DNA from: SAR202 cluster bacterium Io17-Chloro-G4 | GTDB taxonomy: Bacteria; Chloroflexota; Dehalococcoidia; Lucifugimonadales; UBA3495 | DNA length: 64,000 nt | Direction: 5' to 3' | NCBI GenBank assembly: GCA_002816455.1 | Contig: MUCR01000018.1 | Coordinates: forward strand, 1,855-65,854 | Shown: positions 1 through 64,000 of the stretch, piece by piece | How positions within the stretch are numbered: the stretch's first letter is position 1 | How the letters are laid out: every line of letters starts with the position of its first letter | Made by a program: the position numbers and the translations under genes | Notes under the pieces: model-generated | Told to the model about the DNA's origin: nothing | Databases searched by the model: none | Seen by the model: only the letters and a program-made list of their open reading frames with translations

Positions 1-25
1 TGTTTAGCTATTTAGGTCCCTAACG

Positions 26-949
26 CTAGCGGCCTACCGTCTTAATGGAATCACAACCCTCAAGCGCATCTCCGTCTTTGGTTAGTCCGCTGAGGCAGGC
101 CTCGGTATCCCCTTGCTGGATTCCGGTGTCTTGAGTGCGGAAATGGAGGACCATATCGGTGTCCCCATCTTTGTCCACATCCTCCAAATGGGCCTTGTTG
201 TGGGCTTCTGACGCCCCGTCCGGACCAAACAGTACGGTGGAAGCATCAATTGTGGTAGCGTCGAAATCGTCCATGGTGAGGACGGCTACCGGTATGACAC
301 CCTTGCCCCTGGGATTAATCGGATTGGTGTTGCTGCCCGGCTTAACATCGATATCTGCTTCAATAGATCCGCCGCCATCTGGCTCGTACTCCACCACGAA
401 GCCCTTGACGAGGTTGGTCACATCGTTCCAGTGACCGTCCCACACAAAAGACTCCTCTGGCGTAGACTGAGGCCCGCTGTGCCAGAAGTGTGCGTAGTCT
501 TCCCCACAGTTCGGACCGCATGAGTTGTTCGGCTCGCCCGACGACCAATTCGTGTAACTCCAGGCCTCACCCGTTACCCACTCCCATCCTCCATCGGCGG
601 TTCCATCCCCGCCCCCGGGCTGGTGGGCACCTATGTAGGCGCCTCCTTCGAATACACCATCAGCGTTTTCTATTGCTGTCGGCAAATGCTCCACGATAAA
701 AGCGGTCTCAGCTGCGGACGTGATGGTGGCCAAATGCCCACCCATCGCTTCAGCAGCGAGTTTCGCGTCAGTCCAGGTCAGCTTGTCATCTCCTCCCAAG
801 TACTCGTAGCAATGGCCAGTCGCATCGTCGCAGACGGGAATCGCGGTACTATGAGATGCTCCGGCGCTGCCTTCTAAAAATAGTGCCATCACTGCGACGA
901 TTGCCAGCAAAAGAGCGAAATACCTAGGCCTCGGGATGATTCCGGTCAT
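26..949 (-). CDS. secreted C-type lectin domain protein with C-terminal Asp-rich (Ca-binding-like) domain
   Basis: ORF 26..985. AAGGAGG just upstream of the ATG at 949 favours this internal start. Hydrophobic signal YFALLLAIVAVMALFLEGSAGA. CTLD hallmarks WTDAKLAAEAMGGHLATI, GEPNN (EPN) and HWNDV (WND). C-terminal DVDKDGDTD loop. Confidence 0.8.
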   Translation of the reverse strand: MTGIIPRPRYFALLLAIVAVMALFLEGSAGASHSTAIPVCDDATGHCYEYLGGDDKLTWTDAKLAAEAMGGHLATITSAAETAFIVEHLPTAIENADGVFEGGAYIGAHQPGGGDGTADGGWEWVTGEAWSYTNWSSGEPNNSCGPNCGEDYAHFWHSGPQSTPEESFVWDGHWNDVTNLVKGFVVEYEPDGGGSIEADIDVKPGSNTNPINPRGKGVIPVAVLTMDDFDATTIDASTVLFGPDGASEAHNKAHLEDVDKDGDTDMVLHFRTQDTGIQQGDTEACLSGLTKDGDALEGCDSIKTVGR

Positions 950-1131
950 AATTCCTCCTTCGATTTGGACGGAGCCTCTAAACACCGTGCCCCTGAGAAT
1001 CCTCCATAGCCAACCTGTTCGTTTTCATTATGTGTGATAAATTTGCCGCACACGAGTGGTAGAGTTCTATATTTATCCTCTAGAACATACGATCTTGATT
1101 TCGGGGAGGACGGGGAAACTAACAGTCGATA

Positions 1132-1268
1132 ACTGGACAGAAAGTGGAGGGATTCGTAACTACTCAAGCACAGCGTTGAGGTAAGGATGCATGCAATCCG
1201 CGTGCTCTCCCGCTGCGCTACACCCCGGCTGGGAATCCTGTGTGGATTTTGCGGAGTGAGTGTTCAAC
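1132..1268 (-). repeat. conserved 137-nt upstream element, copy A (promoter-like 5' end plus tRNA-like block), 5' of the lectin gene
   Basis: Aligns end to end with 2393..2530 at roughly two-thirds identity. Perfectly shared blocks: ACTGGACAGAAA, GTGCTCTCCCG, GGATGCA, TTTGCGG. The minus strand reads GGGGUGUAGCGCAGCGGGAGAGCAC...GUUACGAAUCCCUCCAC. Confidence 0.6.
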
Positions 1269-1358
1269 CGAGGGGCGCAACGTTCGTAGCGGGATAGAGG
1301 CTACAAATCCCCAACAGGACTAGTTCAACTAAATTGCCGTTCTCGGCGGGCAATTCCC

Positions 1359-2339
1359 TCACTGGATGTTGGTCAGGTCCACTTTGTTCAAGCCAGTCAA
1401 ATCGCCTAAACCGGCAGGCAATGCCGTCATCTGGTTATTTAGCAGTTTCAGCCAAGTCAACTCAGCCAAGTTGGCAATTTCGGCTGGCAATGCTGTCAGT
1501 TGGTTGTTAGTCAGGTCCAGGGTGGTAATTGCGCTCAGGTCGCCGATCTCAGGCGGCAACGCCGTGAGCCGATTGGAAGGAAGATCGAGCCTGGTTAAGC
1601 TGGCCAATTTGCCTATCTCTGGTGGCAACTCGGTCAACTGGTTGTGTTGCAAGTCCAGATTTATCAAGCTGGTCAGATTTCCTATCTCTAGGGGCAACAC
1701 CGACAGCCGGTTGTGACCCAAGCTCAGATGGGTGAGGGTGGTGAGGTGTCCGATCTCGGGAGGCAGTGACCTCAGCTGATTGCGTGACAGGCCCAGACTT
1801 GTCAGGCTGCCGAGGTTTCCTATCTCTGGTGGCAACTCGGTCAATTGGTTGTTAGCGAGGTGCAGCCTGGTCAAATTGCCTAGCACGCCTATTTCTGAAG
1901 GCAATACGGTCAACTGGTTGTTGGTCAGGAGCAGAATGGTCAGTCCGGTCAGGTTGCTAAGCTCCGGAGGCAATGCCGTCAACTGGTTGCGTTGCAGTTC
2001 CAACTCGGTCAGACCGGTCAGTTTACCTATCTCGGGGGGCAACTCCGTTAACTGGTTGTTGCTCAGGTCTAGCCTGGTGAAGCCAGTCAGGTTGCCTATC
2101 TCGGGCGGTAATGCCGACAACCGGTTGTATGACAGGTCCAACTTAGTCAAGTTCGTCAAGTTCCCGATGTCTGGGGGCAATGCCGTCAACTGGTTGTAAC
2201 GCAAGTCGAGTTCGGTCAGGCTGGTCAAGTCGCCTATCTCAGCGGGCAAGGTCTCCAAGTCTGCCCCGCCCAGCGATAGAATAGTCGTCCCATTACTCCG
2301 AGCTCTGATTATTATTTCGGCGAGTCTATCTTGGTCCAT
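1359..2339 (-). CDS. leucine-rich repeat (LRR) protein, about 13 tandem 23-aa repeats
   Basis: 326-aa ORF with repeating LxxLxxLxLxxNQLTxLPPEIGxL units (69-bp DNA period). No signal peptide or other domain is visible. Confidence 0.9.
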   Translation of the reverse strand: MDQDRLAEIIIRARSNGTTILSLGGADLETLPAEIGDLTSLTELDLRYNQLTALPPDIGNLTNLTKLDLSYNRLSALPPEIGNLTGFTRLDLSNNQLTELPPEIGKLTGLTELELQRNQLTALPPELSNLTGLTILLLTNNQLTVLPSEIGVLGNLTRLHLANNQLTELPPEIGNLGSLTSLGLSRNQLRSLPPEIGHLTTLTHLSLGHNRLSVLPLEIGNLTSLINLDLQHNQLTELPPEIGKLASLTRLDLPSNRLTALPPEIGDLSAITTLDLTNNQLTALPAEIANLAELTWLKLLNNQMTALPAGLGDLTGLNKVDLTNIQ

Positions 2340-2392
2340 ATCGGATCCTATTTCTTTGAACTTATAATCGCAAAGATTTTTAACCGCGTCTG

Positions 2393-2530
2393 ACTGGACA
2401 GAAAATGGAGTGGTGCGTAGCTACGGAGGCGCAGCGTGTAAGCCGGGATGCACGCAAACTAGGTGCTCTCCCGATGAGCAGCGCCCCCAGCGAAAAACCA
2501 GTGTAGAAATTTGCGGTGTGGGTTGTCAAC
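2393..2530 (-). repeat. conserved upstream element, copy B, 54 nt 5' of the LRR gene start
   Basis: Homologous to 1132..1268. The minus strand begins GTTGACA-N18-TACACT (sigma70-like). It then reads GGGGGCGCUGCUCAUCGGGAGAGCACCUAGUUUGCGUGCAUCC, which resembles the 5' half of tRNA-Ala(UGC). Confidence 0.6.
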
Positions 2531-2601
2531 AAAAATAAGGCCATTCTCCCGAGTCAAAGGGGCACCAAAGCAAGCTGTGGGCCATTTTGACTGACTCTGG
2601 A

Positions 2602-2898
2602 TTACGCCGCTGCGCCCTCACTGAGAAACGCGGCCGTAGTTTCCTGGTCCATTAAGGGATGGATCTCAAACTCCGCTGGCACCAATTCGAGCCAATGGCT
2701 TAACAGCCGATGCAATTCTTCAATCGACTCTACATCGAAAAGCGCTATGGCGCCCCGGCCAACTTTGGCGTACAACGTCCGGTCTTTTATCACCCCCTGT
2801 TCCATTAGAGGCCGCGCCCATTCCCACAACCGTTGTCGATTCGACCGTGCCTCCGAAGGGCGAGTTGGCGCTGGATTAGTGATTACCAGAAAGAGCAT
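2602..2898 (-). CDS. small muconolactone-isomerase-like / DUF3303-like protein
   Basis: GGAGGA lies 6 nt upstream of the ATG at 2898; the ORF track's longer 5' extension has no support. The pattern MLFLVI...ALFDVESIEELHRLL...PAEFEIHPL is typical of the small dimeric alpha/beta-barrel family. Confidence 0.6.
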   Translation of the reverse strand: MLFLVITNPAPTRPSEARSNRQRLWEWARPLMEQGVIKDRTLYAKVGRGAIALFDVESIEELHRLLSHWLELVPAEFEIHPLMDQETTAAFLSEGAAA

Positions 2899-3005
2899 AT
2901 TATCCTCCAATATCGTTCCATTCAGTCGCCGGGGGGTTCTGGAACCGCGTTGGATATAAATACCAAATACGGAGCTAGGTAAGGACAGAGCTGAAGGAGT
3001 GATAC

Positions 3006-3048
3006 ATGAAAATAGGAGGGCCAGCTCAGCTAGCCCTCCCATTTTCAT
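3006..3048. terminator. 16-bp hairpin, probable terminator after the rhodanese gene
   Basis: ATGAAAATAGGAGGGC-N11-GCCCTCCCATTTTCAT (15/16 complementary). A GC core is flanked by U-rich segments on either strand. Confidence 0.6.
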
Positions 3049-3152
3049 GTACATGGCCTGAGTGACGGGTGAAAATTGAATTAGTTAGGTCAACCGACGC
3101 CAAGATGGACTTTCCAACCGTCATTCCGCCATTCGAATAGCTTACTCTTCAC

Positions 3153-3545
3153 CTATGCCTGGGTCGGCAACCCAGCTTCCTTCCAACCCTTCATACCGCC
3201 GTCTATGTAGGTTACGTTTGTGAATCCCATCTCTTTGAGCGCTTGTGCCCCAAGCGAAGCCATGTGGCCAAGCCCTCAAGTCGTGATGATTTTTCGTGAA
3301 CGGTCTTGTAATCTTGGGTTGCGCAAGGGCTCGGGTACCTCCAAGTCTGCGCGTATGGGGAGAGTGCCCAGAGAAATCATCAAAACGTCAGGGGCCCTAT
3401 CGGTCTCTGGTACAGATTCCGCATCTCGGACTTCAATGAGAATAGCTTCCTCGTCATCTTGAAGGCTTTGGTAGGCCTCCATAGGGGTAACTCCGGTCAC
3501 TTCGGCTTTCGCCTCATTCACCATGTCCATCCAGCTTTTTGCCAT
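3153..3545 (-). CDS. single-domain rhodanese (sulfurtransferase) with in-frame TGA at the catalytic Cys position; candidate selenoprotein
   Basis: GAGGAGG lies 8 nt upstream of the ATG at 3545. The frame reads through TGA 3276..3278 into GLGHMASLGAQALKEMGFTNVTYIDGGMKGWKEAGLPTQA and ends at TAG 3153..3155. Total length is about 130 aa, typical for a rhodanese. Confidence 0.65.
3240..3256 (-). promoter_or_regulatory. SECIS-like hairpin downstream of the rhodanese UGA
   Basis: CGCUUG-GGGCA-CAAGCG starts 19 nt 3' of the UGA and has a G-rich apical loop. Confidence 0.45.
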
Positions 3546-3697
3546 GGCCAATTTCCTCCTCACCGGGGATCTCCCGGACCATATCGACTCACCTGAGCGC
3601 GTTTAGCCCAGGAATGCCAAGAACTATAGAGCGGTAATATGCCCTCGTCAACCAGAGGATCGGGTTGATGACAACGGGTCGAGATCTTGGGCTCATG

Positions 3698-4237
3698 TCA
3701 TTTGTTGTCATCAGTTGGAGACGCCTCCAACGACAACCTCCAGAGGAGTGGGGCCAAATCCACAGTTTTATCTCCAGGCAGGTGCAACGAGAATTTACTG
3801 GAATTTTTCGACACATTTAATACCCACAAAAACTGGCCGGGATTTGCTAAGGTGTCGATTATTGGAGCGAACGCTATTAGGTCTCTGCGCCCGTTTTCAT
3901 CGATGACCGACACTTGGTCCAACCATGTTTGGTTTATGGACGTTAGGCCCGTAGAACCCGCACCGCTGATCACCAGCAACATATCCTGTGGACTTGAAGC
4001 CAATATTTCGTCGTAGAAGAATTGCTTTTTGGCGAAACTGAACGTCACTTCCACCCCATCAACACACAACGGAGCGCCGATGCCCGGGATGGGTGTTGAG
4101 GTTGGTGAGGGTATAGATGTCGCCGCAAGCGTAGGTAGAGGGGTCACCGAAGGCGCCGCAGTGGTCGGTGCGGGAGTTGGTGCCGCACTAGCTCCGCAAG
4201 CCGCCAACGCGAATGCCAAGAAGATGCCGAGGAGCAA
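3698..4237 (-). CDS. lipoprotein with Thr/Pro-rich linker, function unknown
   Basis: TTG start with a TGA stop 8 codons upstream in frame. Lipobox LAAC in MLLGIFLAFALAACG, followed by a PT-rich linker. No strong SD is visible. Confidence 0.6.
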   Translation of the reverse strand: MLLGIFLAFALAACGASAAPTPAPTTAAPSVTPLPTLAATSIPSPTSTPIPGIGAPLCVDGVEVTFSFAKKQFFYDEILASSPQDMLLVISGAGSTGLTSINQTWLDQVSVIDENGRRDLIAFAPIIDTLANPGQFLWVLNVSKNSSKFSLHLPGDKTVDLAPLLWRLSLEASPTDDNK

Positions 4238-4318
4238 GGTACCGTTTGGAGGGCCGAGGTAGTCATGATTGCGGGTCCTTCACTCGCACCAAATACAGCG
4301 CATGGAGAACTTCTCCAA

Positions 4319-4756
4319 CTAGCCCTTAGCTTCAGCAATAAAGACCGGGATGGTTCGGTCAGTTTTATCTTGGTATTCTTGATAAGGCGGGTATGCCGCC
4401 ACCGCAATATCCCAGAGCCGTTGTCTCTCGCCGGCATCTACCACTTCCCGTACCCGCATCCAGTAGACTTTAGCCTCGTCCCGAATCTCCACTTCCGGGT
4501 CCGACTTTAGATTGTGGTACCACAGGGGATGTTCCGGCGCTCCACCTCTAGATGCCACTAGTATGTAGTTGTTTCCGTCCACTGCTCTCATTAACGGTGT
4601 CTTGCGGATGGCCCCTGTCTTCCGGCCTCGATTGGTCACAATTATGACCGGCAATCCTGTATCCCTCAAAGTCAAACCTTGAGTTCCTCCGCTCCCTTCA
4701 TACAGTTCAACTTGGTCTGCCACCCATTGCGAGGGGCTGGGAATATATTCGCTCAT
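4319..4756 (-). CDS. deazaflavin (F420)-dependent nitroreductase/quinone reductase family protein (DDN-like)
   Basis: GGAGGA RBS. Motifs VIIVTNRGRKTGAIRKTPL, GGAPEHPLWYHNL and IPVFIAE are typical of PF04075-type proteins. Confidence 0.85.
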   Translation of the reverse strand: MSEYIPSPSQWVADQVELYEGSGGTQGLTLRDTGLPVIIVTNRGRKTGAIRKTPLMRAVDGNNYILVASRGGAPEHPLWYHNLKSDPEVEIRDEAKVYWMRVREVVDAGERQRLWDIAVAAYPPYQEYQDKTDRTIPVFIAEAKG

Positions 4757-4878
4757 GGTTCCTCCTAGTTGGGGTTAGTATGGCTACTATACCAAAACAA
4801 GCTGATGCGATGCTCAAGCGGACATACCACTAAATCAAGAGTTGGTCTTCCAAAAGTGGGCTTAAATCTAGTCCGCGT

Positions 4879-7800
4879 CTAATCGGACAGAAAGCGGGGC
4901 AGCTTGAAAGGCTTTTCCTCAGGAGGAGGCGGAGGAGTGACCGAAACGGAGCGCACCCCTGTGGCAGGAGTATCCGCTGGTTTTCGATCAGTTGCAGGCT
5001 GGGACCTGGGGGCTGGTTTTTGGGATCCAGCATTTTTGGATCTGCCCAAAAGACGCTTCAATAGTTGGCCGATACCCTGGCCTACACCCTGGCCGTTACT
5101 TTTAGCCTTTTCTTTTGCTCCGTTATCCGCCTGGCTCCGCTCGTCTGAGGTGGCGATCTCCGGCGCACTCCTCCTTCGGGAAGCCCTCGGCTGGATTTCT
5201 ATTTCAGCTTTTGCTTTCTCTGCCGCTTCGGCCCGTGCTCCAATCTGCTCCACTTCTCGAGCTCGGTCCGAGAGTTGCTGTTCGAGTTCGGTTGTCTGTT
5301 GGGAGGCGTCTTCTAGTTGTTTAGTAAGCTGGAAATACAGGGTGGTCAGTCTCTTCCTATCTTTCTCCACCGTTTCAGACCTGGTCTGTAAGCCTTGGAC
5401 CGCTTGAGACTGGTCCGCAACCTGCCGCTCCAGGTGCGCTATCCGTTGGCTGCTTTCTTCAATCTGAGCGTGAAGCGCTGCCGCTCTTTCTTCTGCTTCT
5501 TCCTTCTGCCTCTGGAGATTGGTAATCTCTTGAGTGCGGGCCGAAAGCTGCCGATTCAAATCTGCTGTCTGTTGGCGGCCTTCTTCCAACTGGCCGCTTA
5601 AGACTTCTTTTTCCTTATCAGATGCTTCGGCCTGAGATTGGTGGTCTTGAATTTCTTGGCTGCGTGTCGAGAGTTCTTGTTCCAGTTGGGATACCCTTTG
5701 ACGCCCCTCTTCCAGTTGGGTATCCAGATTTTCCGACCTTTCTTCGGCCGCCAAAGCTCTCATTTCGAGGCTTTGAAACTCCTGACTTTGCTCCGATAGC
5801 CGCTGCTCCAGTTCCGTCACCGTCTGCTGTGCTTGTTCTAACTGGCTGGTGAGACTGAAATACTGGCTGGTCAGGTTGTCCCGCTCTCTCTCCGAAGCGA
5901 CAGTACGGGCCTCTAAGCTTTGAACGTCCTGAGCGCGGGCTGCTAGCTGCTGTTCCAACTCGGTGATACGCCTGCTGGCTTCTTCCGATTGGGCGCCCAA
6001 GGATTCGGCTTTTTCTTCAGCGGCGTTGGAACGGAGTTGGAGTTGCTTGACTTCTTGGTCACGGGCAGCCAGTTGCTGGTCTAATTCCGCGCTACGCTGC
6101 CGGGAAACTTCCAGTAATGCGCCCAAGTCGTCTCTGCTTTGCTCGGCGTCCAGTGCGCGTGCTTCAAGGTCTTGTACCTGTTGGCTGCGGTCCGCGAGTT
6201 GTTGGTCCAACTCGGTGACTCGTCGCCGGGTCGCGTCCAACTGGGTGTTTAGGTTGTCCCGTTCTTGCTGAACGCCTTCGGCACGGAGCTCGAGGTTTTG
6301 GATTTCTTCACTCCGCGCTGCGAGTTGTTGGTCCAATTCAGCCGCACGCTGGCGACCTTCATCTAATTGGCGGTTTAGGTCGTCCCTGTCTTTGTCGCTG
6401 GCCACTGCCCGTAATTCATGGCCCTGCACTTCCTGGATTCGAGCGATCAACTGTTGGTCTAGCTCGGACGCCCTCTGCCGCCCTTCTTCTATTTGCCGGG
6501 TCAGGTTATCCCGGTCTTTTTCTGCGGCTACGGCCCGAAGTTCCAGGGCTTGAATCTCCGTGACTCGGGTGGAGAGTTGTTGGTTCAGGTCGGTAGCCCG
6601 CTGAACTGTCTCCTCCAATTGGATGCTCAGTGTTTCCGAGCCTTCTTCCGCAGCAGATGCCCGTCGCTATAAAACTTGAATTTCCTGAATTCGAGCCGAA
6701 AGTTGCTCGTCCAGTTCCGTGGCACGCTGACGTCTTTCAGCAAGCTGGCTGTTGAGATTGTCCCGGTCCTTCTCAGAGGCTACGGCATGCAGTTCATGCT
6801 CCCGGATTTCTTGGCTTCGGGTCAGGAGTTGCTGGTCCAACTCAGTGGCGCTTTGGCGTCCTTCTTCCAACTGGACGGCGAGATTATCCCGGTCCCTCTC
6901 CGCCGCAACAACGCGCCGTTCCAGTCCTTGAATTTCCTGGGACTGGTTGGAACTCTGTTGGCCTATCTCTGTGGACCGTTGCAGCGCGTCCTCTAGTTGG
7001 GCGCTGAGAGCCTCAGAGGCTTCTTCCGCAGCAGATGCCCGCTGTTCGAGACCTTGGATTTCTTGAATGCAGACGAGAGCTGGTCGTCTAGCTCGGTTGC
7101 CCGTTGGCGTCTCTCGGAAAGTTGACTATTTAGGTTATCCCTGTCCTTCTCGGCGGCCACCGCCTGTAGCTCAAGGTCCCTGATTTCTTGATTGCGGACG
7201 GCAAGTTGCTGATCCAAGTCTTTGAGACGCTGGCCTCCGTCCTCAACCTGGCCGGAGAGACTGTCTTTGTCCTTTTCGGCGCCGGCGGCGCGTCGCTCCA
7301 GGCTCTGGAGTTCTTGGTTTCGGTCCGAGAGTTGTTGCTCCAGCCCGGCCAGCCGCTGTCGGCCTTCTTCCAATTGGGCGCCCAAATTTTCCGACGAGTC
7401 TTCCGCCGCACTGGCCCGCAGTTCAAGCCCCTGCACTTCTTGAGTTCGTTCCGAGAGTTGCTGGTCTAACTCGGTTGCTCTCTGGCGCCTTTCATCAAGC
7501 TGGCTGCTCAGATTATCCCGGTCTTTCTCGACGGCTACCGCATCCAGTTCTAGCGTTTGTATTCGCTGACCGCGTTCGGCTAACTGTTGCTCCAACGTCC
7601 CGATGCGTTGCCGGCCTTCCTCGGCAACGTTGTCCTTATCCCTCTCGGCCGCGACCGCTCGCTTATCCAAATCCTGCACTTCTTGCGTGCGTTCTGAGAG
7701 TTGCTGGTCAAGTTCGGCCACCCGTTGGCGTCTTTCGGAGAGTTGGCTGTTCAAGTTCTCTTGGTCTCTGCCATGAGCCACCGCTCGTAGCTCGTGCTCC

Positions 7801-7946
7801 CGAATCTGCTGGGTGAGTTCCAATATCTGTTGACCCAACTGTTCTTCGCGCTGGCGAAGAGCGTCCAGTTGACTTCTAAGGACTTCCGGGTCTTCGTGTT
7901 GCTCTGTCAAAGTGGTTCCCTGACGACCTGACGCATTAGCGGTCAT
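4879..7946 (-). pseudogene. giant 42-aa-repeat coiled-coil protein, interrupted by one in-frame TAG (6667..6669) and one 1-nt frameshift (about 7068..7073)
   Basis: Three track ORFs (6993..7946, 6667..6870, 4879..6618) carry the same ELDQQLSxRxQEIQxLELRAVAAEKDRDNLxxQLEEGRQRAx repeat. ORFs 2 and 3 share a frame across the TAG. ORF 1 rejoins if one base is restored in ..CTCTCGTCT^GCATTCAAGAAATCCAA.. Confidence 0.75.
5210..7840 (-). repeat. about 21 tandem coding repeats of 126 bp (42 aa, six heptads), with occasional 49-aa variants
   Basis: I counted 42 residues between successive (E/D)L(D/N/E)QQL motifs in several units. Confidence 0.8.
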
Positions 7947-7963
7947 CGAATACTTCGCATACT

Positions 7964-7977
7964 CAGGGTATACCCTG
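7964..7977. promoter_or_regulatory. perfect 14-bp palindrome CAGGGTATACCCTG upstream of the coiled-coil gene (possible operator)
   Basis: Lies 18 to 31 nt upstream of the ATG at 7946, next to a CATAAT-like box. No SD is present. Confidence 0.35.
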
Positions 7978-8310
7978 GCAATTATTATGGTAAAAGCTTG
8001 GCGTTTACGCCCGTGAGCTAATCTTCAGGAGCTTCAAATGGAATTGGGACTCCCTTTGTCAGCGAGGCACGACTGAAGGTATGCGAACCAACCCAGCCAA
8101 TAATGTCGATATTCCTCCACTGACACCCAAAGTAAGGGTAGGATTCGAGCAATGTGGTTGTCAACGAGTGTGACTAGTACCCTATCCCGAGTTTGACGCA
8201 GACAATGCGTCGCCGAGCGTAGTTGCTGGAGAAGGAGCATAAATTAGTAACGCCTCGGACATCACGTTCGGGGCGTTACTAGTCTCTCGGTCCCGCTAAG
8301 TCGCTCGTGA

Positions 8311-9138
8311 TTAGCCCAGGCTTCCGAGCAACCGCCCAAAGCCTGGTATCGGCTCGGTCCAACCCACTTCCCGCAAGGCCATCCAAATGGTCGCCTGGTT
8401 CACTGTGATTACCGTCTTTCCCAGCTTTTGCTCCAGTTCCTCCGCAGCGTCCAGGGCTCGCCAAGCAGTGCCAGGCAAGAACACTGTATCCGCGTCGTCC
8501 TTCACCACAGTGGGCACAAAATCGGCTATTACCTGAGGGTCCTCGGCTTCGATGTCCAGGGGATTCATAGAATCCTGCAGCCAAGGTTCGCCGTCGGCAC
8601 TGAGCACGGTGAATCCCGCTTCTTCCAAGAATGGCTTTAACCGGTTTCGCAGGTGGAAGTTGCGGTAGGGGCCAGCGATGCTTATCCTTTGTGACCCCAT
8701 GTGCTTCATTGCTTCAACGCAGGAGTTCACCGCCGTGATTGCAGGCACACCGCTGGCGGAAGACATGGTTTCGGATATTTGCCGGTCGAAAGCCAAGTTG
8801 CCTTTGTGCCACGTCCCTGATGTGCAGGCATATACCAAGATGTCCGGCTCGATGTTGGCGAGGGACCGGGCGCCTCGTTCCACATCCTCGTTCATCTTGT
8901 TCGCGCTGAACCCAAACAGGGCCCAATCGACTTCGTTGGCTTCATCGCTGGTCAGGGAAATCCGGTGCCCCTCGTCCTCAGCCCCGTTTCCTGATTGGGG
9001 CATCTGTCCGCCCCACCGGCCGTTCCACATGCGTTCGAAATGCACTGTGATTTCTTTGGGAATCACCCGGTAAAAGTCGGGCTCCACAACTGGGTTGGTC
9101 GCTGGCAGCAGAGCGCCGATGCGCTTGGTCTTGGCCAT
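8311..9138 (-). CDS. Asp/Glu racemase superfamily protein (maleate isomerase / arylmalonate decarboxylase-like)
   Basis: Motifs IGALLPATNPVVEPDF, VYACTSGTW, ISIAGPY, FLPGTAWRAL and VITVNQATIW. TAGGAG RBS. Confidence 0.8.
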   Translation of the reverse strand: MAKTKRIGALLPATNPVVEPDFYRVIPKEITVHFERMWNGRWGGQMPQSGNGAEDEGHRISLTSDEANEVDWALFGFSANKMNEDVERGARSLANIEPDILVYACTSGTWHKGNLAFDRQISETMSSASGVPAITAVNSCVEAMKHMGSQRISIAGPYRNFHLRNRLKPFLEEAGFTVLSADGEPWLQDSMNPLDIEAEDPQVIADFVPTVVKDDADTVFLPGTAWRALDAAEELEQKLGKTVITVNQATIWMALREVGWTEPIPGFGRLLGSLG

Positions 9139-9294
9139 GTTGAAGACTCCTAGGATTGCTATTTATCACTATTTTTAGCTGCGATCGGGTAAAGGTTCGG
9201 AAGAACATGTCATTCAGGAAGATAACACGATACTAGAGGAGCGGCTACTATATCAGAGGCCAGCGAAATTAGCTCCTCGCTCAGGAAAGACCCA

Positions 9295-9696
9295 TTAATT
9301 CTCGCTGATAACCAAGTTGGCGTTCTCAACAAACCGGGCGTCCAGCGCCGGAATGATGGTCACCGAGTCGGTTCTGATTTCAGATCCTGAGGCCCAAACA
9401 GTAGCAGTGCCTACGCTGTCTCCGACTACCACGTTGATGGTGTAGCTGCCGCTGGCTTTGGGAGTCCAGGTGACCTTCGTGCCGCTGACCTGAGTCCGGT
9501 CCAGTTCCCAGCCGATGGACGGTGGGGTTAATGATGGAGAGTTGACGGAAACGGTCCCAGCACCAGTGGCGTCGACAGAACCGGCCTTGGCTTCCGTGGC
9601 TAGCAGAGTAAATATCCCGATTAAAAGAGCTATTGCGAAAATCCAAGGAATCGGGTTGAAGACTGACCGCTTGGCTGTACGACTCTGAGAAACCAT
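9295..9696 (-). CDS. small signal-anchored/secreted protein, unknown function
   Basis: N-terminal TM/signal IPWIFAIALLIGIFTLLATEAKA followed by a beta-rich Ser/Thr/Val sequence. G-rich RBS. Confidence 0.6.
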   Translation of the reverse strand: MVSQSRTAKRSVFNPIPWIFAIALLIGIFTLLATEAKAGSVDATGAGTVSVNSPSLTPPSIGWELDRTQVSGTKVTWTPKASGSYTINVVVGDSVGTATVWASGSEIRTDSVTIIPALDARFVENANLVISEN

Positions 9697-9842
9697 CCTG
9701 CCCCCCTGTTCTCCCCTCGGTTATCTGATGTACCTAGGTTACCCAAGGGAGGGCAGGGGTTCCGTGACATTATTCAATTATTAAATGTGACGTTGCTCAC
9801 ATGTTTGAGACCCATTCGCCAGGATGGGGTCTTAAAATCCCC

Positions 9843-9930
9843 CGTAGGGGCAGACCCATGTGTCTGCCCCGGTATTGGGCGCACACACTGGTGCGCCATG
9901 CATATTATTACAACGGGTGCGCCCCTACGT
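9843..9930. repeat. nested GC-rich palindromic hairpins (GTAGGGGC...GCCCCTAC type)
   Basis: GGGGCAGAC-CCATGT-GTCTGCCCC (9847..9870) and GGCGCAC-ACACTG-GTGCGCC (9878..9897). The outer CGTAGGGG (9844..9851) pairs with CCCCTACG (9922..9929). Confidence 0.6.
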
Positions 9931-9996
9931 ACACATAATATGTGGCGTTATCAAACAGAATCGGTATAAAAGAAATTTGGCACCGGCAGGAGCGCG

Positions 9997-10845
9997 TCAG
10001 CGCCCTTTAAATGATGGCGCCCGCTTTTCCAAAAAAGCCAACCGGGCCTCTTCGGCGTCTTCTGAACCGCCCAGGATCCCACCGGCGTTGGAGGTTAGCA
10101 CTGTGGTGGTTTCCAAAGAGCCGTCCATAGCGGCGCGCATGATGCGCTTGCTTACCCACTGCACCATGGGCGGTGTCCGCATGATCCGGTCGCACAAATC
10201 TCGAGTGGTCTGCTCCAATTCCTCGGCGGAAACTAGGTAGTTGAGCAGTCCCCAATCGTAGGCCCGTTGGGCGTCGAGATGCCCAGTGTAGGCGAACTCC
10301 AGGGCACGACCCAGGCCCGCCATCTTTGGCAGGTAGTAGCTTCCGCCATTTTCGAAAATCTGTCCCAGTTGCTGATAGCCGATGAAGCGGGTGTTTTCGC
10401 AACCCAGGCGAATGTCGCAGTGTAGGGCCATGTCCATGCCGGACCCCACGGCGGGCCCGTTAATCATGGCGATGGTGGGCTTTCGCACCTGAGAAATGTC
10501 CCGGTGGAGCTTGGTAAATCCGTGGAAGAAGTGCTCCCTAGCTGCATCCGGTCCTTCTTCGGAACCTCGGTTGCCAATGAAATTCTCGCCGGTGACGGAT
10601 GGGTCGTTGTCCCGCCGCATGTCTGCCCCGGAGCAGAATCCCCGGCCCACGCCGGTTAAGACGATAACCCGTATGTTGGGGTCGTCGTCCCCAGCCCGCA
10701 TGTACTCGCCGACTTTGGCCACAGTGCCGTTTTCCTGGGAGTTGCCAACCAAAGCATTCATCCTCTCGGGGCGGTTGAATTTTATCCAGAGAATGCCGTT
10801 GTCCTCGGGCTCATAAAGTAGGTAGTCCACCAATTTAGGCGCCAT
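9997..10845 (-). CDS. enoyl-CoA hydratase/isomerase (crotonase) family protein
   Basis: Motifs VIVLTGVGRGFCSGADM and KPTIAMINGPAVGSGMDMALHCDIR. AAGGAG RBS. Confidence 0.9.
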   Translation of the reverse strand: MAPKLVDYLLYEPEDNGILWIKFNRPERMNALVGNSQENGTVAKVGEYMRAGDDDPNIRVIVLTGVGRGFCSGADMRRDNDPSVTGENFIGNRGSEEGPDAAREHFFHGFTKLHRDISQVRKPTIAMINGPAVGSGMDMALHCDIRLGCENTRFIGYQQLGQIFENGGSYYLPKMAGLGRALEFAYTGHLDAQRAYDWGLLNYLVSAEELEQTTRDLCDRIMRTPPMVQWVSKRIMRAAMDGSLETTTVLTSNAGGILGGSEDAEEARLAFLEKRAPSFKGR

Positions 10846-11110
10846 TTTTGCTCTCCTTGGGGATCATCGGATTAACGATATTACCAAGGATTTTATACCT
10901 CATCCGTCCACAGGCACTACTTGGGTCAGCTTTGGGCCTGTACCCAATCCCACGGTGTCGTGGATCAAGCCTAAAACCCAAATCAGATTCTGCTTGGCAT
11001 TCGGGCTCCAAGAATCGACACGGCTAGCATCAAGGTTTATCATATCTGCTGACCTCCGAGTAAACCGAATAAACCAACCCAGATTACTAGGGAAACAAAA
11101 GGAGACACCG

Positions 11111-12307
11111 ATGCGAGAAGTTGCGATAGTTTCACCTGTGCGCACCGCCGTGGGTAGCTTTGGGGGCACCTTGCGCGGCGTTTCCGCAGCCGACTTGGCC
11201 ACCACTGTCATCACTGAAACTCTGGACCGCAGCGGCCTGGACCCGGCCAAGGTTGACGACGTTATTCTGGGTCACGGCTATCCCAGCGGCGAGAACCCGG
11301 CAATAGGCCGCCTGGCTGGACTTAAAGCCGGCCTTCCGATCGAGGTGCCCGGTTACCAGCTGGACCGTCGCTGCTCCTCCGGCCTCCAAGCAATCCTCAA
11401 CGCCTCTATGCTGGTGCAGACTGAAAATGCCGACGTGGTAATCGCCGGCGGAGTGGAGAGCATGAGCAATGCCGAATATTATGTAAACGAGTCCCGCTGG
11501 GGCGCTCGGTTCGGCTCGATGACCCTGCACGACCGTTTAGCCAGGGCCAGGGAAACCATCTCCCCCGAAGAGCGGTTCGGCTTCATTTCCGGCATGATCG
11601 AAACGGCCGAGAACCTGGCCAAACAGTACGAGATTTCCAGAGAAGAGCAGGACGAATACTCCTTGCGCAGCCACCAGCGGGCTGTGGCCGCCGTTGAAGG
11701 CGGTAATTTCGATTCCCAAGTGGTGGGCGTGCCGGTGCCACAACGCCGAGGAGACCCGATCCCCTTTGATAAAGACGAAGGTCCCCGGGGCGACACCACA
11801 TTGGAAGCTTTGGGCAAATTGCGTCCCATTTCGACAGACGGCACCGTAACGGCCGGCAACGCCAGCAGCCAGAATGACGCAGCTTCGGTCTGCCTGGTCG
11901 TTGCTGCGGACAAGCTGGAAGAATTGGGGCTAACGGCCATGGGTTATCTCCGTGGTTGGGCCGTCACCGGTTGCCATCCGGCCTACATGGGCATCGGCCC
12001 CGTATCGGCGGTAGCCAAAGTAATGGACAAAGTTGGCATGTCTCTGGGGGACATGGACTTGATCGAGTTAAACGAAGCTTTCGCCGCACAAGTATTGGCC
12101 GTCTTGCGAGAGTGGAAGCTGCCCAATGAGGACAATTTGAACGTCAACGGCTCTGGCATTTCCCTGGGCCATCCCATCGCCGCCACAGGCGCTCGCATTC
12201 TGACAACCCTGCTCCACGAAATGGAGCGCCGGGATGTCCAGTTCGGCTTGGAAACCATGTGCGTTGGAGGCGGCCAAGGCGTGGCCGCCCTGTTCGAGAG
12301 AAAGTAG
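11111..12307 (+). CDS. acetyl-CoA acetyltransferase (thiolase)
   Basis: AAAGGAG RBS before the ATG at 11111. Motifs MREVAIVSPVRTAVGSFGG, QLDRRCSSGLQAI, NGSGISLGHPIAATG and CVGGGQG. Confidence 0.9.
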   Translation: MREVAIVSPVRTAVGSFGGTLRGVSAADLATTVITETLDRSGLDPAKVDDVILGHGYPSGENPAIGRLAGLKAGLPIEVPGYQLDRRCSSGLQAILNASMLVQTENADVVIAGGVESMSNAEYYVNESRWGARFGSMTLHDRLARARETISPEERFGFISGMIETAENLAKQYEISREEQDEYSLRSHQRAVAAVEGGNFDSQVVGVPVPQRRGDPIPFDKDEGPRGDTTLEALGKLRPISTDGTVTAGNASSQNDAASVCLVVAADKLEELGLTAMGYLRGWAVTGCHPAYMGIGPVSAVAKVMDKVGMSLGDMDLIELNEAFAAQVLAVLREWKLPNEDNLNVNGSGISLGHPIAATGARILTTLLHEMERRDVQFGLETMCVGGGQGVAALFERK

Positions 12308-12410
12308 GCCCTGGCGGGCCTGCCCCGTTTTCGGGTCCGCAAAAGAGCGCCACATTCAACGTATTAACTGAAAGTTCTAACACAGGCAAATAAATCTATG
12401 GGAGGATCAC

Positions 12411-13355
12411 ATGCCCGAAGTTTTTGGCAGCGGAGAATTTACTTATACATTTGTTGATGGCTGGGCCAAGTTGCCCGGCGGAGTGACGTTCAAGGAGTGC
12501 CCAGGAGTGGCGGTGGACTCCAGAGATAACGTCTATGTTCTAACACGGGGTGACCATCCTATCATCGTCCTAGACAAAGACGGCAACTACATCCGGTCCT
12601 TCGGTCAGGGGCTTTTTAGCGATGACCGCACCCACGGATTATACATCGGCCATGATGACTCGCTGATGGTTGCCGACGACGGCATTCATACAATTCAGAA
12701 GTTTAACTCTGAGGGCGAGAAGACCATGGAAATCGGTGAGCGCAACCACCCAGCGCCCCGGTGGAGTGGACAGCCCTTTAACCGACCCACGTCGGCCGCC
12801 ATCATGCCCAGTAACGGCGACGTTTATGTCTCCGACGGCTACGGCAACTCCCGCATCCACGTCTACACCGGCTCGGGAGAGTACAAGTTCTCTTGGGGCA
12901 GCCCGGGAATCGACGCCGGCCAGTTCATCCGGCCTCACAACATCGCCGTTGACGCCGATGACAAAGTCTACGTGGTGGACCGGGAAGCCCACAGGATTCA
13001 GATTTTCGACCCCAAAGGCAACTTCATCACCATGTGGAACAACATTCACCGGCCCGACTCCATGGTTCTCTGGAAGGACCACATTTACGTGGGCGAGTTG
13101 AACGGCATGGGCGGCGTGGACGATGCGCCTGGGCTGGGACACCGGGTAACTGTTTACGACCTCAACGGCAATCGGGTCTGCATGTTCGGCTCCGATGAAG
13201 AAGGAGAAGGCCCGGGGCAGTTCATTGCGCCCCACGGCATCGCCGTCGACTCAAAAGGCGACATTTACGTGTCCGAAGTTTCCTACACGATCCGCGGCCG
13301 CCACTTGGACCCGCCTCGGGAGATGCGCAGCTTGTCCAAGTACGCAGCGAAGTAA
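12411..13355 (+). CDS. NHL-repeat six-bladed beta-propeller protein (peptidyl-hydroxyglycine lyase-like)
   Basis: Repeated GQFxxPHxIAVDxxxxVYVxD motifs and SDGYGNSRIHVY. GGGAGGA RBS. Confidence 0.85.
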   Translation: MPEVFGSGEFTYTFVDGWAKLPGGVTFKECPGVAVDSRDNVYVLTRGDHPIIVLDKDGNYIRSFGQGLFSDDRTHGLYIGHDDSLMVADDGIHTIQKFNSEGEKTMEIGERNHPAPRWSGQPFNRPTSAAIMPSNGDVYVSDGYGNSRIHVYTGSGEYKFSWGSPGIDAGQFIRPHNIAVDADDKVYVVDREAHRIQIFDPKGNFITMWNNIHRPDSMVLWKDHIYVGELNGMGGVDDAPGLGHRVTVYDLNGNRVCMFGSDEEGEGPGQFIAPHGIAVDSKGDIYVSEVSYTIRGRHLDPPREMRSLSKYAAK

Positions 13356-13368
13356 ACGACGACTAAGT

Positions 13369-13460
13369 CCCCCTTAATCCCCCTTTACAAAGGGGGAATT
13401 ACCATTCCGCCAGTTATATTGGGAGCCATTAGCCCCCCTTTGTAAAGGGGGGTTGGGGGA
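13369..13460. repeat. pair of inverted about 30-nt repeats, each containing a C5-6TTT(A/G)(C/T)AAAG5-6 hairpin
   Basis: CCCCCTTTACAAAGGGGG (13379..13396) and CCCCCCTTTGTAAAGGGGGG (13433..13452). The flanks CCCCCTTAATCC and GGTTGGGGGA are also inverted. Confidence 0.6.
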
Positions 13461-13495
13461 TTTCGGACCCTTAGACCTAACGGAGGAAATCCCTT

Positions 13496-14554
13496 TTGCA
13501 AGACCTTGGCGAGACAACGACTGTCCAATGGGACTCAGCCTTAGAGGCCATCGAGCGGTGCTATGAACTGGGCTGGACCGACGGCCTGCCCGTGGTGCCG
13601 CCCACGGTGGACCTAGTTAACCAATTCATAAACGCCGCAAAAAGGGCCTCTTCAGAAGTTGTTGGGCAAATTCCCGAGCGCCGACGGGACATCACCGTGG
13701 GAAAAGTAGCAGCCAACGCAGCGATGGCCGGTTGTTTGCCGGAATACATGCCGGTGTTGCTGGCGGCGGTGGAAGCGATGCTGGACCCCGTGTTCAACCT
13801 GGTAGGGCCATCCTCTAGCATGGGCGGTTCGGCCATACTCTCCATCGTCAATGGCCCCGTCGCCAAGGAGATCGGCCTGAATTCCCGGAACAATCTCTTC
13901 GGTCCGGGCAACCGGGCCAACGCCACCATTGGCCGGGCGGTGCGCTTAGTTCTGATGAACGCCTGCGCCGCTGTTCCCGGTCTGTATGACCGCAGCGTTA
14001 TCGGCCATCCCGGCAAGTACACCTACTGCATTGCCGAAGCGGATACAGAAACCCACTGGACACCCCTTCACGTGGAACGGGGCTACTCCCTGGACCAGAG
14101 CACAGTGACCGTGTTTGCTGGCGAGAGCCCGAGGCAAATCCGGGCGGTGGGCAAGCCCGAAGCGATTCTCTACGCCATCGCCGACGTGAGCTCGACCTTG
14201 GGCACCAACATGTCCACTTCGGGCTCCGTGGGAGACACGGACGTTGGAATTCGGCAAGGGCAAATCGTAGTGACCATAGCCGGGAACTCGGACCTTTGGA
14301 AGGACTGGACCAAGGAGCAAGTCCGAGGCTACTTGCACGCCAACATCCGGCGCTCCGTGGCCGACCTGAAAAACGCTCAAGTGCTGGCCGGGGATGTGGA
14401 ACCGGAAGACGCTGAAAAATTTCTGCCTCTGGTGCCTGAACCGGAAGACATACTTCTGGTCTTTGCTGGTGGCGAGGAGTCCAACATGTCCTCGGTTATA
14501 CCCAGTTGGGGTCCTAAAGTCGCTTGCACTGCCGTTACCAAACAGGTACGCTAA
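13496..14554 (+). CDS. conserved hypothetical protein (GWTDGLPVVPPT motif), partner of the UGSC gene
   Basis: TTG start with GGAGGA 8 nt upstream. 352 aa with coding-like composition. I recognise no domain. Confidence 0.75.
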   Translation: MQDLGETTTVQWDSALEAIERCYELGWTDGLPVVPPTVDLVNQFINAAKRASSEVVGQIPERRRDITVGKVAANAAMAGCLPEYMPVLLAAVEAMLDPVFNLVGPSSSMGGSAILSIVNGPVAKEIGLNSRNNLFGPGNRANATIGRAVRLVLMNACAAVPGLYDRSVIGHPGKYTYCIAEADTETHWTPLHVERGYSLDQSTVTVFAGESPRQIRAVGKPEAILYAIADVSSTLGTNMSTSGSVGDTDVGIRQGQIVVTIAGNSDLWKDWTKEQVRGYLHANIRRSVADLKNAQVLAGDVEPEDAEKFLPLVPEPEDILLVFAGGEESNMSSVIPSWGPKVACTAVTKQVR

Positions 14555-14620
14555 ATAGGCTATCACCCACTGGCCGCAACGAATGACATGGTCAGCCCAA
14601 CCGGATTTTTAGGAGAGAAC

Positions 14621-15163
14621 ATGGCACAGGGAACAGACCACGAGTTAGTCAACCCTACTACCCAAGCCATCGTGGCGCCTTTCGACGGCGCTCCCCGTTT
14701 GCCTTCTTTGGCCGGCACCAGGCTGGGCATCATAGACGACAGTAAGCGGAACGCCGACGTGCTGTTGGAGGAGCTGGCCGAGTTGCTCCGCACGTGGTAC
14801 GAGATCTCCGAAGTGAGGTGGCACCGCAAGCCCAGCGCCTCCAAGCCAGCCGACCCAGAGGCAATTAGGGAACTGGTGGAGAATTGCGACTCGGTGATTG
14901 TTGCGGTGGGTGATTGAGGGTCCTGCAGTGCGTGCAGTGTGCACGACGGAATCCACGTTGAGAACGCAGGCATCCCTTCCGCCACCATCTGCACGGACCG
15001 GTTCGTTCCCACAGCCGCCGGTATGGCCAAGATGTGGGGAGCGCCCGACTACCCGACGATCTTCACGGCCCATCCCATCGAAAACCTGAGCCGGGAGCAG
15101 CTCCGGGCTCGGGCCGAGGAGTTGGCCCCCCAAGTTGTTCAGGTATTGATCGGCGACGTCTAA
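14621..15163 (+). CDS. UGSC-family (seleno)protein with in-frame TGA at 14915..14917
   Basis: AGGAGAG RBS before the ATG at 14621. Track ORFs 14588..14917 and 14939..15163 share a frame. The junction reads VIVAVGD-U-GSCSACSVHDGIHVENAG. Confidence 0.75.
14931..14945 (+). promoter_or_regulatory. SECIS-like hairpin downstream of the UGSC UGA
   Basis: CGUGCA-GUG-UGCACG starts 13 nt after the UGA. An alternative is CUGCA-GUGCG-UGCAG at 14923..14937. Confidence 0.4.
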
Positions 15164-15185
15164 CTAGCATTTTTACCGGGATTTA

Positions 15186-15244
15186 GCCACGGAGATACAG
15201 AGCTTTTTTTAAATTAGCTCCGTGTTCTCTGTGCCTCTGTGGCA
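15186..15244. terminator. imperfect hairpin between convergent genes, member of the CRCAGAGGCRCAGAG repeat family
   Basis: GCCACGGAGATACAGAGC ... TCTCTGTGCCTCTGTGGC (14/18 complementary) with a T7 run in the loop. Confidence 0.5.
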
Positions 15245-15253
15245 ACCTCGTCC

Positions 15254-15421
15254 TTAAGTCCGTATTTGAGGCGGCAGCAGGTTGGGAATGGCGTCCTCTA
15301 TGGGGTAGGTTTCGTCGCACTTACCGCAGAATAAGGAGCCGGTAATAACTTCCTCACCCTCTTCTGCCTCGACCTTCAGTTCCAGGTCCCCCTTGCACAT
15401 CGGACAAGCCAGGATTTCCAT
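15254..15421 (-). CDS. Trm112-family small zinc-ribbon protein
   Basis: MEILACPMCKGDL...LFCGKCDETYPIEDAIPNLL. The start at M22 of the track ORF is chosen from typical family length; the upstream extension is not excluded. Confidence 0.7.
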   Translation of the reverse strand: MEILACPMCKGDLELKVEAEEGEEVITGSLFCGKCDETYPIEDAIPNLLPPQIRT

Positions 15422-15489
15422 TAAGCTTTTCTTCAAGTTTCCACCTGTTCTGTTAGCTTTCATCCACAAGCGTTCAGGTATCAACCTTA

Positions 15490-15969
15490 TTAGCCTAGGC
15501 TGTCCTCGAACAGGGCGCTTAGGACATCAGCCAACCCGAATACGACCAAGCCGATTATCAACACCGCAGCGGTACCCGTCAAGCTGGACCTTGCTTTCCC
15601 GAGCCATCCGCTTGAGGTGGGAAGGTCTTCCGGGTAACTCCGCGGGTTCAGAAACCTGACGATGTAGAACATGTAGCAGGCCAAGACGATTTTTACCACC
15701 AACACAGCGACATAGGCTAAAGTTATGTTATCTTCCGTCAGCCTGGCTACCGAGAGAATAACGCCGGTTAGTAGCAAAACGCTAATGGCCGTGTTGACCA
15801 GACCCCGGTACTCCACGCCCATGAACCGGCCTGTCTGCTCCGGCGCCGGCGCCTGCCGGTTGGCAGGCCGCCAGACCATCAGGTAAAAAATACCGCCGCC
15901 GACCCATGCGACAGCGCCAATGGCATGGCCCCAGCGAATAGCAACCAAAATCCAGTCTAAGGGGTTCAT
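15490..15969 (-). CDS. integral membrane protein (4 TM, CopD/DUF-like), unknown function
   Basis: Four hydrophobic segments, WGHAIGAVAWVGGGIFY, TAGGAAA RBS. Confidence 0.7.
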   Translation of the reverse strand: MNPLDWILVAIRWGHAIGAVAWVGGGIFYLMVWRPANRQAPAPEQTGRFMGVEYRGLVNTAISVLLLTGVILSVARLTEDNITLAYVAVLVVKIVLACYMFYIVRFLNPRSYPEDLPTSSGWLGKARSSLTGTAAVLIIGLVVFGLADVLSALFEDSLG

Positions 15970-16023
15970 AATTTCCTAGTCATCTTTTTTTCGGTTCGTC
16001 CCGTTGAGCGACTTTCAATGACT

Positions 16024-16173
16024 ACCGTTCGCGGTGAACCCTGCAGTTCCGCTCGTGGTGGGCCCCCAGCTCCGCTCCTGGTGAGCCCCTAGCCTCCGCT
16101 CGCGGTGCAACCTTTGCGCTCCACTGATGGTGAGCACCTCGGCTCCGCTCGTGGTGAGCTTGTCGAACCATTC
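16024..16173. repeat. six tandem degenerate 23 to 25-nt repeats (consensus CTCCGCTCGTGGTGAGC-N7)
   Basis: Units start at 16024, 16047, 16070, 16094, 16119 and 16143. The last unit extends into CCGCTCGTGGTGAGCTTGTCGAACCA, which recurs at 24496..24521. Confidence 0.8.
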
Positions 16174-16261
16174 TCTGGCTGATGTACAGTTAGGTTAGCT
16201 CAGGGTGAACGGCTAAAGAGCAATCGTGTTTGGTGGGCTCAACCTAAGCGCTCCTCACATC

Positions 16262-16328
16262 GGTGGCCCTTCGACAAGTCCGATTGTATCGAGACTCTCG
16301 ACCTTCGGTCGGAGCTCAGGACGAACGG
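16262..16328 (+). repeat. mosaic intergenic repeat (modules M1+M2+M4)
   Basis: The 29 nt at 16268..16296 are identical to 23801..23829. TCGACCTTCGGTCGGAGCTCAGGACGAACGG recurs at 23867..23897 and, inverted, at 39520..39549. Confidence 0.8.
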
Positions 16329-16368
16329 AAGAGTGCCAGCAGAGTATTCGAGCCTATCCGGCTCAGCG

Positions 16369-16926
16369 TTAGCCGCCGGACATTTCATCAACTATGCCGA
16401 TTATCGTTTCCTCGTCTAGGACGCTAATCTGTGTTTTAAAAACTCTACCAGATTTGTCGATGAACACAGTGGTCGGATAAACCTCTACCTGGTACATCTC
16501 GGCTATCCGGGCGTGCAGGTCGGTTGCAAAACCGTAGGTCAAGCCCAACTCGGCAACGAAACCCCTGGCATCCTGCTCGCTGTCAAATCCTTGGGGCACA
16601 AATAGGCCCAAGAATTTTACCTCCTGATTTTCGGATTGCAGCCGCTGCCAAGCCGCTTCGAAGCTGGGCATCTCTTCCCGGCACGGCGGGCAAGTGGGAT
16701 ACCAGAAGTTGAGCACCGTCATGTTCTCTCCGGCTTGGCTGGAAAGCCGGAACTCGCTTCCGTCGAACTGGGTGAGTTGAAAATCCGGGGCCTTCGGTTC
16801 GTTGTCACCGCCGCACGCCAACATGAGCAGTGTAGTGGCCGCCAATATGGCAACTAGGAGCCATAGCGAGTGTTTCCGGAGGGTGGACCAAAGGTCTAGA
16901 AAGGGTTTGATGTGGGGGAAGGTCAT
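16369..16926 (-). CDS. membrane-anchored TlpA/ResA-like thiol:disulfide oxidoreductase
   Basis: N-terminal TM LWLLVAILAATTLLMLA and thioredoxin motif FWYPTCPPCREEMP. Confidence 0.85.
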   Translation of the reverse strand: MTFPHIKPFLDLWSTLRKHSLWLLVAILAATTLLMLACGGDNEPKAPDFQLTQFDGSEFRLSSQAGENMTVLNFWYPTCPPCREEMPSFEAAWQRLQSENQEVKFLGLFVPQGFDSEQDARGFVAELGLTYGFATDLHARIAEMYQVEVYPTTVFIDKSGRVFKTQISVLDEETIIGIVDEMSGG

Positions 16927-17049
16927 TTAACGCTGGTGGAAATCCGCGATCGCGCGAAACTTTTTTGAAGTTGACTGCTGATGCCATTCTATAGTTGGCC
17001 TGATGCCCGGTCAATTGAGTACTCTCGGTCAGTCCTTCCGAGTACTAAT

Positions 17050-17098
17050 CGTCATTCCGGCCCTTCCCCTTCCGCCGAAGGGCGAGCAGCGGAAGGAT
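17050..17098 (+). repeat. about 50-nt intergenic repeat CGTCATTCCGGCCCTTCCCCTTCC..AAGGGCGAGCAGCG.AAGG (copy 1)
   Basis: Near-identical copy at 42705..42755. Confidence 0.7.
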
Positions 17099-17226
17099 GC
17101 CGGTTGCGGCTTCCAAATACCTCATCTTTCAATCCAAATTCGCTTTCGGCGCTCAAATAGACACAGGTTGCTCTGGAACCAGCATCAGGCATATGATTCC
17201 CCAAGAATATTCCAGGGAGCGAATGT

Positions 17227-17979
17227 ATGCGGTTGGAGAACAAGGTTGCGTTAATCAGCGGCGGCGCCAGGGGCATGGGTGCGGTTGAGGCCAAGCTGTT
17301 TGCTAAAGAGGGAGCCAAAGTGGTTATCGCCGACGTGCTTGAAGATGAGGGCAAGCAGACCGAGGCTGAGATAATCGAGGCCGGCGGTCAGTGTTTGTCC
17401 GTCAAGTTGGACGTCACCAGCGAAGAAACCTGGGTCCAGGCTGTGTCGGCCACTGTAACCCGCTTTGGGAAACTGGACATTCTGGTGAACAACGCCGGGA
17501 TTTTCCCTTTGGGCAACGTGGAGGAAACCACCGTTGAGATCTGGGACCGGGTGATGGCTATTAACGGAAAAGGGGTGTTCCTGGGCACCAAGGCGGCGAT
17601 CCCCGAGATGAGAAAGGCTGGAGGCGGGTCGATAATCAACCTGTCCTCTGTGGCCGGGCTGATTGGCAGCGCCAGGGCAGCCGCCTACGGCGCAACCAAA
17701 GGGGCGGTGCGCATTTTCACCAAGTCCACGGCAGTCCAGTACGCCAAGGACGGTATCCGGGCCAACTCGATCCATCCGGGGATAATCGACACACCTATGA
17801 CCGCTCCGACCATACTTACCGACGAATCCAGCCGCCAAGCGCAGATGGCCCGAACGCCTCTGGGGCGCCTAGGACAATCGGAGGACGTGGCATACGGCGT
17901 CCTGTTTTTGGCTTCGGACGAATCGTCCTTCATGACCGGCAGCGAGTTGGTCATCGACGGCGGCTTAACCGCCCAGTGA
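17227..17979 (+). CDS. SDR family oxidoreductase (hydroxysteroid/3-oxoacyl reductase-like)
   Basis: Motifs TGGARGMG, NNAG and YGATKGA; 250 aa. Confidence 0.9.
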   Translation: MRLENKVALISGGARGMGAVEAKLFAKEGAKVVIADVLEDEGKQTEAEIIEAGGQCLSVKLDVTSEETWVQAVSATVTRFGKLDILVNNAGIFPLGNVEETTVEIWDRVMAINGKGVFLGTKAAIPEMRKAGGGSIINLSSVAGLIGSARAAAYGATKGAVRIFTKSTAVQYAKDGIRANSIHPGIIDTPMTAPTILTDESSRQAQMARTPLGRLGQSEDVAYGVLFLASDESSFMTGSELVIDGGLTAQ

Positions 17980-17986
17980 TCTTCAC

Positions 17987-18048
17987 CGCAGAGGCGCAGA
18001 GAGCGCAGAGAATTTATTTTTGAACTCAGCGTACGCTGCGCCTCTGCG
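17987..18048. repeat. 13-bp perfect-stem hairpin between the tandem SDR genes (CRCAGAGGCRCAGAG family)
   Basis: CGCAGAGGCGCAG (17987..17999) pairs with CTGCGCCTCTGCG (18036..18048). Confidence 0.6.
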
Positions 18049-18075
18049 ATGAAAAATCATTTAGGAGGGATACCC

Positions 18076-18822
18076 ATGAGACTTGAAAATAAAGTGGCTT
18101 TCATCAGCGGCGGCGGCAGGGGAATGGGCGAGGTGATGGCTAGGCTTTTTGTTCAGGAAGGCGCCAAGGTGGTCATCGGCGACGTGCTGGAGGCTGAAGG
18201 CAAACAGGTGGAGGCGGCAATAAACGAGACTGGAGGCGAGTGCATTTTTGTACCTTTGGACGTGACTGACGAGGCTCAGTGGCAACAGGCCGTGGCGGCT
18301 ACCGTGGCCCGGTTTGACAAGCTGGACATCCTGATTAACAACGCCGGAATCTACCGCACGCGCCGGGTTGAAGACACTCCCTCCGAAGAGTGGGACCAGG
18401 TTTTGGCCATCAACGGCAAAGGGGTGTTCCTAGGCACCAAGGCGGCGATTCCCGAGATGCGCAAGGCCGGAGGAGGCTCGATTATCAATCTATCGTCGGT
18501 CGCCGGGCTGGTGGGCAGCGCCGATTCCGCCGCCTACAATGCGTCAAAGGGCGCAGTGCGGATTTTCACCAAGTCCACCGCAGTCCAGTACGCCCAGGAA
18601 GGCATCCGGGCCAACTCCATACACCCGGGAACTATAGAAACACCAATGACGGCGGACCTATTGGCTGGGGCGGGCCGTCAAGACCGCATGAACCGCACGC
18701 CTCTGGGCCGCTTAGGCCGAGCCGAGGACGTGGCCTACGGGGCTCTTTACTTGGCATCGGACGAGGCGTCCTTCGTAACTGGCAGCGAACTGGTCATCGA
18801 CGGCGGCAGGACAGCGGAGTAA
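18076..18822 (+). CDS. SDR family oxidoreductase, tandem paralogue of 17227..17979
   Basis: AGGAGGG RBS before the ATG at 18076. The sequence is collinear with the upstream SDR over most positions. Confidence 0.9.
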   Translation: MRLENKVAFISGGGRGMGEVMARLFVQEGAKVVIGDVLEAEGKQVEAAINETGGECIFVPLDVTDEAQWQQAVAATVARFDKLDILINNAGIYRTRRVEDTPSEEWDQVLAINGKGVFLGTKAAIPEMRKAGGGSIINLSSVAGLVGSADSAAYNASKGAVRIFTKSTAVQYAQEGIRANSIHPGTIETPMTADLLAGAGRQDRMNRTPLGRLGRAEDVAYGALYLASDEASFVTGSELVIDGGRTAE

Positions 18823-18836
18823 CTATGAGCAAGTAG

Positions 18837-20579
18837 CTACCGCCCCATGGCGTATCCGTCTCGCCTGGGGTCGGCGCCAGCGCTTAGGCCGCCCCGCTCT
18901 TGGTCCACCTGGATGGCGCACAGACAGCCCATCTTGGACGTGAAGTCGTCCCAGATATCAACTTTGTGTCCGCGCCGCTCTAGCTCGGCAACGGTGTGGG
19001 CGGATATTCGGCCTTCCACTCCCACCAAGCCGGGATAGTAGGCGTGGGGCCAGAAGGAGTTGGGGAAGCTCCAAGTGGATACCCTAGGCGCTTCCACGGC
19101 CTGCTGAACGTCCATGCCGAATTCAGCCACGTTCAAGAACAACTGGACCATCGACTGAGGCTGAACGTCGCCGCCCGGCGTGCCGAAGGGCATCCAGGCT
19201 TTGCCGTCCTTAAAGGCCATGGCCGGGTTGGGCGTTAACCTAGGGCGTTTCCCCGGCGCCAACGATGCCGGATGGTCTGCGTCCAACCAAGATTGGGAAC
19301 CTCTCGGTGACATCACAAACCCAAGGCCCTTGGCCACCGGAGCGCCGCCGCCAGAATCACTGGGAGTCGCTGAGAATGCGTTGCCCCATTGGTCGACCAC
19401 GCAGACGTAACTGGTGTCCGCCTCCAACCTGCCGCCCACCGGCTCCGGATGGGCCGCCTTTACGGCATTCACGCTGCCGCTCTGAAATTGATAAGGGTCT
19501 CCGGCATAGGGCATAGCCGGAGATGCCCGGTTAGGGTCTATTGTGTCACGCCTCTGGGCTGCGTAGGCCTTGGAAAGCAGTCCGTCTAAAGGCACGTCCA
19601 CAAAGTCGGGGTCGCCATAATAGGCGTGACGGTCGGCAAAGGCCAGCTTCATGGCTTCCAAGAAAGTGTGGAGGTACTCGGCGCTGTTATGTCCCATGCC
19701 TTTTAGATCAAACTCTTCCAGAATGTGCAGCGCCTGGATGCTCACCGGGCCCTGGCACCAAGTGCCGCAGGTGTATACGTCGATGCCTTTGTAATTCCCC
19801 ACCGCCGGCGCCTCCAGTTTGGCATTAAAGTCCGCCAAGTCCTCCATGGAAAGGAGCCCGCCTTGCTCCTGGTTAAAGCGGACCATCTCCTCCGCGATTT
19901 CACCTTTGTAGAATAAATCCCGGGCCGCTTGAAGAGCGTCTTCCCTTCCCTTGGAGGCGTTCTCACGCTCGACTTGGATAAGCCGTTGGAAGGTCCGAGC
20001 CAAATCAGGTTGTACGAGAACGTCGCCTATGGCAAGCGGATTACCGCCGGGGAAGAACGTGTCCAAGGTGCTGGTCCAACCCTTGGCCGTGGCCTGAGCG
20101 AACAAACCAGCCATTGGACGGTGCAAGCTGGCGGGAATTGGAAAGCCCTTCTCAGCCAGCTCCAAGGCAGGTGTCACTACTTGCTCGAAACTCATGGTAC
20201 CGTACAGCTTCAGCGCCGTGATCCAGGCGTCGGCCGCAGCGGGCGTGACGGTGCGCAGTATCCCTTGCGGCAAGTCGCCCTCGGCGTGCTGCTGAAAATA
20301 ATCTATGCTGGCGGTCTTGGGCCACCGTCCGAGACCGGCGATGGTTGCTGTCTCTTGGCGTTGGGCATCATGGACGATAATCGGCGCAACTCCACCGAAG
20401 CTGGTGTATTGAGGAAGCGTCACGTTGATAACGATGCCAGCGGCCACACCGGCGTCGGTAGCGTTTCCTCCCTGTTCCAAAATACGGTATCCCGCTGCTG
20501 TCGCCAGGTAGTGCCCGGAAGAAACCATGTGGATGGTGCCGGTTATGAGGGGACGATAACTCCTAACGCCGATGGCCAC
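18837..20579 (-). CDS. gamma-glutamyltransferase family protein
   Basis: GTG start with AGAGGTG RBS. Catalytic Thr context DTSYVCVVDQWGN and GGDVQPQ. No obvious signal peptide. Confidence 0.9.
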   Translation of the reverse strand: MAIGVRSYRPLITGTIHMVSSGHYLATAAGYRILEQGGNATDAGVAAGIVINVTLPQYTSFGGVAPIIVHDAQRQETATIAGLGRWPKTASIDYFQQHAEGDLPQGILRTVTPAAADAWITALKLYGTMSFEQVVTPALELAEKGFPIPASLHRPMAGLFAQATAKGWTSTLDTFFPGGNPLAIGDVLVQPDLARTFQRLIQVERENASKGREDALQAARDLFYKGEIAEEMVRFNQEQGGLLSMEDLADFNAKLEAPAVGNYKGIDVYTCGTWCQGPVSIQALHILEEFDLKGMGHNSAEYLHTFLEAMKLAFADRHAYYGDPDFVDVPLDGLLSKAYAAQRRDTIDPNRASPAMPYAGDPYQFQSGSVNAVKAAHPEPVGGRLEADTSYVCVVDQWGNAFSATPSDSGGGAPVAKGLGFVMSPRGSQSWLDADHPASLAPGKRPRLTPNPAMAFKDGKAWMPFGTPGGDVQPQSMVQLFLNVAEFGMDVQQAVEAPRVSTWSFPNSFWPHAYYPGLVGVEGRISAHTVAELERRGHKVDIWDDFTSKMGCLCAIQVDQERGGLSAGADPRRDGYAMGR

Positions 20580-20736
20580 TTCGCACCTCTAACAATAATC
20601 GTCGAATCCGGGTTTCAGCCTTAGATGCACGGAATGATACCGGCGGCCCGTTTGAGTGTCAACGAACGAGGCTGGGCCAAGAAGTCCGGAATCGTAATGA
20701 AATAGACGTACTACTCGTGCTCAGCCCAGATTCCGC

Positions 20737-21945
20737 CTACTGGGTCACTTCGCGCTGCTTGAAGTCATTAACTTGGTCCATGCTATAACCCAAGCCGAGC
20801 AAGACGTCTTGGGTATGCTGGCCGGTGACGGAGCCGACATGGCGCGCTTTCCCCGGTGTGTCCGACATGTGGAATGGGATGCCTATCTGGGAAACTTTCC
20901 CTTGAGGAGCCCCAGGCGCTTCAACCTCCACCACCATGCCCCGGTGGACTGTGTGAGGGTCGTTCAGCGCTTCTTCCATGCTATATACCTTACCCACGGA
21001 GATGTTCTGGTCTTTCAAGTACTCAAACCAATCGTCCCTGGTGCGGGTGACAAAGGTTTCCTCAAGGAACTTGGTGATTTCGTCCCGCTCTGGACCTTCC
21101 GCTTCTTGGCTGTCAACCAGGTCCTCACGGCCTAGAACCTTACAAAGATTTACCCAGAACCAAGGCTCTATAGCTGCGATTGTCAGATATTTGTTGTCCT
21201 TGGTGCGGTAGACGTTGTAATAGGTGGCCCCCCCGTTAAGGCGGCTCATGCCCCGTTTGGGAGACCGTCCCTCGCTATAAAACCCGGATACTACCGCCGC
21301 CAACATATACATCACACCTTCGGTCATGGCAATGTCCAGGTATTGGCCCCTCCCCGTGTTGTGACGCGCCATCAGGGCGGAGAGCACCGCAATAGCTCCG
21401 CATAGGCCGCCTCCGGCATAGTCGGCCAACAGGTTCAGTGGAATGGCTGGCTTTTCTTCCTCCGAATAGCCGATCATGCTCAACACACCGGAAAAGGAAA
21501 TATAGTTGATGTCGTGGCCAGCCATATCGGCATACGGACCGGTTTGGCCGTATCCGGACACCGAGCAATAAACTGCCCTGGGATTAATCTCTTTGACCTT
21601 TTCGTAGCCCGCCCCAAGCCGGTCCATGACCCCTGGTCTAAATCCCTCCACAATCACATCAGCGTCCTTAGCCAGGCTGTAGAAAATCTCCCTGGCTTCC
21701 GGCTCTTTCAAGTTCAGGGCCAGGCTGCGTTTGTTCCGGCGCAAAGCGTCGTAGGTTGCGTGCTTACGCTCATCTTCCGGGGTGGCAATGCCGCTGACGA
21801 CTTTTTCATAAGCGGCGCGCTCTCCGGTCATGGGACGTTCCAGCATCAGGACATCGGCGCCCAAGTCCCCTAAAATCATGGTGCAGAACATGCCCGGGGC
21901 GTTGCGGCAAAAGTCCAGGACCTTGATACCCTCTAGAGCTTGCAT
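20737..21945 (-). CDS. family III (CaiB/BaiF) CoA-transferase, stand-alone
   Basis: AAGGAG RBS before the ATG at 21945. Motifs KVLDFCRNAPGMFCTMILGDLGADV and GYGQTGPYADMAGHDINY, with the catalytic Asp present. Confidence 0.85.
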   Translation of the reverse strand: MQALEGIKVLDFCRNAPGMFCTMILGDLGADVLMLERPMTGERAAYEKVVSGIATPEDERKHATYDALRRNKRSLALNLKEPEAREIFYSLAKDADVIVEGFRPGVMDRLGAGYEKVKEINPRAVYCSVSGYGQTGPYADMAGHDINYISFSGVLSMIGYSEEEKPAIPLNLLADYAGGGLCGAIAVLSALMARHNTGRGQYLDIAMTEGVMYMLAAVVSGFYSEGRSPKRGMSRLNGGATYYNVYRTKDNKYLTIAAIEPWFWVNLCKVLGREDLVDSQEAEGPERDEITKFLEETFVTRTRDDWFEYLKDQNISVGKVYSMEEALNDPHTVHRGMVVEVEAPGAPQGKVSQIGIPFHMSDTPGKARHVGSVTGQHTQDVLLGLGYSMDQVNDFKQREVTQ

Positions 21946-22164
21946 AGGGAGGCTCCTTGGTAATATTTGAATGAAAGAGGCAATGTGAGAGACATTATAG
22001 CGGAGATAATGGCAGAGTTGAGTGTAGCCACCGCATGCTGTTGGCTGCCATGATGCATCGCCCATTGCGAGGGGCTATAATCTCTTTGCCTCGAAGAGAG
22101 CCGGGCAATCGCCGGCATAACTAATCCATCTTTTTGATTAATTTAGCTTGGACAGGAGTGCACC

Positions 22165-22941
22165 ATGGACCTGGGATTGACCGGCAAAGTAGCAATGATT
22201 ACCGGCGGTAGCCACGGACTTGGTAAACAGGCGGCGGATTGTCTGGCCAGGGAAGGTTGTAAAGTGTCGATCTGCGCCCGCGGCCAAGAGCAGCTAGACG
22301 CCACAGCGGCGGAGTTACGGGCTAAAGGTTATCAGGTCCACGCCACCCAAGCCGATGTGACTAATGAAGAAGAATCGGTCCGTTTTCACAACGAGACCAT
22401 TGCCAACTTGGGCCAGCCGGACATTTTGGTCAACAACGTGGGCGGCCGCAGGGGGTCTACGCTCCTCAGCGAGACCACAATGGAGCAGTTCCGGGACGGT
22501 ATGGAGTTTAACCTGTTTAGCGCCGTACGGCTGATGATGCTTGTGCTTCCTCACATGGAGAGCCAGGGCTGGGGCAGGATCATCAACATTGCTTCGATTT
22601 ACGGAAGGGAGCACGGCGGCTCCATAGATTACATGACGGCCAAGGCCGGGATGATCGCTTTCTCGAAGCACTTGGCGCTCCAACTAGCGCCCACCAACAT
22701 ACGGGTTAACAGCATTGCCCCGGGCTCCATCGATTTTCCCGGCAGCAGTTGGGACCGTTTCCAGCAGAACAATACCCCCGAGGTGGTGGCTGAGTTTATT
22801 GGCCGGAACCTGCCTGCCGGGAAGTTCGGTTGGCCGGAGCCCATCGGGGAGATGGTAGCGTTCTTGGCTTCGGACCGGGCCGACCTCATCACCGGCACTT
22901 GCATCAACATAGACGGTGGCCAGTCAAAGTCGCTGTTTTAG
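22165..22941 (+). CDS. SDR family oxidoreductase
   Basis: Motifs TGGSHGLG, NNVG and YMTAKAG. Confidence 0.9.
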   Translation: MDLGLTGKVAMITGGSHGLGKQAADCLAREGCKVSICARGQEQLDATAAELRAKGYQVHATQADVTNEEESVRFHNETIANLGQPDILVNNVGGRRGSTLLSETTMEQFRDGMEFNLFSAVRLMMLVLPHMESQGWGRIINIASIYGREHGGSIDYMTAKAGMIAFSKHLALQLAPTNIRVNSIAPGSIDFPGSSWDRFQQNNTPEVVAEFIGRNLPAGKFGWPEPIGEMVAFLASDRADLITGTCINIDGGQSKSLF

Positions 22942-22951
22942 GAGCTATCAG

Positions 22952-23758
22952 CTACTTGTGGCTCAGCAGGCCGATAAACTCGCGCCATGCGGTGACGCAT
23001 TTTTCCGGCGCCGAGTGTTGCACGTAGCCGGTTGTGCCGGGTATGGCCAACAATTGAGCGTTGGGCATCAATTGGGCCATGCCGTAGGTACGGTCCGGAT
23101 TGTTGGCCACGCTGTCTTCCGCCACCATGATCAAAGCGGGCGTGTTGATTCGGGGCAAAATTCCGGCAAGGTCTTGGTTGGCCAAGTAGGCTAAAGTTTC
23201 CAGCACCACCCGTTGGGAGGTCTGAGACATCTGGTCTATGTACCACTGGTGGTGCTCCGGTTCGGCTTTGGGGTCCACCCTCCGGTCTGCCGTCTTACGC
23301 ACCCAACTTTCAACCCCTTCTTCTTGAACCAGTTTGTAATAATCCCGGTAAGTAGCCACTCCAGCGAACTTGTAAGGAGACGAGCATACCGCCAAGGAAT
23401 GCAGTCGCTCCGGGTGTTCATAAGCAAACTGGAGGGAAATGGTGCCTCCCACCGTTTCGCCAATCAGATGCACCTTGTCCAATTCCAGGTGGTCCAACAG
23501 ATGCAATATATCTGTGGCGAAATTGCTGAGGGACCAATCGTAACCTTCCGGCGGAAGAGAGGACCGGCCGAATCCTCGGGTGTCAAGGCGAATTACCCGG
23601 TACTGACGGGCCAGCAGCGGCACCCAGGCGTACCACAGGCGGGTGTTCTTGGCGTTGCCGTGGTGCAACACTACAGTTTCCGCGTGGCGCCACGGGTCTG
23701 CAAACAGGTCGTCCTCATAAAACATTTCCAGAGTGTCGTCCAGCTTGGCGAAAGGCAT
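22952..23758 (-). CDS. alpha/beta-fold hydrolase (enol-lactonase-like) with Thr at the nucleophile elbow
   Basis: HHGN oxyanion region, elbow HLIGETVGG, and a C-terminal His in GYVQHS. TAGGAG RBS. Confidence 0.85.
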   Translation of the reverse strand: MPFAKLDDTLEMFYEDDLFADPWRHAETVVLHHGNAKNTRLWYAWVPLLARQYRVIRLDTRGFGRSSLPPEGYDWSLSNFATDILHLLDHLELDKVHLIGETVGGTISLQFAYEHPERLHSLAVCSSPYKFAGVATYRDYYKLVQEEGVESWVRKTADRRVDPKAEPEHHQWYIDQMSQTSQRVVLETLAYLANQDLAGILPRINTPALIMVAEDSVANNPDRTYGMAQLMPNAQLLAIPGTTGYVQHSAPEKCVTAWREFIGLLSHK

Positions 23759-23800
23759 TTTAGGCTCCTATAAGCCATCTTATTGGTGATTTAGCAGCGT

Positions 23801-23897
23801 CCTTCGACAAGTCCGATTGTATCGAGACTTCCCGGCTTTGCCGAGGATGCTCGATGAAATCGGCACTCGATCTTCGGTTTGAGCTTATGACGAGCGG
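23801..23897 (+). repeat. mosaic intergenic repeat (M1 + 34-nt insert M3 + M2)
   Basis: Same as 16268..16328 but with GGCTTTGCCGAGGATGCTCGATGAAATCGGCACT inserted. The insert core recurs at 40459..40485. Confidence 0.8.
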
Positions 23898-23916
23898 TCG
23901 GCTTGATACCGCCTGA

Positions 23917-24267
23917 CTATTCGGTCAGAGGAACGAAAATCGACACTCTGGGCTCAGGACTCACAACCTCGGTGGTGTGGCCCCGGCCTGTGAGGTCGTC
24001 GGCGAAAAGCACTTCTCCAACCCCGAATGTATGGGAACTGCCGTCACCGATGGTGATTTTGGACTGGCCCTGCAGGATAATCACGTACTGCCGGGCTGGA
24101 GCGGGGTGCCAGCTTATGAAATGGCCTGGGGGAGAATGCCGGAACTGGATTCCTGAAGCTCCCCGCATAGCAGTTACTTCAGCATTAGCGATGGGCGTGT
24201 AAGGTAAATCCAATTCCTCGAAGTGGGACTCTCCGTCCTCTCCGCTGTAAACCCTGATTACTTTCAT
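23917..24267 (-). CDS. small cupin-domain protein
   Basis: 116 aa. HFEELDL...WHPAPARQYVIILQG...GRGHTT; paralogue of 24599..24949. Confidence 0.8.
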   Translation of the reverse strand: MKVIRVYSGEDGESHFEELDLPYTPIANAEVTAMRGASGIQFRHSPPGHFISWHPAPARQYVIILQGQSKITIGDGSSHTFGVGEVLFADDLTGRGHTTEVVSPEPRVSIFVPLTE

Positions 24268-24374
24268 ACCCGCCCTTTAATGTCTGTCTTGCGGCCGTTC
24301 ACTTAGGTGCTATCCGGAAAGGATTACCGCTTTCCGTGAGATTGTATAACCACACCTAGGTTACCGGGTGAGTC

Positions 24375-24571
24375 TGGTCCTTCAACAAGTCCGAGCAAAA
24401 GATTCGTGTAGAACCAATGACTGTTGGAATCTCCGCCTAACTGGTATTAGTGATAGTGGCCCTTCGACGGGCTCAGGACGAACGGGGCTGCTCATCCGCT
24501 CATGGTGAGCTTGTCGAACCACTGCCATGTTTAACGTGTGTTAGGTAAGTCGCAGGCTCAGGACGAACGGG
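24375..24571 (+). repeat. cluster of mosaic repeat modules between the two cupin genes
   Basis: GTGGCCCTTCGACGGGCTCAGGACGAACGG (24456..24485), CCGCTCATGGTGAGCTTGTCGAACCA (24496..24521), GGCTCAGGACGAACGG (24555..24570). Confidence 0.75.
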
Positions 24572-24598
24572 ATGATGTCGAAAGTAGACGGAGTTGCG

Positions 24599-24949
24599 CT
24601 AACCCACCAATGGAATAGACACAGACACCCTGGCGTCGCCGCCTACGGCTTCTGTGGTGTGGCCTCGGCCAGTGAGATCATCGGCCAAGAGCACATCTCC
24701 GGGGTTAAACAGACGCTTGGTGCCGTCGCCGATTCCGACTTCCATCTGTCCTTGCAGGGTAATAACGTACTGTCGACGGGGCGCCTGGTGCCAATCGGAG
24801 AAGCTGCCGGCAGGCGTCTTCCGAAATTGGACACCGGAAGCTCCGCTCATGGCAGTCACTTGGGCGTCGGCAATGGCTTCATAGGGTAGGTCCAATTCTT
24901 CAAAATGGGTCTCACCGTCATCGCCGGTGTAAATCCTGACCACTTGCAT
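24599..24949 (-). CDS. small cupin-domain protein (paralogue)
   Basis: 116 aa, AGGAGA RBS, collinear with 23917..24267. Confidence 0.8.
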   Translation of the reverse strand: MQVVRIYTGDDGETHFEELDLPYEAIADAQVTAMSGASGVQFRKTPAGSFSDWHQAPRRQYVITLQGQMEVGIGDGTKRLFNPGDVLLADDLTGRGHTTEAVGGDARVSVSIPLVG

Positions 24950-25078
24950 GATTATTCTCCTAATTGATTGATAAGGGCTGGATGGGGCGAGTTGTCTGCC
25001 CTTAATTCATACCCAAGCGGGGTGCCCGGCCAATCATAACAATCGTCCCCAAGAGCGTCAATTAGCCAATTTCGGAGG

Positions 25079-25810
25079 CTAAATGGCGAGCCCGGTCGCG
25101 CAGACGTCATTTATGCAGCAAACTTGGCAATTGGGTGTTTTTTTGACGCAGACCTCTTTTGCGTGATGGTCCAAGAGCGCATGATACTCGTTGAACAGCG
25201 CCGGGTCGCGGGGAAGATTCTGTTGAAATAGCGCCTGACATGCCTGATACGTTACTGCCTTCTTTTGAGGAATTAATTCCATGCGCTGCAGTATTCGGCG
25301 GGTATAGGAGTCGATGACGAAGGAAGGCTTTTCGGCGGCGTAGACCAAAATATCGTCGGCGGTCTCTTCTCCGATACCGTGAATGGAAAGCAGTTCCTCT
25401 CTTAGCTTGGGCAATTCCTGGTCCAACATGGTCGCCAACTCGCCGCCGTAGAGGTCTACCACATGTTGGGCGAAGGCCTTTAGTTTTCGGGCTTTGGCGT
25501 TGAAGTACCCGCAGGAACGGATAATTGCGGCCAAGTCGTTTACAGGACGGGAGTAGATAGCCTGCCAGGACCAGCAATCCGCTTTTTTAAGACTTGCTAT
25601 CCCGCGTTCGACGTTCGTCCACGCTGCGGATTGAGTAAGTATCGCACCTACGACCACGTCAAAGGGCCCATCTCCCGGCCACCAACCTTGCGGACCGTAA
25701 CGGGTGTAGAGCCTGCGGTAAACTTTCTGAAGTAACGGACTTAATCCTTTCGAAGTCGGCGCCCATTGAGCCACTCGTTTGCGGCGAGGTTTACGTTTTT
25801 TTTCAGGCAT
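25079..25810 (-). CDS. endonuclease III-related HhH-GPD DNA glycosylase with Fe-S cluster loop
   Basis: Motifs ILTQSAAWTNVE, LLSIHGIGEETADDILVYA, and a C-terminal C-x6-C-x2-C-x5-C. Confidence 0.8.
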   Translation of the reverse strand: MPEKKRKPRRKRVAQWAPTSKGLSPLLQKVYRRLYTRYGPQGWWPGDGPFDVVVGAILTQSAAWTNVERGIASLKKADCWSWQAIYSRPVNDLAAIIRSCGYFNAKARKLKAFAQHVVDLYGGELATMLDQELPKLREELLSIHGIGEETADDILVYAAEKPSFVIDSYTRRILQRMELIPQKKAVTYQACQALFQQNLPRDPALFNEYHALLDHHAKEVCVKKTPNCQVCCINDVCATGLAI

Positions 25811-25837
25811 ATTTTATGTAAATTATTATCCTATTAT

Positions 25838-26551
25838 TCAGAGGTGAATCGGGAGATTCCGGCTAAGAGTTATCGACTTTTCCGTTACTCGGCAGCTATA
25901 AGCGTAAACTTCGACCCCTGCGGCGAAGCTGTCTCTCAGAGCGGCGCCGAACACGGGATCTGCAACGTCGTGGGTAGCGACGGCCTCGCAGTCGTCTCGT
26001 TGGACCACGAAAATCGCAGCGGCCCGATGGCCAGATTCCACTGCCTCTGCCAGGCTGTGCATGTGCTTAGCGCCCCGTAACGTTGGAGCGTCAGGAAACA
26101 GTCCTACACCGTCGACTACCAGAGTAACCGACTTCGTCTCCAGGTAGCAACGCCCTGCTGGGCTTTCCAGCATGAAATCAAGGCGGCTCTCACCGAAGGT
26201 CACTTCCCGGCGAACGTCCGGGTACTCGGCGAATTGGTCAAGATGGCCTTGGACCAGCGCTTCTTCCACTAGGGTATTGGGCAACCTGGCGTCGGCGGAA
26301 GCAAGAGTAGTACCCAAGTCCACCAACGCAAGGTCGAATTTTGTCTTGCGGTGTTCTCCTGGTTGAGGCTTGAGGAGCACCCGATAGCCCGGCACCAGTA
26401 ATTCGCGCATGCGGCCCGAGTTGGCCACATGGACTCCGGTTTCCTTTCCGTTTACGTCCACCAAGGCCAGGAACCGGTTCAGCCTTGCTTTGAACCTGCC
26501 TTCCACCAAATCGCCGGGATAGTCCAACAGCATCACTCTCGGCATGAGCAA
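25838..26551 (-). CDS. sfsA: SfsA family nuclease / sugar fermentation stimulation protein
   Basis: GRFKARLNRFLALVDVNG...VHVANSGRM. TTG at 26551 or ATG at 26545 could be the start. Confidence 0.85.
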   Translation of the reverse strand: MLMPRVMLLDYPGDLVEGRFKARLNRFLALVDVNGKETGVHVANSGRMRELLVPGYRVLLKPQPGEHRKTKFDLALVDLGTTLASADARLPNTLVEEALVQGHLDQFAEYPDVRREVTFGESRLDFMLESPAGRCYLETKSVTLVVDGVGLFPDAPTLRGAKHMHSLAEAVESGHRAAAIFVVQRDDCEAVATHDVADPVFGAALRDSFAAGVEVYAYSCRVTEKSITLSRNLPIHL

Positions 26552-26793
26552 GTATAAGGCGCATATCTAGGAGCGCTGGCTCCCGACGCCGATTCATGGT
26601 AACAAGGGCCAAGTCCGGCGGGCAACTCACGTGTGGGCGCAATTTACCCGCTCGGCGAAGGACATTGACGGGCCAAAAAATCTAGCTTCCACACGATGAC
26701 TTAATGCTATCATTGGAACCGTAGACGGCGGGAAGCGTAAAGGGCGGGAACCGTAATTATCGCGCTCGGACTTCCGCGCCCAGGATTGACGAA

Positions 26794-27630
26794 ATGGTCC
26801 AGTTTTCAACACGTTTGGAGCAAGCCAGTGAAGCCACCCAGAGCTTGGTGTGCGTTGGTCTCGACCCAGACGCGAGCCGCATGCCGGTAGACGACGTTTT
26901 CGAGTTTAACCGGGCTATTGTGGACGCCACCAAGGACTTGGTATGCGCATACAAGCCCAATGCCGCATTTTACGAGGCGTTGGGTTTGCCAGGTCTGGAT
27001 GCAATGGCGCGCACCGTTGCTTACATCCACGAAACCGCTCCACAGGCGGTGGTTATCGGCGACGTGAAACGGGGGGACATTGGCCCATCGGGTCAATCCT
27101 ATGCCAAAGCCTCATTCGAAGTGTGGGGTTTTGACGCCGTAACCGTTAATGCTTGGGGCGGCCTGGATTCGGTGGAACCTTTCATCTCGGACGGGGAGCT
27201 CGGAATCTTTGTCTGGTGCCGTGGCTCCAATCCCGGCTCCGCAGACATACAAGACTTGATGGTGGACACTCCTCAGGGCAAGATCCCCCTATATCAGCAT
27301 CTGGCGGGATCCTGCCGGGAGTGGAACACTGCACAGAATGTAGGATTAGTAGTTGGCGCCACTTACCCGGATCAACTAGAAGCTGTCCGCAATATCTGCC
27401 CTGACATGCCCATACTCATACCCGGCGTGGGGGCTCAGGGCGGCGACTTAGAGTCGGCCGTACGTTTGGGCACCGACAATAGGGGGAGGCTGGCCGTGAT
27501 CAGCTCTTCCAGGGGAATAATTTACGCCTCCAGCGGCCGCGACTTTGCCGAGCGGGCGAGAGCTGAAGCCGCGGCGATGCGCCTAAAGATAAACGAGACA
27601 CTGACGATTGAAGGCTTGGGATGGCCTTAA
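26794..27630 (+). CDS. pyrF: orotidine 5'-phosphate decarboxylase (type 2)
   Basis: Motifs LVCVGLDPD, AYKPNAAFYEA, IGDVKRGDIG and PGVGAQGG. Confidence 0.9.
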   Translation: MVQFSTRLEQASEATQSLVCVGLDPDASRMPVDDVFEFNRAIVDATKDLVCAYKPNAAFYEALGLPGLDAMARTVAYIHETAPQAVVIGDVKRGDIGPSGQSYAKASFEVWGFDAVTVNAWGGLDSVEPFISDGELGIFVWCRGSNPGSADIQDLMVDTPQGKIPLYQHLAGSCREWNTAQNVGLVVGATYPDQLEAVRNICPDMPILIPGVGAQGGDLESAVRLGTDNRGRLAVISSSRGIIYASSGRDFAERARAEAAAMRLKINETLTIEGLGWP

Positions 27631-27839
27631 ACATAAAAATCGGCGACGTCCTGCGCATGAAGAAAGCTCATCCCTGTGGGGGACACCTGTGGGAAGTTGG
27701 GAGATTGGGGGCGGATATCGGCATCACCTGCCAGACCTGCCACCGCCACCTGCTGCTGGCCAGGTCCTACCTGGAGCGCCGGGTGCGTGAAGTCCTGCCT
27801 CGATCAGTGGCAGACAGGGATAGCTCCCAGGTGGAATGA
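27621..27839 (+). CDS. DUF951-family small protein
   Basis: IGDVLRMKKAHPCGGHLWEV...ITCQTCHRHLLL. Overlaps the pyrF stop by 10 nt. Confidence 0.75.
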   Translation: MALNIKIGDVLRMKKAHPCGGHLWEVGRLGADIGITCQTCHRHLLLARSYLERRVREVLPRSVADRDSSQVE

Positions 27840-27906
27840 ATTGTCTCCGCAGAAATTAGAAATGTAATATCGGAAGAAAAAAACCAGGCAAGGTCATCGG
27901 CCACCT

Positions 27907-28863
27907 TTACGGCTCTCGGCTTGCAGGGGCCATTTCTCCTTCACCAGTTTGCGGTCCCTGCCAAACCCACGGCTCCGGATGGAAACGCCGAAGGTCCTCT
28001 TCCATGGTGTCGATAAAGTTTCTCACGGCTCGGCCCAAGAACTTACCCCTTAGCGTGCACACCCCTATTTCCGAGCTTGGGAAGATATGGTCCAAACGCA
28101 CGACCCCAAACCGGTAATGGTCTTCGGCGTGAAGGGTGAAGTCGTTACTGACGGCCACACCCATGCCAATTTCCACATATCTCTTTATCGACTCGCTATC
28201 GTCCATTGCAAGAATTACGTCGAAGTTGACGCCTTCGACTTTCAACGCTTGCTCCACCTTCATCCTGGTCAAAGCGCCGGGACCTGGCAAAATCATAGGG
28301 AATTCAGCTATATCCTTTAGTTCGATGCCGGATTTATTTATCAACGGGTGTCCAGGAGGGGTGAGCAATATCACATTGTAGGTAAATAGCTGTTCGAATT
28401 CGAGGGCTACCTCATCGGGTGGCGGTGGCGAACATAACGCCAAGTCAATTTCACCAGACCTGACGAGCTGTATCAGCGGTGTATAGGAACGGGCCAAAAG
28501 CCGAAGCCGGACATCGGGGTACTCTGCATTGAAAGTCTGGATACTCTTTGGTAAGTGATGCAAGACCAGATCGGGATAAGCTCCGACCACAAACGAGCCT
28601 CGCCGCTCGGAATAGTTCATCTGGGTCTTTAGCGTGTCAACAGCTTCCACCACCGGTGTGACCAACTCCAGTAAGGTCATGCCTTCTGAGGTCAACTGAA
28701 TAGGCCGCTTAATCCGGTCGAAAAGCGTAACTCCGAACTCATCTTCCAGTTTCCGCAGGTGGGTGGTCACGGTAGGCTGGCCCAACTCCAGATTCCGTGC
28801 TGCCTTGGAGACGCTTCGTAGCCGGGCTACGTGGTAAAAGCTAACCAATTCGCGAAGTTCCAT
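27907..28863 (-). CDS. LysR-family transcriptional regulator
   Basis: N-terminal wHTH LRSVSKAARNLELGQPTVTTHLRKLE followed by a substrate-binding domain. Confidence 0.9.
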   Translation of the reverse strand: MELRELVSFYHVARLRSVSKAARNLELGQPTVTTHLRKLEDEFGVTLFDRIKRPIQLTSEGMTLLELVTPVVEAVDTLKTQMNYSERRGSFVVGAYPDLVLHHLPKSIQTFNAEYPDVRLRLLARSYTPLIQLVRSGEIDLALCSPPPPDEVALEFEQLFTYNVILLTPPGHPLINKSGIELKDIAEFPMILPGPGALTRMKVEQALKVEGVNFDVILAMDDSESIKRYVEIGMGVAVSNDFTLHAEDHYRFGVVRLDHIFPSSEIGVCTLRGKFLGRAVRNFIDTMEEDLRRFHPEPWVWQGPQTGEGEMAPASREP

Positions 28864-28888
28864 GCGGTCTGCCCCCCAGCGTATCGCC

Positions 28889-28913
28889 GTGTTTGATATA
28901 ATATATCACACAC
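28889..28913. promoter_or_regulatory. 25-bp near-perfect palindrome, probable LysR-type operator
   Basis: GTGTTTGATATA-A-TATATCACACAC (11/12 per half-site), located in the divergent LysR-ferredoxin intergenic region. Confidence 0.5.
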
Positions 28914-29033
28914 TATAACTTGACAAAATACCATAGTAAAAATAAGAATTGGGGTAAGGGTCGAGTCCCATGTGAGACGCGTCGGCCTTTTGTGGAGCGC
29001 CGGGGAATACCAAGTTCCCGCATATTGGACAGC

Positions 29034-29285
29034 ATGCCGTTCATCATTACTGAACCTTGCATCGATGTAAAAGATGCCACCTGTGTGGACGTATGTCCGG
29101 TGGACTGCATACACACAACCGACGAAGACAAAATGTTTTTCATTGATCCGGTGGCTTGCATAGATTGTGCCTACTGCGAGTCGGTTTGCCCGGTCAATGC
29201 CATTTTCGACGAGTTCACCGTTCCCGCCAAATGGCGGGAATACATCCGTAAGAATAGGGAGTTCTTTGCCAACGGTAAACGTTAG
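29034..29285 (+). CDS. ferredoxin (two Fe-S cluster motifs)
   Basis: MPFIITEPCIDVKDATCVDVCPVDCI...CIDCAYCESVCPVNAI. The start at 29034 is set by family N-terminus; the RBS is weak. Confidence 0.8.
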   Translation: MPFIITEPCIDVKDATCVDVCPVDCIHTTDEDKMFFIDPVACIDCAYCESVCPVNAIFDEFTVPAKWREYIRKNREFFANGKR

Positions 29286-29540
29286 TCACCTCCCTCTCCC
29301 ACACCTAAGATCGGATTTCATTTTTAGTTCCCCCAACTGGCTTTCCTCTTCAACTTTTTGGGTCGTCTTCCTATGCCCACGCCTAGAAGCGGTCCGAATC
29401 GCCATGCCATGGTTTCGGTCAGATAGTTTAGCTGCCAGTTGGTACCGTAAGCGAAGGCGATTATTGCCAGTGGCAAGGCCCCAAGATACACTAAGGCCCG
29501 GTATCCGCAGCATGTTCGATCCCCGGAGGTCTAGAGAATA

Positions 29541-30494
29541 ATGGCTTTATTTTTAAAAGACGATGACGTGCGCCAATGCGTTTCGATGGACGAAATGCTT
29601 GATGCAATCGAAACGATGCAGCGGCATTACGGCAACGGAGAAGCTTACAACTTGCCCCGGCGCAAGATTATCGCAAGCGGTGGCATGCTTTCTGTAATGG
29701 GCGGAGGCCTTTACTACCAAGGCCTGCTTGGAGTAAAAACCTACACGGTGGTCAAAGGGACTTATTCTTTTCAAGTCAGCTTATATGACGCCGAGACGGG
29801 CAAACTCGTTTGCTACACCCAGGCCAATAGGTTAGGCCAGTTACGGACCGGCGCCACTTCCGGGGTGGCTGTAAGGCACCTAGCCAAATCCCACGCAACA
29901 ACCATCGGCATCATAGGGACAGGCGGTCAAGCCCCGACACAGCTTGAGGCGGTATCCAAAGTCCGAAACATCAAGAAAGTGCTAGCTTATAGTCGCAATA
30001 CCGAACGGCGGGAAGCTTTCGCTCGCTCTGCTAGCGAAACTTTGGGAATCGACGTCGAAGCTGCCGAAAGCAATCGTGAAGCGATTGAGGGCGCCGACAT
30101 CATTATCTGCATAGCCGCGACCACGACGCCGGTATTGGAAGGCGACTGGCTATCCGATGGGAGCACTGTCATCGGCGCCGGACCCACCAGTTGGCGCCAC
30201 CAGGAAGTAGACGACGCCACGTTCTCCAAGGCCGACAAGATTTTCGTCGATTCTCCCGAACAGGCCACCGTGGAGGCGGGCGACATGGCCAGCGCTGTAG
30301 ACCGGGGCCTGCTGCAGTGGAGTCAATTATTGGAGTTGCGCCATGCCGTGGCTGGCAAGGTCAAGGGCCGGGAAAACGACCAGCAGATTGTCTACGCCAA
30401 GCTCATGGGCACGGGTGTTGCGGATGTGGCGGCGGCTGCCCTAGCCTACGAGAAGGCCAAGGCTAAAGGAGTTGGAATGGAGATGGACTGGTAG
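29541..30494 (+). CDS. ornithine cyclodeaminase / mu-crystallin family protein
   Basis: Motifs LRTGATSGVA and IGIIGTGGQA; 317 aa. Confidence 0.85.
   Translation: MALFLKDDDVRQCVSMDEMLDAIETMQRHYGNGEAYNLPRRKIIASGGMLSVMGGGLYYQGLLGVKTYTVVKGTYSFQVSLYDAETGKLVCYTQANRLGQLRTGATSGVAVRHLAKSHATTIGIIGTGGQAPTQLEAVSKVRNIKKVLAYSRNTERREAFARSASETLGIDVEAAESNREAIEGADIIICIAATTTPVLEGDWLSDGSTVIGAGPTSWRHQEVDDATFSKADKIFVDSPEQATVEAGDMASAVDRGLLQWSQLLELRHAVAGKVKGRENDQQIVYAKLMGTGVADVAAAALAYEKAKAKGVGMEMDW
30433..30491 (+). repeat. left copy of a about 60-bp imperfect direct repeat (3' end of the OCD gene)
   Basis: Encodes AAALAYEKAKAKGVGMEMDW. It aligns with 31230..31289, which encodes AAALAYEKAKGMRVGLEMDW. Confidence 0.75.
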
Positions 30495-30516
30495 GTAGCG
30501 CTCTGAAAACCTTGCT

Positions 30517-30545
30517 TTGACATATTTATGTCATCTATATATGAT
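30517..30545 (+). promoter_or_regulatory. vapBC promoter with operator palindrome, probably giving a leaderless mRNA
   Basis: TTGACA-N17-TATGAT, with the ATG 7 nt after the -10 box. The palindrome TGACAT-ATTT-ATGTCA overlaps the -35 box. Confidence 0.55.
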
Positions 30546-30552
30546 TTGATAT

Positions 30553-30807
30553 ATGAGAACCACAATTAGATTGGACGACCAGCTTCTCACCGAAGCTAAG
30601 TTACTCGCCGCCTCCACAGGGCGTAGCCTCACATCGGTTATCGAAGACGCTCTGCGGGAGATGTTAGCACGTAGGCAAAAATCAGGCCGCCAGGAACCGA
30701 TCAAGTTGAAGACCGTCCCTGGGAAGCTTCTGCCGGGAATCGACCTAGACGATTCGGCGGCACTGCTTGATATCATGGAACAGAACGATGGACCTGCTCG
30801 ACGTTAA
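30553..30807 (+). CDS. vapB: VapB-type ribbon-helix-helix antitoxin
   Basis: MRTTIRLDDQLLTEAKLLAASTGRSLTSVIEDALREML. Confidence 0.8.
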   Translation: MRTTIRLDDQLLTEAKLLAASTGRSLTSVIEDALREMLARRQKSGRQEPIKLKTVPGKLLPGIDLDDSAALLDIMEQNDGPARR

Positions 30808-31219
30808 CGTATTGGTCTATGCCCACAAACAGGGCTCGCCAAACCATCGAGACTACCGCCTTTGGTTGGAAGAGTTAGTCCAGGGCGATGAGGCTTATGG
30901 AATATCCGATATTGTGTTGAGCGGTTTTCTTCGCATAGTTACTCATCCAAGCATTTTCCGCCCTCCCAGTGATATAGGCTCGGCATTGGAGTTCGCGACC
31001 CGGGTGCGGGAGCGGCCCAACTGCGTGCAAATATATCCAGGCCCCCGCCATTGGTCAATCTTCACCAGGCTTTGCCAACACGTTAGCGCCAAAGGCAACC
31101 TGGTTCCCGACGCCTACTTTGCCGCACTGGCGATTGAATCGGGCAGCGTATGGGTCACATCAGACAGGGACTACGGCAAATTCCCCGGCCTGAAGTGGCG
31201 GCATCCTCTCGGAAGCTGA
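30788..31219 (+). CDS. vapC: VapC PIN-domain toxin
   Basis: MDLLDVNVLVYA...VPDAYFAALAIESGSVWVTSDRDY. Overlaps the vapB stop. Confidence 0.85.
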   Translation: MDLLDVNVLVYAHKQGSPNHRDYRLWLEELVQGDEAYGISDIVLSGFLRIVTHPSIFRPPSDIGSALEFATRVRERPNCVQIYPGPRHWSIFTRLCQHVSAKGNLVPDAYFAALAIESGSVWVTSDRDYGKFPGLKWRHPLGS

Positions 31220-31229
31220 AAAAGCCTCG

Positions 31230-31289
31230 GCAGCCGCGCTAGCCTACGAGAAAGCCAAGGGTATGCGTGTTGGATTGGAGATGGACTGG
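31230..31289 (+). repeat. right copy of the direct repeat (relic OCD C-terminus)
   Basis: See 30433..30491. Here there is no stop after MDW, so the relic is non-functional. Confidence 0.75.
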
Positions 31290-31354
31290 AAGGCGGGGGT
31301 GGAATCTAACTGGAATCTACCTGTTATAGGCTGTGCAGACAAAAAGGATCGGGA

Positions 31355-31567
31355 TCATAGCAAATCTCTAAACTGTTCCTCAGATAAGCCGGCGTCACGC
31401 ACGATCCCACCCATCGTATACGCGTTTAGCGGATTATTGCGGGGAATGGTGAGGAATCGAACGCCATCGCTCATTATTATGTGCTTGCTCTGCCGTAAGA
31501 CTTGAAAGCCGGCTTTTTCCAACGCTTGCACGGCCCGGAGATGATTGACGCCGGGGATTCTTGGCAT
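31355..31567 (-). CDS. hicA: HicA-like mRNA interferase toxin
   Basis: 70 aa, AVQALEKAGFQVLRQSKHIIM...GGIVRDAGLSEEQFRDLL. Confidence 0.75.
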   Translation of the reverse strand: MPRIPGVNHLRAVQALEKAGFQVLRQSKHIIMSDGVRFLTIPRNNPLNAYTMGGIVRDAGLSEEQFRDLL

Positions 31568-31569
31568 AG

Positions 31570-31767
31570 CTAAACCGAGACTTCAACCTCTCTAACTTCT
31601 GCGCCATCTAAGGAATCTGTGATCGCCGCCAGATACTCCTGGATGGCATCCTTGATGTTTTCAATAGCTTCCAGCTCGCTTTCCCCCTGGGACCAACAGC
31701 CAGGCAAACCCGGGCAAGACACGCTGAAACCTTCGTCGGATTCCTGCAAAACGACTTTGTACCGCAT
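31570..31767 (-). CDS. hicB: HicB-like antitoxin (UPF0150 fold)
   Basis: AGAGGTG RBS. MRYKVVLQESDEGFSVSCPGLPGCWSQGESELEAIENIKDAI. Confidence 0.75.
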   Translation of the reverse strand: MRYKVVLQESDEGFSVSCPGLPGCWSQGESELEAIENIKDAIQEYLAAITDSLDGAEVREVEVSV

Positions 31768-31804
31768 TGTGTCACCTCTGCCCAATTATAACTGATGTTC
31801 CTGC

Positions 31805-34800
31805 CTAACCCCCGTCCAGGTACTCATCAATGCACTGCACGCTGTAGTTGCTGTGTTCCATTAGCAGGCTCTGCACAGCCGCTCGGGCTGTGTCCAGAGA
31901 CGTGAAGCAAGGCACCTGGCGTTCGGCGGCTGACCGGCGAATTAGGTAGCCATCCCGCAGTACCGAGCTCACTTCAGAGATGGTATTTATCACGGCCCCC
32001 ACGTTGCCGTCTTCGATTACATCCACTACGTTCGGATGGCCCTCTCCCATCTTTTTCGTGGTCATAGTGACCGGGACTCCCATTGCCGAGATCATGGCGG
32101 CAGTACCTTCAGTGGCGTAGAGTTGACAGCCAGCTTGGTCCAGTTCCAGAACCAGCGACGCAACCTCAGCCTTATGCTGGTCGGCTATGCTCAAAAGCAC
32201 CCCCATACCTGTTTCCAAACTGAGACCGGCGGCCATCAACGCCTTGGTGAGTGCATTGGGAAAGTCCCTGTCGATGCCCATGACTTCCCCGGTAGACTTC
32301 ATTTCCGGCCCAAGGTGCCAGTCCACGCCCACCAGCTTCACCATGGAAAACACCGGCGCCTTGATGCCAACCAGGTTTTGGGTAGGCCACAGCCCTCCCT
32401 CATAACCCTGCTCTTCCAGGCTTTGGCCCAGCATCACTCGAGTGGCAATGCGAACCACGGGGACCCCGGTAACTTTCGATATGAAGGGGATAGTCCTGCT
32501 GCCTCTAGGATTGACCTCCAGGACGTACACGGTGGTTGATTGACGCCCGTCGTTGCTCAAGAAAGGGCTCCGGTAAGGCGCACCGCCTTGAATCACAAAT
32601 TGGACGTTCATCAGGCCTCGCACTCCCAAGGCTACGCCGATTTGCGTTGTGTAATCAACAATGGCCGCGATCTCTTCATCGCTGAGGTTCAATCCCGGAT
32701 ATGTAGCCATGGAGTCGCCACTATGCACTCCAGCCCGCTCAATATGCTCCATGATGCCCGGAATCAACACCCGCTGGCCGTCGCAGATTGCGTCAACCTC
32801 GCACTCTTTGCCCTCCATATAATGGTCGATGAGTACCGGTTTATCCGAGGCTATTTCAGAAGCGACCGTTAAATAGCGAATTAATTCGGTGGCGTTTTGG
32901 ACGATCTCCATGGCCCTGCCTCCCAGCACATAGCTGGGCCGGACAACAGCGGGGTAGCCAATATTCTGGGCGACCGTGAGCGCCTCTTGCACCGAGCTCA
33001 CAGTGGCGCCCGGAGGCTGAGGGATACCCAAGCCGACCATGAACTCTTCAAACTTCTTCCGGTCCGAAGCTATGTCTATTGCCTCGGCGCTGGAACCTAA
33101 AATGGGCAGGCCGGCATTGCCAAGGGACTGGGACAGGTCGATGGCCGTTTGGCCGCCAAATTGCACCACCACAGGCGGCGGCTGGTCGTCTCCGGCCTCG
33201 TTATCCAGAATGTCTCTCAGTGCCTCTTCATCCAGAGGTTCAAAGTAGAGCCGGTCACTGGCGTCAAAGTCTGTTGATACCGTTTCGGGATTGGAGTTGA
33301 CCATGATGCTGGAATATCCTTCCTGGGAAAGAGCCCATGCGGCATGGACGCTACAGTAATCGAACTCAATTCCTTGACCGATTCTTATGGGGCCACTGCC
33401 TATGACCACCGCTTTTTTGCCGGGTAAAGGCGGCGCTTCATTTTCTTGGTCGTAGGTGCTGTAGTAATAGGGCGTAACTGCCTCGAATTCAGCGGCGCAG
33501 GTATCCACCATTTTGTAAACTGGGCGGATGTCCCACTGCAGGCGCTGGGTGCGCACCTGCTCCGGCAACATGTCCGCCAGGGTGCCCACCTGCTCGTCCG
33601 AGAAGCCCATGCGTTTGGCCCTCAGCAGCAAGTCGGGAGTCAGCGCCTCGGACAGCAATCGCCGCTCCATGGCCACGATGCGGGCCAAAGCATTGATGAA
33701 CCACGAGTCAACATGGGTTTTCCGGACCAGGGTTCCGGGACTCACATCCCGGCGGAGGGCCGCCATGAGGGCCCACACCCGAAGGTCGTTGGGCCCGATG
33801 GGCAGATCGTCCAAGGAGAATTTCTCCCGGGCGCTCCACGACTGGTCTTCCCACAGTAGGCTGCGGCCTCCCAGTTCCAAGGACCTGGTCGCTTTTTGCA
33901 AGGCGGCCTCGAAAGAACGGTCGATGACCATCACCTCTCCGGTGGCCTTCATTTGGGTGGTAGTTCTACGGTCGCCGTGGGGGAATTTGTCGAAGGGCCA
34001 ACGGGGGAACTTGACCACGCAGTAATCAAGGGCAGGTTCAAAGGCGGCCTGGGTCATGCCGGTGACCGCATTTGGGATTTCGTCTAGCCGCTTGCCCACC
34101 GCAATCTTTGCGGCGACCCTGGCGATTGGGTATCCCGTGGCTTTGCTGGCAAGGGCCGAGCTCCGGCTGACCCGTGGATTGACTTCAATAACGTAGTAAG
34201 GAGATTGGTGCTGGTCACCCATCCCCAAAGCTTCGTTCACCAAGGTGTGGGGTTGCAACGCAAACTGGACGTTGCAACCTCCCTCTATGCCCAGTCCGCG
34301 GATAATCCTCAGGCTGGCCGAGCGCAGCATCTGATAATCTTTGTCGGTCAAGGTCTGGCTGGGTGCGACCACGATGCTGTCCCCGGTGTGCACGCCCATT
34401 GGGTCCAGGTTTTCCATGTTGCATACGGTGATGCAGTTGTCGGCGCTATCCCGCATCACTTCGTACTCGATTTCCTTCCAGCCAACGAGGGACTGCTCCA
34501 GCAAGACTTGGGAAATGGGGCTTCGGGCCAATCCGTTGGCAGCGATTGTCTCAAACTCTTCCCAAGTCTCGGCTATGCCTCCCCCGGTGCCGCCCAAAGT
34601 GTAGGCGGGGCGAATCACCAAAGGCAAACCTAAATCTTTAGCTCGAATCCGGGCTTCTTCGATGGTGGACACCGACACGTTGTTGGGCTCGGGCTCGCCC
34701 AGTTCGTGGAGGAACTGGCGGAAGAATTCCCGGTCTTCGGACTTGCGGATTGTTTCCAGAGGAGTACCCAACATGCGGACGTTGTATTTTTCCAAAACGC

Positions 34801-35110
34801 CAGCGTCGGCCAATGCGACTGCCAAATTGAGGCCCGTCTGTCCGCCCAAGGTGGGCAAGATTCCGTCGGGCCGCTCTGTCTGGATGACCCGTTCTAAGAC
34901 TTCCACAGTGAGGGGTTCTATGTAGACCCGGTCGGCAATGCCTTGGTCGGTCATGATGGTCGCCGGGTTGGAATTTACGAGGACGGTGATGACGCCTTCT
35001 TCGCGAAGGGCTTTGCAGGCTTGGGTTCCGGCGTAGTCGAATTCGGCCGCTTGGCCAATAACAATAGGTCCGGAGCCAATGACTAGCACTTTTTCCGGCC
35101 TATCGGCCAA
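31805..35110 (-). CDS. carB: carbamoyl-phosphate synthase large subunit
   Basis: 1101 aa with duplicated ATP-grasp halves. [24 protein letters not shown] and [22 protein letters not shown] start with GAGGAG RBS. Confidence 0.97.
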
Positions 35111-35152
35111 CGCTCAACTCCTCTAGCGCCCCAAGATTGGTGGACTAAACAT

Positions 35153-35192
35153 CCTAAAACCAGCTCGTACGTGAGCTGGTTTTAGGTTTTTT
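35153..35192 (+). terminator. 14-bp perfect hairpin plus T6 between the unknown gene and carB
   Basis: CCTAAAACCAGCTC-GTACGT-GAGCTGGTTTTAGG-TTTTTT. The T-run follows the stem only on the plus strand, which is antisense to the operon. Confidence 0.7.
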
Positions 35193-35262
35193 GGCTATCT
35201 AATCGGTCCGGTCACGGGCTGGATACCATAACAGCCAATCCATACTAGCTCCGCGCTTTGGA

Positions 35263-35697
35263 TCACTCCACCGGTAGAGCGCCGGGCAGATTGATAAGCC
35301 TGTGACGCTGAAGCGTGTTCAGCGTTTGCGAGACGAACGAGCCGAAAATGCGACCATCGGGGTCGTTTTCGTTCACTAATGCGACTTCTTCCCGGGAAGA
35401 AGATTCCGCGCCGCACCGGGGTGGAATCCTAATACTGACGTATTGGCCGTCCAGCTTTTCCAACTCGACTCGCCCAACGGGAAATAGCGCATGGTCGCCA
35501 CTGGCATGGTTTCCTGATTTGATCATCAGTTCCCAGCGCTTGCCAACAGTTCCCTTTCCCGATGTCACGCTGTAGTTATATCCATTGCAAGAAAAATAAG
35601 GGACCTCGCGGTCTAAGAGAGAAATAATTGCTGTGAGATCCGATGGCACCTCCACCTCCACACCCTCCTCCAACATACTCATGATGAAGGAAGACAT
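35263..35697 (-). CDS. hypothetical protein inserted between carA and carB
   Basis: 144-aa ORF with GGAGGT RBS 5 nt upstream. I recognise no domain. Flanked by about 300 nt and about 150 nt of non-coding DNA. Confidence 0.6.
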   Translation of the reverse strand: MSSFIMSMLEEGVEVEVPSDLTAIISLLDREVPYFSCNGYNYSVTSGKGTVGKRWELMIKSGNHASGDHALFPVGRVELEKLDGQYVSIRIPPRCGAESSSREEVALVNENDPDGRIFGSFVSQTLNTLQRHRLINLPGALPVE

Positions 35698-35999
35698 TGC
35701 CTACCTCCGAAAATTAAGACTATTGCGTCGGGGTTATAAAATCTCCAAAAACCGATCTGTTCATGGGCCTGTCAGATTTGGCCCCTCTTGGCCTGAGGCT
35801 GTGCCCTTTGAGCCCACTGCCGAAGAAATGAACTCAGACAGCATATCAAGGCTATTGGCTCTAGTTCCATCTCTGGGAAAACCAAAACGTCCCAATAATC
35901 GCGCTACTGACCAACTCTTGTCATAACCTGCCCTTTTTATCCTGCCCCGCCGCCAAATGTCGTCTTAAACTAAAAGCTTCGAAAAAATCTATACTTGGA

Positions 36000-37109
36000 T
36001 TAATTGGCTTCTTCCAGCATTTGAACGAATCTATCGAAAAGATACTCGTTGTCCTGAGGACCCGGGGAAGCCTCCGAGTGATACTGGATGGTAAATAAGG
36101 GCATCTGTGTGTGTTTCAGCCCTTCAATTGTCCCATCGTTCAAGTTCAGATGGGAAATTTCCAAACCGGCTGGAAGGGAGTCTGGGTCAACGGCGTAACC
36201 GTGATTTTGAGCCGTTATGTAAACGCGTTCGGAGGCCAGATCCTTGACTGGGTGATTGGCGCCTCGGTGCCCGAACTTCAACTTGTAGGTCTTGGCACCC
36301 AGTGCCCTGGCCGCAATCTGGTGTCCCAGGCAGATTCCCATCACCGGCACTTGGCCCAACAATTTACTCAGGTTGCTCACCAGATAATCCAGCAGTTGGG
36401 GGTCTCCCGGTCCCGGTGAAAAGAGGATCCCCGAGGGATTCATGGCCAGCATGTCTTCCGCAGGGGTGGTCGCCGGTACCGCAATGACCTGGCAACCGCG
36501 CTGGCGTAGCAATCGCAGGATGTTGTATTTCAGACCGCAGTCCGTGACCAATATTTTATATTTGGCAGGATCGAGTTCCGTCTCACTAGATAGATCATCC
36601 CAGTCATAAATTTCTTCGGTGGTGACTGTGCGAACGTAGTCCGTATCATCATAGCGCGCCCGTTGGGCCAGTTTTTTCAGCGCAACTTCGGGCTGTTCCT
36701 GAGTGATAGCGCCCATCATCACGCCCTGGCTCCGCAGCCGACGAGTGATGGCCCTGGTGTCCACGCCGCTTATTCCGGGGATCCCTTGGGACCGAAGGAA
36801 TTCGTGAAGCGTATGCTCGCTTTGCCCGTGGCTGGGAAGGTCGCAGTGCTCCCTGACGATTAGTCCTGATACCTGTATGCGTTTAGACTCGAAGTCGTTC
36901 TTGTTTATTCCGTAGTTTCCCGCCAGGGGATATGTGAGGTTAACCAACTGGCCTGCGTAAGACGGGTCGGTCAGCACTTCCTGATAGCCGGTCATGCTGG
37001 TGTTAAAGACCACCTCTCCGTGGCCTTCGATTTCGGCGCCGAAGGACTCACCCGGATGCACCGAGCCGTCTTCCAAAACCAAATATGCTTTTGCGTAGCT
37101 ATCGGCCAT
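36000..37109 (-). CDS. carA: carbamoyl-phosphate synthase small (glutaminase) subunit
   Basis: Motifs GICLGHQ and IQYHSEASPGP; 369 aa. Confidence 0.95.
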   Translation of the reverse strand: MADSYAKAYLVLEDGSVHPGESFGAEIEGHGEVVFNTSMTGYQEVLTDPSYAGQLVNLTYPLAGNYGINKNDFESKRIQVSGLIVREHCDLPSHGQSEHTLHEFLRSQGIPGISGVDTRAITRRLRSQGVMMGAITQEQPEVALKKLAQRARYDDTDYVRTVTTEEIYDWDDLSSETELDPAKYKILVTDCGLKYNILRLLRQRGCQVIAVPATTPAEDMLAMNPSGILFSPGPGDPQLLDYLVSNLSKLLGQVPVMGICLGHQIAARALGAKTYKLKFGHRGANHPVKDLASERVYITAQNHGYAVDPDSLPAGLEISHLNLNDGTIEGLKHTQMPLFTIQYHSEASPGPQDNEYLFDRFVQMLEEAN

Positions 37110-37115
37110 CAGGGG

Positions 37116-38462
37116 TCAGCTTTCAGCATTCGTATACACTACTTTTCCTTCCACTATCGTCGTAACCACGCCGCCTTTTAGGGTCGTTCCCCGCAGGGGG
37201 GTGTTTTTGCCTTTGGACTCGAACTTTGAGGGATCGACCTCCCACTCCAAGTCCGAGTCGAAGACCACTATGTCAGCCGGCGTTCCCGGTTCAAGGGTAG
37301 CCAGTTCATCGAAAGTGGGACCCAAGACCCGGGCAGGACCAACGGTCATGCGATCGACTAGCGAGTTAAGGGTCATTCTGCCCGCGTGCACCAGTTGGAG
37401 GGACGACCCCAGGGCGGTCTCAAGGACGCTGATACCGAATGCCGCTTCGTTATAGGTCACCTGCTTGCTGACCGGCTCGTGGGGCGCGTGGTCCGTGGCG
37501 ATGCAATCTATCAGTCCGTCGGCCAATCCCTCAATTAATGCTTCCACGTCACTGCCACCCCGCAGCGGCGGATAGACCTTGGTTGAGGTGTCATAGGCGT
37601 TTGTGGATGCGCCGCTGGACTCAATCCCTCTGGTACCCAGCACCCACTTGTCGGTGATCGTAAGGTGATGGGGACAGACTTCCGCTGTTACGTTAAGGCC
37701 TTTTCCCTTGGCTTGACGCAAGAGAGGCACCGCTCCGGAAGTGGTGATGTGGGCCAGATGCAGGCGCCCGCCGGTTAGTTCCGCTAAGGAAATGTCCCTG
37801 GCAATCATGGCTTCTTCGGCGGCAGCGGGAATGCCCGGCAGGCCCAATCGCGTGGCTATCCAGCCCTCCGCCATCACACCGTTCCTAGACAATGCGTGCT
37901 CTTCGCAGTGGTTGGTGATTGGTATCCCCAAGTCGGCGCTGTAGCTTAAAGCCAGACGCATTATGTTTGCGTCGTAAACCGGGTCTCCATCGTCGCTAAA
38001 AGCCACGACTCCGGCGGAGGCCAACTCTTCCATCTCGGCCAAAGCCTTGCCCTTTCGGCCCTTGGTCACGCAGCCTACGGGATGAACGCGGACCACGGCG
38101 TCTTCCCGGCTGCGGCGGCGTATTAGGTCCACCACCGCGGCATTATCAATGGGTGGCTCAGTGTTAGGCATGCAACACAGAGAGGTAAAGCCTCCCCGGG
38201 CGCCAGCACGGGTTCCTGTGGCGATAGTTTCTTTGTACTCGAATCCGGGCTCCCGCAGGTGGCAATGGATGTCAATGAATCCGGGGCTGACAACCAGCCC
38301 GGTCGCATCGATAACTTGGCAGCCCTGGGGAATTTGGTCCGCGGGGACTTCGCCCACAATGGAAATTCGCCCATCACGTACCAAGACACTGGCCACTTGG
38401 TCGAAATTTCGGCCCGGGTCGATAACCCGGCCGTTTTTGATTAGCAATGCTCCAGACGCCAT
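37116..38462 (-). CDS. pyrC: dihydroorotase
   Basis: Motifs GFIDIHCHLREPG and CIATDHAPH; 448 aa. Confidence 0.93.
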   Translation of the reverse strand: MASGALLIKNGRVIDPGRNFDQVASVLVRDGRISIVGEVPADQIPQGCQVIDATGLVVSPGFIDIHCHLREPGFEYKETIATGTRAGARGGFTSLCCMPNTEPPIDNAAVVDLIRRRSREDAVVRVHPVGCVTKGRKGKALAEMEELASAGVVAFSDDGDPVYDANIMRLALSYSADLGIPITNHCEEHALSRNGVMAEGWIATRLGLPGIPAAAEEAMIARDISLAELTGGRLHLAHITTSGAVPLLRQAKGKGLNVTAEVCPHHLTITDKWVLGTRGIESSGASTNAYDTSTKVYPPLRGGSDVEALIEGLADGLIDCIATDHAPHEPVSKQVTYNEAAFGISVLETALGSSLQLVHAGRMTLNSLVDRMTVGPARVLGPTFDELATLEPGTPADIVVFDSDLEWEVDPSKFESKGKNTPLRGTTLKGGVVTTIVEGKVVYTNAES

Positions 38463-38463
38463 A

Positions 38464-39480
38464 TTATTTCGGCCCCGTGCAGAGTTGGTAGAGCAGCGCC
38501 ATGCGTATTGCTACCCCGTTAGTCACCTGCTCTTCGATGACCGAGTTGCCTCCGTGGGCAATGCTTGAACTGATTTCGATACCTTCGTTCATTGGGCCTG
38601 GATGCATCACCAGTGCGCCGGGCTTGGCCTTGGCCAAACGCTCGTCGGTTACCTGCCAGCGCCGGATGTACTCCCGCAGGCTGGGCAGGAAACCGGCGTC
38701 TTGCCGCTCCGACTGCAACCGCAAGGCCATCACCACATCGGCGTCCTGTATTGCCAAGTCTAGGTCTGTGACCACCTCGATCGAGGCCAATTCCTCCGGC
38801 AAGGCATCTCCTCCGTTTCGGTGGAGCAGGTCTAACGGCAACAACGTGGCGGGACCGCAAATCACCACCTTTGCCCCCATTTTAGAGAATCCCCAAATGT
38901 TGGAACGAGCCACCCGGCTGTGTAAGACATCGCCCACTATGACTACTTTCAGGCCGCTTATGCTCCCCAACTTATCTTGAACCGTGTATAGGTCCAGCAG
39001 CGCTTGAGTGGGATGGGCGTGTATCCCGTCGCCGGCGTTAATAATTCCCACCCGGTCCAATTGTTGGGCCAGCAGGTACGGGGCCCCGGAGTAAGCATGG
39101 CGCACGACTATCACGTCAACTCCCATAGCTTGGAGGGTCAAGCCGGTGTTCAGCAGTGACTCGCCCTTCTCCACGCTGCTGGCGGAAGCCGTCATGTTGA
39201 TGACGTCGGCGCTCAGCACCTTTCCGGCCTCTTCGAAAGAGATGCGGGTGCGGGTGCTGGACTCGTAAAACAGGGTCACAACCACTCTTCCCCGAAGTGT
39301 GGGAACCTTTTTGATGTCCCGGCCCAGGACTTCGGCCATGCCCTTCGCCGACTCGATTACCGCCAAGATCTCCTCGGACGAGAAATCGTCCAAATCCAGC
39401 ACATGCTTTCTGGGCGGCAAATGGGGCGAATCCGTTGGTACGACTAACGAAGCGGTCTCAATCGCTTGGGACGTACTCAT
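38464..39480 (-). CDS. pyrB: aspartate carbamoyltransferase catalytic subunit
   Basis: GGAGGA lies 9 nt upstream of the ATG at 39480. Motifs ESSTRTR, HPTQALLD and MHPGPMN. Confidence 0.93.
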   Translation of the reverse strand: MSTSQAIETASLVVPTDSPHLPPRKHVLDLDDFSSEEILAVIESAKGMAEVLGRDIKKVPTLRGRVVVTLFYESSTRTRISFEEAGKVLSADVINMTASASSVEKGESLLNTGLTLQAMGVDVIVVRHAYSGAPYLLAQQLDRVGIINAGDGIHAHPTQALLDLYTVQDKLGSISGLKVVIVGDVLHSRVARSNIWGFSKMGAKVVICGPATLLPLDLLHRNGGDALPEELASIEVVTDLDLAIQDADVVMALRLQSERQDAGFLPSLREYIRRWQVTDERLAKAKPGALVMHPGPMNEGIEISSSIAHGGNSVIEEQVTNGVAIRMALLYQLCTGPK

Positions 39481-39519
39481 GCTTCCTAGTCCTCCATCCA
39501 ATCGTTGCCGATTATAGAA

Positions 39520-39549
39520 CCGCTCGTGAAGAGCTCCGACCGAAGGTCA
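39520..39549 (-). repeat. inverted copy of mosaic repeat module M2 in the pyrR-pyrB spacer
   Basis: The minus strand reads TGACCTTCGGTCGGAGCTCTTCACGAGCGG; compare 16298..16328. Confidence 0.7.
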
Positions 39550-39561
39550 AGTGCCGGATTC

Positions 39562-40164
39562 TCATCGGGAATCCTTAAAATCGTCAGAGCGCACGATAGT
39601 CACTCTATCCACCCCATCGGTCTCTTCCATGCGGACTTTCACAACCTCGTCGGTGGCTGTGGGGATGTTCTGCCCAACGTAGTCGGCCCTAATGGGCAAC
39701 TCCCGGTGTCCCCGGTCCAACAAAATGGCTAATTGGACTTGCTTGGGGCGCCCAAAGTCGTTCAGCGCGTCCATGGCGGCTCGAATGGTCCTTCCCGTGT
39801 AAAGCACGTCGTCCACCAGCACCACTCTCTTGTCGTTGATGGCCACCGGTATGTTGGTGGGACGCAAAACAGGCCGGGAGCGCTCTTGCAGGTCGTCTCG
39901 GTAAAGGTTTATGTCCAACGCTCCCACCGGGACTTCACTCCCCTCAAACTGGCCGATATTGGCCGCCAAACGATTGGCAAGCAACACACCCCGCGTGTAG
40001 ATGCCCACCAGCACCAACTCTTGAGCCCCCCGGTTGCGCTCCAATATTTCATGGGCCACCCGGGCCAATGCCCGGCGGATGTCGTCCTGGCTCATTATTT
40101 GGCGCTCTGAGGTTGTCTTCCGGGTCATGGCGTGCTTAAACCGGTCCCGTTTGTACGCCGTCAT
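39562..40164 (-). CDS. pyrR: PyrR, bifunctional pyr mRNA-binding attenuation protein / uracil phosphoribosyltransferase
   Basis: Motifs [18 protein letters not shown] and [17 protein letters not shown]. An alternative start is the ATG at 40128. Confidence 0.9.
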
Positions 40165-40181
40165 TGATTGATTTAGACATC

Positions 40182-40291
40182 AAAAAACCCCTTGCCTCAA
40201 GCTGGCAAGGGGCTCCGAAGTCAGGGGCCGTTAAATTTCGGCTACCCAGACCTGACTTAGGGTACGCTACTTTGCCAGCCTCACTGGACTG
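40182..40291 (-). promoter_or_regulatory. PyrR-dependent transcription attenuator (binding loop, antiterminator, terminator)
   Basis: The minus-strand RNA contains AGUCCAGUGAGGCUGG, matching the PyrR box ARUCCAGAGAGGYU at 13/14. GCUGGCAA can pair with UUGCCAGC of the terminator arm. The terminator is CCCCUUGCC-AGCUUGA-GGCAAGGGG-U6 at 40212..40182. Confidence 0.75.
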
Positions 40292-40539
40292 TCTTAAAAG
40301 CTGGGCCATCCTCTCGGGAACGGCCTTGGGACCCTGGTCAATCCAAGTCTGTTTTAAACCACGGCTATCTTATCAGGAAATTTGGCCGCTGGGAAGGGTG
40401 TTATGTAAAGTCGGTCCTGTCACCAATTAGTGCCCCACCCCAGATGTCCCTACCGGGTCGAGGATGCCCTATGAAATCGGCACTTCGCCGCTGAGGCTGG
40501 CTCAGCATGACATTTGCGGCGACCCATGGTCACCAACGG

Positions 40540-42570
40540 TTACGCCGCTATTCGCTTGCGCCGGTTAGTTACGTAGTCGACCAGCATGAACTCACCTATG
40601 TTGGCGGCGCTGGTGTAAAATGCCCGGCCCTGGTTGATGCGGGTCATCCGGTCAACGAAGTTCACCAACTGGTAGTTGTTCTCCAGCATGAAGGTGTTAA
40701 TGAGAATATCTTCTTGGGTGCAGCGTTTAACCTCTTTCAAGGTTTCCTGCTCGGTTCTATAACTGGGCGGGTAGCTGAAAAAGGCCTTTTCTCCTTCCAG
40801 GTGGGCCGTGGGTTCTCCATCAGTGATGCACAGAATCTGGCGGGTGCCGCCTTTCTCCTTGGACAGGAGCTTCCGGGAAAGCATCAGAGCATGATGAAGG
40901 TTGGTGCCCGACACCCACGAGTTCCAACTGGTCTTAGCCAACTCATCCTCTTTGATCTCTCTGGCATAATCGGAGAATCCGATGATACACAAGGTGTCTC
41001 TGGGATATTGAGTGCGGATGAGCGCCATCAGTGCAAGGGTGACTTTCTTAGCGGCTTGGAAGTTGTTGAACAGGCCCATGGACCTGCTTTGGTCCAACAG
41101 AACCACCGTGGACGTGCGGGTCATATGCTCGGTGCGGAAGACTTCGAAGTCTTGCGGACTCAGCTTCACCGGCACTTGGGGCCCGGAGCGCAGTACAGCG
41201 TTCTTTACAGTCGTTTGCAGGTCAATCTGGAACGGGTCGCCGAACTCATAGGCTTTGGTTTCGCCCAGCAAGTCGCCATTGGCGCCCCGGGTATCCATAA
41301 GGTGGTTGCCCATGCGGTCTTTTTTCAGGTGGACGAATACTTCCCGAAGGGCCTTTTGGCCGATGCGGCGGATGCCCCTGGCGGTCAGGTCCATCTTGTC
41401 GTCGTCGGTAACGTAGCCAGCGTCCTTCAATAGCTGGCGCAGTCGTTCCATTTCCTCCCAGGCTTTCCTTGCCTCATCCCCCAAAATCTCGGCCAGTTTA
41501 TCCGGGTCCACATCGTCTAAGTTCCCGGTGCGCATGGCCTGGCGCAGGGCTTCCTCCAGTTGGTCCTGCTCTTGAAGCTTGCGCATCATTTCCATGGCTT
41601 GGTCCATGGTTAGGCTGTCGTCGCCCAAGAAAGGATACTGGCGGCGCATATCGTCCATGGGCATCATTTGTTCCATGAGTGATGCCAGCTGGGCCATGGC
41701 ACGCTGTGTTTCCGGGTCCAAGGCCGCGTTCATGGCATCTTCCAGTTCGCGGCGCATTTCCGGAGACATACTCTCAAGCATAGACTGCATCTGACCGAGC
41801 TGCTGCTGCAGGTGCTCCATTAGCTCATCAAAGCTTTGGGGTGGGTTCGGGCCGAACATGGAGCCGAACGGTTGCATGAAACCGTCGAAATCCGGCTCAC
41901 GGCCATCCATCTTGTCCTTCATCATCTGGCCAAGCTGGTTCATCATCTCCCGCATTGCGGCCATGTCCTCAGGAGACATACCTTGCATCTGTTGCTGCAT
42001 CTGCTGGGAGAAGTTTTGGGCCATTTGGGACTTGAGCATGTCCAGCAACTCTTGGAACTTCTGCTGGGCGTCCGGATCCATGAAGTCGTATTCCATTAGC
42101 TGCTGAATCTGCCCGCCGACGCTTTCGGGGAGGTCGTCCAAGCGCTCCCGATTCCGCTGGGCCCTTTGCTCCAGCAGTTGCAGAAGGTTCTCGTGCTGTT
42201 GCCGCTCTTCGCTGTGGTCTTCCTCCACCTGCCCTTGGGCTTCATGCAGGCGACGGTCAATGCCCTCCCGCTCCGTGCGGACAATGTCTTCAAGGCGCTC
42301 CTTCAGGTCGTCAACAACCGAATCCATGTTGTACTGTTGAAGCTGCTCTCTGCGCCGGTTCTTCAGCTGATCAATCAGGTCCTTGAGGCTGGTGAGTTGC
42401 TGTCCGTTTTGGTCCATAGCGCCGTTACGAAACAGCTCCCGCAGGGCCTTCATCATATCGCCCTGCTTTAACAACTCATCAGAGAGTTGGTCCATCAACG
42501 CATCGGCGTCGATGTCGAAAATTCGCTGAGTGCCATCCCATTGGGAGTAACGATAGGTGCGGTAGAGCAT
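40540..42570 (-). CDS. von Willebrand factor A (VWA) domain protein with long Met/Gln/Glu-rich helical N-terminal region
   Basis: C-terminal MIDAS VVLLDQSRSM...ILCITDGEPT. The N-terminus is YSQWDGTQ. GAGGAAG RBS. Confidence 0.85.
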   Translation of the reverse strand: MLYRTYRYSQWDGTQRIFDIDADALMDQLSDELLKQGDMMKALRELFRNGAMDQNGQQLTSLKDLIDQLKNRRREQLQQYNMDSVVDDLKERLEDIVRTEREGIDRRLHEAQGQVEEDHSEERQQHENLLQLLEQRAQRNRERLDDLPESVGGQIQQLMEYDFMDPDAQQKFQELLDMLKSQMAQNFSQQMQQQMQGMSPEDMAAMREMMNQLGQMMKDKMDGREPDFDGFMQPFGSMFGPNPPQSFDELMEHLQQQLGQMQSMLESMSPEMRRELEDAMNAALDPETQRAMAQLASLMEQMMPMDDMRRQYPFLGDDSLTMDQAMEMMRKLQEQDQLEEALRQAMRTGNLDDVDPDKLAEILGDEARKAWEEMERLRQLLKDAGYVTDDDKMDLTARGIRRIGQKALREVFVHLKKDRMGNHLMDTRGANGDLLGETKAYEFGDPFQIDLQTTVKNAVLRSGPQVPVKLSPQDFEVFRTEHMTRTSTVVLLDQSRSMGLFNNFQAAKKVTLALMALIRTQYPRDTLCIIGFSDYAREIKEDELAKTSWNSWVSGTNLHHALMLSRKLLSKEKGGTRQILCITDGEPTAHLEGEKAFFSYPPSYRTEQETLKEVKRCTQEDILINTFMLENNYQLVNFVDRMTRINQGRAFYTSAANIGEFMLVDYVTNRRKRIAA

Positions 42571-42704
42571 TCTTCCTCACATTCCCATCGACTTAAGAAC
42601 CTGGCAATTCTGGGCCACCAAAGGATAACACCACCATGATACCGCCTAGGTTTACTTCATATCAAGGAGGCATGTATGTGTTTGGTATGAAGATCTTACT
42701 CTTC

Positions 42705-42755
42705 CGTCATTCCGGCCCTTCCCCTTCCTCCTAAGGGCGAGCAGCGCAAGGGGAA
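42705..42755 (+). repeat. about 50-nt intergenic repeat, copy 2 (see 17050..17098)
   Basis: CGTCATTCCGGCCCTTCCCCTTCCTCCTAAGGGCGAGCAGCGCAAGG. Confidence 0.7.
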
Positions 42756-42961
42756 TCCATGAATCGTCTCGACCAAGAAATTTACTGGACACTGGCCTTC
42801 GCCGGTGTAACGGCAACGTGTCACGGTGGATGCTAGCTTCAAGTTAATGGACCCGCTTCAGGCGGCCATTAGGCCTGGGTCCTATGCTATAATCGGCCCA
42901 CTTTCAGCCCGGATTTTGCTGGGCCCGGATCTAGCTGGGCAATAAGGAACCACAGCCGAAT

Positions 42962-44185
42962 ATGCTCAGTCCTTACACAGTTTTAGACCTTACCGATGAC
43001 AAAGGTGAGTTCGCCGGCATGCTCCTTGGAGACTTGGGCGCAGACGTCATCAAGATAGAGCCGCCGGAAGGCTCAAATAGCCGCAAGATGGAGCCATTCT
43101 TGGACGGGGCGCCAGACTCCGAACGCAGCCTTCGTTATTTTGCGTTCAACCGTAACAAGCGGGGCGTTACCCTAGACTTGAACAGCGATGACGGCAAGCT
43201 AGCTCTCAGGTCCCTGGCAGAGAAGGCGGACTTCATCATCGAATCGGCTCCACCGGGCGAGATGGACCGTCTAGGTGTTGGATTTGACGTTCTCAGGCAG
43301 GTCAACCCCCGCATAGTGCATGTGGCGATAACACCCTTTGGCCAGGATGGCCCGTACGCCAATTTCGCCGCCAATGATTTGACCCTGGCCGCCATGAGCG
43401 GGCAAATGAGCGTTCAAGGTGACCCAAATAGACCCCCGGTGCGCATCACAGTACCCCAGGTGTGGTTGCACGCCTCGGCCGAAGCAGTGGTGGGAGCGCT
43501 CACCGCCCACGCTAGGATGCTGGCGACGGGAGAGGCGCAGTTTGTGGACGTATCCGCCCAGACCGCCATGTTCTGGTCCATGTTGCACGCCCGGCTTGCT
43601 CATCCGATTCAGGGGTCCAATTTCAACCGGGGTGGATCTGTACTCCAATTGGGAACTTTAAGCGTGCCGGTCGTGTACGAGTGCGCCGACGGTCACATCG
43701 TAGCGCTTCCCTCGGGCGCCACGATGGTCAAGATGGTCCACTGGCTGGTGGCCGACGGAGTTGTGCCCGAAGAATGGATAGAAGGCGAAGACTGGCCCAT
43801 CTACGAAAGGAACCTATTCCAGGAAAACGCCGTGCGATACCCCATGGAAGAAGTTGTGGATGCCGTTAGCCGTTATATAAAGAGACGCACCAAAGCTGAA
43901 CTCTTGGAGTTGGGTCTTCGGGAAGGCGTGACGCTGGCGCCGGTGAGCACCGCAGAGGACTTGGTCCGCTTTCGGCATTTGGAGGAGCGGGGATACTGGC
44001 TCACAGCTCCGTTACCAAACGGCAGCGAGGTGCGAGCGCTAGGAGTCTTAGCGAGGCCTACGGCGACTCCCATGAGCGTCCGCCTTTGGGCGCCGGCATT
44101 GGGCCAACACAATCAGGAAGTCCTAGGAGACATGCTGGGGCTGTCGCCAGCGTCAGCCGCCGCCGCCAGCGGCCGGAAGGGGTAG
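42962..44185 (+). CDS. family III CoA-transferase, subunit type A (copy 1, catalytic Asp present)
   Basis: Motifs VLDLTDDKGEFAGMLLGDLGADV and GQDGPYANFAANDLTLAAMSG. Confidence 0.85.
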   Translation: MLSPYTVLDLTDDKGEFAGMLLGDLGADVIKIEPPEGSNSRKMEPFLDGAPDSERSLRYFAFNRNKRGVTLDLNSDDGKLALRSLAEKADFIIESAPPGEMDRLGVGFDVLRQVNPRIVHVAITPFGQDGPYANFAANDLTLAAMSGQMSVQGDPNRPPVRITVPQVWLHASAEAVVGALTAHARMLATGEAQFVDVSAQTAMFWSMLHARLAHPIQGSNFNRGGSVLQLGTLSVPVVYECADGHIVALPSGATMVKMVHWLVADGVVPEEWIEGEDWPIYERNLFQENAVRYPMEEVVDAVSRYIKRRTKAELLELGLREGVTLAPVSTAEDLVRFRHLEERGYWLTAPLPNGSEVRALGVLARPTATPMSVRLWAPALGQHNQEVLGDMLGLSPASAAAASGRKG

Positions 44186-44188
44186 TAC

Positions 44189-45412
44189 ATGGCCTCATCA
44201 GACAAGTTGCCATTTGATGGCGTGAAAATTGCGGACTTTTCTTGGGTGTGGGTCGGCCCTACCAGCACCAAATACCTGGCGGACCACGGCGCCACCGTTG
44301 TGAGGGTGGAATCCCTGAGCCGGCCTGATATCCTGTATAGCCTCGGTCCGTTCAAAGACCGGGAGGCCGGACCCACCAGGACCCATGCTTTCAGCGACTT
44401 CAATACGTCCAAGCTTGGCCTTACTTTGAATTTAAAGACTCCCGAAGCCACTGAAATCGCCAAACGCTTGATTTCCTGGACCGACGTTTACGTTGAAAGT
44501 TTCACTCCTGGGACGATGGCCGGATTGGGCATAGATTATGAAGTAGCCAGGAAAGTTAACCCGTCAATAATCATGGTCAGCACTTGTCTTATGGGGCAGA
44601 GCGGCCCGGCATCGGCCTTCGCTGGCTATGGGTTTCATGCCGGGGCAGTGGCTGGATTTTACGACATTACGGGCTGGCCTGATCTTGCCCCAGATGGACC
44701 CTGGGTGGCCTACACCGATGTGGTCACTCCTAGAATTCTGTCGGCCATTATAATGGCGGCCGTGGACCATAAACGCCGTACCGGCCAAGGCCAATATATC
44801 GACGCCAGCCAATTGGAGATGGGACTGCAGTTCTTGGCGCCCCAGATCCTCGATTACACTGCTAACGATCACTTGACCACACGCAACGGAAACCGATCCA
44901 ACTTTGCTGCCCCGCAGGGAGCGTATTCCTGCGCCGGTGATGACCAATGGTGCGCCATTGCCGTCGAAAGTGACGAAGAGTGGGCTGGCTTGGTCAAGGT
45001 ACTAGGAAACCCCGGTTTGGCTACGGACGGCCGTTTCGCCACAAACTCAGGTCGTCTACAAAACCACGACGAGATTGACGCTCAAATCTCTCAGTGGACT
45101 GCCGCCAAGACGCCGCAAGAAGTGATGAGGCTCTGCCAAGCAGAGGGTGTGCCGGCGGGAGTAGTCCAGCGAAGCAGTGACTTGTTTGAGGACCCGCAAC
45201 TGGCTCACCGGAGAATGTTTCCTCAGCTCGACGATCCACAAGTGGGACCGGTTCCTCACACCGGTCATCTGTTTGACATTCGCGGCTACGACCATGGGCC
45301 GCGGTCCCCCTCTCCGTTAATAGGCCAGCACAACGAGCAGATATTGAAAGAATTCCTGGGCATGACTGATGACGAAATCACCGAAGCCGTAATAGCGGGC
45401 GCCCTGGAATAA
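44189..45412 (+). CDS. family III CoA-transferase-like, subunit type B (copy 1, Asp replaced by Gly)
   Basis: Motifs KIADFSWVWVGPTSTKYLADHGATV and GQSGPASAFAGYGFHAGAVAG. Starts 3 nt after A1 ends. Confidence 0.85.
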   Translation: MASSDKLPFDGVKIADFSWVWVGPTSTKYLADHGATVVRVESLSRPDILYSLGPFKDREAGPTRTHAFSDFNTSKLGLTLNLKTPEATEIAKRLISWTDVYVESFTPGTMAGLGIDYEVARKVNPSIIMVSTCLMGQSGPASAFAGYGFHAGAVAGFYDITGWPDLAPDGPWVAYTDVVTPRILSAIIMAAVDHKRRTGQGQYIDASQLEMGLQFLAPQILDYTANDHLTTRNGNRSNFAAPQGAYSCAGDDQWCAIAVESDEEWAGLVKVLGNPGLATDGRFATNSGRLQNHDEIDAQISQWTAAKTPQEVMRLCQAEGVPAGVVQRSSDLFEDPQLAHRRMFPQLDDPQVGPVPHTGHLFDIRGYDHGPRSPSPLIGQHNEQILKEFLGMTDDEITEAVIAGALE

Positions 45413-45454
45413 ATTAAATCATGGTAATCAAGAACCGGGCGTGAAAGGACCTAA

Positions 45455-46681
45455 ATGCTCAGTCCCTACACAGTATTGGACCTGACGGATGAAAAAGGCG
45501 AGTTGGCCAGCATGGTGCTGGGCGACTTGGGCGCGGACGTAATCAAGGTGGAGCCGCCCGGTGGCTCGCCGAGCCGGGCCATGGGGCCATATTTGGAACA
45601 CGCTCCAGAGGCGGAACGTAGCCTCCAATACTTTGCTTTCAACCGAAACAAACGTAGCGTAACTCTGGACCTGGAAACGGAAACGGGGCGCACCGCATTG
45701 TTCTCTTTGGTGGAAAAAGCCGATTTCATCATCGAGTCGGCCCAGGCGGGGGCGATGGCCGGGAAGGGGCTGGGATTTGAAGCCATGCGGCAAGCGAATC
45801 CCCGTATCGTTTACGTGGCTATAACACCATTTGGGCAAGATGGGCCTCATGCGAATTTCCCCGCCAGCGACCTGACTGTTGCCGCAATGGGCGGCCCCAT
45901 GAGCCTGCAGGGGGTTCCAGACCGCGCTCCCGTGCGATTGTCCCTGCCCCAAGCTTGGCTACATGCTTCGGTGGAAGCATCAGTCGGAGCTTTGACCGCC
46001 CACGCCCTGATGCTACGCACTAACCAAGCCCAATTTGTGGATGTGTCCGCTCAGACTGCCATGATTTGGACCATGATGCAGGGGATGTCAGCTCACTCGG
46101 TCCAAGGCCGGGACTTCAACCGGAGCGGCAACACAATCCAGTTGGGAACGGTCAACCTCCGTTTGGTCCACGAATGCGCTGACGGCTACGTGGTGATATT
46201 TCCCATTGGGGGCGCCCTGTTTAAGCTAGTCGAATGGTGCGTTCAGGATGGCATTATTCCCGAAGATTGGCTCACTGCCGAAGATTGGCCCATGTACCAT
46301 TTCAAAGTGCTCCAACAGCAACCGGTGGCCCATACGATTGACGAAGTTTTGGAAACTGTCAGCGCCTATGTTCGGGACAAAACTAAAAACCAATTGCTAG
46401 AGCATGGTCTCGCCGAGGGAGTGTCCATGGCTCCGGTGAGCAACATGGAAGATTTGACCCGATTCCGTCACTTGGAGGAGCGCGGTTATTGGCTTACGGC
46501 CCCGTTGCCCAATGGAAGCGAAGCCCAAGTGCCGGGCATTTTCGCCAACCTCACCGGAACGCCTTTGAGTGTACGCCGTTGGCCCCCCAAACTGGGTGAG
46601 CACACCGACGAAGTATTGGGGGACCTATTAGGGCTGTCGTCAAGCCAGATCGCGGACGCGTCTGGCCATGGGCCAGGTTAA
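45455..46681 (+). CDS. family III CoA-transferase, subunit type A (copy 2)
   Basis: Collinear with 42962..44185. GQDGPHANFPASDLTVAAMGG. Confidence 0.85.
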   Translation: MLSPYTVLDLTDEKGELASMVLGDLGADVIKVEPPGGSPSRAMGPYLEHAPEAERSLQYFAFNRNKRSVTLDLETETGRTALFSLVEKADFIIESAQAGAMAGKGLGFEAMRQANPRIVYVAITPFGQDGPHANFPASDLTVAAMGGPMSLQGVPDRAPVRLSLPQAWLHASVEASVGALTAHALMLRTNQAQFVDVSAQTAMIWTMMQGMSAHSVQGRDFNRSGNTIQLGTVNLRLVHECADGYVVIFPIGGALFKLVEWCVQDGIIPEDWLTAEDWPMYHFKVLQQQPVAHTIDEVLETVSAYVRDKTKNQLLEHGLAEGVSMAPVSNMEDLTRFRHLEERGYWLTAPLPNGSEAQVPGIFANLTGTPLSVRRWPPKLGEHTDEVLGDLLGLSSSQIADASGHGPG

Positions 46682-46698
46682 TACGATTCTCTCATTAT

Positions 46699-46815
46699 GT
46701 CATTCTGAAAGAGCGCAGCGACAGAAGCTCCCCCGATGGCATCGGGGCGAGTCCTCGACAACGTCGGGAAATCTCGTGTGTTTAGCATCAGATCCTTCAC
46801 TTCACACAGAATGAC
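46699..46815. mobile_element. MITE-like about 117-bp insertion between A2 and B2
   Basis: Terminal inverted repeats GTCATTCTG (46699..46707) and CAGAATGAC (46807..46815), with an internal hairpin CCCCGAT-GGC-ATCGGGG. The A1-B1 junction has only a 3-nt spacer. Confidence 0.55.
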
Positions 46816-46873
46816 ACTCCGTAAATGGAGAGTACCAAATTTGAGGCCGTCTAAGACAAGAGTAGAGGTTTAG

Positions 46874-48094
46874 ATGCCGGATACGCTGCCGTTTGAAGGG
46901 TTAAAAATCGCCGACTTTTCGTGGGTCGGAGTGGGTCCCATTACCACCAAATACCTGGCCGACCACGGGGCAACCGTAGTGCGGGTGGAGACTACCAGCC
47001 CTCTGGATATTCTACGGGTCGCCGGCCCCTTCAAAGACAGTGTGCCGGGCCCAAACCGCAGCCAGTTCTTCGCCGACTACAATACTTCCAAATACGGAAT
47101 CACCTTAGACCTAAAAAACGCAGCCGCAGTCGAGGTGGCTCACCGCCTGATTGCCTGGGCCGATGTTCTTGCTGAGAGTTTTACCCCCGGCACCGTGGAC
47201 AGCCTGGGCATCGGGTACGAAACCGCTCGTGCCATTAACCCTTCAATAATAATGGCCAGCACTTGCTTGATGGGGCAGACCGGCCCCGCCGCTAGCTTTG
47301 CCGGCTTCGGATTTCATGCCGGTTCCATCGCTGGCTATTATGAGATCACCGGATGGCCCGACCTTCCACCGGACGGTCCTTGGACCGCCTACACCGACAC
47401 GGTATCACCTCGATTTTTAGCCGCGATATTAATGGCCGCTCTGGACCACCGGCGTAGAACCGGTGAAGGCCAACACATCGATGCTGCTCAGTTGGAGATG
47501 AGCCTTCACTTCCTTGCGCCTCAATTGATTGATTACAACGTCAGCGGACGGTCGATCACCCGAAACGGCAACCGTTCCGAGTTTATGGCGCCTCACGGGG
47601 CTTTTCCTTGCCAAGGTGAGGACCAATGGTGCGCCGTGGCCGTGGAAAACGACCAGCAATGGGCTGGGCTGCAAAGGGCCATGGGTGAGCCTGACTGGGC
47701 CAAAGACCAGAGATTCGCCCATGTGGAGGGCCGTCTAGCAAACCAGGACGAAATAGAAAGCAAGCTAGGCGAGTGGACAAAGTCCATGCCGCCGAAAGCG
47801 GTTATGGAAGCTTTGCATGGGCAAGGCGTTCCAGCCGGCATCGTTCAGCGGAGCAGTGACCTGCAGCAAGACCCTCAATTGGCTCACCGAGGGTTTTTCC
47901 GGGACCTGGACCACCAAGAAATGGGCACCGTACCTTACGCTGGCCACCAGTTCCGCATCAGCGGCTACGACAGCGCCCCCAGGTCAGCGGCGCCTGTGCT
48001 GGGCCAGCACAACGACGAGGTGCTGCGGGATATCTTGGAAATGACCGAGGAAGAGATTACCGAAGCCATAATTGCCGGAGCCTTGGGCGGCTAA
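46874..48094 (+). CDS. family III CoA-transferase-like, subunit type B (copy 2, Asp replaced by Gly)
   Basis: Collinear with 44189..45412. GQTGPAASFAGFGFHAGSIAG. Confidence 0.85.
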   Translation: MPDTLPFEGLKIADFSWVGVGPITTKYLADHGATVVRVETTSPLDILRVAGPFKDSVPGPNRSQFFADYNTSKYGITLDLKNAAAVEVAHRLIAWADVLAESFTPGTVDSLGIGYETARAINPSIIMASTCLMGQTGPAASFAGFGFHAGSIAGYYEITGWPDLPPDGPWTAYTDTVSPRFLAAILMAALDHRRRTGEGQHIDAAQLEMSLHFLAPQLIDYNVSGRSITRNGNRSEFMAPHGAFPCQGEDQWCAVAVENDQQWAGLQRAMGEPDWAKDQRFAHVEGRLANQDEIESKLGEWTKSMPPKAVMEALHGQGVPAGIVQRSSDLQQDPQLAHRGFFRDLDHQEMGTVPYAGHQFRISGYDSAPRSAAPVLGQHNDEVLRDILEMTEEEITEAIIAGALGG

Positions 48095-48097
48095 GCC

Positions 48098-49303
48098 TTA
48101 CTCTTCTCCGAAGAAACGCCGTTTTGTATTTTCATCCATCGCTGGGAGGGGCCCGCTGAGCAGCACGTCCAACTGCCGGGTTCGGTCTTCTCTCCAAGCC
48201 GCAAAGGCCTTTGCCCGGCGAGCGTCCGCCTTCTGTCCGGTTTCCATTAATAAATCGGTTTCCCAAAGCTCGACGTCGTGTAAGACCTTGTAGTACCGGT
48301 CACGCTCTTCAGCATAGGCGTTGCCCGCCCCTTCCCAGTCGTTATGCTGCAGCAGCGCATCCCGTAGAACACGTACATCCCTCAGGGTCAGCGACAATCC
48401 CTGTCCCCAAGTTGGGTCTGGTGCGCCTCCCGCTGCGCCGATCAGAGCGATGCCATTGCGATAAGGATGGTCCACCCAAGAGGCCGCTCCGTCGAAGGTC
48501 GCCAGCGGTCCCGACGGCTTGGCATTGGCATAGCAGGATTCGGGCATACCCGCTTTAATGGACTCTTCAATAAAACGGGGCACGTCCTCTTCGCCGGTCA
48601 ATCGAAATCCGGCCGCTTCCCCGTAACAAACGTAACCCCTAACCCGGCCGCCGCCTTGGGGAAAAATCAATACCCAAAGACCCAGTTCGGGATTTAGCCA
48701 AGCGTGGGAAGTGTCATCGGCGACTGGGACATCGTCCAACAAGAGACCCGCCACCAGCGTATGGCCGGGGTCCCGCTGAACGTCAAAGCCAGCCCATCTC
48801 CGAAAAGGCGTATCGCGCCCGTCAGCGCCGACGACCAACCGCGCCCGAAACTCAGTGTCGCATCCATCTACCTCGGCCACCACCTTTGGCGACCCATCAG
48901 TCTGGACGCCAACCACCCTTACGCCTCGCCGGATTTCCGCTCCGGCGTCAGCAGCTGCCTGCATCAAGCATTCTTGAACAGTTGGGTGATAGAAAGCAGT
49001 CACTGCCTCTTTAGGGGTAGTGGTGGCGGTCAGGTCGCGGTGGCTTGTCCTCTCAGAACCCTGGTAGCCGTCCCACCAGGGCAGGTCGCGTCCTCCGGAA
49101 GCCATGATGCAATCATATATCCCCAATTCCTTAGCTTCCGCCGTGCCCCAAGGCATAATGGCCTCACCCCGTACTCTATCTCTGAATACGGAGTCCCGTT
49201 CCAAGACGAGCACTTTTGCGCCCTGCTCAGCCATGGCCTTGGCAAGGGAAGAGCCAGCAATCCCTCCGCCAACAGTGATGATGTCATAGGTTACGGTAAC
49301 CAC
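48098..49303 (-). CDS. FAD-dependent monooxygenase (aromatic-ring hydroxylase/UbiH-like)
   Basis: GTG start. Motifs DIITVGGGIAGSSLA and ALIGAAGGAPDPTWGQG. Confidence 0.85.
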   Translation of the reverse strand: MVTVTYDIITVGGGIAGSSLAKAMAEQGAKVLVLERDSVFRDRVRGEAIMPWGTAEAKELGIYDCIMASGGRDLPWWDGYQGSERTSHRDLTATTTPKEAVTAFYHPTVQECLMQAAADAGAEIRRGVRVVGVQTDGSPKVVAEVDGCDTEFRARLVVGADGRDTPFRRWAGFDVQRDPGHTLVAGLLLDDVPVADDTSHAWLNPELGLWVLIFPQGGGRVRGYVCYGEAAGFRLTGEEDVPRFIEESIKAGMPESCYANAKPSGPLATFDGAASWVDHPYRNGIALIGAAGGAPDPTWGQGLSLTLRDVRVLRDALLQHNDWEGAGNAYAEERDRYYKVLHDVELWETDLLMETGQKADARRAKAFAAWREDRTRQLDVLLSGPLPAMDENTKRRFFGEE

Positions 49304-49339
49304 AGGTCACCTTCTCAGAGATCGCCGTTATGCACGTCC

Positions 49340-49368
49340 GTAGGGGCGGGTTTGAAACCCGCCCCTAC
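49340..49368. repeat. perfect GC-rich palindromic hairpin GTAGGGGCGGGTTTGAAACCCGCCCCTAC
   Basis: Same GTAGGGGC...GCCCCTAC family as 9843..9930. Overlaps the stop codon of the upstream gene. Confidence 0.6.
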
Positions 49369-49685
49369 TCTTTGTCAATTTCCATGCCGTGTTCAGTAAG
49401 CTTCCGTCGGGCTTCTTCAAGCTCCCGTTTTGTAAAGAGCAGCGCGTATCTAGGCATCGCTACATGCGCTTCCAACTTAAGGTCCAATGTAAGGTCCAAC
49501 CTGCCTTGCTGCCACAATTCTGTGAACCCTCGCTGCAACTCATTGTGTAGAAGCTCCTTGGCCGCATTGACCCCTCTAAGTCGACCAACCATTTCGAAAA
49601 ACCACCTAGGATTGCATGCGCGACATTCAGAGACAACCCGGTGATACATTTCTAATAGTTTGTCGTGGAACTCGTCCCCCGGCAT
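49365..49685 (-). CDS. hypothetical protein
   Basis: 106-aa ORF with helical composition (GFTELWQQGRLDLTLD...FTKRELEEARRKLTEHG). No family recognised. Confidence 0.55.
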   Translation of the reverse strand: MPGDEFHDKLLEMYHRVVSECRACNPRWFFEMVGRLRGVNAAKELLHNELQRGFTELWQQGRLDLTLDLKLEAHVAMPRYALLFTKRELEEARRKLTEHGMEIDKE

Positions 49686-49696
49686 TATCAGCCAGC

Positions 49697-50218
49697 CTAG
49701 AGCACTTTAGCTCCCAAGATTTTTTCCAGGTGCTCCAATGCCCAACGGTGAGCTTCATTGTCGAATGACGCCACGCACCCTGCGGGCACCTCCACGGGGT
49801 AGTCCCGGTTGCGAGCATCGGACGTAGTGTGCATGACGCAGATATCTGTGCAGACGCCACAGACGACCAGTTTGCCGGGTTGGAGTAGCTCCAAGCGCCG
49901 CTCAAGGTCTGTATTGAAGAACCCGCTATAGCGGTTCTTGGGTACCACGTTGTCTCCGGTCACGAACTGGGAAAGTTCGGGAATCACATTGGGCTCTTCG
50001 GTCCCTTTGACACAGTGGACCGGGAATATCTGGAACTCCAAATCGTCTGGATCGTGGTGGTCGGAAATAAACAAAACGTGAGACCCGGCCTGGGTCTCAC
50101 GTTTTAGCAAATCAAGCACATTGGGAACGATTTTCCGGGCTTCGTCACCGCAATACAGGTTGTGCCCCGGCTCCAAAAAGCCCCGCACCATGTCGATTAC
50201 CAGCACCACGTTGGCCAT
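49697..50218 (-). CDS. isochorismatase-family cysteine hydrolase (nicotinamidase-like)
   Basis: Motifs VVLVIDMVRGF and LVVCGVCTDICV. Confidence 0.85.
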   Translation of the reverse strand: MANVVLVIDMVRGFLEPGHNLYCGDEARKIVPNVLDLLKRETQAGSHVLFISDHHDPDDLEFQIFPVHCVKGTEEPNVIPELSQFVTGDNVVPKNRYSGFFNTDLERRLELLQPGKLVVCGVCTDICVMHTTSDARNRDYPVEVPAGCVASFDNEAHRWALEHLEKILGAKVL

Positions 50219-50268
50219 GATTGACCCCGCCGGTTAGTTTAGCTCTTGCGTTCAAGAAATTCGGCCGC

Positions 50269-51165
50269 TTAAAACAGATACAAAACTGCCTGAGTTTCCG
50301 CAGTGTAAGAAGCGTCCTTGGACAGCATGGCGTCCAAGCCCACGATGTTAAAGCACTCTTCCACGTTTACCATATTGTCCAAGAGGTGGGATGTAGTCCC
50401 TTTCTGCTTTAGCTCTTGCATCACGTCTGTAACCACCCGGCAGACGGTGAGCAGGGCGCTGACCGGGAAGATGACGATTTTGAACCCCAGTTTTTCCAGT
50501 TCGGAAGCGGGTATTAGCGGTGATTTTCCGGTTTCCACGTAGTTATAAAGCAGCGGCACACCCAAACTCTTGGTAGCCCGCTCGGCCTCTTCAGGGGTTC
50601 GCAAGGCCTCGACAAACAGCACGTCGGCGCCCGCCTTTATGTAATCATCGCAGCGTCGCATGGAATCGTCCCAACCGGTCACCGCCAAAGCGTCGGTGCG
50701 CACGATGATCGTGAAATCGGGGTCGGTGCGAGCGTCAACGGCGGCCCGGATTTTCTGCACCATGTCTTCGACTGGAATTACCCGTTTGCCATCCAAGTGA
50801 CCGCACCGCTTGGGAAACTCTTGGTCTTCGATATGGATGGCTGCAACACCAGAGCGTTCGTATTGGCGCACCGTGCGCTGCACGTTGAGGATACCCCCGT
50901 AGCCCGTGTCGGCGTCGGCGATAACCGGGACATCGACCACGCTGGCAATTTCAGCGGCATTGCCCAGCATCTCCGACATGGTGGCGAGGGCTAAATCAGG
51001 GTAGCCCAGGCGGGCCACCGAGGTGCCGGCGCCGGTCATGTAGACGGCGGAAAACCCGGTGTTTTGGATAATCGTGGCCGTCAGGCAGTCATATGCCCCC
51101 GGCGCAACAATGATTCCCGGCTGGGACAATAATTTCTTTAAATTTGCTGTGGCAATAAAGGCCAT
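50269..51165 (-). CDS. isocitrate lyase/PEP mutase family enzyme (2-methylisocitrate lyase / carboxyvinyl-carboxyphosphonate phosphorylmutase-like)
   Basis: Motifs GAYDCLTATI, ADADTGYG and IHIEDQEFPKRCGHLDGK. GGAGGA RBS. Confidence 0.85.
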   Translation of the reverse strand: MAFIATANLKKLLSQPGIIVAPGAYDCLTATIIQNTGFSAVYMTGAGTSVARLGYPDLALATMSEMLGNAAEIASVVDVPVIADADTGYGGILNVQRTVRQYERSGVAAIHIEDQEFPKRCGHLDGKRVIPVEDMVQKIRAAVDARTDPDFTIIVRTDALAVTGWDDSMRRCDDYIKAGADVLFVEALRTPEEAERATKSLGVPLLYNYVETGKSPLIPASELEKLGFKIVIFPVSALLTVCRVVTDVMQELKQKGTTSHLLDNMVNVEECFNIVGLDAMLSKDASYTAETQAVLYLF

Positions 51166-51259
51166 GTCTTCCTCCAGTTAGGCGGCGTCGGATTTTAATT
51201 ACTGGTAGACAAATGGTCCCAAGCTGTTATGTCGATTATAATATATTTTACGGCTCAAG

Positions 51260-51547
51260 TTAGAGATTGAGTTTGGCTTTGACTTCTTCCCAAGAGCGGG
51301 TCCGTCCTTCCTCAATGTCCTTCATACCCTTTCGAATCTGGTCTACCAACTCCGAGTCAGACAATATAGCGATTGTCTCCGAAAGCGACTCGAACAAGTC
51401 CCAAGTCATAATCGCCAGAACAGGCTTGCCGTGGCGGGTCAATGGAACCACCCCTTGACCTTCGCCAAGCATCTCAGGGAAATGGGTCAAGACAGCCCGA
51501 GCGTCGGTTAGGGAAACCCCATCTTGCATGTCAAATATAGTGGCCAT
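51260..51547 (-). CDS. Phd/YefM-family antitoxin
   Basis: LTDARAVLTHFPEML...VPLTRHGKPVLAIMTWDLFESL. Confidence 0.8.
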   Translation of the reverse strand: MATIFDMQDGVSLTDARAVLTHFPEMLGEGQGVVPLTRHGKPVLAIMTWDLFESLSETIAILSDSELVDQIRKGMKDIEEGRTRSWEEVKAKLNL

Positions 51548-51569
51548 GATTCATCCCTGCCTATTCTGT

Positions 51570-51878
51570 TCAGAGCAATCCTAGTCTGGCAAGTCGCTCA
51601 GCCAAGACGTACACGTCGTTTCGGTCCCCCGCTCGCCTGAGTCCCACTGCTACAACAATCACTACTGTTTCGTCAATCCGATAGATTATTCGATATCGCT
51701 GACCCACTGCCCGACAACTTCGCCTTCCAGTCAACTCTCCACCAAGTGGTCGGCCCTGCCTGTCAGGTTCATTCGCCAACCGATCAATGCGTGATGCCAA
51801 GAGTCTGCGAATTCTACGGTCACGCATGCCGGTTAGCATCTGAGCTGCGGTGTCCGTAATTTCGACTGAATAATCCAT
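51570..51878 (-). CDS. RelE/ParE-family toxin
   Basis: LANEPDRQGRPLGGELTGRRSCRVGQRYRIIYRIDETVVIVVAVGLR-type pattern. Lies upstream of its antitoxin. Confidence 0.8.
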   Translation of the reverse strand: MDYSVEITDTAAQMLTGMRDRRIRRLLASRIDRLANEPDRQGRPLGGELTGRRSCRAVGQRYRIIYRIDETVVIVVAVGLRRAGDRNDVYVLAERLARLGLL

Positions 51879-52099
51879 CAGTTATGTACCAGTTACTGTA
51901 CAGAATTAATTGAGCGTTTTCAAGCGTCTGGATGATTTAATCGTGAGTTAAAAGGGAGCAGAAAATATACAGAAATTACTCTATGACTACTCAACGCAAC
52001 AAGCGGTATAGAGCAAGATATGAGCGTGTGACACATCAGAATAGGAAAGACTTGGAAGTGGTGTCAGAAAATTGAGTAGAGCAGCGGTCGCGGAAGAAC

Positions 52100-52852
52100 C
52101 TAAGCGATCATGCCGCCGTCTATGGTCAGCACCTGGCCGGTGATGTAACTGGCTCCGTCTCCACAAAGGAAGAGCACTGCCTGGGACACGTCTTCCGCCG
52201 TCCCAAACCGGCCCATGGGTATCCTACCCAGAATCTGTTTCTGGGTCTCTTCGGATAGCTCTTCCACCATGCCGGTAGTGACGAACCCGGGCGCTACTGC
52301 GTTCACGGTCACATTACGGGAGGCGACTTCCCGGGCCACCGCCTTGGTGAAGCCAATCAGGCCCGCTTTTGCGGCGGCATAGTTGGCTTGGCCCGGATTA
52401 CCGCTCAGACCTACCACCGAGGAAATATTAACAATCCGGCCCTTCCGCTGTTTAATCATCTGGGGCATAACAAACTTGGAGCACAGGAAAGTGCCCCGCA
52501 GGTTCACATCCAGCACTTGGTCCCAGTCCTCCAGGTTCATGCGCAACAGCAACCGGTCCCGGTTGATACCGGCATTATTAATTAGGATGTCGATTCGGCT
52601 CCACCGCTCTAAGACCTGGCTGACCACGGCCTCGGCGGAACCTTCTTCGGAGACGTCTCCTTCCACAATCAGGGCTTCCCCTCCACTCTCGGTGATCTTC
52701 TGGACAACTTTTTCGGCGGCTTCCCGGCTGGTGTGGTAGTTAACCCCGACCTTGGCGCCGGCCATAGCAAGGTTAAGGGCGATGGAAGCGCCTATGCCCC
52801 GGGAAGCCCCGGTAACTAGCGCTATTCTTCCGTCTAAATCAGATCCAGTCAT
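52100..52852 (-). CDS. fabG: 3-oxoacyl-[ACP] reductase
   Basis: Motifs TGASRGIG, NNAG and YAAAKAG, ending IDGGMIA. Confidence 0.9.
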   Translation of the reverse strand: MTGSDLDGRIALVTGASRGIGASIALNLAMAGAKVGVNYHTSREAAEKVVQKITESGGEALIVEGDVSEEGSAEAVVSQVLERWSRIDILINNAGINRDRLLLRMNLEDWDQVLDVNLRGTFLCSKFVMPQMIKQRKGRIVNISSVVGLSGNPGQANYAAAKAGLIGFTKAVAREVASRNVTVNAVAPGFVTTGMVEELSEETQKQILGRIPMGRFGTAEDVSQAVLFLCGDGASYITGQVLTIDGGMIA

Positions 52853-52967
52853 AGGGAGAGCCAGTTTGAGAGGCAGATGGAGTCAACCTTGGTCTGGATT
52901 CGCATAGTCACTAACCCTGGGTGGGCTAATAGGGGAATCATGGAGGACATGGTAACAGGTTAAGCGT

Positions 52968-54008
52968 TTAGCTAGGATTGGAGGGTGTCTCTTGCCGGTT
53001 CATTTTCGATAACTCCTCCCGCATGCTTTCGACCATTCCTAAATTTACGTACCTGGTGGCAGTGTTAATGGCGCCGGCCACCTCGCCGCCTTTGCAGGAG
53101 CCATGACCCAGTACAACGGCGCCGTTGACCCCGAATAAAGGACCACCCATGGTCCTGGGAAGGTTCATCATCTGCCACAAAGAAGCAGCGAAGGACCGGA
53201 CATCCTCAGGCGCCATGCGGGACGAGAGCTCCCTTTCCAAGAAGGGGAACAGGGCACTGCCCAAACCCTCGGTGTACTTCATCAAGATATTACCCACAAA
53301 ACCGTCGCATACAATGACGTCTGCTTTCTGGGTAAAAAAGTCCATTCCTTCGACGTTGCCCACAAAATTCAGGTGGCTGTCCGCGAATAATTGATGGCTC
53401 TCTTGCACTTGCTTGTTCCCCTTAGCGGTCTCGGCGCCAACGCTAAGGAGGCCCACCTTGGGATCAGGAATCTCCAGGAACTTGCGTGAGAATACCATGC
53501 CCAATGCAGCAAAATTCAGGAGCATGCCGGGACGGCAATCGATGTTGCTGCCCATGTCCACCAAGACTGTACGGGGAGCCAATCCAAGGAATGGGCCGCC
53601 GATGCAAGGGCGGTCCAGGCCCTCCAGCAATCCCAATGCCAGCACTGCACCGGCCATGGAAGCCCCGGTGGAACCCATGGACACTAGAACGTCCGCTTCA
53701 CCGCTCTTTAGCAATTTGTTAGCTATTAGAATGGACGAATCGGGCTTGCTCCGCATCGCCCGCACCGGATGTTCGTCGTCCCCAATTTTCCCTTCCGAAG
53801 GTACGATGCGCACCGGTTTACCGGCTAAATCGTAATTGGCGAGTTCAGCTTCCACCGAGTCTTTCTCGCCCACCAGAATTACTTCTATATTCCCGGATTC
53901 CAGCGCTCGCATTGCGCCTTTAACCGTCTCCACGGGTCCATAATCTCCGCCCATGGCGTCGAGGACTACCCGTACGGTTGAGCCGTTCTGGTCATTTTCG
54001 GCGGACAT
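52968..54008 (-). CDS. plsX: phosphate acyltransferase
   Basis: Motifs LDAMGGDYGP and VVCDGFVGNILMK. Confidence 0.93.
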   Translation of the reverse strand: MSAENDQNGSTVRVVLDAMGGDYGPVETVKGAMRALESGNIEVILVGEKDSVEAELANYDLAGKPVRIVPSEGKIGDDEHPVRAMRSKPDSSILIANKLLKSGEADVLVSMGSTGASMAGAVLALGLLEGLDRPCIGGPFLGLAPRTVLVDMGSNIDCRPGMLLNFAALGMVFSRKFLEIPDPKVGLLSVGAETAKGNKQVQESHQLFADSHLNFVGNVEGMDFFTQKADVIVCDGFVGNILMKYTEGLGSALFPFLERELSSRMAPEDVRSFAASLWQMMNLPRTMGGPLFGVNGAVVLGHGSCKGGEVAGAINTATRYVNLGMVESMREELSKMNRQETPSNPS

Positions 54009-54060
54009 ACAATTCTTCCTTGAAACCTTTAGCTTGGTACCTTTTACTTGTGCCTGATCC

Positions 54061-54903
54061 TTAATTTAACGCGTTCAACAGCGTGGCTGTGCCGCTAATC
54101 AGAACCTGGCCGCTTTGGCCGGATACGCCTACCGCACACGTCAGGTAATTGCCGCTCGGTCGGGTTTCTTCTTTTTCGATACGGCCGTTAGTCTCAACCG
54201 AGTCCCCAACGTAAGCGGCGCCCTTAAAGCGGACCCGAAGGGCACCGCTCTCTAGCCACGGTCTCTGGAACTCGGAGGCCATCATTTCGGAAACAAAAGC
54301 CAATGTCAACATACCGTGAGCGATAATACCGCCGAATTGTGTTGTTGCGGCGAACTGGGCGTCTAAGTGCAAGGGATTTCGGTCGCCCGATACTTCGGCG
54401 TAGGCGTTTAGTTGGTTTTGGGTAATCGTTTTGGCCACTACTGGCAGCGTTTTGGAAGCGTCTATGGACCTCGAATGCTCTTGCTTACTTCGGCTGTTTT
54501 CTGAGGAGCTATTATCACCGCCGGTCTCTGAAGAATTTTGAGAAGCAGGATCAACCACCAGCACCGTGCTCTTGCTGCTGAGAACATCCGTGCCGGTTTT
54601 GTCGGTGACACAAACGGCTGCTGTGATGAACTCCATACCTCCTCGATGCCTGGGATCTCCCACCGACGCCCTGGCGGTGACTGCTTGCCCGACAGCGACC
54701 GGCTTAATGGCAGCGACGTCCTGGAGGCTGTGGATTGCCCCTGGCGGCAACTCCAAGTGCTCCAAAAGAGAACCTAAAGCACGGGCGGCCAATGCCACCG
54801 GCGGGACCAAGCCGTGGTTGGTGTATAAGGGCAAGCTGTCGCCAACTGCCCCCAAATAATCTTGGACAAATTCTTCAGTTAGTTCCCAGCTACCAAGCTC
54901 CAC
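54061..54903 (-). CDS. double hot-dog MaoC-like (R)-hydratase/dehydratase
   Basis: The C-terminal half has YAEVSGDRNPLHLD...IAHGML. The N-terminal half is a degenerate hot-dog. The two halves are joined by a Ser-rich linker. Confidence 0.8.
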   Translation of the reverse strand: MELGSWELTEEFVQDYLGAVGDSLPLYTNHGLVPPVALAARALGSLLEHLELPPGAIHSLQDVAAIKPVAVGQAVTARASVGDPRHRGGMEFITAAVCVTDKTGTDVLSSKSTVLVVDPASQNSSETGGDNSSSENSRSKQEHSRSIDASKTLPVVAKTITQNQLNAYAEVSGDRNPLHLDAQFAATTQFGGIIAHGMLTLAFVSEMMASEFQRPWLESGALRVRFKGAAYVGDSVETNGRIEKEETRPSGNYLTCAVGVSGQSGQVLISGTATLLNALN

Positions 54904-55098
54904 GGCTTCCCCTTAGCCACACGCTCTGGTTCGTCCGGACATTGGATCATAAGTTCCGGCATCGGGCTTTTAACATCTTTTATAGCATTACTTGGGGTCG
55001 AACAACGGTAGATTATATCCACCCATATCTTCAAGTAGCAACATGCAGTTCAACCGCATTAGGCCAGAATTCTCGGGCGATTCGGCAGGCCATAAAAC

Positions 55099-56316
55099 TC
55101 AAGCCGCTCCCTCGAATGCCTCAACAGCCAATTCCGCTATATGGGAGCCGATGGCCAGAGATGAGGTCGCTCCGGGTGAAGGCGCATTGAGGACATGAAC
55201 CGCATCTTTTCCTCTTAAGATAGAAAAATCGTCCAGCAGAGCGCCGGAACGCGCGACTGCTTGGGCCCGTACGCCGGACCCGCCTGGCGCCAAGTCTTCC
55301 GCCTCAATCTCCGGTAGCAGCTTCTTCAAGTCCCGAACAAATATGCTTTTGCTGTAGGAACGGCGCATTTCTTGCATGCCGATCTTCCAGAACTTGGCCG
55401 CCATTTTCCAGAAGCCGGGGTAAGTGAAAGTCCCCATGGACTCGGCCAGGTTCCAGTCCGATTTCTTGTAACCTTCTCTTTTTAGAGCCAAAACCGCATT
55501 GGGGCCCGCTTCCACCTGACCGTGGATGTTGCGGGTGTAGTGGACGCCCAAGAAGGGGAACCGGGGGTCGGGGACCGGGTAAATTAGGCCCTTGACCAAG
55601 TGGTGGCTTTCCGGGCGCAGGGTAAAATACTCACCCCGGAATGGAATGATGCGGACATCCACGTCCTCGCCCATCATGGTCGCCACCCGGTCCGCATAAA
55701 GGCCGGCGCAATTGATGATGTGCTTGGCTTGCAGTTCCGCGGAAGGAGTTTCGACCACCATGCTATCGGAACGACGTGCGATCTTGCTCACCGGCGCGTC
55801 GGTAAAGATGTCGCCACCGGCTTGCTGGAAGCGATTGGCGTACGCTAAAGCAACCTTGCGGTAATCGATGATGCCGGTATAGGGAGCCCACAGAGCCTGG
55901 ATACCGGCAGCGTGGGGCTCTATTTCCTTAAGCCGCTCCGGACCGATCATCTCCAAGCCCTTAACCCCGTTGGCTACGCCACGTTCCTGTAAGGTCTCTA
56001 AGCGGCCTACCTCCTCCTGATTGAGGGCCACAATGACTTTGCCGCATTGCTCGTATTCGATTTCGTTCTCATCACAGAAAGTGAGCAAGGCCTGTAAACC
56101 AGCCACACAGAATTTGGCTTTTTGAGAGTCGGGACGGTAGTAAATTCCCGAGTGTATAACCCCGCTATTATGGCCGGTCTGGTGCCCGGCCAGTTCCGAT
56201 TCCTTTTCCACCACGGCTATGCGCCAGTTGGGAGACCTCTCCTTGAGTTGCATGGCGGTGGAAAGACCGACAATCCCGCCGCCGATAATGACTACGTCAT
56301 ATACTTTGGAATCCAT
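55099..56316 (-). CDS. lhgO: L-2-hydroxyglutarate oxidase/dehydrogenase (FAD)
   Basis: Motifs YDVVIIGGGIVG, HQTGHNSGVIHSGIYY, FRGEYF..LIYPVPDPRFPFLGVH and NAPSPGATSS. Confidence 0.85.
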   Translation of the reverse strand: MDSKVYDVVIIGGGIVGLSTAMQLKERSPNWRIAVVEKESELAGHQTGHNSGVIHSGIYYRPDSQKAKFCVAGLQALLTFCDENEIEYEQCGKVIVALNQEEVGRLETLQERGVANGVKGLEMIGPERLKEIEPHAAGIQALWAPYTGIIDYRKVALAYANRFQQAGGDIFTDAPVSKIARRSDSMVVETPSAELQAKHIINCAGLYADRVATMMGEDVDVRIIPFRGEYFTLRPESHHLVKGLIYPVPDPRFPFLGVHYTRNIHGQVEAGPNAVLALKREGYKKSDWNLAESMGTFTYPGFWKMAAKFWKIGMQEMRRSYSKSIFVRDLKKLLPEIEAEDLAPGGSGVRAQAVARSGALLDDFSILRGKDAVHVLNAPSPGATSSLAIGSHIAELAVEAFEGAA

Positions 56317-56735
56317 GGAATCCTCCCCAAGGACATGGACCTTCAGGCGGTGCCTTAGACGCTAGGTCAGGCCCGACTAACTCGAATGATACCATCGGCA
56401 ACCAGAAAATAGACGCTTCAGCCCTTTTTATTATGTCAATCGGGCAACGGCATTGCCGACAGCCGGTTCGAAGCAATTTGTTATCCGGTTCTTAGATTGA
56501 ATTGACCCTGGTATACCTCTATGCTTAACTGTAGCCGTTTCGCCTATCAGCTAGTATCTTGGTAGATACACCCTCCCATTGGTGCGAACAACCACGATCT
56601 CTCTGACCTAAATATTCGGGGTTGAAGCGGTTGACCCGGCAGTTGGACGCTGCGCTTGGCTCTGTAGTAATACCAGCACATATTAATGCATGCTGGTTTG
56701 GATTAACCAATCGACCGAGTGGAGGTAAGTCTGGG

Positions 56736-57728
56736 ATGAAAATTGCTGTTCTGGATGATTATCAAGGCGTCGCCCAAGACATGGCGGACTGGGGCGGCCA
56801 GCTACCCAAGGACTGCGAGTTGTCGTTTTTCCAAGATCACATCTCCAACGAAGACGAGTTGGTGGCCAGGCTCAAAGAGTTCCAAGTGGTGATGGGGATG
56901 CGGGAGCGCACCCCATTTCCTCGCTCGGTACTAGAGCGCCTTCCCGAATTGCGGCTTTTGATTACCACCGGGGCCAGGAACGCAGTTTTTGATGAGTCTG
57001 CCGCCACCGAGCTGGGCATCGCGATTTGCGGCACACAGGGTGCCGGTGAAGGTCCAACCGAGCTCACGTGGGGCTTGATTATCGGCATGCTGCGCCACAT
57101 ACCAGAAGAGGACCAGCGGACTCGGCAGGGCAAATGGGGGACCGAAATCGGCGTCGGGCTACAGGGGAAAACCCTGGGCCTATTGGGCTTAGGGCACATT
57201 GGGTCATTGATGGCCAGAGTGGCCATCGCCTTCGACATGAAGGTCATCGCATGGAGCCAGAACCTGACTTCGGAGCGGGCGGCGGAATACGGAGCTTCCT
57301 ACGTGGACAAAGACACTTTATTCCGAGATTCGGACATCGTTTCCGTCCACGTGCGCCTCAGCGACCGGACCAAGGGCTTGGTGGGTACAAGGGAGCTAGC
57401 GTTGATGAAGCCCACCAGTTACCTGGTCAATATCTCGCGGGGACCCATAGTGGACGAAGCAGCCTTAATTGACGCCCTGCAGCGCCGCGCGATTGCCGGG
57501 GCGGCCTTGGATACGTTTGACGTGGAGCCGCTTCCGGAGGACCATCCGTTTTTAAAGTTGCCAAATACCATCATCGCCCCTCATAACGGCTACGTGACCC
57601 AAGAGTGCTATGAGGTATTTTATGGCGGAGTGCTTGAAGACATCCGGGCCTTCGCCAGCGGCGAGTCTATCCGGGTGGTAAACTCGGAAGTGCTAATGTC
57701 GCCTCAGTTCAGGGGACCGGGAGAATAA
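56736..57728 (+). CDS. D-isomer-specific 2-hydroxyacid dehydrogenase
   Basis: GGAGGT RBS before the ATG at 56736. Motifs GLLGLGHIGS, NISRGPIVDE and APHNGY. Confidence 0.85.
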   Translation: MKIAVLDDYQGVAQDMADWGGQLPKDCELSFFQDHISNEDELVARLKEFQVVMGMRERTPFPRSVLERLPELRLLITTGARNAVFDESAATELGIAICGTQGAGEGPTELTWGLIIGMLRHIPEEDQRTRQGKWGTEIGVGLQGKTLGLLGLGHIGSLMARVAIAFDMKVIAWSQNLTSERAAEYGASYVDKDTLFRDSDIVSVHVRLSDRTKGLVGTRELALMKPTSYLVNISRGPIVDEAALIDALQRRAIAGAALDTFDVEPLPEDHPFLKLPNTIIAPHNGYVTQECYEVFYGGVLEDIRAFASGESIRVVNSEVLMSPQFRGPGE

Positions 57729-57759
57729 TCAGCGGGGAATAATCACGGGAGAGTAAACA

Positions 57760-58725
57760 ATGAAAGCGGTCAGAATTAACGAATTCGGCGGCGTGGACGT
57801 GCTCAAATGGGAAGACGCGGCCGAGCCCAAGGCTAGGCCGGATTATGTGGTGATAAAGGTGGAGTCGGCGGGAGTTAATTACGCCGATATTATGCGCCGG
57901 GCCGGCGGTTATCCCGGCCCGGACTTGCCGTCGTCATTGGGGTTGGAAGCGGCAGGCACCGTGGTGGAGGTTGGCGAGAACGTCAGCGGAATCACGGTGG
58001 GACAGCGGGTGATGGCCATGGGACCTCAAGGCCAAGCCGAATTCGTCGCGGTCAACGGAAACTTCGTTTTTCCCTACCCTGAGACATTGGACCCGATACA
58101 TGCCGGCGGTATGCCCATCGTGTTTTTAACGTCTTACCACTTGCTGAAGACACGGGGCCAGATGCAGGCCGGAGACACCGTTTTGATTCAAGCTGGGGCC
58201 TCAGGAGTGGGCACGGTGGCAATCCAGATGGCCAAAGCATGGGGCGCGAAGGTGATCGCCACCGCTTCCACCCAAGAAAAGCTGGACTTGGCAACATCTC
58301 TGGGCGCAGACTCGGTTATCAACTACACGGAAACGGACTTTGAAACCGAGATTCAGGAGCAAACCGGCGGAAAGGGAGTCGAACTGATTCTGGAGTGCGT
58401 CGGTGGCCCGGTTTTGGAAAAAAGCGTGCGCTGCATTGCGGCCTACGGAAGGTTGATAACCTATGGCAACGCCTCTGGCGCAGTTGCCAACTTGGCGGCA
58501 GCGGATATATTCGGCGCCAACCGGACAGTCATAGGCTTCAGCATGGGCCGTTCCCCGGCGGGCACGTTGGACCACAAATCGGCCATGGCCGAGATATTCC
58601 CATTGATTTCCAGCGGTAAAACCCGGTTGGTGGTCGACAAAGTCATGCCCATGTCTCAAGTAGCAGAGGCCCACCGCCACTTAGCGGCCAGAGGGACCAA
58701 AGGCAAAGTGATTCTGACGCCTTAG
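57760..58725 (+). CDS. NADPH:quinone oxidoreductase / MDR-family zinc-type dehydrogenase
   Basis: Motifs GVNYADIMRRAG, QAGASGVGTVAIQ and GKVILTP. Confidence 0.85.
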   Translation: MKAVRINEFGGVDVLKWEDAAEPKARPDYVVIKVESAGVNYADIMRRAGGYPGPDLPSSLGLEAAGTVVEVGENVSGITVGQRVMAMGPQGQAEFVAVNGNFVFPYPETLDPIHAGGMPIVFLTSYHLLKTRGQMQAGDTVLIQAGASGVGTVAIQMAKAWGAKVIATASTQEKLDLATSLGADSVINYTETDFETEIQEQTGGKGVELILECVGGPVLEKSVRCIAAYGRLITYGNASGAVANLAAADIFGANRTVIGFSMGRSPAGTLDHKSAMAEIFPLISSGKTRLVVDKVMPMSQVAEAHRHLAARGTKGKVILTP

Positions 58726-58743
58726 CGAGCTCTCAGCGGTCAG

Positions 58744-61700
58744 CTACTCATACCTCAGCGCCTCGGCGGGATAAATCCTGGAGGCCTGGCGAGCCGGCAG
58801 AAAGGTAGTTAATAGGGAGAACAGGTAGGCTATGCCGACTATTACTCCTATCTGAATCCACGGAATCTTAAACCTGATCGTCTCAATGTTGTCCCGTATG
58901 TCGTTGACAATGTTGTAGGACAGGATTGTTCCCAGGCCAACGCCGATGGCGATTCCCAACAAAGCGATAAAGGACGACTCTAAAAGGAAGCTAAGCTGGA
59001 TCATGCGCCGCCGGTAACCAATGGCCCTCAGCACGCCTATCTGCTGTCGGCGTTCCACCACCGCCCTCAAGCTGATGACTCCCAAGGCGGCGATGCCAAC
59101 CATCAGCCCCATGCCCATGTAGCCGGTGAAAAGGTTGTTAAACGCTCTACTGGCTGCCCTCTGGTCTTCCACCACCTGGCGCAATTCCTCGGTCTCAAGA
59201 CCGTTTTCCCGGAATGCCACGTCCAGCTCACGGGCGACTCGGGCTACGTCAACCCCTTCCGCCACACGGAATCGGTATGTGGTGATGGGCACAGGAAACG
59301 GGAGCGTATCGTCCAGATTAGCCTTTGAAGTGAACATGCCAAGGCCCATGTTTCCGAAGTTGTCGGTCTGAACGTCCAAGACGCCGACGACCGTTATCGG
59401 GAAAATGTTGCCAGACAGCGGGTCTCTGACTTCGATATCAATTGGAGACATGGTGTCATCTTCGTAATGCAGCCCCTCCAACTCGAATTCCACCAGATTG
59501 TCATCGAAGCCTCCCCTGGTGGGTACCACGGAAATATCCACCACCGCAAGTCGCGGGTCTTCTTTTAGGGCCCGCCACACGTCGGTGTCCGTTGGCCCGT
59601 AGCCGTCGGCGATCAGCTTGAGACGGTGACCGGTGTTGTCGAAGAAGGCGTCGTTAGCAGCTCGGGCGGCGTAAAAATTCCAACGCCCGTCTTTGACACC
59701 TACCTGACGGGCTTCGATGGGAACCGTGGTGAAGCCCCCTATGGCAGCGAAGTCGGCTGGAGTCAACAGTTCCGAATTCTCGATTGCGCCGTTTATGTCG
59801 TCTATCGGCGTCGTGGAGTTAACCCGGCTCTCTATATCCCAATTCCCGGTGGCCAAGTCGATATTCTCGGAAGATGTCCCGAAAGCCTCGGTGAGAATGG
59901 AAACGACGATCAAAGTAAAAATTACCAGCGCGAACATCGCCAACGTCAAGCCGGTGCGGAACTTGGCGCTCATCGGATAAGCCACGGCGGTAATAACCAC
60001 GGGCCGCAACCTTCCGGACTTGCCGAAAATCGCGGTTAGTCCTCTGAGGAGCAGGTCCGAGTTGTTCATCACCGTCCAAACCGTGGCCGCAACCATAGCC
60101 ACGCCGGAGATAAAGAACATCTCGGGGCCGCCGTCCAGTTCTCCGGCAACTGCCCGTAGGCTGCTAAAGGGAAGGACCCAGAAGGCCACCAACAATATTC
60201 CTGTAGCCGTGAAAGCCAAGCGGTCCGCCGACTCGGGCCGCATAGATGTCCGCCGCAGGACCAGCCGGGCCATCAGTCCTATCCCCAAAATTGCCAGGGA
60301 GGTGCCAATCCTAAAAGGGGCGGCTTGGTCTGAGGAAGTGCCTACCCTGGTTAACAGCAGGCCAAGCAATAGGGCCAGCCAGCCTTGCAGGAAGTAGGGC
60401 CAAGCCAAGCGAACAAGGGCTGCGAAAACGTCCGCAATCCAAATGGGAAAACCTATTACCCAAACGAACATCAGGAGAATATTTCCCAGTGCACTAGACC
60501 CCCTTCCCCTAAATGCTAGCCTAACTCCGGCACTACCAAAAATAATGGGCCGGACCAAGGACCTGCCTACTCCGAAAGCTCGGCGGGCCAACCGGCTATC
60601 TTCTTGGGCGGTTACGATTTCAGGCAACCCGCGGATGGCCACCACTATGTTCATTCTGCTGACCCGGTAGGCGGAGAAGGCCACGGTGCCCAGGGTGATT
60701 ACCATTCCCAAGCAATAAGCAACGACGGCGCTACGGGGCTCAAAGTGGTGAGTGAATTGAAGATCTTCCTCGAAACTTTGAATAAACTGGTTAGCCACCA
60801 AGACTATGACGGCGCTAACTCCTAGGCCTACGCCAACGCCCACGGCGGCCGACACCACCGCATAGGACGTTCCTTCGAACACAAACATCTGCACCAAGTG
60901 GCGCCGGGTGGCACCCACGGCGCGGGCCATGCCCATTTCTGAACGCCGCGCCGCAGCCAGCATTACGAAAATAAGGAAAATCAGCAGCACGCCCACTAGG
61001 ATGGAAAATAGCCCCAAAACTATAAAAATGGTGGTAACTTGGCTGGCGGCTTCATCCGCAATTTCCAAGACCTGTTTCTTTATGTCAATTACCCGGAACT
61101 CTTCCAATCCGGAAAACAGGGTATCCGCCTTTCTGGCGCCCTCTTCCAGTCCTTCCCGGTTCAAGGCCGCCACTACCTCTTCAGCCACATCCTCGTCGGC
61201 GAGCAATCCCAGCAACTCTTCGTTGACTTGGACGGATCTCAAGAGTTCCGTTAGCCTTGATAGGTCTCGGCCCGAATCGCCGCCTTGGTCCTTACCATAT
61301 GTTTCAATAGCGGCCAGCGCTTCCGGTTGAGACAAAAGTTGGCTCAATTCGCCAGCAACCTCAGTATCAGCGAAATATGCCCGGAGGCGCATGGTAACTT
61401 GGTCGCTAAATTCGGCGCCGCTGGTTTCGTCGCCCAGATTAGACACGACGATGGAATTTACCTGGCCGGGCCTGTCAAACAAGTCTTGAGCTCGGTCCAA
61501 TGGCAAGATGACCGTTGGCTGGTCACCGGCCAATCCACCTCTGGCAACCACTCCTTTCACCGTCAAGATTTGGGTGTCGCCAGCGATCACCAGTCTAATG
61601 CTATCCCCTATTTGGGCGTCTAATTCTTCGGCCGCTTTTTGGTTGATGAACGCTTCCCCGGGCGCAAACCCGACCAATCCCACTTCCTCGCCGGTTTCGG

Positions 61701-62217
61701 ACCAAATGCTGCCCAGCGCCTCCAAAGAGGTAGGGTCAACGCCGGCTACCCGCATGCGGCCTTCCCCTTTGAAGTTCCGCATGTTTACGGCCGGTACTTC
61801 TTCTCCGATTCCGGCGGCCAGCCCGTCGATGCTCTCCAAGGCTTGAAACTCGGCCTCGAGCTCCTTGTACCGGCTGTAAGGGAAGTAGGGATTGCTGCCG
61901 AAGCTGTCTTGGGCGGTGGTGCGGGAAAATACGACGATTTCATCTATGGGGCCGAGGGCGTCCACCGCTTGGGCGCGGATGGAGAAGTTAATGGTGTCCC
62001 CGGTGCCGAAAGCCGCCGCCATGATCAGGGTGCTGATCATTATGCCCACGATGATTAATGCGGTCTGAGCTTTTCTTCGGGGGATGTTTCGAAGGCCCAG
62101 CTTCAACATCACCGGGTTGCGCCAGCCCATAACTGCAATCACGGCTAGAGCGGGCAGCAAGATGGCCAGCAAGCCCACCATGATCCAGTTCATGGAAAGG
62201 CCGAAGAGTTCTTCCAT
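58744..62217 (-). CDS. very large FtsX/MacB-type ABC transporter permease (two 4-TM FtsX modules with large extracytoplasmic domains)
   Basis: 1157 aa with many TM segments. The C-terminal FtsX signature is LPARQASRIYPAEALRYE. The ATG overlaps the ATPase stop (TAATG). Confidence 0.85.
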   Translation of the reverse strand: MEELFGLSMNWIMVGLLAILLPALAVIAVMGWRNPVMLKLGLRNIPRRKAQTALIIVGIMISTLIMAAAFGTGDTINFSIRAQAVDALGPIDEIVVFSRTTAQDSFGSNPYFPYSRYKELEAEFQALESIDGLAAGIGEEVPAVNMRNFKGEGRMRVAGVDPTSLEALGSIWSETGEEVGLVGFAPGEAFINQKAAEELDAQIGDSIRLVIAGDTQILTVKGVVARGGLAGDQPTVILPLDRAQDLFDRPGQVNSIVVSNLGDETSGAEFSDQVTMRLRAYFADTEVAGELSQLLSQPEALAAIETYGKDQGGDSGRDLSRLTELLRSVQVNEELLGLLADEDVAEEVVAALNREGLEEGARKADTLFSGLEEFRVIDIKKQVLEIADEAASQVTTIFIVLGLFSILVGVLLIFLIFVMLAAARRSEMGMARAVGATRRHLVQMFVFEGTSYAVVSAAVGVGVGLGVSAVIVLVANQFIQSFEEDLQFTHHFEPRSAVVAYCLGMVITLGTVAFSAYRVSRMNIVVAIRGLPEIVTAQEDSRLARRAFGVGRSLVRPIIFGSAGVRLAFRGRGSSALGNILLMFVWVIGFPIWIADVFAALVRLAWPYFLQGWLALLLGLLLTRVGTSSDQAAPFRIGTSLAILGIGLMARLVLRRTSMRPESADRLAFTATGILLVAFWVLPFSSLRAVAGELDGGPEMFFISGVAMVAATVWTVMNNSDLLLRGLTAIFGKSGRLRPVVITAVAYPMSAKFRTGLTLAMFALVIFTLIVVSILTEAFGTSSENIDLATGNWDIESRVNSTTPIDDINGAIENSELLTPADFAAIGGFTTVPIEARQVGVKDGRWNFYAARAANDAFFDNTGHRLKLIADGYGPTDTDVWRALKEDPRLAVVDISVVPTRGGFDDNLVEFELEGLHYEDDTMSPIDIEVRDPLSGNIFPITVVGVLDVQTDNFGNMGLGMFTSKANLDDTLPFPVPITTYRFRVAEGVDVARVARELDVAFRENGLETEELRQVVEDQRAASRAFNNLFTGYMGMGLMVGIAALGVISLRAVVERRQQIGVLRAIGYRRRMIQLSFLLESSFIALLGIAIGVGLGTILSYNIVNDIRDNIETIRFKIPWIQIGVIVGIAYLFSLLTTFLPARQASRIYPAEALRYE

Positions 62218-62984
62218 TACTCTCCGGCGGCCTCGTCGGCAATTCTTGAAAAATCCTCTAAAGAGCCAGATTCCTGATTCCCATCTGAGCCGTCCCGTAA
62301 GGACCCGTCGTCCTCGATTTGACCGTCTCTCATCCGAACGATGCGGTGTGCGCGGCTGCCCACTTCCTCAGAGTGGGTAACCAGCACGAAGCTCTGGCCA
62401 TTGGTCTGGTTGAGCTGGCACATGAGGTCGATGATCTCGCCAGCAGTCTCGCTGTCCAGGTCTCCGGTGGGTTCGTCCGCCCATATTATGGACGGCTCGT
62501 TAACCAAGGCCCTGGCGATGGTCACCCGCTGCCTTTGCCCTCCGGATAGTTCTGCGGGTAGGTGACGGGCTCTATCGCTTAACCCCAACATGTCCAGCAT
62601 CTCCACAGCGCGGCGGTGGGATTCGGAGGGACTCACTCCTGAAACCAGCAAGGGCAGCTCCACGTTCTCCACGGCGCTCAGCACCGGGAGCAAATTGTAG
62701 AGTTGGAAAACGAATCCCATGCGGCGCGCGCGGTAATCGCTGCGTTCGTCATCAGGCATGGCATGAAGGAGGACACCGTCGATAAGGACCTGCCCGGCGT
62801 CGATTTCGTCCAGGCCGGACAAGCAGTTGAGGAGGGTCGTCTTGCCGCAACCGCTGGGCCCCATGATGGCCACCATTTCACCGGAGCGGACGTCCAAGTT
62901 AACGCCCTTTAGAGCTTGGACTTTTAACTTGCCTGTATCGTAGGTCTTGTGGATGCCGGTAGCATTAACTATTAGCTCGGCCAT
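62217..62984 (-). CDS. ABC transporter ATP-binding protein (MacB/LolD-like) with acidic C-terminal tail
   Basis: GGAGG RBS before the ATG at 62984. Walker [10 protein letters not shown], signature LSGGQRQRV, Walker [13 protein letters not shown]. Confidence 0.9.
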
Positions 62985-63147
62985 CCGGCCTCCGGAGTGT
63001 CGTATGCCGCTCCGCAAATGCACGGCGGACCGAGAAGCGAGTTACTACGCCGTAAGCAAACGGTATCTTCGCGATTAAAGAAAGCGCTGAGGCAAGTAGC
63101 GGATGGGTCCGCGTAAGAAAGGCCCTTCTTATAACCTCCCTGTCCAT

Positions 63148-63369
63148 TCACAGAATCTCCAAGAATTCATCCACCGATAACCCTGCGCCGTCCAAAATTG
63201 AAGCTAAGGTCCCTGTATCGATACTTCGGTGCGATGGATCTATCACCTGTGCGAAGGGCTCATCGCGGCGCATTACTATGTGGCTGCCTCGTTGGCGCCG
63301 ACGATAGAAACCAACACGCTGCAACGCCCGCACTACCTCGGATCCAGAAAGGCTGCGAGGCAGTCTCAC
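63148..63369 (-). CDS. hicA: HicA-family toxin
   Basis: SGSEVVRALQRVGFYRRRQRGSHIVM...GTLASILDGAGLSVDEFLEIL. Confidence 0.8.
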   Translation of the reverse strand: MRLPRSLSGSEVVRALQRVGFYRRRQRGSHIVMRRDEPFAQVIDPSHRSIDTGTLASILDGAGLSVDEFLEIL

Positions 63370-63590
63370 CCTGCGCCGCTGATCTCAATCTCAACCGATT
63401 CCCTGCCAACCTCAGAGGGAACGGGCAAGCCGTCTTCCACTAATGCCTCGATATAACCCTCTATGGCCTCTTTAATGTTGGACATCGTTTCTGTTTTGTC
63501 GGCACCTTGTGACACACAACCCTTGAGAGCCGGGCAGTATGCCACGTAGCCGGATTCACGACCCTTTTCGATTATGACCGTATACTTCAT
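63366..63590 (-). CDS. hicB: HicB-family antitoxin
   Basis: MKYTVIIEKGRESGYVAYCPALKGCVSQGADKTETMSNIKEAIEGYI. Overlaps hicA by 4 nt. Confidence 0.8.
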   Translation of the reverse strand: MKYTVIIEKGRESGYVAYCPALKGCVSQGADKTETMSNIKEAIEGYIEALVEDGLPVPSEVGRESVEIEISGAG

Positions 63591-63706
63591 GCGGAGTTTC
63601 CTCGGGAAGATCTGGAGTTAAGCGCAGCAAATTCGAAAATCGAAAACCGATAGGTGGCAGGAAGTCCGGGGCCTGACTTTCCGAACAAGAACAGCGTTCA
63701 AGCCGG

Positions 63707-63910
63707 TCAGCCACCTCCCACCGGGCGCACAATCTCCAGGACATCACCGTCGCTTAGGCTAACTTTGGAATATTCCTCTTTCTTGATGACCTCGCCGTTG
63801 TACCCAACCGCAACGTGGTCCAGCTTAACGCCAAAGGACAATAGATAATCTTTAAGCGGAATGCTTTCTTCGACAGACCTGGGTTTGCCATTGACTGTTA
63901 GGTTTATCAA
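63707..63910 (-). CDS. thiS: ThiS/MoaD-type sulfur-carrier protein (C-terminal GG)
   Basis: (M)INLTVNGKP...DGDVLEIVRPVGGG. The TTG at 63910 gives a typical 67-aa length. The track's ATG at 63967 has no RBS. Confidence 0.65.
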   Translation of the reverse strand: MINLTVNGKPRSVEESIPLKDYLLSFGVKLDHVAVGYNGEVIKKEEYSKVSLSDGDVLEIVRPVGGG

Positions 63911-64000
63911 TTCCGGTCGGAACCTCCTCCGGCTTCCCGTGTAACAGCGGACAGTCTGTCTCGCCATGCATCCAGCATAGCATTTTTTAGCTTGCTGGCA

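Follow-up and report, generated by a model that had tools for sequence, protein, structure and literature searches.

Gene content and repeat copies

The window, that is, the whole 64,000-nt (64-kb) stretch of DNA analysed here, carries near its start a group of genes and repeats on the minus strand. A gene for a C-type-lectin-domain protein of 307 aa lies at 26..949 (Pfam Lectin_C, E = 3.5e-7), and a gene for an LRR protein of 326 aa at 1359..2339 (Pfam LRR_8, E = 3.5e-61). They are followed at 2602..2898 by a DUF3303 gene (Pfam PF11746), which we used as the anchor for locating the locus in relatives. The repeated element is present as copy A (1113..1272, minus strand; nhmmer E = 1e-50) and copy B (2373..2536, minus strand; E = 5e-50), with a 3'-partial copy C immediately outside the window, past its position 1 (12428-12517 in the locus sequence L001; match at 12428-12505 with E = 6e-9). 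Copies B and A enclose the LRR gene as cargo, and copies A and C the lectin gene; each interval holds its one gene and nothing more.

An earlier note on this DNA had described two copies in the same orientation at 1132..1268 and 2393..2530, one 183 nt from the lectin ATG (949) and the other 54 nt from the LRR ATG (2339), and the coordinates, orientation and distances all held. Global alignment of the two segments on the minus strand gave 98 identical columns out of 138 (71%), with a score of 153 compared with 27.9 ± 8.7 in 1000 shuffles (z = 14.4). The blocks of perfect conservation that the note had stressed (12, 11, 7 and 7 nt) are at the level of chance for 71% identity, runs of this kind being matched by 2421 and 2265 of 5000 random mismatch permutations. 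The count of two was also too low. Copies A and B are real, but in addition to copy C a relic copy D lies upstream of the DUF3303 gene (2968..3045, minus strand; nhmmer E = 0.012 in 12 kb). The 5' part of copy D is now a terminator-like hairpin (GGAGGGC...GCCCTCC). A better-preserved counterpart with a promoter-like part and a part like the tRNA 5' half occupies the same position in three related loci, L038, L039 and L040 (E = 3e-8 to 4e-7).

Copies A and B are hybrids of three parts, all read on the minus strand. The first is promoter-like. In copy B, the -35 box TTGACA (2529-2524) and the -10 box TACACT (2505-2500), 18 nt apart, passed a promoter scan, whereas the corresponding TTGAAC (1267-1262) and CACACA (1244-1239) of copy A, 17 nt apart, failed the -10 criteria. 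A GTTGCGCC..CTC sequence upstream of the -35 box is common to copy A and the related loci L044 and L048 and is not in copy B. The second part is the 5' half of a tRNA-Ala gene, which runs from G1 to the anticodon loop at about 2488-2452 in copy B and occupies about 1226-1191 in copy A. The third is an arm of about 80 nt, unrelated to tRNA and here called X, which joins the tRNA part at the anticodon loop (about 2451-2373 in copy B, where 34-54 nt separate its end from the LRR start codon, and about 1190-1113 in copy A). Arm X contains two GTTATC-like direct repeats one helical turn apart. We call the 5' strand of the anticodon stem and the loop, about 17 nt together, the core.

Units of core plus X that have no tRNA 5' half occur in three places, namely copy C, L044 (10507-10599) and L048 (10525-10608). 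All three are preceded by a homologous terminator hairpin and a common left arm; in copy C the hairpin is that of the lectin gene. All element copies share one orientation. The X copies in the window are 61-67% identical to one another and up to 67% identical to copies in other genomes. Since they are no closer to one another than to these, a recent local duplication is disfavoured.

Descent from a tRNA-Ala gene

Both cores aligned best to tRNA-Ala among 25 E. coli tRNAs (scores of 55-56), and none of 300 shuffles, each compared with its own best-matching tRNA of the panel, reached the tRNA-Ala score. A genuine tRNA-Ala(tgc) gene was found by ARAGORN in L044 at 11777-11851. It is canonical, with G3:U70, A73 and an encoded CCA. 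L044 and L045 belong to a 2.4-Mb SAR202 contig on which the thiolase-ECH-Amdase-DUF3303 synteny is kept, and the tRNA gene lies directly downstream of the LRR ortholog, the very place that copy A takes downstream of the LRR gene in the window. The element model matched the promoter and 5' half of this tRNA-Ala gene with E = 7e-17, and its promoter, TTGACA-N18-TACACT, equals that of copy B in both hexamers and in spacing.

From the promoter to the anticodon loop, the identity to the L044 gene was 78% for copy A, 75% for copy B (79-nt segment) and 91% for a hybrid element in L048. Over the following 85 nt it was only 42-46% (42% for the X segment of copy A and 46% for copy B), the level of unrelated sequences. 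The tRNA homology stops at or just after the anticodon loop in all three hybrids, and in the L048 hybrid the switch away from tRNA comes directly after the last anticodon-loop base. The resemblance to tRNA-Ala(UGC) reported earlier thus proved to be descent, supported by the E. coli panel and by the 75-78% identity to the L044 gene. By sequence comparison, copies A and B are not tRNA mimics but chimeras left over from a real tRNA-Ala(UGC) gene, which has its place at this locus in SAR202 (Chloroflexota) genomes.

Loss of the tRNA fold

The earlier note had also considered a structured leader or an RNase P-type mimic. A functional RNA of this kind, whether an RNase P or RNase Z processing signal, a tRNA mimic or a regulatory tRNA half, would have its fold conserved. 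The 5' half does keep a good acceptor 5' strand and a D-arm (GCUC AUCGGGA GAGC in copy B), and the CUCCA with which three copies end is similar to C69-U70-C71-C72-A73, the terminus of tRNA-Ala. However, CUCCA is also present in the partial copy of L044 (L044p), which has no 5' strand to pair with, and is missing from the L048 hybrid. ARAGORN found no tRNA gene in the window and no cloverleaf in copies A and B, the L048 hybrid or L038u at the default, 95% and 80% thresholds; at 60% it made nonsense calls only. The L044 tRNA-Ala gene, used as the positive control, was detected. The Rfam tRNA model gave no match at E ≤ 10, either over 1.8 kb or in two shorter searches of about 116 nt each, and no Rfam family was found in the whole window at gathering thresholds. 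Matches to U12, mir-224 and the S10 leader, all far below thresholds, were set aside as chance.

The minimum-energy folds were no better than those of shuffled sequences (z = +0.75 and -1.0). The anticodon stem paired in no copy, and no T arm was seen. A pairing of GGGGGCGC with GCGCCUCC proposed earlier is present in the minimum-energy fold of copy B, but copy A uses another register; likewise, the T-loop-like GUUACGAAUCC exists in copy A and is specific to it. Compensatory changes were sought by consensus folding with RNAalifold, which gave -15, -5 and -2.8 kcal/mol for two, three and six copies with negligible covariation. In addition, copy C has no gene downstream that it could lead. A working tRNA-like RNA is thus largely refuted already, and we regard it as the least credible of the explanations.

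Search for further copies

A mobile tRNA-derived repeat (SINE- or MITE-like), which the earlier note had offered, or an integron-type cassette array with attC-like sites would account for the cassette-like layout, in which single genes are bounded by same-orientation sites of about 100-150 nt, and for the terminator that precedes the site in the core-plus-X units. The nhmmer element model found no copies outside this locus in the 64-kb window or in about 220 kb of other SAR202 loci. A scan of 185,579 species genomes, apparently without this organism's own genome, for GGGAGAGCAC-N48-68-TTCTGTCCAG returned nine matches, all of which were chance on inspection. Two scans of JGI metagenomes (GCAC..TTGC.TGCATCC..GTAG..AC and TTGCAT.CATCCCTC..TGTGCTACC) found none. 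These collection scans used exact patterns, which diverged copies could escape. When viral contigs were searched for the junction between core and X, two related contigs shared 21 nt inside an apparent coding sequence, and we treated this as chance.

The element has no terminal inverted repeats, and its sites are not palindromic, their ends being unpaired in the folds. Inspection revealed no RYYYAAC/GTTRRRY pair, and no intI was found. The sequence and the folding led us to reject an attC site, and no dispersed copies turned up in any of the searches. We therefore judge a dispersed repeat or an integron array to be very improbable.

The locus in related populations

The comparison of the locus is built on four populations. 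The 2.75-kb segment B-LRR-A-lectin-C is missing from the closer relatives L038 and L040, where the order is the DUF3303 gene (91% identical), a terminator and a converging luciferase-like gene, and the break is clean. By blastn, 9440-9804 and 12551-12851 of L001 are contiguous in L038. The left boundary of the segment lies at 2534..2543 (minus strand), where homology is kept through GAGAATGGCC, whose last position is 2539, and is lost beyond it; the right boundary falls at L001 12555/12556, which the window does not include. TGGCC is found at both ends. This microhomology is compatible both with a deletion in the relatives and with an insertion in the present lineage. L039 also has the DUF3303 and luciferase-like genes, but runs of N mask the junction. 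The luciferase-like gene was tried as an anchor in its own right and rejected, its synteny not being conserved; 13 loci (222 kb) had neither the element nor a tRNA.

L044 and L048 both have an ortholog of the LRR gene (77% nucleotide identity) at the corresponding place, with a partial element on one side and the tRNA-Ala gene or the hybrid on the other. What follows this position differs. In L044, E2/ThiF/JAB genes and transposases come after the intact tRNA gene. L048 has a hybrid like copy A at the tRNA position, with TPR and terminase genes behind it, and the window has its hybrid followed by the lectin gene. Three populations thus carry three different cargos after one tRNA position. The lectin gene is in neither L044 nor L048, its nearest full-length homolog is 45% identical, and it is broken, in differing ways, in five of six near-identical contigs. 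Lectin homologs on the L015 and L016 contigs were considered as further element sites and were without the element.

A possible captured promoter

We considered whether a strong tRNA-gene promoter with a common leader of about 150 nt co-expresses the LRR and lectin proteins as surface-interaction proteins. Several observations agree with this. The hexamers and spacing of copy B equal those of a genuine tRNA promoter, copies A and B both lie upstream of a gene in the sense orientation with no predicted terminator between, and the LRR gene showed no further promoter-like site upstream. In E. coli, the annotation of thrU-tyrU-glyT-thrT-tufB provides an example of a tRNA promoter driving a downstream mRNA. 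However, the -10 box of copy A has decayed to CACACA with loss of key T residues, no structure is conserved in the leader, copy C has no gene start after it (what lies there is the 3' end of a convergent gene), and most of the near-identical contigs carry a broken lectin gene. Furthermore, the LRR genes of L044 and L048 are preceded by a terminator hairpin and a core-plus-X unit. Because they have no tRNA promoter upstream, such a promoter is unneeded for this gene family. We consider co-expression of the two genes doubtful, although it can hold in addition to an origin of the copies as scars. The shared promoter suggested earlier is possible for copy B only, which may serve as a promoter source for the LRR gene.

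Probable scars at an integration hot spot

The third possibility raised in the earlier note, att-like direct repeats left by the insertion of an LRR cassette, is the one that we favour. The genuine tRNA-Ala gene, at the syntenic locus of another SAR202 contig and not in the window, marks the copies as integration scars, an outcome that the earlier note had itself named as a refutation. The descent from a tRNA gene, the breakpoint in the anticodon loop, the three cargos, the presence or absence of the segment and the lost foldability are all findings of the present analysis. Taken together, recombination scars fit better than a working tRNA-like regulator, and copies A and B are likely to be fossil junctions, similar to attachment sites, at a hot spot of integration into a tRNA gene, where they bound islets of one gene each, LRR or lectin.

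The copies are built as would be expected if DNA segments had been exchanged by recombination at the common core in the anticodon loop. The element copies would be the left and right junctions of the hot spot, with the LRR and lectin genes as single-gene islets between them, and the junctions would have been made by a site-specific recombinase acting in trans. The intact tRNA promoter of copy B would now transcribe the LRR gene. The cores of copies A, B and C differ at 3-5 of 17 positions; therefore, the sites are probably inactive now.

Several findings speak against this reading. Pfam searches of 46 window ORFs (the LRR and lectin genes, their neighbours and the main long ORFs) gave no match to an integrase, recombinase or transposase, and no such gene was found next to the element in the related loci. 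The displaced tRNA 3' half expected of a simple integration, a T arm and further cores were sought in the window, in L001 and in the fetched part of L048, and none was found. The order of two full hybrids and a partial copy cannot be derived from one integration, so several events or illegitimate recombination must be assumed. As a speculative example, a hybrid already in place could have received an LRR circle with the promoter, 5' half, core and X, and another hybrid a lectin circle with terminator-P-core-X.

Recombination scars may also be read more boldly, as products of a SAR202 cassette-exchange system that is integron-like in function and built on a tRNA gene. The LRR gene, the lectin gene and possibly the DUF3303 gene would then travel as small single-gene circles, each with a terminator, an X arm of about 80 nt and the core from the tRNA-Ala anticodon loop. 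The circles would be inserted at any site that bears a core by a recombinase whose gene lies elsewhere, and landing behind the resident tRNA promoter would express the cargo. We hold such a system to be unlikely, less so than a dispersed repeat or an integron proper.

The main value of reading the copies as scars is that a false lead is removed, and there is no new tRNA-like regulatory RNA here. SAR202 bacteria are abundant in the deep ocean and have been cultivated only recently, and to our knowledge little is known of their mobile DNA. A SAR202 integration hot spot at tRNA-Ala(UGC), downstream of the DUF3303 and LRR genes, is now documented, and the locus shows gain, loss and decay of eukaryote-like LRR and lectin genes. 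It is also a clear case of displacement of the 5' half of a tRNA gene together with its promoter. A piece of this kind can leave a strong promoter aimed into the cargo.

Comparison with known systems

In the E. coli thrU-tyrU-glyT-thrT-tufB operon, as here, a tRNA promoter lies upstream of a protein gene in the same orientation. Here, however, the tRNA part stops at the anticodon loop and cannot mature, and transcription is putative. Integron cassettes are likewise single promoter-less genes between recombination sites of about 60-140 nt in one orientation. The present locus differs in having no attC palindrome or core-site pair, no intI and no attI, and its sites derive from a tRNA gene.

CIMEs are att-flanked, integrase-less remnants that accrete in tandem with ICEs at tRNA-Lys or fda in streptococci, and their mobilisation in trans is documented. 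Both CIMEs and the present segments are DNA bounded by att-type repeats without recombination genes of their own, in accretion arrays at one hot spot; B-LRR-A and A-lectin-C have att-type repeat flanks and no recombination or transfer genes. In contrast to CIMEs, the att cores here have diverged, the sites are probably fossil, and mobilisation in trans is putative.

tRNA genes are textbook landing sites for foreign DNA, and tyrosine integrases that use them cross over most often in the anticodon loop. Islands that such integrases place in tRNA genes by crossover in the anticodon loop were reportedly described by Reiter (1989) and Williams (2002). According to the Islander survey, integration splits the tRNA gene that it targets; of 3919 islands, 2083 have their crossover in the anticodon loop and 159 have a displaced 5' fragment, and tandem arrays and damaged islands are also recorded (PMC4383910). 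The present locus, in which the 5' half and the promoter are kept, has this rarer 5' fragment configuration (159/3919; PMC4383910). It differs from the described islands in that no integrase was found inside or nearby and in that each islet is a single gene in about 1.2 kb. Moreover, the arm next to the core fails to restore the tRNA, the window has neither an intact tRNA gene nor a displaced 3' half that could be found, and the gene is intact only in L044. Of the features by which Islander recognises islands, a regenerated tRNA with a displaced fragment and an integrase gene within the island were not seen, whereas an anticodon-loop breakpoint and variation in presence or cargo among relatives were. 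As at other tRNA-gene islands, the target is a tRNA gene, the breakpoint lies in its anticodon loop, direct repeats of tRNA-gene sequence bound the insert, relatives carry differing cargo at one tRNA position, and junctions stand in tandem. The feature is of a known kind.

Repeats A and B and their tRNA-Ala ancestry

Read on the minus strand, copies A (1132-1268) and B (2393-2530) aligned end to end with 98 of 138 columns identical (71%), and the alignment score exceeded that of shuffles by 14 standard deviations. No 137-nt stretch of the window other than the copies came near this similarity. Copy A lies upstream of a gene for a C-type-lectin-domain protein, and copy B upstream of one for an LRR protein. 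The earlier note had reported a repeat in one orientation, 183 and 54 nt from these genes, and both the repeat and the distances were borne out. Its "perfectly conserved blocks" proved uninformative, as about half of random permutations at 71% identity matched them in run length and number. It had also seen promoter-like starts in both copies; that of B (TTGACA-N18-TACACT) passed a sigma-70 scan and that of A (TTGAAC-N17-CACACA) did not.

ARAGORN detected no tRNA in the whole window, nor in the copies at thresholds down to 80%. Rfam gave no match at gathering thresholds, nor did the Rfam tRNA model at E <= 10 with the search space reduced to ~116 nt. The minimum-energy folds of A and B were not better than those of shuffles, their helices were in different registers, and folding two, three or six copies together gave weak consensus structures that lacked useful covariation. 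Among a panel of 25 E. coli tRNAs, tRNA-Ala was the best alignment partner of both cores, and none of 300 shuffles, each scored against its own best panel tRNA, equalled the core scores. The element is neither a tRNA nor a known RNA, yet it descends from tRNA-Ala. The ancestry proposed earlier was confirmed by this panel and by a genuine tRNA-Ala gene at the corresponding locus of another population.

Further copies

The window is the reverse complement of one end of L001, a 193-kb scaffold from a Mediterranean metagenome, and four more contigs (L002-L005) are 99.5-99.9% identical to it. Neither SNPs nor presence/absence variation affected A and B across these five near-identical contigs. A profile built from A and B was used to search for more copies. 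Copy C, 89 nt past window position 1 (L001 12428-12505, E = 6e-9), comprises only the 3' two-thirds of the element. It lies between the lectin terminator hairpin and a convergent luciferase-like gene, whose 3' end it faces, and is therefore no gene's leader. With no tRNA found by ARAGORN or Rfam and no conserved fold, the idea of a structured, tRNA-mimicking leader was left unsupported. A weak fourth copy, D (2968-3036, E = 0.012), lies upstream of the DUF3303 gene, and the same position in three relatives (L038, L039 and L040) holds a better-preserved copy.

The same locus in other SAR202 populations

We retrieved the corresponding locus from other SAR202 populations using DUF3303 homologs as anchors. 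A 2.4-Mb contig (L044/L045) has the thiolase-ECH-Amdase-DUF3303 synteny of the window. In L044, a partial element (10507-10599) comes after DUF3303, then an ortholog of the window LRR gene (77% nucleotide identity) and then a canonical tRNA-Ala(UGC) gene (11777-11851) with G3:U70, A73 and an encoded CCA. The promoter of this gene, TTGACA-N18-TACACT, is identical to that of copy B, and the element profile matched the promoter and tRNA 5' half with E = 7e-17. Copy A occupies the position of this tRNA gene, downstream of the LRR gene, and has sequence upstream of the -35 box in common with it. Over the stretch running from the -35 box through the anticodon loop, A was 78%, B 75% and a copy in a third population (L048) 91% identical to the genuine locus; over the next 85 nt identity was 42-46%, the level of unrelated sequence. 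Given this drop, A and B are chimeric, with a tRNA promoter and 5' half followed by a non-tRNA arm, X.

L048 carries a hybrid of the A/B type at the tRNA position, nearly identical to L044 through the last anticodon-loop base and then continuing into X. Downstream lies different DNA: after 1.7 kb lacking ORFs of >= 80 aa come TPR and small-terminase genes. Arm X is found without the tRNA 5' half as well; copy C has this form, and so do the partial copies that precede the LRR gene in L044 and L048. These X-only units have just a core of ~17 nt in common with the tRNA, CACCTG.TTTGCATGCA, corresponding to the anticodon loop together with the 5' strand of its stem, and a homologous hairpin and left arm lie ahead of them.

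In the closest relatives, L038, L039 and L040 (DUF3303 91%), DUF3303 is followed by the convergent luciferase-like gene. L038 and L040 have a terminator between the two and are missing, in full, a 2,754-bp segment that starts just ahead of copy B and ends just past copy C; in L039 the junction is masked by runs of N. TGGCC stands at both ends of the segment in the window's lineage. The difference from L038 and L040 reflects either an insertion in that lineage or a microhomology deletion in these two.

In A (1113-1145), C (L001 12495-12517) and the L048 hybrid, the distal end of X contains a pair of (A/T)GTTATC-like direct repeats spaced 10 nt apart; in the L044 and L048 partial copies it contains 12-15-nt tandem duplications instead. 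These distal-end sites, which include L044 10580-10612 and L048 10600-10645, could be arm-type recombinase binding sites.

Possible promoter capture and cargo genes

Copy B directs an intact tRNA-type promoter into the LRR gene (1359-2339, minus strand), with no predicted terminator between them and no other promoter-like site upstream of the gene, so that promoter capture is plausible here. In L044 and L048 the corresponding LRR gene is preceded by a terminator hairpin and no tRNA promoter; capture is therefore not a general property. For copy A it is unlikely, since the -10 box has decayed and the lectin gene (26-949, minus strand) is broken in five of the six near-identical contigs, being intact only in the window version. 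A 1-nt deletion at window position 887 affects L002, L004 and L005; in L001 and L003 the changes are substitutions, at 799 and 784, and there gene callers split or shorten the gene. These differences may be cargo gene decay or assembly errors.

Host lineage and other features

Orthologs of the luciferase-like gene (82-92% identical) and of DUF3303 are labelled SAR202 cluster, Dehalococcoidia or Chloroflexota. This assignment agrees with the gene content, which includes F420-linked enzymes, thiolase, enoyl-CoA hydratase and four tandem CoA-transferase III genes. The latter are plus-strand ORFs of 406-408 aa (42962-48094) linked through direct repeats of families D6 and D8 within them. The first ORF, the only one of the four scanned, is a family III CoA-transferase; a further such gene is found at 20737-22065. 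Paralog expansion of this kind would be typical of SAR202.

A rhodanese-like ORF (3142-3545, minus strand) has an in-frame TGA (3277-3279) exactly at the active-site cysteine position (...RKIITT*GLGHMASLGAQALKEMGF...), immediately followed by a stable hairpin (-23.5 kcal/mol, z = -2.9). Gene callers split it into 89 and 36 aa in L001-L003 and L038. The ORF is a candidate gene for a selenocysteine rhodanese, and the hairpin a candidate bacterial SECIS element. Just upstream of the repeat locus, two large coiled-coil proteins (4879-7946, minus strand) contain repeats with a 126-nt (42 aa) period and weakly match CENP-F, tropomyosin and crescentin-like Pfam families; their genes are partly conserved in L048. 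A 66-nt direct repeat (83% identical, 30430-31293) flanks a PIN-domain gene (30767-31219), and the region may represent duplicated toxin-antitoxin modules.

Downstream of the genuine tRNA-Ala, an island at L044 12094-20297 encodes a prokaryotic E2, ThiF (E1-like), JAB, GIY-YIG, DUF1156 and a DDE_5 transposase, and looks like a ubiquitin-like-conjugation defence cluster. A second transposase (DDE_Tnp_1, 7966-9666) lies upstream of DUF3303. In L048, a TPR gene and a Terminase_2 small-terminase gene on the opposite strand lie in the region after the hybrid (11900-16076), which could be the degraded remnant of a prophage located at the tRNA site.

The repeats as probable recombination junctions

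A tRNA 5' half that continues, at the anticodon loop, into a conserved foreign arm has the look of a site-specific recombination junction at a tRNA gene. The same holds for stand-alone units sharing only the anticodon stem-loop with the tRNA, and for varied cargo at one tRNA position across related genomes. On these features and the principle of the Islander survey, A and B are read as hybrid junctions and C as a core-plus-arm unit; the LRR and lectin genes, lying between them, are read as islets of one gene each. Of the earlier proposals, att-like scars were supported and a SINE/MITE-like repeat was not. The X copies within the window are 61-67% identical, no closer than copies between genomes, which speaks for independent arrivals and against recent local duplication.

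To arrive at the order hybrid, LRR, hybrid, lectin, partial copy, at least two events must be assumed. Possibly, one circle carrying promoter, 5' half, core, X and the LRR gene, and another carrying terminator, arm, core, X and the lectin gene, each inserted at an existing core. No integrase, recombinase or transposase gene was found among the main window ORFs or beside the elements, and a search for the displaced tRNA 3' half found none in the window, L001 or the fetched part of L048. Since A, B and C have cores that disagree at several positions, these sites are probably now dead.

In the Islander survey, integration splits a tRNA gene and the fragments mark the island ends (PMC4383910). The crossover lay at the anticodon loop in 2083 of 3919 islands. 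A 5'-fragment configuration, seen in 159 islands, is rarer, and both damaged islands and tandem arrays are recorded as well (PMC4383910). The A/B repeats are a new example of a feature of this well-known type, in a marine lineage that has been little studied.

Follow-up and report, generated by a model that had tools for sequence, protein, structure and literature searches.

Selenocysteine (Sec) is a functional analogue of Cys. A survey of the Sargasso Sea listed a Sec rhodanese-type family, COG2897 (PMC1088965), a Sec-containing rhodanese-type sulfurtransferase was described for the symbionts of Olavius (PMC1976440), and the GOS survey reported a 'Sulfurtransferase COG0607' with six sequences (PMC2398784). 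A 2026 review distinguishes five rhodanese selenoprotein forms, two of them with a UxxG motif; the motifs of rhodanese-like forms 1, 2 and 4 are UxxS and UxxG, form 2 being UxxG (PMC13188914). In the bSECIS model given there, the apical loop measures 3-9 nt and has a G in its first two positions, the upper stem has 4-16 bp, the UGA and the loop are 16-37 nt apart, and the MFE is -7.5 kcal/mol or lower (PMC13188914). The sequence-only reading of the locus analysed here had pointed to earlier descriptions of Sec rhodaneses in marine selenoproteome surveys, and two of these publications (PMC1088965, PMC2398784) confirm this.

A rhodanese gene interrupted by TGA

The window, which is the whole 64-kb stretch of DNA analysed here, contains a rhodanese gene that we numbered on its minus strand, with the following features:

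3153..3545, minus strand: complete candidate Sec-rhodanese gene (ATG 3545..3543, putative Sec-UGA 3278..3276, TAG 3155..3153)
3555..3559, minus strand: GGAGG resembling a Shine-Dalgarno sequence, 9 nt before the ATG at 3545..3543
3276..3278, minus strand: in-frame TGA (putative Sec codon), residue 90 and first of the active-site loop
3156..3275, minus strand: tail of 40 codons (GLGHMASLGAQALKEMGFTNVTYIDGGMKGWKEAGLPTQA) that follows the UGA and makes up the rhodanese domain's C-terminal third

The frame around the TGA reads, on the minus strand, ATC ACG ACT TGA GGG CTT GGC CAC ATG. As had been read from the letters, the TGA at 3276..3278 interrupts the minus-strand frame, and 40 sense codons then run on to the TAG. 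We place the start at the ATG at 3545..3543 (MAKSW...), where MAKS[WF] is kept in all homologues; the GTG at 3563, given as the start in the ORF list, was rejected, since the conserved MAKS[WF] and the GGAGG favour the ATG. The bridged product has 130 aa, a single rhodanese domain and zero Cys residues. In the places shown, public gene calls at the locus hold an 89-aa ORF and a 36-aa ORF instead of one gene.

Scored with C put in place of the UGA, the product matched the Pfam family Rhodanese (PF00581) with 47.6 bits, against a cut-off of 22.2, over residues 24-124 and profile positions 4-102 of 102, indicating that the match spans the TGA at residue 90. The joined product is thus the ordinary single-domain rhodanese of about 130 aa that had been proposed, PF00581 being matched on both sides of the TGA. 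In sequence alignments, the TGA falls on the catalytic Cys of the Francisella tandem rhodanese 6mxv (YFYCGGGFRS) and of Sud 1qxn (VVFCKTAARA), the polysulfide-sulfur transferase of Wolinella succinogenes, and the loop that has the UGA as its first residue aligns gap-free to the six-residue loops of these two proteins. These alignments, together with the presence of Cys in 73 of the 74 homologous loci lacking the TGA (see below), bear out the assignment of the TGA to the catalytic-Cys position.

The AF2 model, obtained from the homologue alignment with a pLDDT of 92.8, contains a strand at residues 86-88, a loop at 89-93 and a helix at 94-105, and places residue 90 at the start of the loop between this strand and this helix. 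A fold search of the PDB with the model returned 2hhg as the best match (TM 0.87), with further matches to 6mxv, Sud, persulfide dioxygenase-rhodanese fusions, YgaP and GlpE; almost all of the top 50 matches were rhodanese or rhodanese-like domains.

The loop UGLGHMAS has no Arg, either inside it or after it. Rhodanese folds of the Cdc25 / Acr2 type have a seven-residue CX5R loop, and a phosphatase or arsenate reductase of this type was rejected on account of both the missing Arg and the gap-free alignment to six-residue sulfurtransferase loops. The sequence-only reading had also remarked on the lack of Arg and had taken it as a hint of unusual chemistry. Its observation stands and its hint is not supported, because Cys homologues (CGLGNLA, CQTGENA) and E. 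coli GlpE are likewise devoid of Arg, indicating that this is a family trait and not one linked to Sec.

Sec and Cys forms of the gene

Protein searches returned two classes of homologues: full-length proteins of 129-130 aa, which have Cys at the TGA column, and many 89-aa calls that end right before the TGA. Nine contigs, drawn from several independent marine samples, encode an 89-aa protein identical to that of the window, which rules out a one-off assembly error, and in each of the places shown a separately called 36-aa 'rhodanese' fragment comes after it. The 193-kb scaffold MIZU16-1_SAMN04325108_METAG-scaffold_48 carries an identical gene.

A scan of GTDB species genomes and JGI metagenomes yielded 168 homologous loci. 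Reading of the DNA identified a TGA at the codon in 51 loci, corresponding to 39 distinct gene sequences that share 64-99.7% pairwise nt identity and contain the TGA in every case (39/39). These TGA forms are present in 11 GTDB species genomes and in about 30 JGI metagenome contigs, and their sources are, without exception, marine metagenomes or MAGs labelled Dehalococcoidia, SAR202 or Chloroflexota. Their loops define three subtypes, U-GLGHMA, U-GGGQMA and U-GIGSMA. At loop position +4, the Sec forms have His, Gln or Ser, as compared with Asn in the Cys forms.

Among 74 loci without the TGA, the codon was TGC or TGT in 73 and TCA in one; at this position, then, the homologues carry Cys, as the proposed Sec/Cys exchange implied, rather than a gap or another residue. 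Their hosts include other Chloroflexota, Gammaproteobacteria, Gemmatimonadota, Bacillus and Paenibacillus, among others. The Sec/Cys column was masked for a neighbour-joining tree, in which the Sec forms grouped in a single clade, sister to the Cys forms L169 and L170 and nested inside the Cys family. The simplest history would be a single Cys-to-Sec change, subsequently retained through diversification. The TCA locus (P0007/L172), a Ser variant, comes from one contig of 1.9 kb. It has 98% identity to a Sec form, the difference being seven scattered substitutions that are, with one exception, transversions. We rejected it as a counter-example and take it to be an error-prone or degenerate copy.

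The hairpin downstream of the UGA

Two elements of the putative mRNA lie shortly after the UGA:

3240..3256, minus strand: candidate SECIS hairpin CGCUUG-GGGCA-CAAGCG, 19 nt after the UGA
3256..3251, 3250..3246 and 3245..3240, minus strand: its 5' arm (CGCUUG), loop (GGGCA) and 3' arm (CAAGCG), respectively
3266..3269, minus strand: GGCC, invariant or nearly so, made up of codon 93 (GGC) and the first base of codon 94

Folded alone, the hairpin had an energy of -8.2 kcal/mol, with z = -3.4 against shuffles. Its 5-nt loop GGGCA, its 6-bp stem, its 25-nt spacing and this energy all lie within the ranges of the bSECIS model. The hairpin with a G-rich loop that had been pointed out at SECIS distance is therefore present at 3256..3240, agrees with the published model (PMC13188914) and co-occurs with the TGA. 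The RNAalifold consensus of the 39 sequences contained the same helix, with columns 23-28 paired with columns 34-39, and all six stem pairs form in 25 of the 27 distinct Sec forms. As a control we used 59 distinct segments from Cys forms: 47 of them form none to two of the six pairs, and five or six pairs form in only four, L169-L172, which are the immediate relatives of the Sec clade.

Codon usage was also constrained in this stretch. Among the 57 conserved codons with four-fold or higher degeneracy, only four never vary, Gly93 (GGC), Leu98 (CUU), Gly99 (GGG) and Val102 (GUG), and all of them are located no more than 36 nt after the UGA. By a hypergeometric estimate, the chance that all four frozen codons fall among the nine eligible ones in that stretch is about 3e-4. 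Codons 98, 99 and 102 belong to the hairpin region; for the two frozen Gly codons, all four codons are used in the Cys forms. Together, the codon freezing and the Cys-form control indicate that the hairpin is kept with the UGA and decays without it. These alignments show a hairpin, 20-36 nt downstream of the UGA, that is, by such comparative evidence, under selection at the RNA level.

Covariation was weak, one pair occurring as G-C, G-U and A-U and another as U-A and U-G. In the covariation test, the hairpin had no pair with changes in both partners, and its score was reached in 45 of 500 shuffles; since this is not significant against shuffles, we did not count covariation as support and relied instead on conservation and on co-occurrence with the UGA. 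The SECIS families of Rfam gave no match in the window at gathering thresholds, nor at E <= 10 in 3150..3330. At this locus itself, the fold of lowest energy was a longer hairpin with the UGA inside it (-22.4 kcal/mol). The GGGQ and GIGS subtypes are unable to form this hairpin, and we therefore rejected it as the conserved element.

The GGCC lies upstream of the hairpin, and its codon 93 is GGC in all Sec forms, as opposed to four different codons in the Cys forms. A 3-bp mini-helix with G18-G19-C20 was predicted; the GGCC may form this mini-helix or, alternatively, may pair with the hairpin loop.

Decoding, function and described systems

We consider it highly probable that the gene encodes a cytoplasmic single-domain rhodanese, with a GlpE/PspE/Sud-like fold, in which Sec replaces the persulfide-carrying catalytic Cys. 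The Sec/Cys pair, the coding tail, the conserved hairpin and Sec decoding in relatives all support the candidate selenoprotein first proposed by the sequence-only reading. By the established bacterial pathway (SelA, SelB, SelC, SelD), the hairpin with its G-rich loop would recruit SelB-GTP-Sec-tRNA(Sec) to the ribosome, and the UGA at 3278..3276 would then be decoded as Sec rather than as a stop. By analogy with rhodanese chemistry, the selenolate would accept sulfane sulfur (or selenium) from a donor, generating an enzyme-Se-S(-) intermediate that would hand the sulfur on to a thiophilic acceptor, and the lower pKa and better leaving group of Se would be expected to make both half-reactions faster. 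A product without any Cys has no resolving thiol, which points to a carrier or transferase and not to an intramolecular redox switch; we thus infer that the former role fits better. Substrate and direction of transfer are presumed here from the family alone. The gene neighbourhood contained no functional partner conserved across subtypes and differs between them, so no partner can be named. The PLP enzyme adjoining the GGGQ-subtype gene scores as an ordinary threonine synthase, and a link of the MetM/MetO type was dropped because MetO is a ThiS-like carrier and not a rhodanese.

A more specialized role would be that of a Sec-rhodanese devoted to selenium trafficking instead of sulfur transfer, carrying a perselenide and delivering Se to SelD or to a Se-cofactor pathway, or else that of a redox or detoxifying enzyme. 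There are precedents for rhodanese domains in selenium metabolism, such as the tRNA 2-selenouridine synthase YbbB, which figures among the references of the GOS survey (PMC2398784), and the very large selenoproteomes of the lineage and the location of a GGGQ-subtype gene 1.5 kb from another UGA-containing, UGSC-domain gene would suit it. However, neither selD nor any other gene of Se metabolism was seen in conserved linkage, synteny varies among subtypes, and Cys orthologues are common in Bacillus, Paenibacillus and others, in which they would more plausibly serve as general sulfurtransferases. We therefore regard this specialized role as unlikely.

Very unlikely, in our view, is that the UGA is read through as Trp, Cys or Gly by a near-cognate or suppressor tRNA, or is reassigned, with the hairpin only stimulating read-through. 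The inserted amino acid is not decidable from sequence alone, and the contig piece is without sel genes: we found no selA, selB, selC or selD in the 64-kb window, ARAGORN and Rfam detected no tRNA-Sec in it, and a motif scan of the window and of the Sec-type loci brought up no SelB-type GTPase. Consequently, the Sec machinery is shown for relatives only. Against read-through with another amino acid stands, in the first place, the behaviour of TGA elsewhere in the window, where it ends five of 38 long frames and is thus an ordinary stop, indicating that the code is not reassigned. A scan of the window for in-frame TGAs gave two convincing cases only, both in known Sec/Cys-family genes, namely the rhodanese gene and the following:

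14588..15163, plus strand: UGSC-family candidate selenoprotein gene, with TGA at 14915..14917 and an uncertain start (14588 or 14621)

This second UGA-containing gene had already been recognized as a UGSC family member, and its score of 161.5 bits with NF041046, against a cut-off of 125, confirms the assignment. It has a hairpin of its own, CGUGCA-GUG-UGCACG, at 14931..14945, with a G-U loop and reported at 19 nt after the UGA.

Evidence from relatives also argues against a different amino acid. In the SAR202 genome bin.363 (L013), ARAGORN and Rfam identified a tRNA-Sec 4 kb from the orthologous TGA-rhodanese, with 66.4 bits for RF01852 against a gathering score of 47. The closest species genomes, those of Dehalococcoidia UBA1141 (L009, 81% identity) and 10f4566d (L010, 80%), are catalogued as Sec users; they appear, with 49 and 46 selenoprotein genes, respectively, in a table of the ten bacteria richest in such genes (PMC13326102). 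In that study, BSepDB, selA, selB and selD were identified first, and selenoprotein genes were then reported for Sec-utilising species (PMC13326102). Additionally, the UGA stands at the catalytic Cys column, the usual Sec site, and the hairpin matches a SelB-type SECIS model.

A true stop, leaving a pseudogene or an 89-residue truncated protein with the tail as a decaying remnant, is barely tenable, even though gene callers split the locus into 89-aa and 36-aa ORFs and the window is without sel genes. The TGA and the tail persist in 39 distinct sequences down to 64% nt identity, and the tail is strongly biased to third positions: nt diversity at the first, second and third codon positions of these sequences is 0.183, 0.097 and 0.521 upstream of the TGA, and 0.096, 0.068 and 0.419 downstream (codons 91-129). 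Judged by this pattern, the tail is under purifying selection on the protein, and this coding constraint, with the PF00581 match reaching residue 124, upholds the earlier view that the 40 downstream codons are rhodanese sequence. Nor is the tail a separate 36-aa gene, because codons 91-94, which follow the UGA and precede the ATG of the 36-aa call, vary synonymously, with four codons in use for Gly91. According to the AF2 model, the truncated product would be deprived of the active-site loop and of the last helix-strand-helix of the fold, and a tail in decay would not preserve a hairpin whose synonymous sites are frozen. That the TGA is a TGC or TGT wrongly sequenced or assembled can practically be dismissed, despite the TGT with the same hairpin in L171 (an error-looking contig of 502 nt) and the TCA in L172, given that nine contigs from several independent samples contain the identical TGA gene and that the TGA recurs in the 11 species genomes of GTDB and the roughly 30 contigs of JGI metagenomes.

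With Sec at the catalytic site as the preferred reading, the gene is well supported and adds one more Sec rhodanese; it brings no new class or principle, because Sec rhodaneses have been reported since 2005-2008; selenium-rich marine Dehalococcoidia are likewise already described. It is quite doubtful that the clade constitutes a separate, uncatalogued Sec-rhodanese subfamily, characterized by its remodelled loop, the GGCC element and a recurrent proximity to UGSC-type genes; if it did, these traits could mark a Se-dependent sulfur/selenium relay specific to deep-ocean Chloroflexota. SAR202 ranks among the most abundant groups of bacteria in the deep ocean. None of the NCBIfam models attains its cut-off on this clade, the best matches being far below, and this lack of rescue, together with the split gene calls, makes the gene invisible to standard SAR202 annotation. 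The locus offers a clade-wide case for heavy selenium reliance of marine Dehalococcoidia, with the selenium in the active site of an enzyme that would transfer sulfur, and the Sec forms beside their Cys sister forms constitute a natural experiment on the origin and decay of a SECIS within a coding sequence.

Known selenoprotein families differ from this clade to varying degrees. The COG2897 family of the Sargasso Sea is of the two-domain SseA type, unlike the single domain found here. NF041203 (rhodanese_LYCAU, form 3) also describes a small rhodanese-domain protein able to carry Sec, although there Sec stands two residues after the Cys (CxU), whereas here it would replace the Cys itself, leaving no Cys; we rejected this family, since its model scores 22.5 bits where 115 are required and the motif here is TT-U-GLG. 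Similarly rejected was NF045694 (TsoB, a rhodanese/DsbD fusion with UxxxxU), with 11.3 bits against 805, since the product here has a single domain and one UGA.

Sud (1qxn), 6mxv, RPA3614 (2hhg) and the E. coli proteins GlpE, PspE and YgaP have the same fold as the Sec-rhodanese, N-terminal helix included (TM 0.72-0.87), but they are Cys enzymes and share only 22-28% identity with it. Sud is periplasmic, whereas the N-terminus of the Sec-rhodanese, MAKSWMDMVNEAKAEV, has by eye no apparent hydrophobic signal-like segment, and the loop G-L-G-H-M contrasts with the Arg-containing loops of Sud and 6mxv.

The hairpin has no sequence similarity to the Rfam SECIS, and its stem is short, 6 bp here as against 8-9 bp in the GGGQ subtype. 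It nonetheless resembles the fdhF-type SECIS of E. coli and the bSECIS consensus in being a stem-loop internal to the coding region and immediately 3' of the UGA, in its small apical loop starting with G-G, and in a spacing and MFE inside the model range.

Motif and domain agree with form 2 of the review (UxxG), with UGLG here and UGGG and UGIG in relatives; to the published representatives MBM9537886.1 (form 2) and MCY3690685.1, the likeness is one of motif and description. With COG0607 and the review forms, the gene shares a single PF00581 domain, a putative Sec at the catalytic-Cys position, a marine origin, many Cys homologues and a bSECIS-like hairpin directly downstream.

Annotation and conservation of the Sec-rhodanese

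The Sec-rhodanese family, whose members carry an in-frame TGA at the catalytic-Cys position, is systematically mis-annotated in public assemblies. In all of them, the gene calls (region 3142..3279 of the window, minus strand) consist of an 89-aa ORF that matches nothing in Pfam and one of 36 aa that matches Rhodanese weakly.

The mRNA contains a further conserved element:
3266..3269, minus strand: GGCC, made up of the GGC of codon 93 plus the first base of codon 94; it is not part of the 6-bp SECIS stem

GGCC is invariant, or nearly so, across all homologues with TGA at codon 90 (Sec forms); homologues with TGC or TGT at that codon (Cys forms) use four Gly codons at the same site. The element could form a 3-bp mini-helix with the AUGGC that follows, or pair with GGC in the SECIS loop.

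Two non-TGA copies fall within the Sec clade, at homologous loci L172 (974..1366) and L171 (91..483). The former is 98% identical to locus L017, with TGA changed to TCA and a CAA to CAT change that breaks the stem; the latter carries TGT but keeps the hairpin intact, and its contig, 502 nt long, shows several odd substitutions. Both copies may be errors, or Sec may have been lost very recently.

Genes around the rhodanese

A tRNA-Sec gene lies 4 kb from an orthologous TGA-rhodanese in SAR202 bin.363, adjoining a thioredoxin gene:
L013 6187..6283, minus strand: tRNA-Sec, anticodon TCA (Rfam RF01852, 66.4 bits)

At Sec loci of the GGGQ loop subtype, a threonine-synthase-type PLP enzyme directly follows the Sec-rhodanese in 11 loci (e.g. 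L011 10425..11549), and directly precedes it in a twelfth, L013. The enzyme carries a zinc-ribbon-like CxxC...CxxC at its N-terminus and scores 177.5 bits with TIGR00260, whose cut-off is 167.1. No such enzyme lies around the rhodanese gene in the window.

Near that gene, at 4879..7946 and 1359..2339 (both minus strand), are two long ORFs built from coiled-coil-like repeats (…ELDQQL…RAVAAEKDRDNL…) and one for a leucine-rich-repeat protein of 326 aa. The coiled-coil genes vary in length among the otherwise syntenic contigs L001-L005 (579, 663, 426 and 317 aa). Elsewhere, four ORFs of 406-408 aa each, apparently paralogues, lie in tandem at 42962..48094 (plus strand).

The UGSC selenoprotein gene and its upstream neighbour

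The second UGA-interrupted gene of the window and the gene immediately 5' of it comprise:
13496..14554, plus strand: 352-aa gene, without a match in Pfam or NCBIfam
14588..15163, plus strand: selenoprotein gene of the UGSC family (161.5 bits with NF041046, cut-off 125), start codon uncertain (14588 or 14621)
14915..14917, plus strand: its in-frame TGA
14931..14945, plus strand: its hairpin CGUGCA-GUG-UGCACG, 19 nt past the UGA

A fusion protein encoded at 18-19 related loci (in L017, at 11539..13263), approximately 1.5 kb downstream of the Sec-rhodanese, has a UGSC domain at its N-terminus (99.6 bits with PF24696) and contains an in-frame TGA as well, in the context T-A-H-U-G-G-C. Its C-terminal domain shows 37% identity to the 352-aa product. 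The fusion of their counterparts elsewhere, a Rosetta-stone pattern, suggests that the 352-aa and UGSC genes of the window work together.

Follow-up and report, generated by a model that had tools for sequence, protein, structure and literature searches.

A lineage-restricted coiled-coil gene of a marine Dehalococcoidia bacterium, probably inactivated by lesions segregating among close strains

The window, which is the whole stretch of 64,000 nucleotides analysed here, possesses three consecutive minus-strand ORFs at 6993..7946 (317 aa), 6667..6870 (67 aa) and 4879..6618 (579 aa). These coordinates were given by an earlier sequence-only reading and were recovered exactly. Together the ORFs cover one disrupted coiled-coil gene (4879..7946, minus strand). 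Its reconstructed product has 1022 aa when counted from the ATG at 7946, in agreement with the estimate of about 1020 aa made before. Gene callers and homologues prefer the alternative start TTG 7910 ('LTEQHEDPEV'), which gives a product of about 1010 aa. The repeat frame is open from 7068 down to 4882 with TAG 6667..6669 as its sole break, and the gene terminates in a TAG of its own (4879..4881). The middle segment (6670..7068, minus strand; IQEIQGLEQRAS ... IQEIQVL) is still in the repeat frame and has no start codon before TTG 6870. As the repeat-coding stretch 6871..7068 thus lacks a start codon of its own, the layout argues for a single disrupted gene and not for three. The unique non-repeat N-terminus (MTANASGRQGTTLTEQHEDPEVLRSQLDALRQREE) was delimited from the sequence layout at 7842..7946 on the minus strand and is kept in the relatives P0012, P0063 and L014. 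The frame and repeat analyses upheld the proposal of a single long gene whose six-heptad repeats stand between a unique N-terminus and a basic Pro-rich tail. For annotation, the three ORFs should be joined and flagged as a single disrupted gene.

The window also carries a carA/carB/pyrC operon, and its CarB is at most 78% identical to those of Dehalococcoidia MAGs. Judged from sequence, the host is an uncultured marine member of Dehalococcoidia (Chloroflexota) and the coiled-coil gene is chromosomal. An origin from a defence system, phage or plasmid was considered and rejected, as PADLOC and PHROGs returned weak coiled-coil matches only, IMG/VR returned nothing and the context is chromosomal housekeeping. 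Rfam and tRNA scans of the window found nothing. The promoter scan gave no promoter-like site, and the terminator-like sites were not above shuffled expectation. The literature search found no paper connecting SAR202 or Chloroflexi to coiled-coil cytoskeletal proteins.

Periodicity, unit layout and Fourier analysis delimited a predicted coiled-coil rod of about 880 residues (5206..7841, minus strand), composed of approximately 20 units of 42 aa or six heptads each. If the coiled coil is continuous, the rod is estimated to be about 130 nm long. Self-comparison by BLOSUM score and identity showed peaks at offsets of 42, 84 and 126 aa (43%, 39% and 42% identity), against about 15% identity at other offsets. 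All secondary peaks fall at offsets divisible by 7, and the periodicity is far above chance. One unit has 39 aa and two carry a conserved '(S/T)(Q/L)YF' stutter which adds 7 residues to the 42-aa register. The first stutter, 'SQYFSL' (5851..5868, minus strand), is kept in all relatives as (N)VTSLYF, while the second, 'TLYFQL' (5326..5343, minus strand), lies about 45 residues before the rod end. There is also a weak higher-order period of 3 units (126 aa / 378 bp). The hydrophobic Fourier spectrum has its maximum at 3.5 residues with a power of 11.9, compared with less than 3.5 elsewhere. The heptad a/d positions fall at 2/6, 9/13, 16/20, 23/27, 30/34 and 37/41 of the unit. The core columns 2/6, 13, 16/20, 23, 30/34 and 41 are occupied by L/I/V/A in 73-100% of units, and the three core positions R9, R27 and G/R37 are polar. 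AF2 predicted a confident helix for the rod end. The features by which the coiled-coil class is recognised, namely hydrophobic a/d positions and a hydrophobic period of 3.5 residues kept up over long stretches, are thus seen in the protein, and the heptad periodicity whose absence would have spoken against the sequence-only reading is present. The same reading described a 126-bp tandem array. This array turned out to be old and diverged rather than near-identical, as DNA identity between units is only 50-71% and Tandem Repeats Finder reported no tandem array for the gene.

The rod is followed by a disordered linker which contains a short amphipathic helix (VGQGIGQLLKRLLGR; residues 955-969; 5041..5085, minus strand), identified by hydrophobic moment, AF2 and conservation. 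Its hydrophobic moment of 0.72 is the highest of the protein, an AF2 helix at IGQLLKRLLG supports it, and it is kept in P0062, P0001 and P0002. This helix is a candidate for binding the membrane or a partner. The remaining basic, Pro-rich tail (4882..5040, minus strand) was found to be disordered by tail comparison and AF2 and includes an invariant TGVRSVS(V/I/L)TPP. It ends in the motif (F/Y)KLPRFLS(D/K) (4882..4905, minus strand), which orthologue comparison identified as the best-conserved tail element among orthologues of 60-80% identity. In the relative L010 the KLPRFLS-type motif is present in a shifted frame, and more distant family members have different C-terminal ends (...EPGSNE or a globular domain). 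No transmembrane or signal segment was found in the protein. Its N-terminus is polar and the maximum Kyte-Doolittle 19-residue mean is 0.33, which bears out the absence of a signal peptide and transmembrane segment noted before.

Compared with the intact allele CTCTCGGTCCGCATT, the first lesion (7070..7075, minus strand) comprises a 1-nt deletion (GG->G) and a C->T change at 7071. The frame is lost after residue 292, and the first ORF runs on out of frame from 7071 down to the stop codon TAG 6993..6995. The intact allele, which was taken from another assembly, reads CTC TCG GTC CGC ATT (L-S-V-R-I) where the window has one G missing and T for C at 7071. The suggestion that restoring one base would give QLSSRIQ was therefore approximately right and not exact. 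The second lesion, identified by assembly comparison, is an in-frame TAG at codon 427 (6667..6669, minus strand), produced by G->T at 6669. Its alternative allele in another assembly is GAG (Glu), exactly as was guessed from the window. Phase-variable switching, which had been offered as one explanation, is not borne out: neither site has a simple-sequence tract and no invertible or cassette donor was seen. The sequence at the frameshift is CTCTCGGTCC (GG->G), the stop arose by G->T, and no other copy of either allele's 13-mer occurs within the coiled-coil gene. Intragenic gene conversion as a source of the variants was likewise rejected, as the array holds no donor copies.

The two lesions belong to different haplotypes, each of them occurring singly in other ocean metagenomes. 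Haplotype A, represented by ENA MIZU16-1 scaffold_48 and the Logan assembly of SRR2981515, has the frameshift together with GAG at 6669, and its gene calls are 305/317 and 663 aa. Haplotype B, represented by the ENA and Logan assemblies of SRR5007147, has the TAG with an intact frame (…LSVRIQEIQ…) and gene calls of 414 and 579 aa. This evidence consists of consensus sequences, each read set having been assembled by two pipelines; if the window was co-assembled from the haplotype A and B samples themselves, each lesion is backed by a single read set. As a control, 21 kb of housekeeping genes from the same assemblies showed 45 SNPs but neither indels nor stop changes. The TAG and the 1-nt deletion are genuine DNA variants which segregate among close strains of 99.6-99.9% identity.

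At 67 variable sites the window is A-type at 48, B-type at 19 and private at none, and linkage between A- and B-type sites is gone beyond approximately 70-130 bp. The window is a mosaic of both strain types, most likely the consensus of a strain mixture and, failing that, a recombinant. As each haplotype has a single lesion, a molecule with both may not exist; the two lesion sites are separated by 406 bp. The earlier count of exactly one TAG and one frameshift holds for the window sequence, which mixes two haplotypes with one lesion each. A tree of the form ((window, A), B) was ruled out by the private alleles, 0 in the window vs 19 in A (p ~4e-6), and would also need the TAG to have reverted precisely to GAG or the frameshift to have been mended precisely. 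A neighbouring gene for a secreted C-type lectin has K68* in haplotype A and a 1-nt deletion in haplotype B. The window 'repairs' this gene, which is broken in both real haplotypes, and the window sequence is best handled as a strain-mixture mosaic. A full-length protein is impossible from any observed version of the coiled-coil gene. No full-length intact allele was seen anywhere, but even the 579- and 663-aa ORFs called on the haplotype contigs are missing from the protein collections searched, so the failure to find an intact allele in those collections is weak evidence.

Exhaustive HMMER search together with tail-only and N-terminus-only queries revealed about a dozen family fragments among 1.84 billion protein clusters. 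The coiled-coil protein belongs to no known family and represents a very narrow, lineage-restricted new one. Repeat number varies among the relatives, many of which are known solely from short, low-coverage contigs. The sequence-only reading proposed a search for intact orthologues; relatives were found, but most of them are disrupted as well, by stops, by frameshifts or by insertion of an IS. L008 contains a TGA in frame, and L009 from the same species has instead a +A frameshift 30 nt away. L015 has a tail frameshift, L010 has two frameshifts, and comparison with L011 shows L012 to be frameshifted. L013/L014 carry two stops and an IS256-family insertion. Their genome is generally IS-ridden with other genes split too, so decay there is not specific to the coiled-coil family. 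All these lesions are at positions unrelated to the two sites of the window. An exact 46-mer gave no further copies in JGI metagenomes; with peptide patterns, no relatives were obtained from these metagenomes, from GTDB species genomes or from IMG/VR. The alignment of 9 family sequences was too diverged to yield search patterns.

Between haplotypes A and B, the coiled-coil gene has 12.5 non-synonymous to 2.5 synonymous differences, compared with a neutral expectation of 76.5% non-synonymous. The resulting omega of about 1.5 comes from 15 changes and is compatible with neutrality and diversifying selection alike. Neighbouring and control genes gave 24:32 non-synonymous to synonymous changes between the same haplotypes, which differs from the coiled-coil gene (Fisher p 0.003-0.006). 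The neutral-like ratio is seen along the entire gene, including the downstream part. Against an 80%-identical orthologue, omega is only 0.18 (rod 0.13, tail 0.27; dS 0.69), and a second subfamily pair gave 0.21-0.24. A McDonald-Kreitman-type contrast was significant at p 0.002-0.013. Thus the coiled-coil gene is under purifying selection between species and shows neutral-like change within the population. Two features expected of a pseudogene are seen here, namely disabling lesions (nonsense and frameshift) in a formerly constrained ORF (interspecific omega 0.18-0.24) and relaxed constraint, the latter within the population and from a small sample of 15 changes. Haplotypes A and B have no lesion in common, yet the gene appears unconstrained since their split, which needs an unseen shared defect (e.g. 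regulatory) or an environmental change.

The gene is probably a lineage-restricted cytoplasmic coiled-coil scaffold gene which recently became unconstrained and is being inactivated through real segregating lesions. Real pseudogenisation was one of the options raised before, and the recurrent lesions and the shift from purifying to neutral-like change support it. The product of about 1020 aa would consist of the coiled-coil rod, the short amphipathic helix and the basic disordered tail ending in KLPRFLS. From its architecture, a long (~130 nm) scaffold or filament may be suggested, with the C-terminal end possibly tethering it to the membrane or a partner. The population would have lost constraint recently, with the TAG or the deletion alone breaking the ORF in different strains, and inactivation would have proceeded in parallel in the relatives. 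We infer that losing the function has been neutral and not advantageous.

It is also conceivable, though unlikely, that the gene still works in the population and that loss-of-function alleles are held by selection from phage, grazers or niche while intact alleles went unseen. Different lesions in different haplotypes of two species (A vs B, L008 vs L009) would fit such a polymorphism, as would the intact allele of the other haplotype at every lesion site, the non-synonymous excess (omega ~1.5) and the similar behaviour of the neighbouring C-type-lectin gene (K68* in A, 1-nt deletion in B), and the strong long-term purifying selection implies that the protein matters. However, a full-length intact allele was seen nowhere, omega is not significantly above 1, and with neither simple-sequence repeats nor donor copies there is no mechanism for reversible switching. 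The protein is also cytoplasmic by its sequence and hence an improbable direct target of phage or grazers. A recurrent and possibly adaptive knock-out of an undescribed scaffold family in a few deep-ocean Dehalococcoidia is quite doubtful; if true, it would point to a conditionally costly structure whose mutational on/off polymorphism is kept at the population level in a cytoplasmic gene and not in a surface antigen. That the lesions are tolerated, with an N-terminal rod and a C-terminal fragment re-initiated at TTG 6870 or TTG 6618 co-assembling, is improbable. Long coiled coils are modular, in-frame TTGs occur 48 nt past the TAG and about 200 nt past the frameshift, and gene callers predict the 579- and 663-aa products. 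On the other hand, neither TTG is preceded by a Shine-Dalgarno-like motif (the true start also lacks one), the N-terminal fragments would miss the conserved C-terminal helix and motif, and the neutral-like ratio covers the downstream part too.

Sequencing, assembly or polishing artefacts of a repetitive region, with the real gene intact, are a very improbable source of the lesions. The gene is indeed repetitive, many relatives come from short, low-coverage contigs, and the window clearly represents a mosaic consensus. But units of 50-71% DNA identity, in which Tandem Repeats Finder sees no array, are too diverged to collapse, the stop is a G->T substitution within a non-repetitive 13-mer, and the 21-kb control has no indels. 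Each read set gave the same lesion with two assemblers and the lesion is seen again in the window, while mosaic assembly mixes alleles and cannot create a TAG or indel absent from the reads. The assembly or polishing error considered by the sequence-only reading is thus discounted. Programmed recoding is scarcely credible. A -1 shift at 7070..7075 would regain the repeat frame, and read-through or pyrrolysine insertion at the TAG, which is flanked by normal repeat sequence, could complete a full-length protein. Yet the overlap 6993..7128 contains no X_XXY_YYZ heptamer, the only two being located some 310 nt upstream at 7389 and 7386. Both 13 of the 38 large window ORFs and the coiled-coil gene itself terminate with TAG as an ordinary stop, which indicates the standard genetic code. 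No suppressor or pyrrolysine tRNA is evident in the window, where the scan found no tRNA genes. Moreover, sister strains have ordinary sense or in-frame alleles at both sites, and the relatives' lesions are at unrelated positions.

Under the preferred reading of recent loss of constraint, the locus provides population genetics with a clean natural case of strong purifying selection giving way to neutral-like drift while several knock-outs of independent origin segregate. If the knock-outs are selected and not neutral, it becomes a handle on the cost or exposure of such rods in deep-ocean cells. The new family is described by its 42-residue six-heptad unit, YF stutters, C-terminal amphipathic helix and KLPRFLS end motif.

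Scy and FilP of Streptomyces and crescentin of Caulobacter are long cytoplasmic, nearly pure coiled-coil rods with short non-helical ends, heptad stutters and no enzymatic domain. The window protein shares the rod architecture, the predicted cytoplasmic location, the non-enzymatic nature and the stutters, and its size is in the Scy range. The likeness to Scy, FilP and DivIVA proposed earlier holds as architecture, but no family model was matched. Neither Scy nor FilP appeared as a family among the Pfam or NCBIfam matches, DivIVA with its N-terminal lipid-binding domain gave no Pfam match at E<=0.1, and the crescentin model PF19220 Rod_CreS gives 14.9 bits where its gathering cut-off is 100. 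The Scy repeat is of 51 residues, whereas the window protein has a strict 42-residue (6x7) unit. Unlike the three known rods, it adds the C-terminal amphipathic helix and a basic tail ending in KLPRFLS, and its family is limited to few marine Dehalococcoidia and mostly broken.

In NCBIfam and PADLOC, the statistically strongest matches were to the arms of SMC, Rad50 and MukB-like proteins, among them the defence proteins LmuB and JetC, all within arm regions. The NCBIfam scores are far from the curated cut-offs (SMC_prok_B 119 vs 567.35 bits; others 82.5 vs 729.4 and 62.8 vs 1087), and the PADLOC matches to LmuB and JetC reach 30-32 bits. Unlike these proteins, the window protein has no Walker A/B head, hinge or globular domain, and the matches reflect composition and heptads only. 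Like streptococcal M and M-like proteins, it has a coiled-coil rod of tandem repeats whose number varies among relatives, and its polymorphism shows a non-synonymous excess, but it has no signal peptide, LPXTG or other wall anchor, or transmembrane segment, and its repeats are old and diverged. The FtsZ C-terminal peptide has the core (I/L)PxFL(R/K), and (F/Y)KLPRFLS(D/K) similarly forms the very end of the protein, behind a disordered linker, a resemblance limited to the five-residue core. As in ordinary recent pseudogenes, a single nonsense change and a 1-nt indel interrupt an otherwise intact frame, the ratio of non-synonymous to synonymous change is near neutral, and the lesions differ between strains. 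Unlike in ordinary pseudogenes, most of the sampled members of this very small family show such decay, each independently, and in two species sister strains bear mutually exclusive lesions.

Three consecutive minus-strand ORFs were found at 6993..7946 (317 aa), 6667..6870 (67 aa) and 4879..6618 (579 aa), as the sequence-only reading had placed them, and its claim of one coiled-coil gene (4879..7946) broken by one TAG and one frameshift was borne out by three-frame translation. A single repeat frame extends from 7068 as far as the stop codon 4879..4881 with the TAG at 6667..6669 as its sole break, and the upstream ORF departs from this frame at 7070..7075. Three independent genes are unlikely, since the repeat-coding stretch from 7068 to 6871 has no start codon. 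When the reconstructed product of 1022 aa was compared with itself, identity reached 43% for a shift of 42 residues and about 40% for shifts of 84 and 126, against a background of about 15%, and all minor peaks fell on multiples of 7. The array is composed of about 20 units, one of them of 39 aa, and a '(S/T)(Q/L)YF' stutter adds 7 residues to each of two units. Fourier analysis of hydrophobicity gave a peak at 3.5 residues, and the unit divides into six heptads in which L/I/V/A occupy most a/d positions while three positions of the core are polar. The heptad period, the layout of units and the lack of any hydrophobic segment in the reconstructed protein (maximum KD19 0.33) all agree with the anatomy first proposed. 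As DNA, the units are only 50-71% identical, and Tandem Repeats Finder reported no array. The array is old and diverged.

The same locus was retrieved from other public assemblies by exact look-ups of two flanking proteins. Haplotype A is ENA scaffold MIZU16-1_SAMN04325108 scaffold_48, identical in sequence to the Logan assembly of SRR2981515, and its genes are called as 305/317 aa and 663 aa. Haplotype B is represented by the ENA and Logan assemblies of SRR5007147, part of the Mediterranean water-column series PRJNA352798, with genes called as 414 aa and 579 aa. Alignment revealed that haplotype A has GAG at 6669, one of the two one-substitution precursors postulated earlier, but the same 1-nt deletion as the window. 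Haplotype B possesses the TAG along with an intact frameshift site, CTC TCG GTC CGC ATT (L-S-V-R-I). For either lesion, then, a sister strain of 99.6-99.9% identity has the intact allele, and observed alleles suffice to reconstruct the ancestral intact protein. Each lesion segregates separately in nature.

Among the origins offered by the sequence-only reading, real pseudogenisation is supported, as both lesions are strain variants seen in sister assemblies. Assembly error is not supported, given the presence of each lesion in another assembly and a control of 21 kb around carA/carB, where the window and four other assemblies showed 45 SNPs, 0 indels and 0 stop changes; frame-breaking differences are therefore no general property of these assemblies. 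Phase-variable switching and intragenic gene conversion are not supported, because neither lesion site is a simple-sequence tract and the local 13-mer of either allele has no second copy in the array to act as donor. The genetic code is standard, TAG being the stop of 13 of 38 large ORFs and of the gene itself. X_XXY_YYZ heptamers occur only some 310 nt ahead of the shift, outside the overlap of the two frames.

Haplotypes A and B and the window differ among themselves at 67 sites over 16.8 kb, where the window allele is A-type at 48, B-type at 19 and neither at 0. Private alleles of the window were sought in 311..17138 against L003/L004, the contigs of the two haplotypes. Sites closer together than 30 bp never differed in allele type (0/16), while beyond about 70-130 bp a switch was seen in 3/8, 5/14 and 5/19 cases, nearly the frequency of unlinked sites (expected 0.41), so that allele type changes on a scale of about 100 bp. 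This suggests that the window contig is a consensus from co-occurring A-like and B-like strains. The alternative is a heavily recombined haplotype. A sister-lineage tree was rejected: similar private changes would be expected in A and the window, and 19 versus 0 were observed (p ~4e-6); it would also need exact TAG to GAG reversion or exact frameshift repair. As the window is a mosaic, the presence of both lesions on one DNA molecule is not established; every observed version of the gene carries at least one.

A secreted C-type-lectin-like gene at 26..949 (minus; signal/anchor FALLLAIVAVMALFL, Pfam Lectin_C) is broken in haplotype A by K68* and in haplotype B by the loss of 1 nt from codon 33 (window position 887). 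It is intact in the window because the mosaic inherits both intact alleles. This is a second accessory gene knocked out differently in each strain. Haplotype B also has a 25-nt intergenic insertion (GGCGCACCCGTGTGTATATATGTAG) at window ~9898, absent from the window and haplotype A, between a hypothetical gene (9295..9696) and an enoyl-CoA hydratase gene.

Between A and B, the Nei-Gojobori method gave Nd 12.5, Sd 2.5 and omega of about 1.5 for the coiled-coil gene, in addition to the stop and the indel. These figures agree with the 76.5% of non-synonymous differences expected under neutrality. Neighbouring and control genes showed 24 N : 32 S, different from the gene (Fisher p 0.003-0.006). Against L101, an 80%-identical orthologue with conserved synteny of the downstream F420H2 quinone reductase, the last 262 codons gave omega 0.18 (rod 0.13, tail 0.27) at dS 0.69. 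The pair L011/L012 from a second subfamily (dS 0.21) gave omega 0.21-0.24, also downstream of the L012 frameshift. A McDonald-Kreitman-type contrast was significant (p 0.002-0.013). The low omega between species against the neutral-like differences between A and B therefore shows that constraint was lost only recently and that the present rate of change of the gene is about neutral.

Lesions were also found in homologous loci. L008 has an in-frame TGA (ELNQE*STRMQEI) where L009, of the same species from another sample, has L; L009 is disrupted instead 30 nt upstream of that position, where an A-run is longer by one A. L010 shows two frame changes, one just ahead of the conserved YKLPRFLSK end, L012 is frameshifted relative to L011, and in L015 the conserved tail motif sits in another frame. 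L013/L014 contain two in-frame stops and an IS256-family insertion within the rod. However, their genome (L013/L014 1..16591), in which the P0005 homologue lies, is rich in IS256-, IS5- and IS3/rve-type transposases, and further genes in it are split (ADH_N/ADH_zinc_N, AhpC), suggesting genome-wide decay in that lineage. Judged from sequence, the ends of the protein homologues P0012, P0014, P0015 and P0063 look like out-of-frame or truncated sequence. The near relative P0063, of 80 aa and from a 5.8-kb contig, has the conserved N-terminus fused straight to a repeat similar to the window unit at residue 411, followed by an early stop, hinting at repeat-number variation by unequal recombination and another truncation. 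Only L011 and L101, both partial, are without lesion, and the gene is broken wherever it is covered whole (window, A, B and L014). The small family is thus in parallel decay. Neutral knock-outs are our preferred reading, held with moderate confidence; that they are favoured and balanced appears improbable.

When 1.84 billion cluster representatives were searched exhaustively with HMMER, only 12 matches fell below 1e-10; the credible relatives among them are all fragments of at most 317 aa, and the remaining matches are generic coiled coils of 20-30% identity. The relatives have in common the N-terminus LTEQHEDPE..., the (N)VTSLYF stutter and a helix of the type G(F/Q)(I/L)(R/K)(K/R)LLG, to which the closer ones add TGVRSVSVTPP and a terminal (F/Y)KLPRFLS(D/K). 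Peptide-pattern scans detected no relative in 185,579 species genomes, JGI metagenomes or IMG/VR. Pfam, NCBIfam, PADLOC, PHROGs and PDB gave only sub-threshold coiled-coil matches (CENP-F zipper, tropomyosin, SMC/Rad50/LmuB/JetC arms, BST2). In the P0011 subfamily (L011 57..848, L012 frame 1) a conserved globular domain (…SRSYDERVTIFAGSGDLLGTARMVGQAN…NGTPPGVA), about 110 aa long and with no Pfam match, takes the place of the basic tail at the C-terminus.

The host is a Dehalococcoidia-class Chloroflexota bacterium without close reference genome; its CarB shares no more than 78% identity with reference MAGs. The window holds a carA-carB-pyrC operon and tandem CoA-transferase paralogues. Four family-III copies (407, 407, 408 and 406 aa) lie at 42962..48094 (plus) and a fifth at 20737..22065 (minus), representing a local paralogue expansion. 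Directly downstream of carB, a HicB-like antitoxin and a PIN-domain protein (window ~30767..31767, from L097 15343..16343) form a probable toxin-antitoxin pair. A leucine-rich-repeat protein with about 9 LRR_8 stretches (1359..2339, minus) and an NHL-repeat protein (12411..13355, plus) share one neighbourhood with the lectin gene, a cluster of 'eukaryote-like' repeat proteins.

At the usual coiled-coil rise of roughly 0.148 nm per residue, the rod of about 880 residues would be about 130 nm long. AF2 modelling of the last 154 residues, using an alignment with three homologues, predicted, in this order, a confident rod-end helix (pLDDT 85-92), a disordered linker, a short helix and a non-regular Pro-rich tail. 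The short helix falls exactly at IGQLLKRLLG, which has the top hydrophobic moment of the protein (0.72; rod maximum 0.67). The protein may be a cytoplasmic scaffold or filament with its C-terminal end anchored to the membrane or a partner. The best-conserved part of the tail is the terminal KLPRFLS motif, whose (L)P(R)FL presumably resembles the FtsZ C-terminal peptide.

Follow-up and report, generated by a model that had tools for sequence, protein, structure and literature searches.

A duplicated gene tail around a vapBC toxin-antitoxin cassette at the OCD-carB junction of Dehalococcoidia

In the SAR202 cluster bacterium Io17-Chloro-G4, the 3' end of an OCD/mu-crystallin family gene is present twice, once at the end of the intact gene and once beyond an adjacent vapBC toxin-antitoxin cassette. 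The same arrangement occurs in related lineages, and in each of them the downstream copy resembles the gene tail of its own lineage. The reading we favor, at a probability of roughly 60%, is that one-sided recombination displaced the C-terminus of OCD, and that the resulting repeats have since been refreshed by conversion or re-insertion and are able to excise the cassette. The window analyzed here is a stretch of 64,000 nucleotides from contig MUCR01000018.1, and the junction within it is composed of the following features.

29541..30494, plus strand: OCD/mu-crystallin family gene, 317 aa, intact, ending in c1 (Pfam PF02423, OCD_Mu_crystall, 3.9e-55)
30430..30495, plus strand: repeat copy 1 (c1), the last 20-21 OCD codons with the TAG stop and 1 nt (repeat search, pairwise alignment)
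30517..30545, plus strand: predicted vapBC promoter, TTGACA (30517-30522), N17, TATGAT (30540-30545), matching 11/12 consensus positions (promoter scan)
30553..30807, plus strand: vapB antitoxin, 84 aa, ribbon-helix-helix (PF09957, VapB_antitoxin, 4.2e-8, 33.4 bits, cut-off 23.4; RHH_1)
30788..31219, plus strand: vapC PIN-domain toxin, 143 aa (PF01850, 2.2e-13, 51.3 bits, cut-off 23.6)
31228..31293, plus strand: repeat copy 2 (c2), a pseudogenised OCD tail with the stop lost and a conserved Gly changed to Arg (repeat search, alignments)
31355..31567, minus strand: hicA-like toxin, 70 aa, convergent with vapC (PF07927, 1.1e-5, 25.9 bits, below the 27-bit gathering cut-off)
31570..31767, minus strand: hicB-like antitoxin, 65 aa, co-directional with carB and 37 nt downstream of it (PF15919, 9.8e-9, 35.9 bits, cut-off 27)
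31805..35110, minus strand: carB, 1101 aa, last gene of the pyrimidine operon, convergent with OCD (ORF; CPSase domains)

More than 100 OCD homologues are exactly 317 aa long. The vapB and vapC genes overlap by 20 nt. VapC has 5593 homologues, and a 10-sequence alignment shows no variation at D5, D108, E117 and D126 and almost none at D41; by analogy with PIN domains in general, the invariant acidic residues are putatively assigned to the catalytic site. With a PIN toxin, an overlapping antitoxin gene upstream of it and these acidic residues, the pair is predicted to be a type II VapBC system. A palindrome at 30518-30533 (TGACAT-ATTT-ATGTCA) overlaps the -35 box and is a putative VapB operator. 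The vapB ATG (30553) lies only 7 nt past the -10 box and the transcript is therefore predicted to be leaderless. This layout of promoter, palindrome and nearby ATG is kept in nine other loci (L003, L006, L073-L076 and L078-L080). The cassette thus consists of a leaderless promoter/operator, vapB and vapC, without a terminator, in ~730 bp. The right border of the variable junction is carB, upstream of which lie carA and pyrC-like, pyrB-like and pyrR-like genes.

The duplication was confirmed by repeat search and pairwise alignment. The direct repeat (30430-30495 and 31228-31293) is 66 nt long with 55/66 positions (83%) identical and a spacing of 798, and its local-alignment score is 77, whereas shuffled flanks average 19.4 and never exceed 24. 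Aligned by codon, c1 spans 30432-30491 with its stop at 30492-30494 and encodes AAALAYEKAKAKGVGMEMDW before the stop. The second copy, at 31230-31289, encodes AAALAYEKAKGMRVGLEMDW and continues with AAG where c1 has TAG; it is out of frame with vapC. The preliminary description, which had proposed this duplication, placed c2 correctly but began c1 one base too late, at 30433 rather than 30432. An assembly artefact is ruled out by the same structure in independent assemblies and in other lineages; in an independent Logan assembly (L002), the genes are arranged as in the window.

Alignment with 120 OCD homologues identifies c2 as a genuine, clade-specific OCD C-terminus. It carries the tail signature AAAL-AYEKAK of the clade. 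The third of the 20 tail residues is Ala only in the 7 closest proteins and is otherwise Lys or Asn; c2 has Ala. The M and L of c2 are common natural variants among these homologues, its G is found in only 2/120, and its R stands where 119/120 have Gly. In the conserved half of the tail, c2 of the window differs from c1 at four positions, all synonymous, which fits a second allele rather than decay in place.

The OCD-carB junction was compared across relatives and was found in several states. It is empty in L004/L005, L007, L009 and L015, where 6-13 nt separate the stop codons of OCD and the convergent carB; OCD in these genomes is 88% identical to that of the window, or 74% in L015. Such empty sites in close relatives mark the junction as an insertion/deletion polymorphism. 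The cassette is present with c2 in five lineages (the window, L003/L008, L074, L076/L077 and L078) and without c2 in four (L073, L075, L079 and L080). Others hold hicAB alone, with no vapBC (L011, L012 and L013, the last with three tandem hicAB units), and L010 holds hicAB and other accessory genes, again with no vapBC. The hicA homologues pair with HicB-like genes in L010-L013, and in L011-L013 they occupy this same OCD-carB junction. In the window, hicA and hicB are separated by 2 nt on the minus strand. No tail duplication was found around the inserts of L010-L013, and no duplicated carB tail in any locus examined. The hicBA pair is a separate, also old, occupant of the carB side and did not arrive jointly with vapBC as a single unit.

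The case of L078 bears directly on the origin of the downstream copy. Its c2 and spacer read CAG-CTGGGCG-CTA, ending in the carB stop, and the empty site of its sister L004 (OCD dS 0.27) reads TAG-CTGGGCG-TTA. The L078 c2 thus adjoins the native spacer of the empty site, which identifies the downstream copy as the displaced tail of the resident side, as had been proposed from the window. In the window, L003, L074, L076 and L078, an intact gene is followed by passenger genes and then by a homologous 3' fragment that continues into the native downstream DNA.

The cassette does not appear to be a recent arrival. At least 10 Dehalococcoidia lineages carry the same vapBC at the OCD/carB junction, and in the nearest VapC clade 10/10 fetched members lie between OCD and carB. 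Copies from this junction form one clade, apart from the vapBC copies of other contexts. Divergence of the cassette follows that of the neighboring gene: vapB/vapC dS is 0.27-0.76 between L003 and L076 (OCD 0.36), 0.54-0.66 between L073 and L079 (OCD 0.53), and 0.84-1.35 between the window and L003 (OCD 1.23). Between carrier lineages, OCD dS ranges from 0.9 to 2.2, with values near 1-2 being close to saturation. Shared by at least 10 lineages and tracking OCD in dS, the insertion is neither recent nor specific to this genome, and the sequence comparisons argue that the cassette is old at this site and was inherited vertically with OCD. The earlier view of the locus as an insertion footprint therefore holds insofar as empty sites exist, but not as the mark of a fresh event. 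Because the c2-less version occurs in four lineages, parsimony is silent on whether the duplication was present in the ancestor.

Comparison of c2 with c1 across the carriers shows that each downstream copy follows its own lineage. Within single genomes the two copies are identical at 55/66, 79/91 and 63/72 positions, with identical runs of 14, 33 and 38 nt, respectively, and identity across carriers is 83-88%. In 5/5 cases the best match of c2 is the c1 of its own or a sister genome, and scores between c2 copies are always lower; the margins by which own c1 is preferred are small (window 44 vs 39, L003 39-40 vs 38, L076 33 vs 31). Copies of clade I have the derived A..EK state, and c2 of L074 has K..DR, as in L074's own clade. 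In L078, L074 and L003, c2 has the hypervariable codons of its own c1 but also carries random damaging changes. The c2 copies are damaged as pseudogenes are: Gly to Arg and a lost stop in the window, internal TAA and TGA in L074, indels in L003 and truncation in L076. The joint after vapC has also decayed and differs between lineages.

These data bear on the simplest reading of the window alone, in which c2 is the scar of a single insertion, not yet decayed and untouched by later events. The cassette is older than lineages separated by OCD dS of 0.9-2.2, and a neutral 66-nt relic of that age would be expected to retain ~55-65% identity rather than 83-88%. With lineage dS of ~1-2, the copies have decayed far too little to be passive relics, and they bear lineage-specific derived states of their own c1. 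The idea of a static footprint of an old event is thereby contradicted, unless every carrier lineage independently and recently acquired the cassette from near-identical donors; we consider it barely credible. More than one process may be involved, since the window c2 looks allelic, and those of L078, L074 and L003 look like decayed copies of their own c1. Differences between c1 and c2 fall at third codon positions in 22/35 cases (p=3e-4 against a uniform expectation), but this excess was set aside as an arbiter between allelic origin and gene conversion because it is only marginal against the 0.46 expected from in-place decay (p=0.03).

Preservation of c2 might instead reflect a function on the opposite strand: read in antisense, c2 would supply carB (or hicA) with its native 3' UTR or terminator, which would fall within the OCD tail because the genes converge so tightly. 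The best-preserved copies (L074 and L078) do abut the carB stop directly via the native spacer. However, neither strand of the window showed a terminator-like site at c2 or close to it, and antisense folds of the tail regions from 7 loci were no more stable than shuffled sequences (z +0.46 to -1.3), so c2 as a terminator or 3' UTR was rejected on these tests. Four lineages do without c2, the copy is truncated in L076 and carries indels in L003, and a c2 selected as a terminator would not track c1 in its synonymous and hypervariable codons. Such retention is therefore very improbable.

Elements that integrate into the 3' ends of genes for tRNAs or proteins duplicate this end as attL and attR and supply a replacement. 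The junction resembles such insertions in that direct repeats of a gene's 3' end bracket an insert, the target remains intact and relatives have empty sites. Read in this way, vapBC and one tail would form an integrase-less element mobilized in trans, with the OCD 3' end as its att site and c1 and c2 as attL and attR. The gene-end repeats and preserved target are a classic att signature. In clade I, the left boundary of c2 lies directly after the vapC stop, and another vapBC of the same family, at L023, is flanked by repeats and nested in a tRNA-Asn att-like duplication. Nevertheless, no integrase or transposase was found among ORFs of at least 110 aa at 16.4-45.4 kb of the window, within ~14 kb of the locus, or in the L001 gene table around it; only metabolic and pyrimidine-synthesis genes were seen there. 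A search of the VapC family profile against IMG/VR returned no viral relative, which counts against mobilization by this route, and a viral origin of the cassette was discarded on the same result. Unlike known elements, the insert is only ~730 bp with a TA pair, and it co-diverges with the host gene rather than moving. Four lineages have the cassette at this very site but lack the repeat. The homology that can be detected is between 66 and ~100 nt long, with differences scattered and not arranged around an identical core; in the window no identical run exceeds 14 nt, and run positions differ between lineages. We regard site-specific integration as quite unlikely.

A further possibility is a special case of the favored reading, with real horizontal mobility: recombination between c1 and c2 would release a circle of vapBC and one tail, which would re-insert by a single crossover in the OCD tail of a relative, regenerating the duplication each time. 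This would account for young c2 copies, empty sister sites and the repeat-flanked structure in several lineages, and the encounter of a donor tail with a recipient tail would fit the differences in the window and L023, which look allelic. At L023, an unrelated locus, the cassette is flanked by a 39-nt repeat, 85% identical, in which both copies end in a stop codon (TAG vs TAA) and 6/7 differences fall at third codon positions, counting the TAG/TAA difference as the 40th position. The duplicated tail there encodes a 42-aa peptide for which no homologue sharing words was found in the protein collection, and the upstream ORF, at most ~65 aa, may itself be a fragment. Of 16 vapBC loci listed for a flank-repeat test, 14 had flanks long enough to be tested; the window, L003 and L023 showed a flanking repeat and the other 11 did not. 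The repeat around a member of the same family at L023 hints that a homology-driven cassette could be general. On the other hand, vapBC dS tracks OCD dS, so that any transfer would be between very close relatives only, c2 of L078, L074 and L003 is better explained by copying in place, and no circular or excised form or circle junction was observed. This form of mobility is accordingly unlikely, as is the related idea of a selfish, recombinase-free vapBC that uses the tail as a portable homology arm, or borrowed "att site", relies on host RecA and penalizes its own loss through the toxin.

Under the favored reading of one-sided recombination, the cassette would have joined through homology to OCD on one side only, by homology-facilitated illegitimate recombination or by a Campbell-type single crossover, and the resident 3' end would have been pushed downstream to become c2. 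The tail copy attached to the gene would leave OCD intact. The outcome would be direct repeats of 66-100 nt, ~0.8 kb apart, which may still interact by RecA-type recombination. Gene conversion without crossover, presumably from c1 to c2, or repeated loss and re-gain from close relatives, would hold c2 like the local c1, and between such events c2 would decay as a pseudogene. A crossover between the repeats would delete the cassette exactly and restore OCD in full, stop codon included, along with the native spacer, as in the clean empty sites of sister genomes. The flanking repeat of the L023 cassette also speaks for this reading. The spare tail copy thus probably permits clean loss of the vapBC pair. 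Sliding-window identity (L078 vs L004, and the window vs others) gave no convincing mosaic as a recombination breakpoint in OCD, and repeats of ~70 nt in five genomes do not distinguish gene conversion from excision and re-insertion or from re-acquisition from relatives.

Short direct repeats are known to undergo concerted evolution by gene conversion and to mediate precise deletion via RecA-dependent recombination. The two tails lie ~0.8 kb apart with identical runs of 33-38 nt and could delete the intervening DNA in this manner. In contrast to typical systems, they are very short, and at 12-17% divergence they come close to the lower limit at which RecA recombination is efficient. We speculate that the toxin disfavors deletion of the cassette.

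Displacement of gene 3' ends through one-sided homologous recombination has a precedent (PMC5361080). C-terminal displacement with orphaned 3' fragments is described in rhs, CDI and T6SS effector-immunity loci, where homology-facilitated illegitimate recombination was proposed (PMC5361080 and references therein). As in those loci, an intact gene with an incoming or duplicated 3' end is followed by co-travelling genes and by the old 3' end as a non-functional fragment, and the conserved upstream gene body is the homologous anchor. The two tails here, however, are homologous (83-88%) rather than alternative toxin tips, the passenger is vapBC instead of an immunity gene, the affected gene encodes a metabolic enzyme of the OCD family, and the displaced tail stays similar to the active tail across deep lineages. 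TA modules have also been described as units of promoter and ORFs integrated between core genes (PMC5120126, citing Ramisetty & Santhosh 2016). The cassette resembles the minimal, horizontally moving TA operons outlined there in having a promoter/operator and two ORFs, no terminator and an intergenic position between conserved genes, and in that the insert affects the flanking sequence (PMC5120126). It differs from them, as far as that outline goes, in the duplicated coding tail of the neighboring gene, a site common to at least 10 lineages and the evidence for concerted evolution of the duplicate. No earlier description of a coding-tail duplication with concerted evolution at a TA module was found in the account of Ramisetty & Santhosh 2016 given in PMC5120126.

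The locus is a variant of known C-terminal displacement and att-like duplication. For annotation, the tail fragments are pseudogenic and should not be called genes, and no disruption should be flagged for the intact gene upstream. There is little sequence-level documentation of how chromosomal TA modules enter, persist in and leave core genomes. Here a single junction offers a natural series (empty, occupied with the repeat, occupied without it, and decayed) in an uncultured, globally abundant lineage. The duplicated gene tail would be a recombination substrate active over long periods rather than the scar of a single event. Should the repeat allow both precise excision and re-insertion, TA modules could pass from one relative to another with no dedicated recombinase.

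The final part of the ornithine cyclodeaminase/mu-crystallin family (OCD) gene is repeated after vapC: positions 30430-30495 (copy 1) and 31228-31293 (copy 2) share 55/66 nucleotides without gaps, at a spacing of 798 nt. The flank-to-flank alignment score is 77, as compared to at most 24 for shuffled sequence, confirming the duplication around vapBC claimed in the preliminary description. At 100% identity, the OCD protein matches an NCBI entry named SAR202 cluster bacterium Io17-Chloro-G4 (Chloroflexota). ENA scaffold_48 of ERZ23495206 carries the locus, as does an independent Logan contig.

Gene order around the repeat
First gene, minus strand: LysR-type regulator
Between LysR-type regulator and OCD: small ferredoxin gene
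29541-30494, plus strand: OCD-family gene
30553-30807, plus strand: vapB
30788-31219, plus strand: vapC
31355-31567, minus strand: hicA (the HicA match falls slightly short of the Pfam cut-off)
31570-31767, minus strand: hicB (antitoxin-like), preceding hicA in transcription order
31805-35110, minus strand: carB, last gene of the pyrimidine operon

Upstream of carB, the operon holds pyrR-like, pyrB-like and pyrC-like genes, carA and a 144-aa ORF. This ORF (35263-35697, minus strand, no Pfam match) lies between carA and carB and has a 144-aa counterpart at the same position in L003, a related genome. Two 116-aa ORFs on the minus strand without Pfam match (23917-24267 and 24599-24949), where L003 has one gene of 116 aa, may be a tandem duplication in the window lineage. 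Four ORFs of about 407 aa each stand in a row at 42962-48094 (plus strand), the first two being CoA-transferase family III by Pfam, and a further such gene lies at 20737-22065; this gene set is in line with the expansion of paralogues that has been reported in SAR202.

Copy 1 comprises the last 20 codons and stop of OCD. Copy 2 translates in frame as AAALAYEKAKGMRVGLEMDW and reads AAG at the stop position. In a set of 120 OCD homologues, almost every one of which has a length of exactly 317 aa, the third of the 20 tail residues is Ala only in the seven closest and Lys or Asn in the rest; because copy 2 carries this Ala, it comes from the narrow clade of those seven. In the conserved half of the window's tail, the copies differ by four changes, all synonymous. 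In the hypervariable half, copy 2 has M and L, both common natural variants among the homologues and frequent in other alleles, a rare G (2/120) and one damaging Gly-to-Arg change where 119/120 homologues have Gly. The window copies look like two alleles placed side by side. At three related loci (L078, L074 and L003), the hypervariable codons of the two copies are the same and damaging changes fall in conserved codons, and copy 2 looks like a decaying copy of that genome's own tail. Third codon positions account for 22 of 35 differences, an excess overall but only marginal against the expectation for in-place decay. Conversion or re-insertion, or both, may be at work.

The cassette between the copies has the promoter, palindrome and near-leaderless start previously described. 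The promoter matches consensus at 11/12 positions, the palindrome overlaps the -35 box and 7 nt separate the -10 box from the vapB ATG, a layout kept in every related cassette. No terminator-like site was found at or near copy 2, nor did the OCD tail show a stable structure on the antisense strand. A passage in PMC5120126, citing Ramisetty & Santhosh 2016, describes TA modules on chromosomes as units of promoter plus ORFs that lack a terminator and are inserted between core genes, with which the vapBC cassette here agrees.

Empty sites, a check proposed in the preliminary description, were found in relatives, which favours an insertion/deletion polymorphism. L004/L005, L007 and L009, whose OCD shares 88% identity with the window's, have 6-13 nt between the OCD stop and the carB stop on the opposite strand; L015 (OCD 74% identical) is also empty, with spacing in the same range. 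In the nearest VapC clade, 10/10 fetched members sit between OCD and carB (the window, L003/L008, L006, L073, L074, L075, L076/L077, L078, L079 and L080-L083), with VapC 67-100% and OCD 68-100% identical to the window's. In a neighbour-joining tree, the junction VapCs form one group apart from family members in other contexts, and synonymous divergence of vapB/vapC tracks that of OCD pair by pair, distant pairs being saturated in both.

Synonymous divergence (dS), vapB/vapC and OCD
L003-L076: 0.27-0.76; 0.36
L073-L079: 0.54-0.66; 0.53
Window-L003: 0.84-1.35; 1.23

The shared junction, the single VapC group and the matching dS indicate that vapBC has been passed down alongside OCD from a time before these lineages diverged, so any exchange was only among very close relatives. 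The idea of a recent footprint was thus not borne out.

Copy 2 was found in five lineages, between which OCD dS is 0.9-2.2.

Copy 2 by lineage, as compared to copy 1
Window: 55/66 identical
L003/L008: about 77 nt, with indels
L076/L077: 5' half alone left
L078: 79/91 identical, identical run of 33 nt
L074: 63/72 identical, identical run of 38 nt, internal TAA and TGA codons

A neutral fragment of the original insertion would be expected to retain roughly 55-65% identity to copy 1; 83-88% is seen. Each copy 2 best matches copy 1 of its own or a sister genome, and scores between copies 2 are always lower. Lineage-specific states are common to copy 2 and the local copy 1 in L003 (AGT), L078 (GCT-GCG-GGC-GTT) and L074 (GCC-ATG-GGC-CTG-GGC); a derived A..EK state occurs in both copies throughout the window clade, and K..DR in L074. 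Given this identity and these local states despite the OCD divergence, copy 2 is renewed, which could be by gene conversion from copy 1 or by repeated loss and re-formation. Among the junctions compared, L073, L075, L079 and L080 have no copy 2, and there vapC ends either in overlap with carB or at a distance of 3-22 nt from the carB stop. The vapC-carB junction is extremely tight in L073 (4429-4432) and L079 (3429-3432), where the convergent stops share a CTAG palindrome in a 4-nt gene overlap.

Native downstream sequence adjoins copy 2, not copy 1. In L078, the sequence between copy 2 and the carB stop is CTGGGCG, the exact spacer of the empty sister site L004 (OCD dS 0.27), which upholds the earlier view of copy 2 as an OCD tail displaced with cassette insertion. 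In L074, a 6-nt spacer separates copy 2 from carB. In the window, copy 2 and the 3' end of hicA are 61 nt apart (31294-31354), a distance similar to that between OCD and hicA in L011 and L012, genomes with hicAB only. The sisters L078 (occupied) and L004 (empty) show that loss or regain of the cassette need leave no scar, and a crossover between the copies would give exactly the scar-free site of L004.

A second repeat-flanked cassette was found in L023, a soil metagenome contig whose VapC is 62% identical to the window's. Its 39-nt flanking repeat is 85% identical at a spacing of 770, and both copies end ..HVIIPMFVQW plus stop; six of seven differences are at third codon positions, including the next position (stops TAG vs TAA). 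A search for the owner gene of this tail gave no identification. The cassette and repeat are nested in a 1.8-kb segment between perfect repeats of a tRNA-Asn gene 3' end. Here (197-300 and 2064-2145), the last 16 nt of the tRNA gene and a 24-nt segment after them recur without mismatch 1.8 kb further on, resembling the attL/attR of a tiny decayed island that has no integrase. No flanking repeat was found at eleven other loci of the VapC family with testable flanks.

The TA islet named in the preliminary description was not a single arrival. Loci L010, L011, L012 and L013 (three tandem units) carry hicAB without vapBC, and no OCD or carB tail duplication surrounds these inserts; the two modules are thus independent old occupants. 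The window's hicBA is on the carB side, and remnants persist in L003 (hicA) and L076 (hicB). Accessory genes therefore gather at this junction from both sides. The window hicB and hicA follow carB by 37 nt on its strand and may be co-transcribed with it. L013 (OZ242043.1, a Dehalococcoidia MAG; 4955-6335) is a local tandem amplification, with three near-identical hicB-like genes of 93-94 aa between OCD and carB, along with hicA in one intact copy and two fragments. In L010 (CBDANJ010000007.1; 4955-6985), the junction holds about 2 kb. Judged by reading the translations alone, it contains an ORF of 277 aa bearing a motif like the Nudix box, a fragment resembling a DNA methyltransferase and, adjoining carB, a pair similar to hicAB.

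No integrase or transposase turned up in the locus gene table or among the ORFs scanned at 16.4-45.4 kb of the window, and no viral relatives of the cassette VapC were found in IMG/VR. In the favoured account, one-sided homologous recombination made the duplication; the direct repeats would then convert and occasionally cross over to leave clean empty sites, and deletion of copy 2 would yield a 'locked-in' cassette without the repeat. The repeat-flanked vapBC is a variation on known phenomena. It is improbable that vapBC is a mobile TA cassette driven by homology without a recombinase; if true, this would be more novel than the other readings of the locus.
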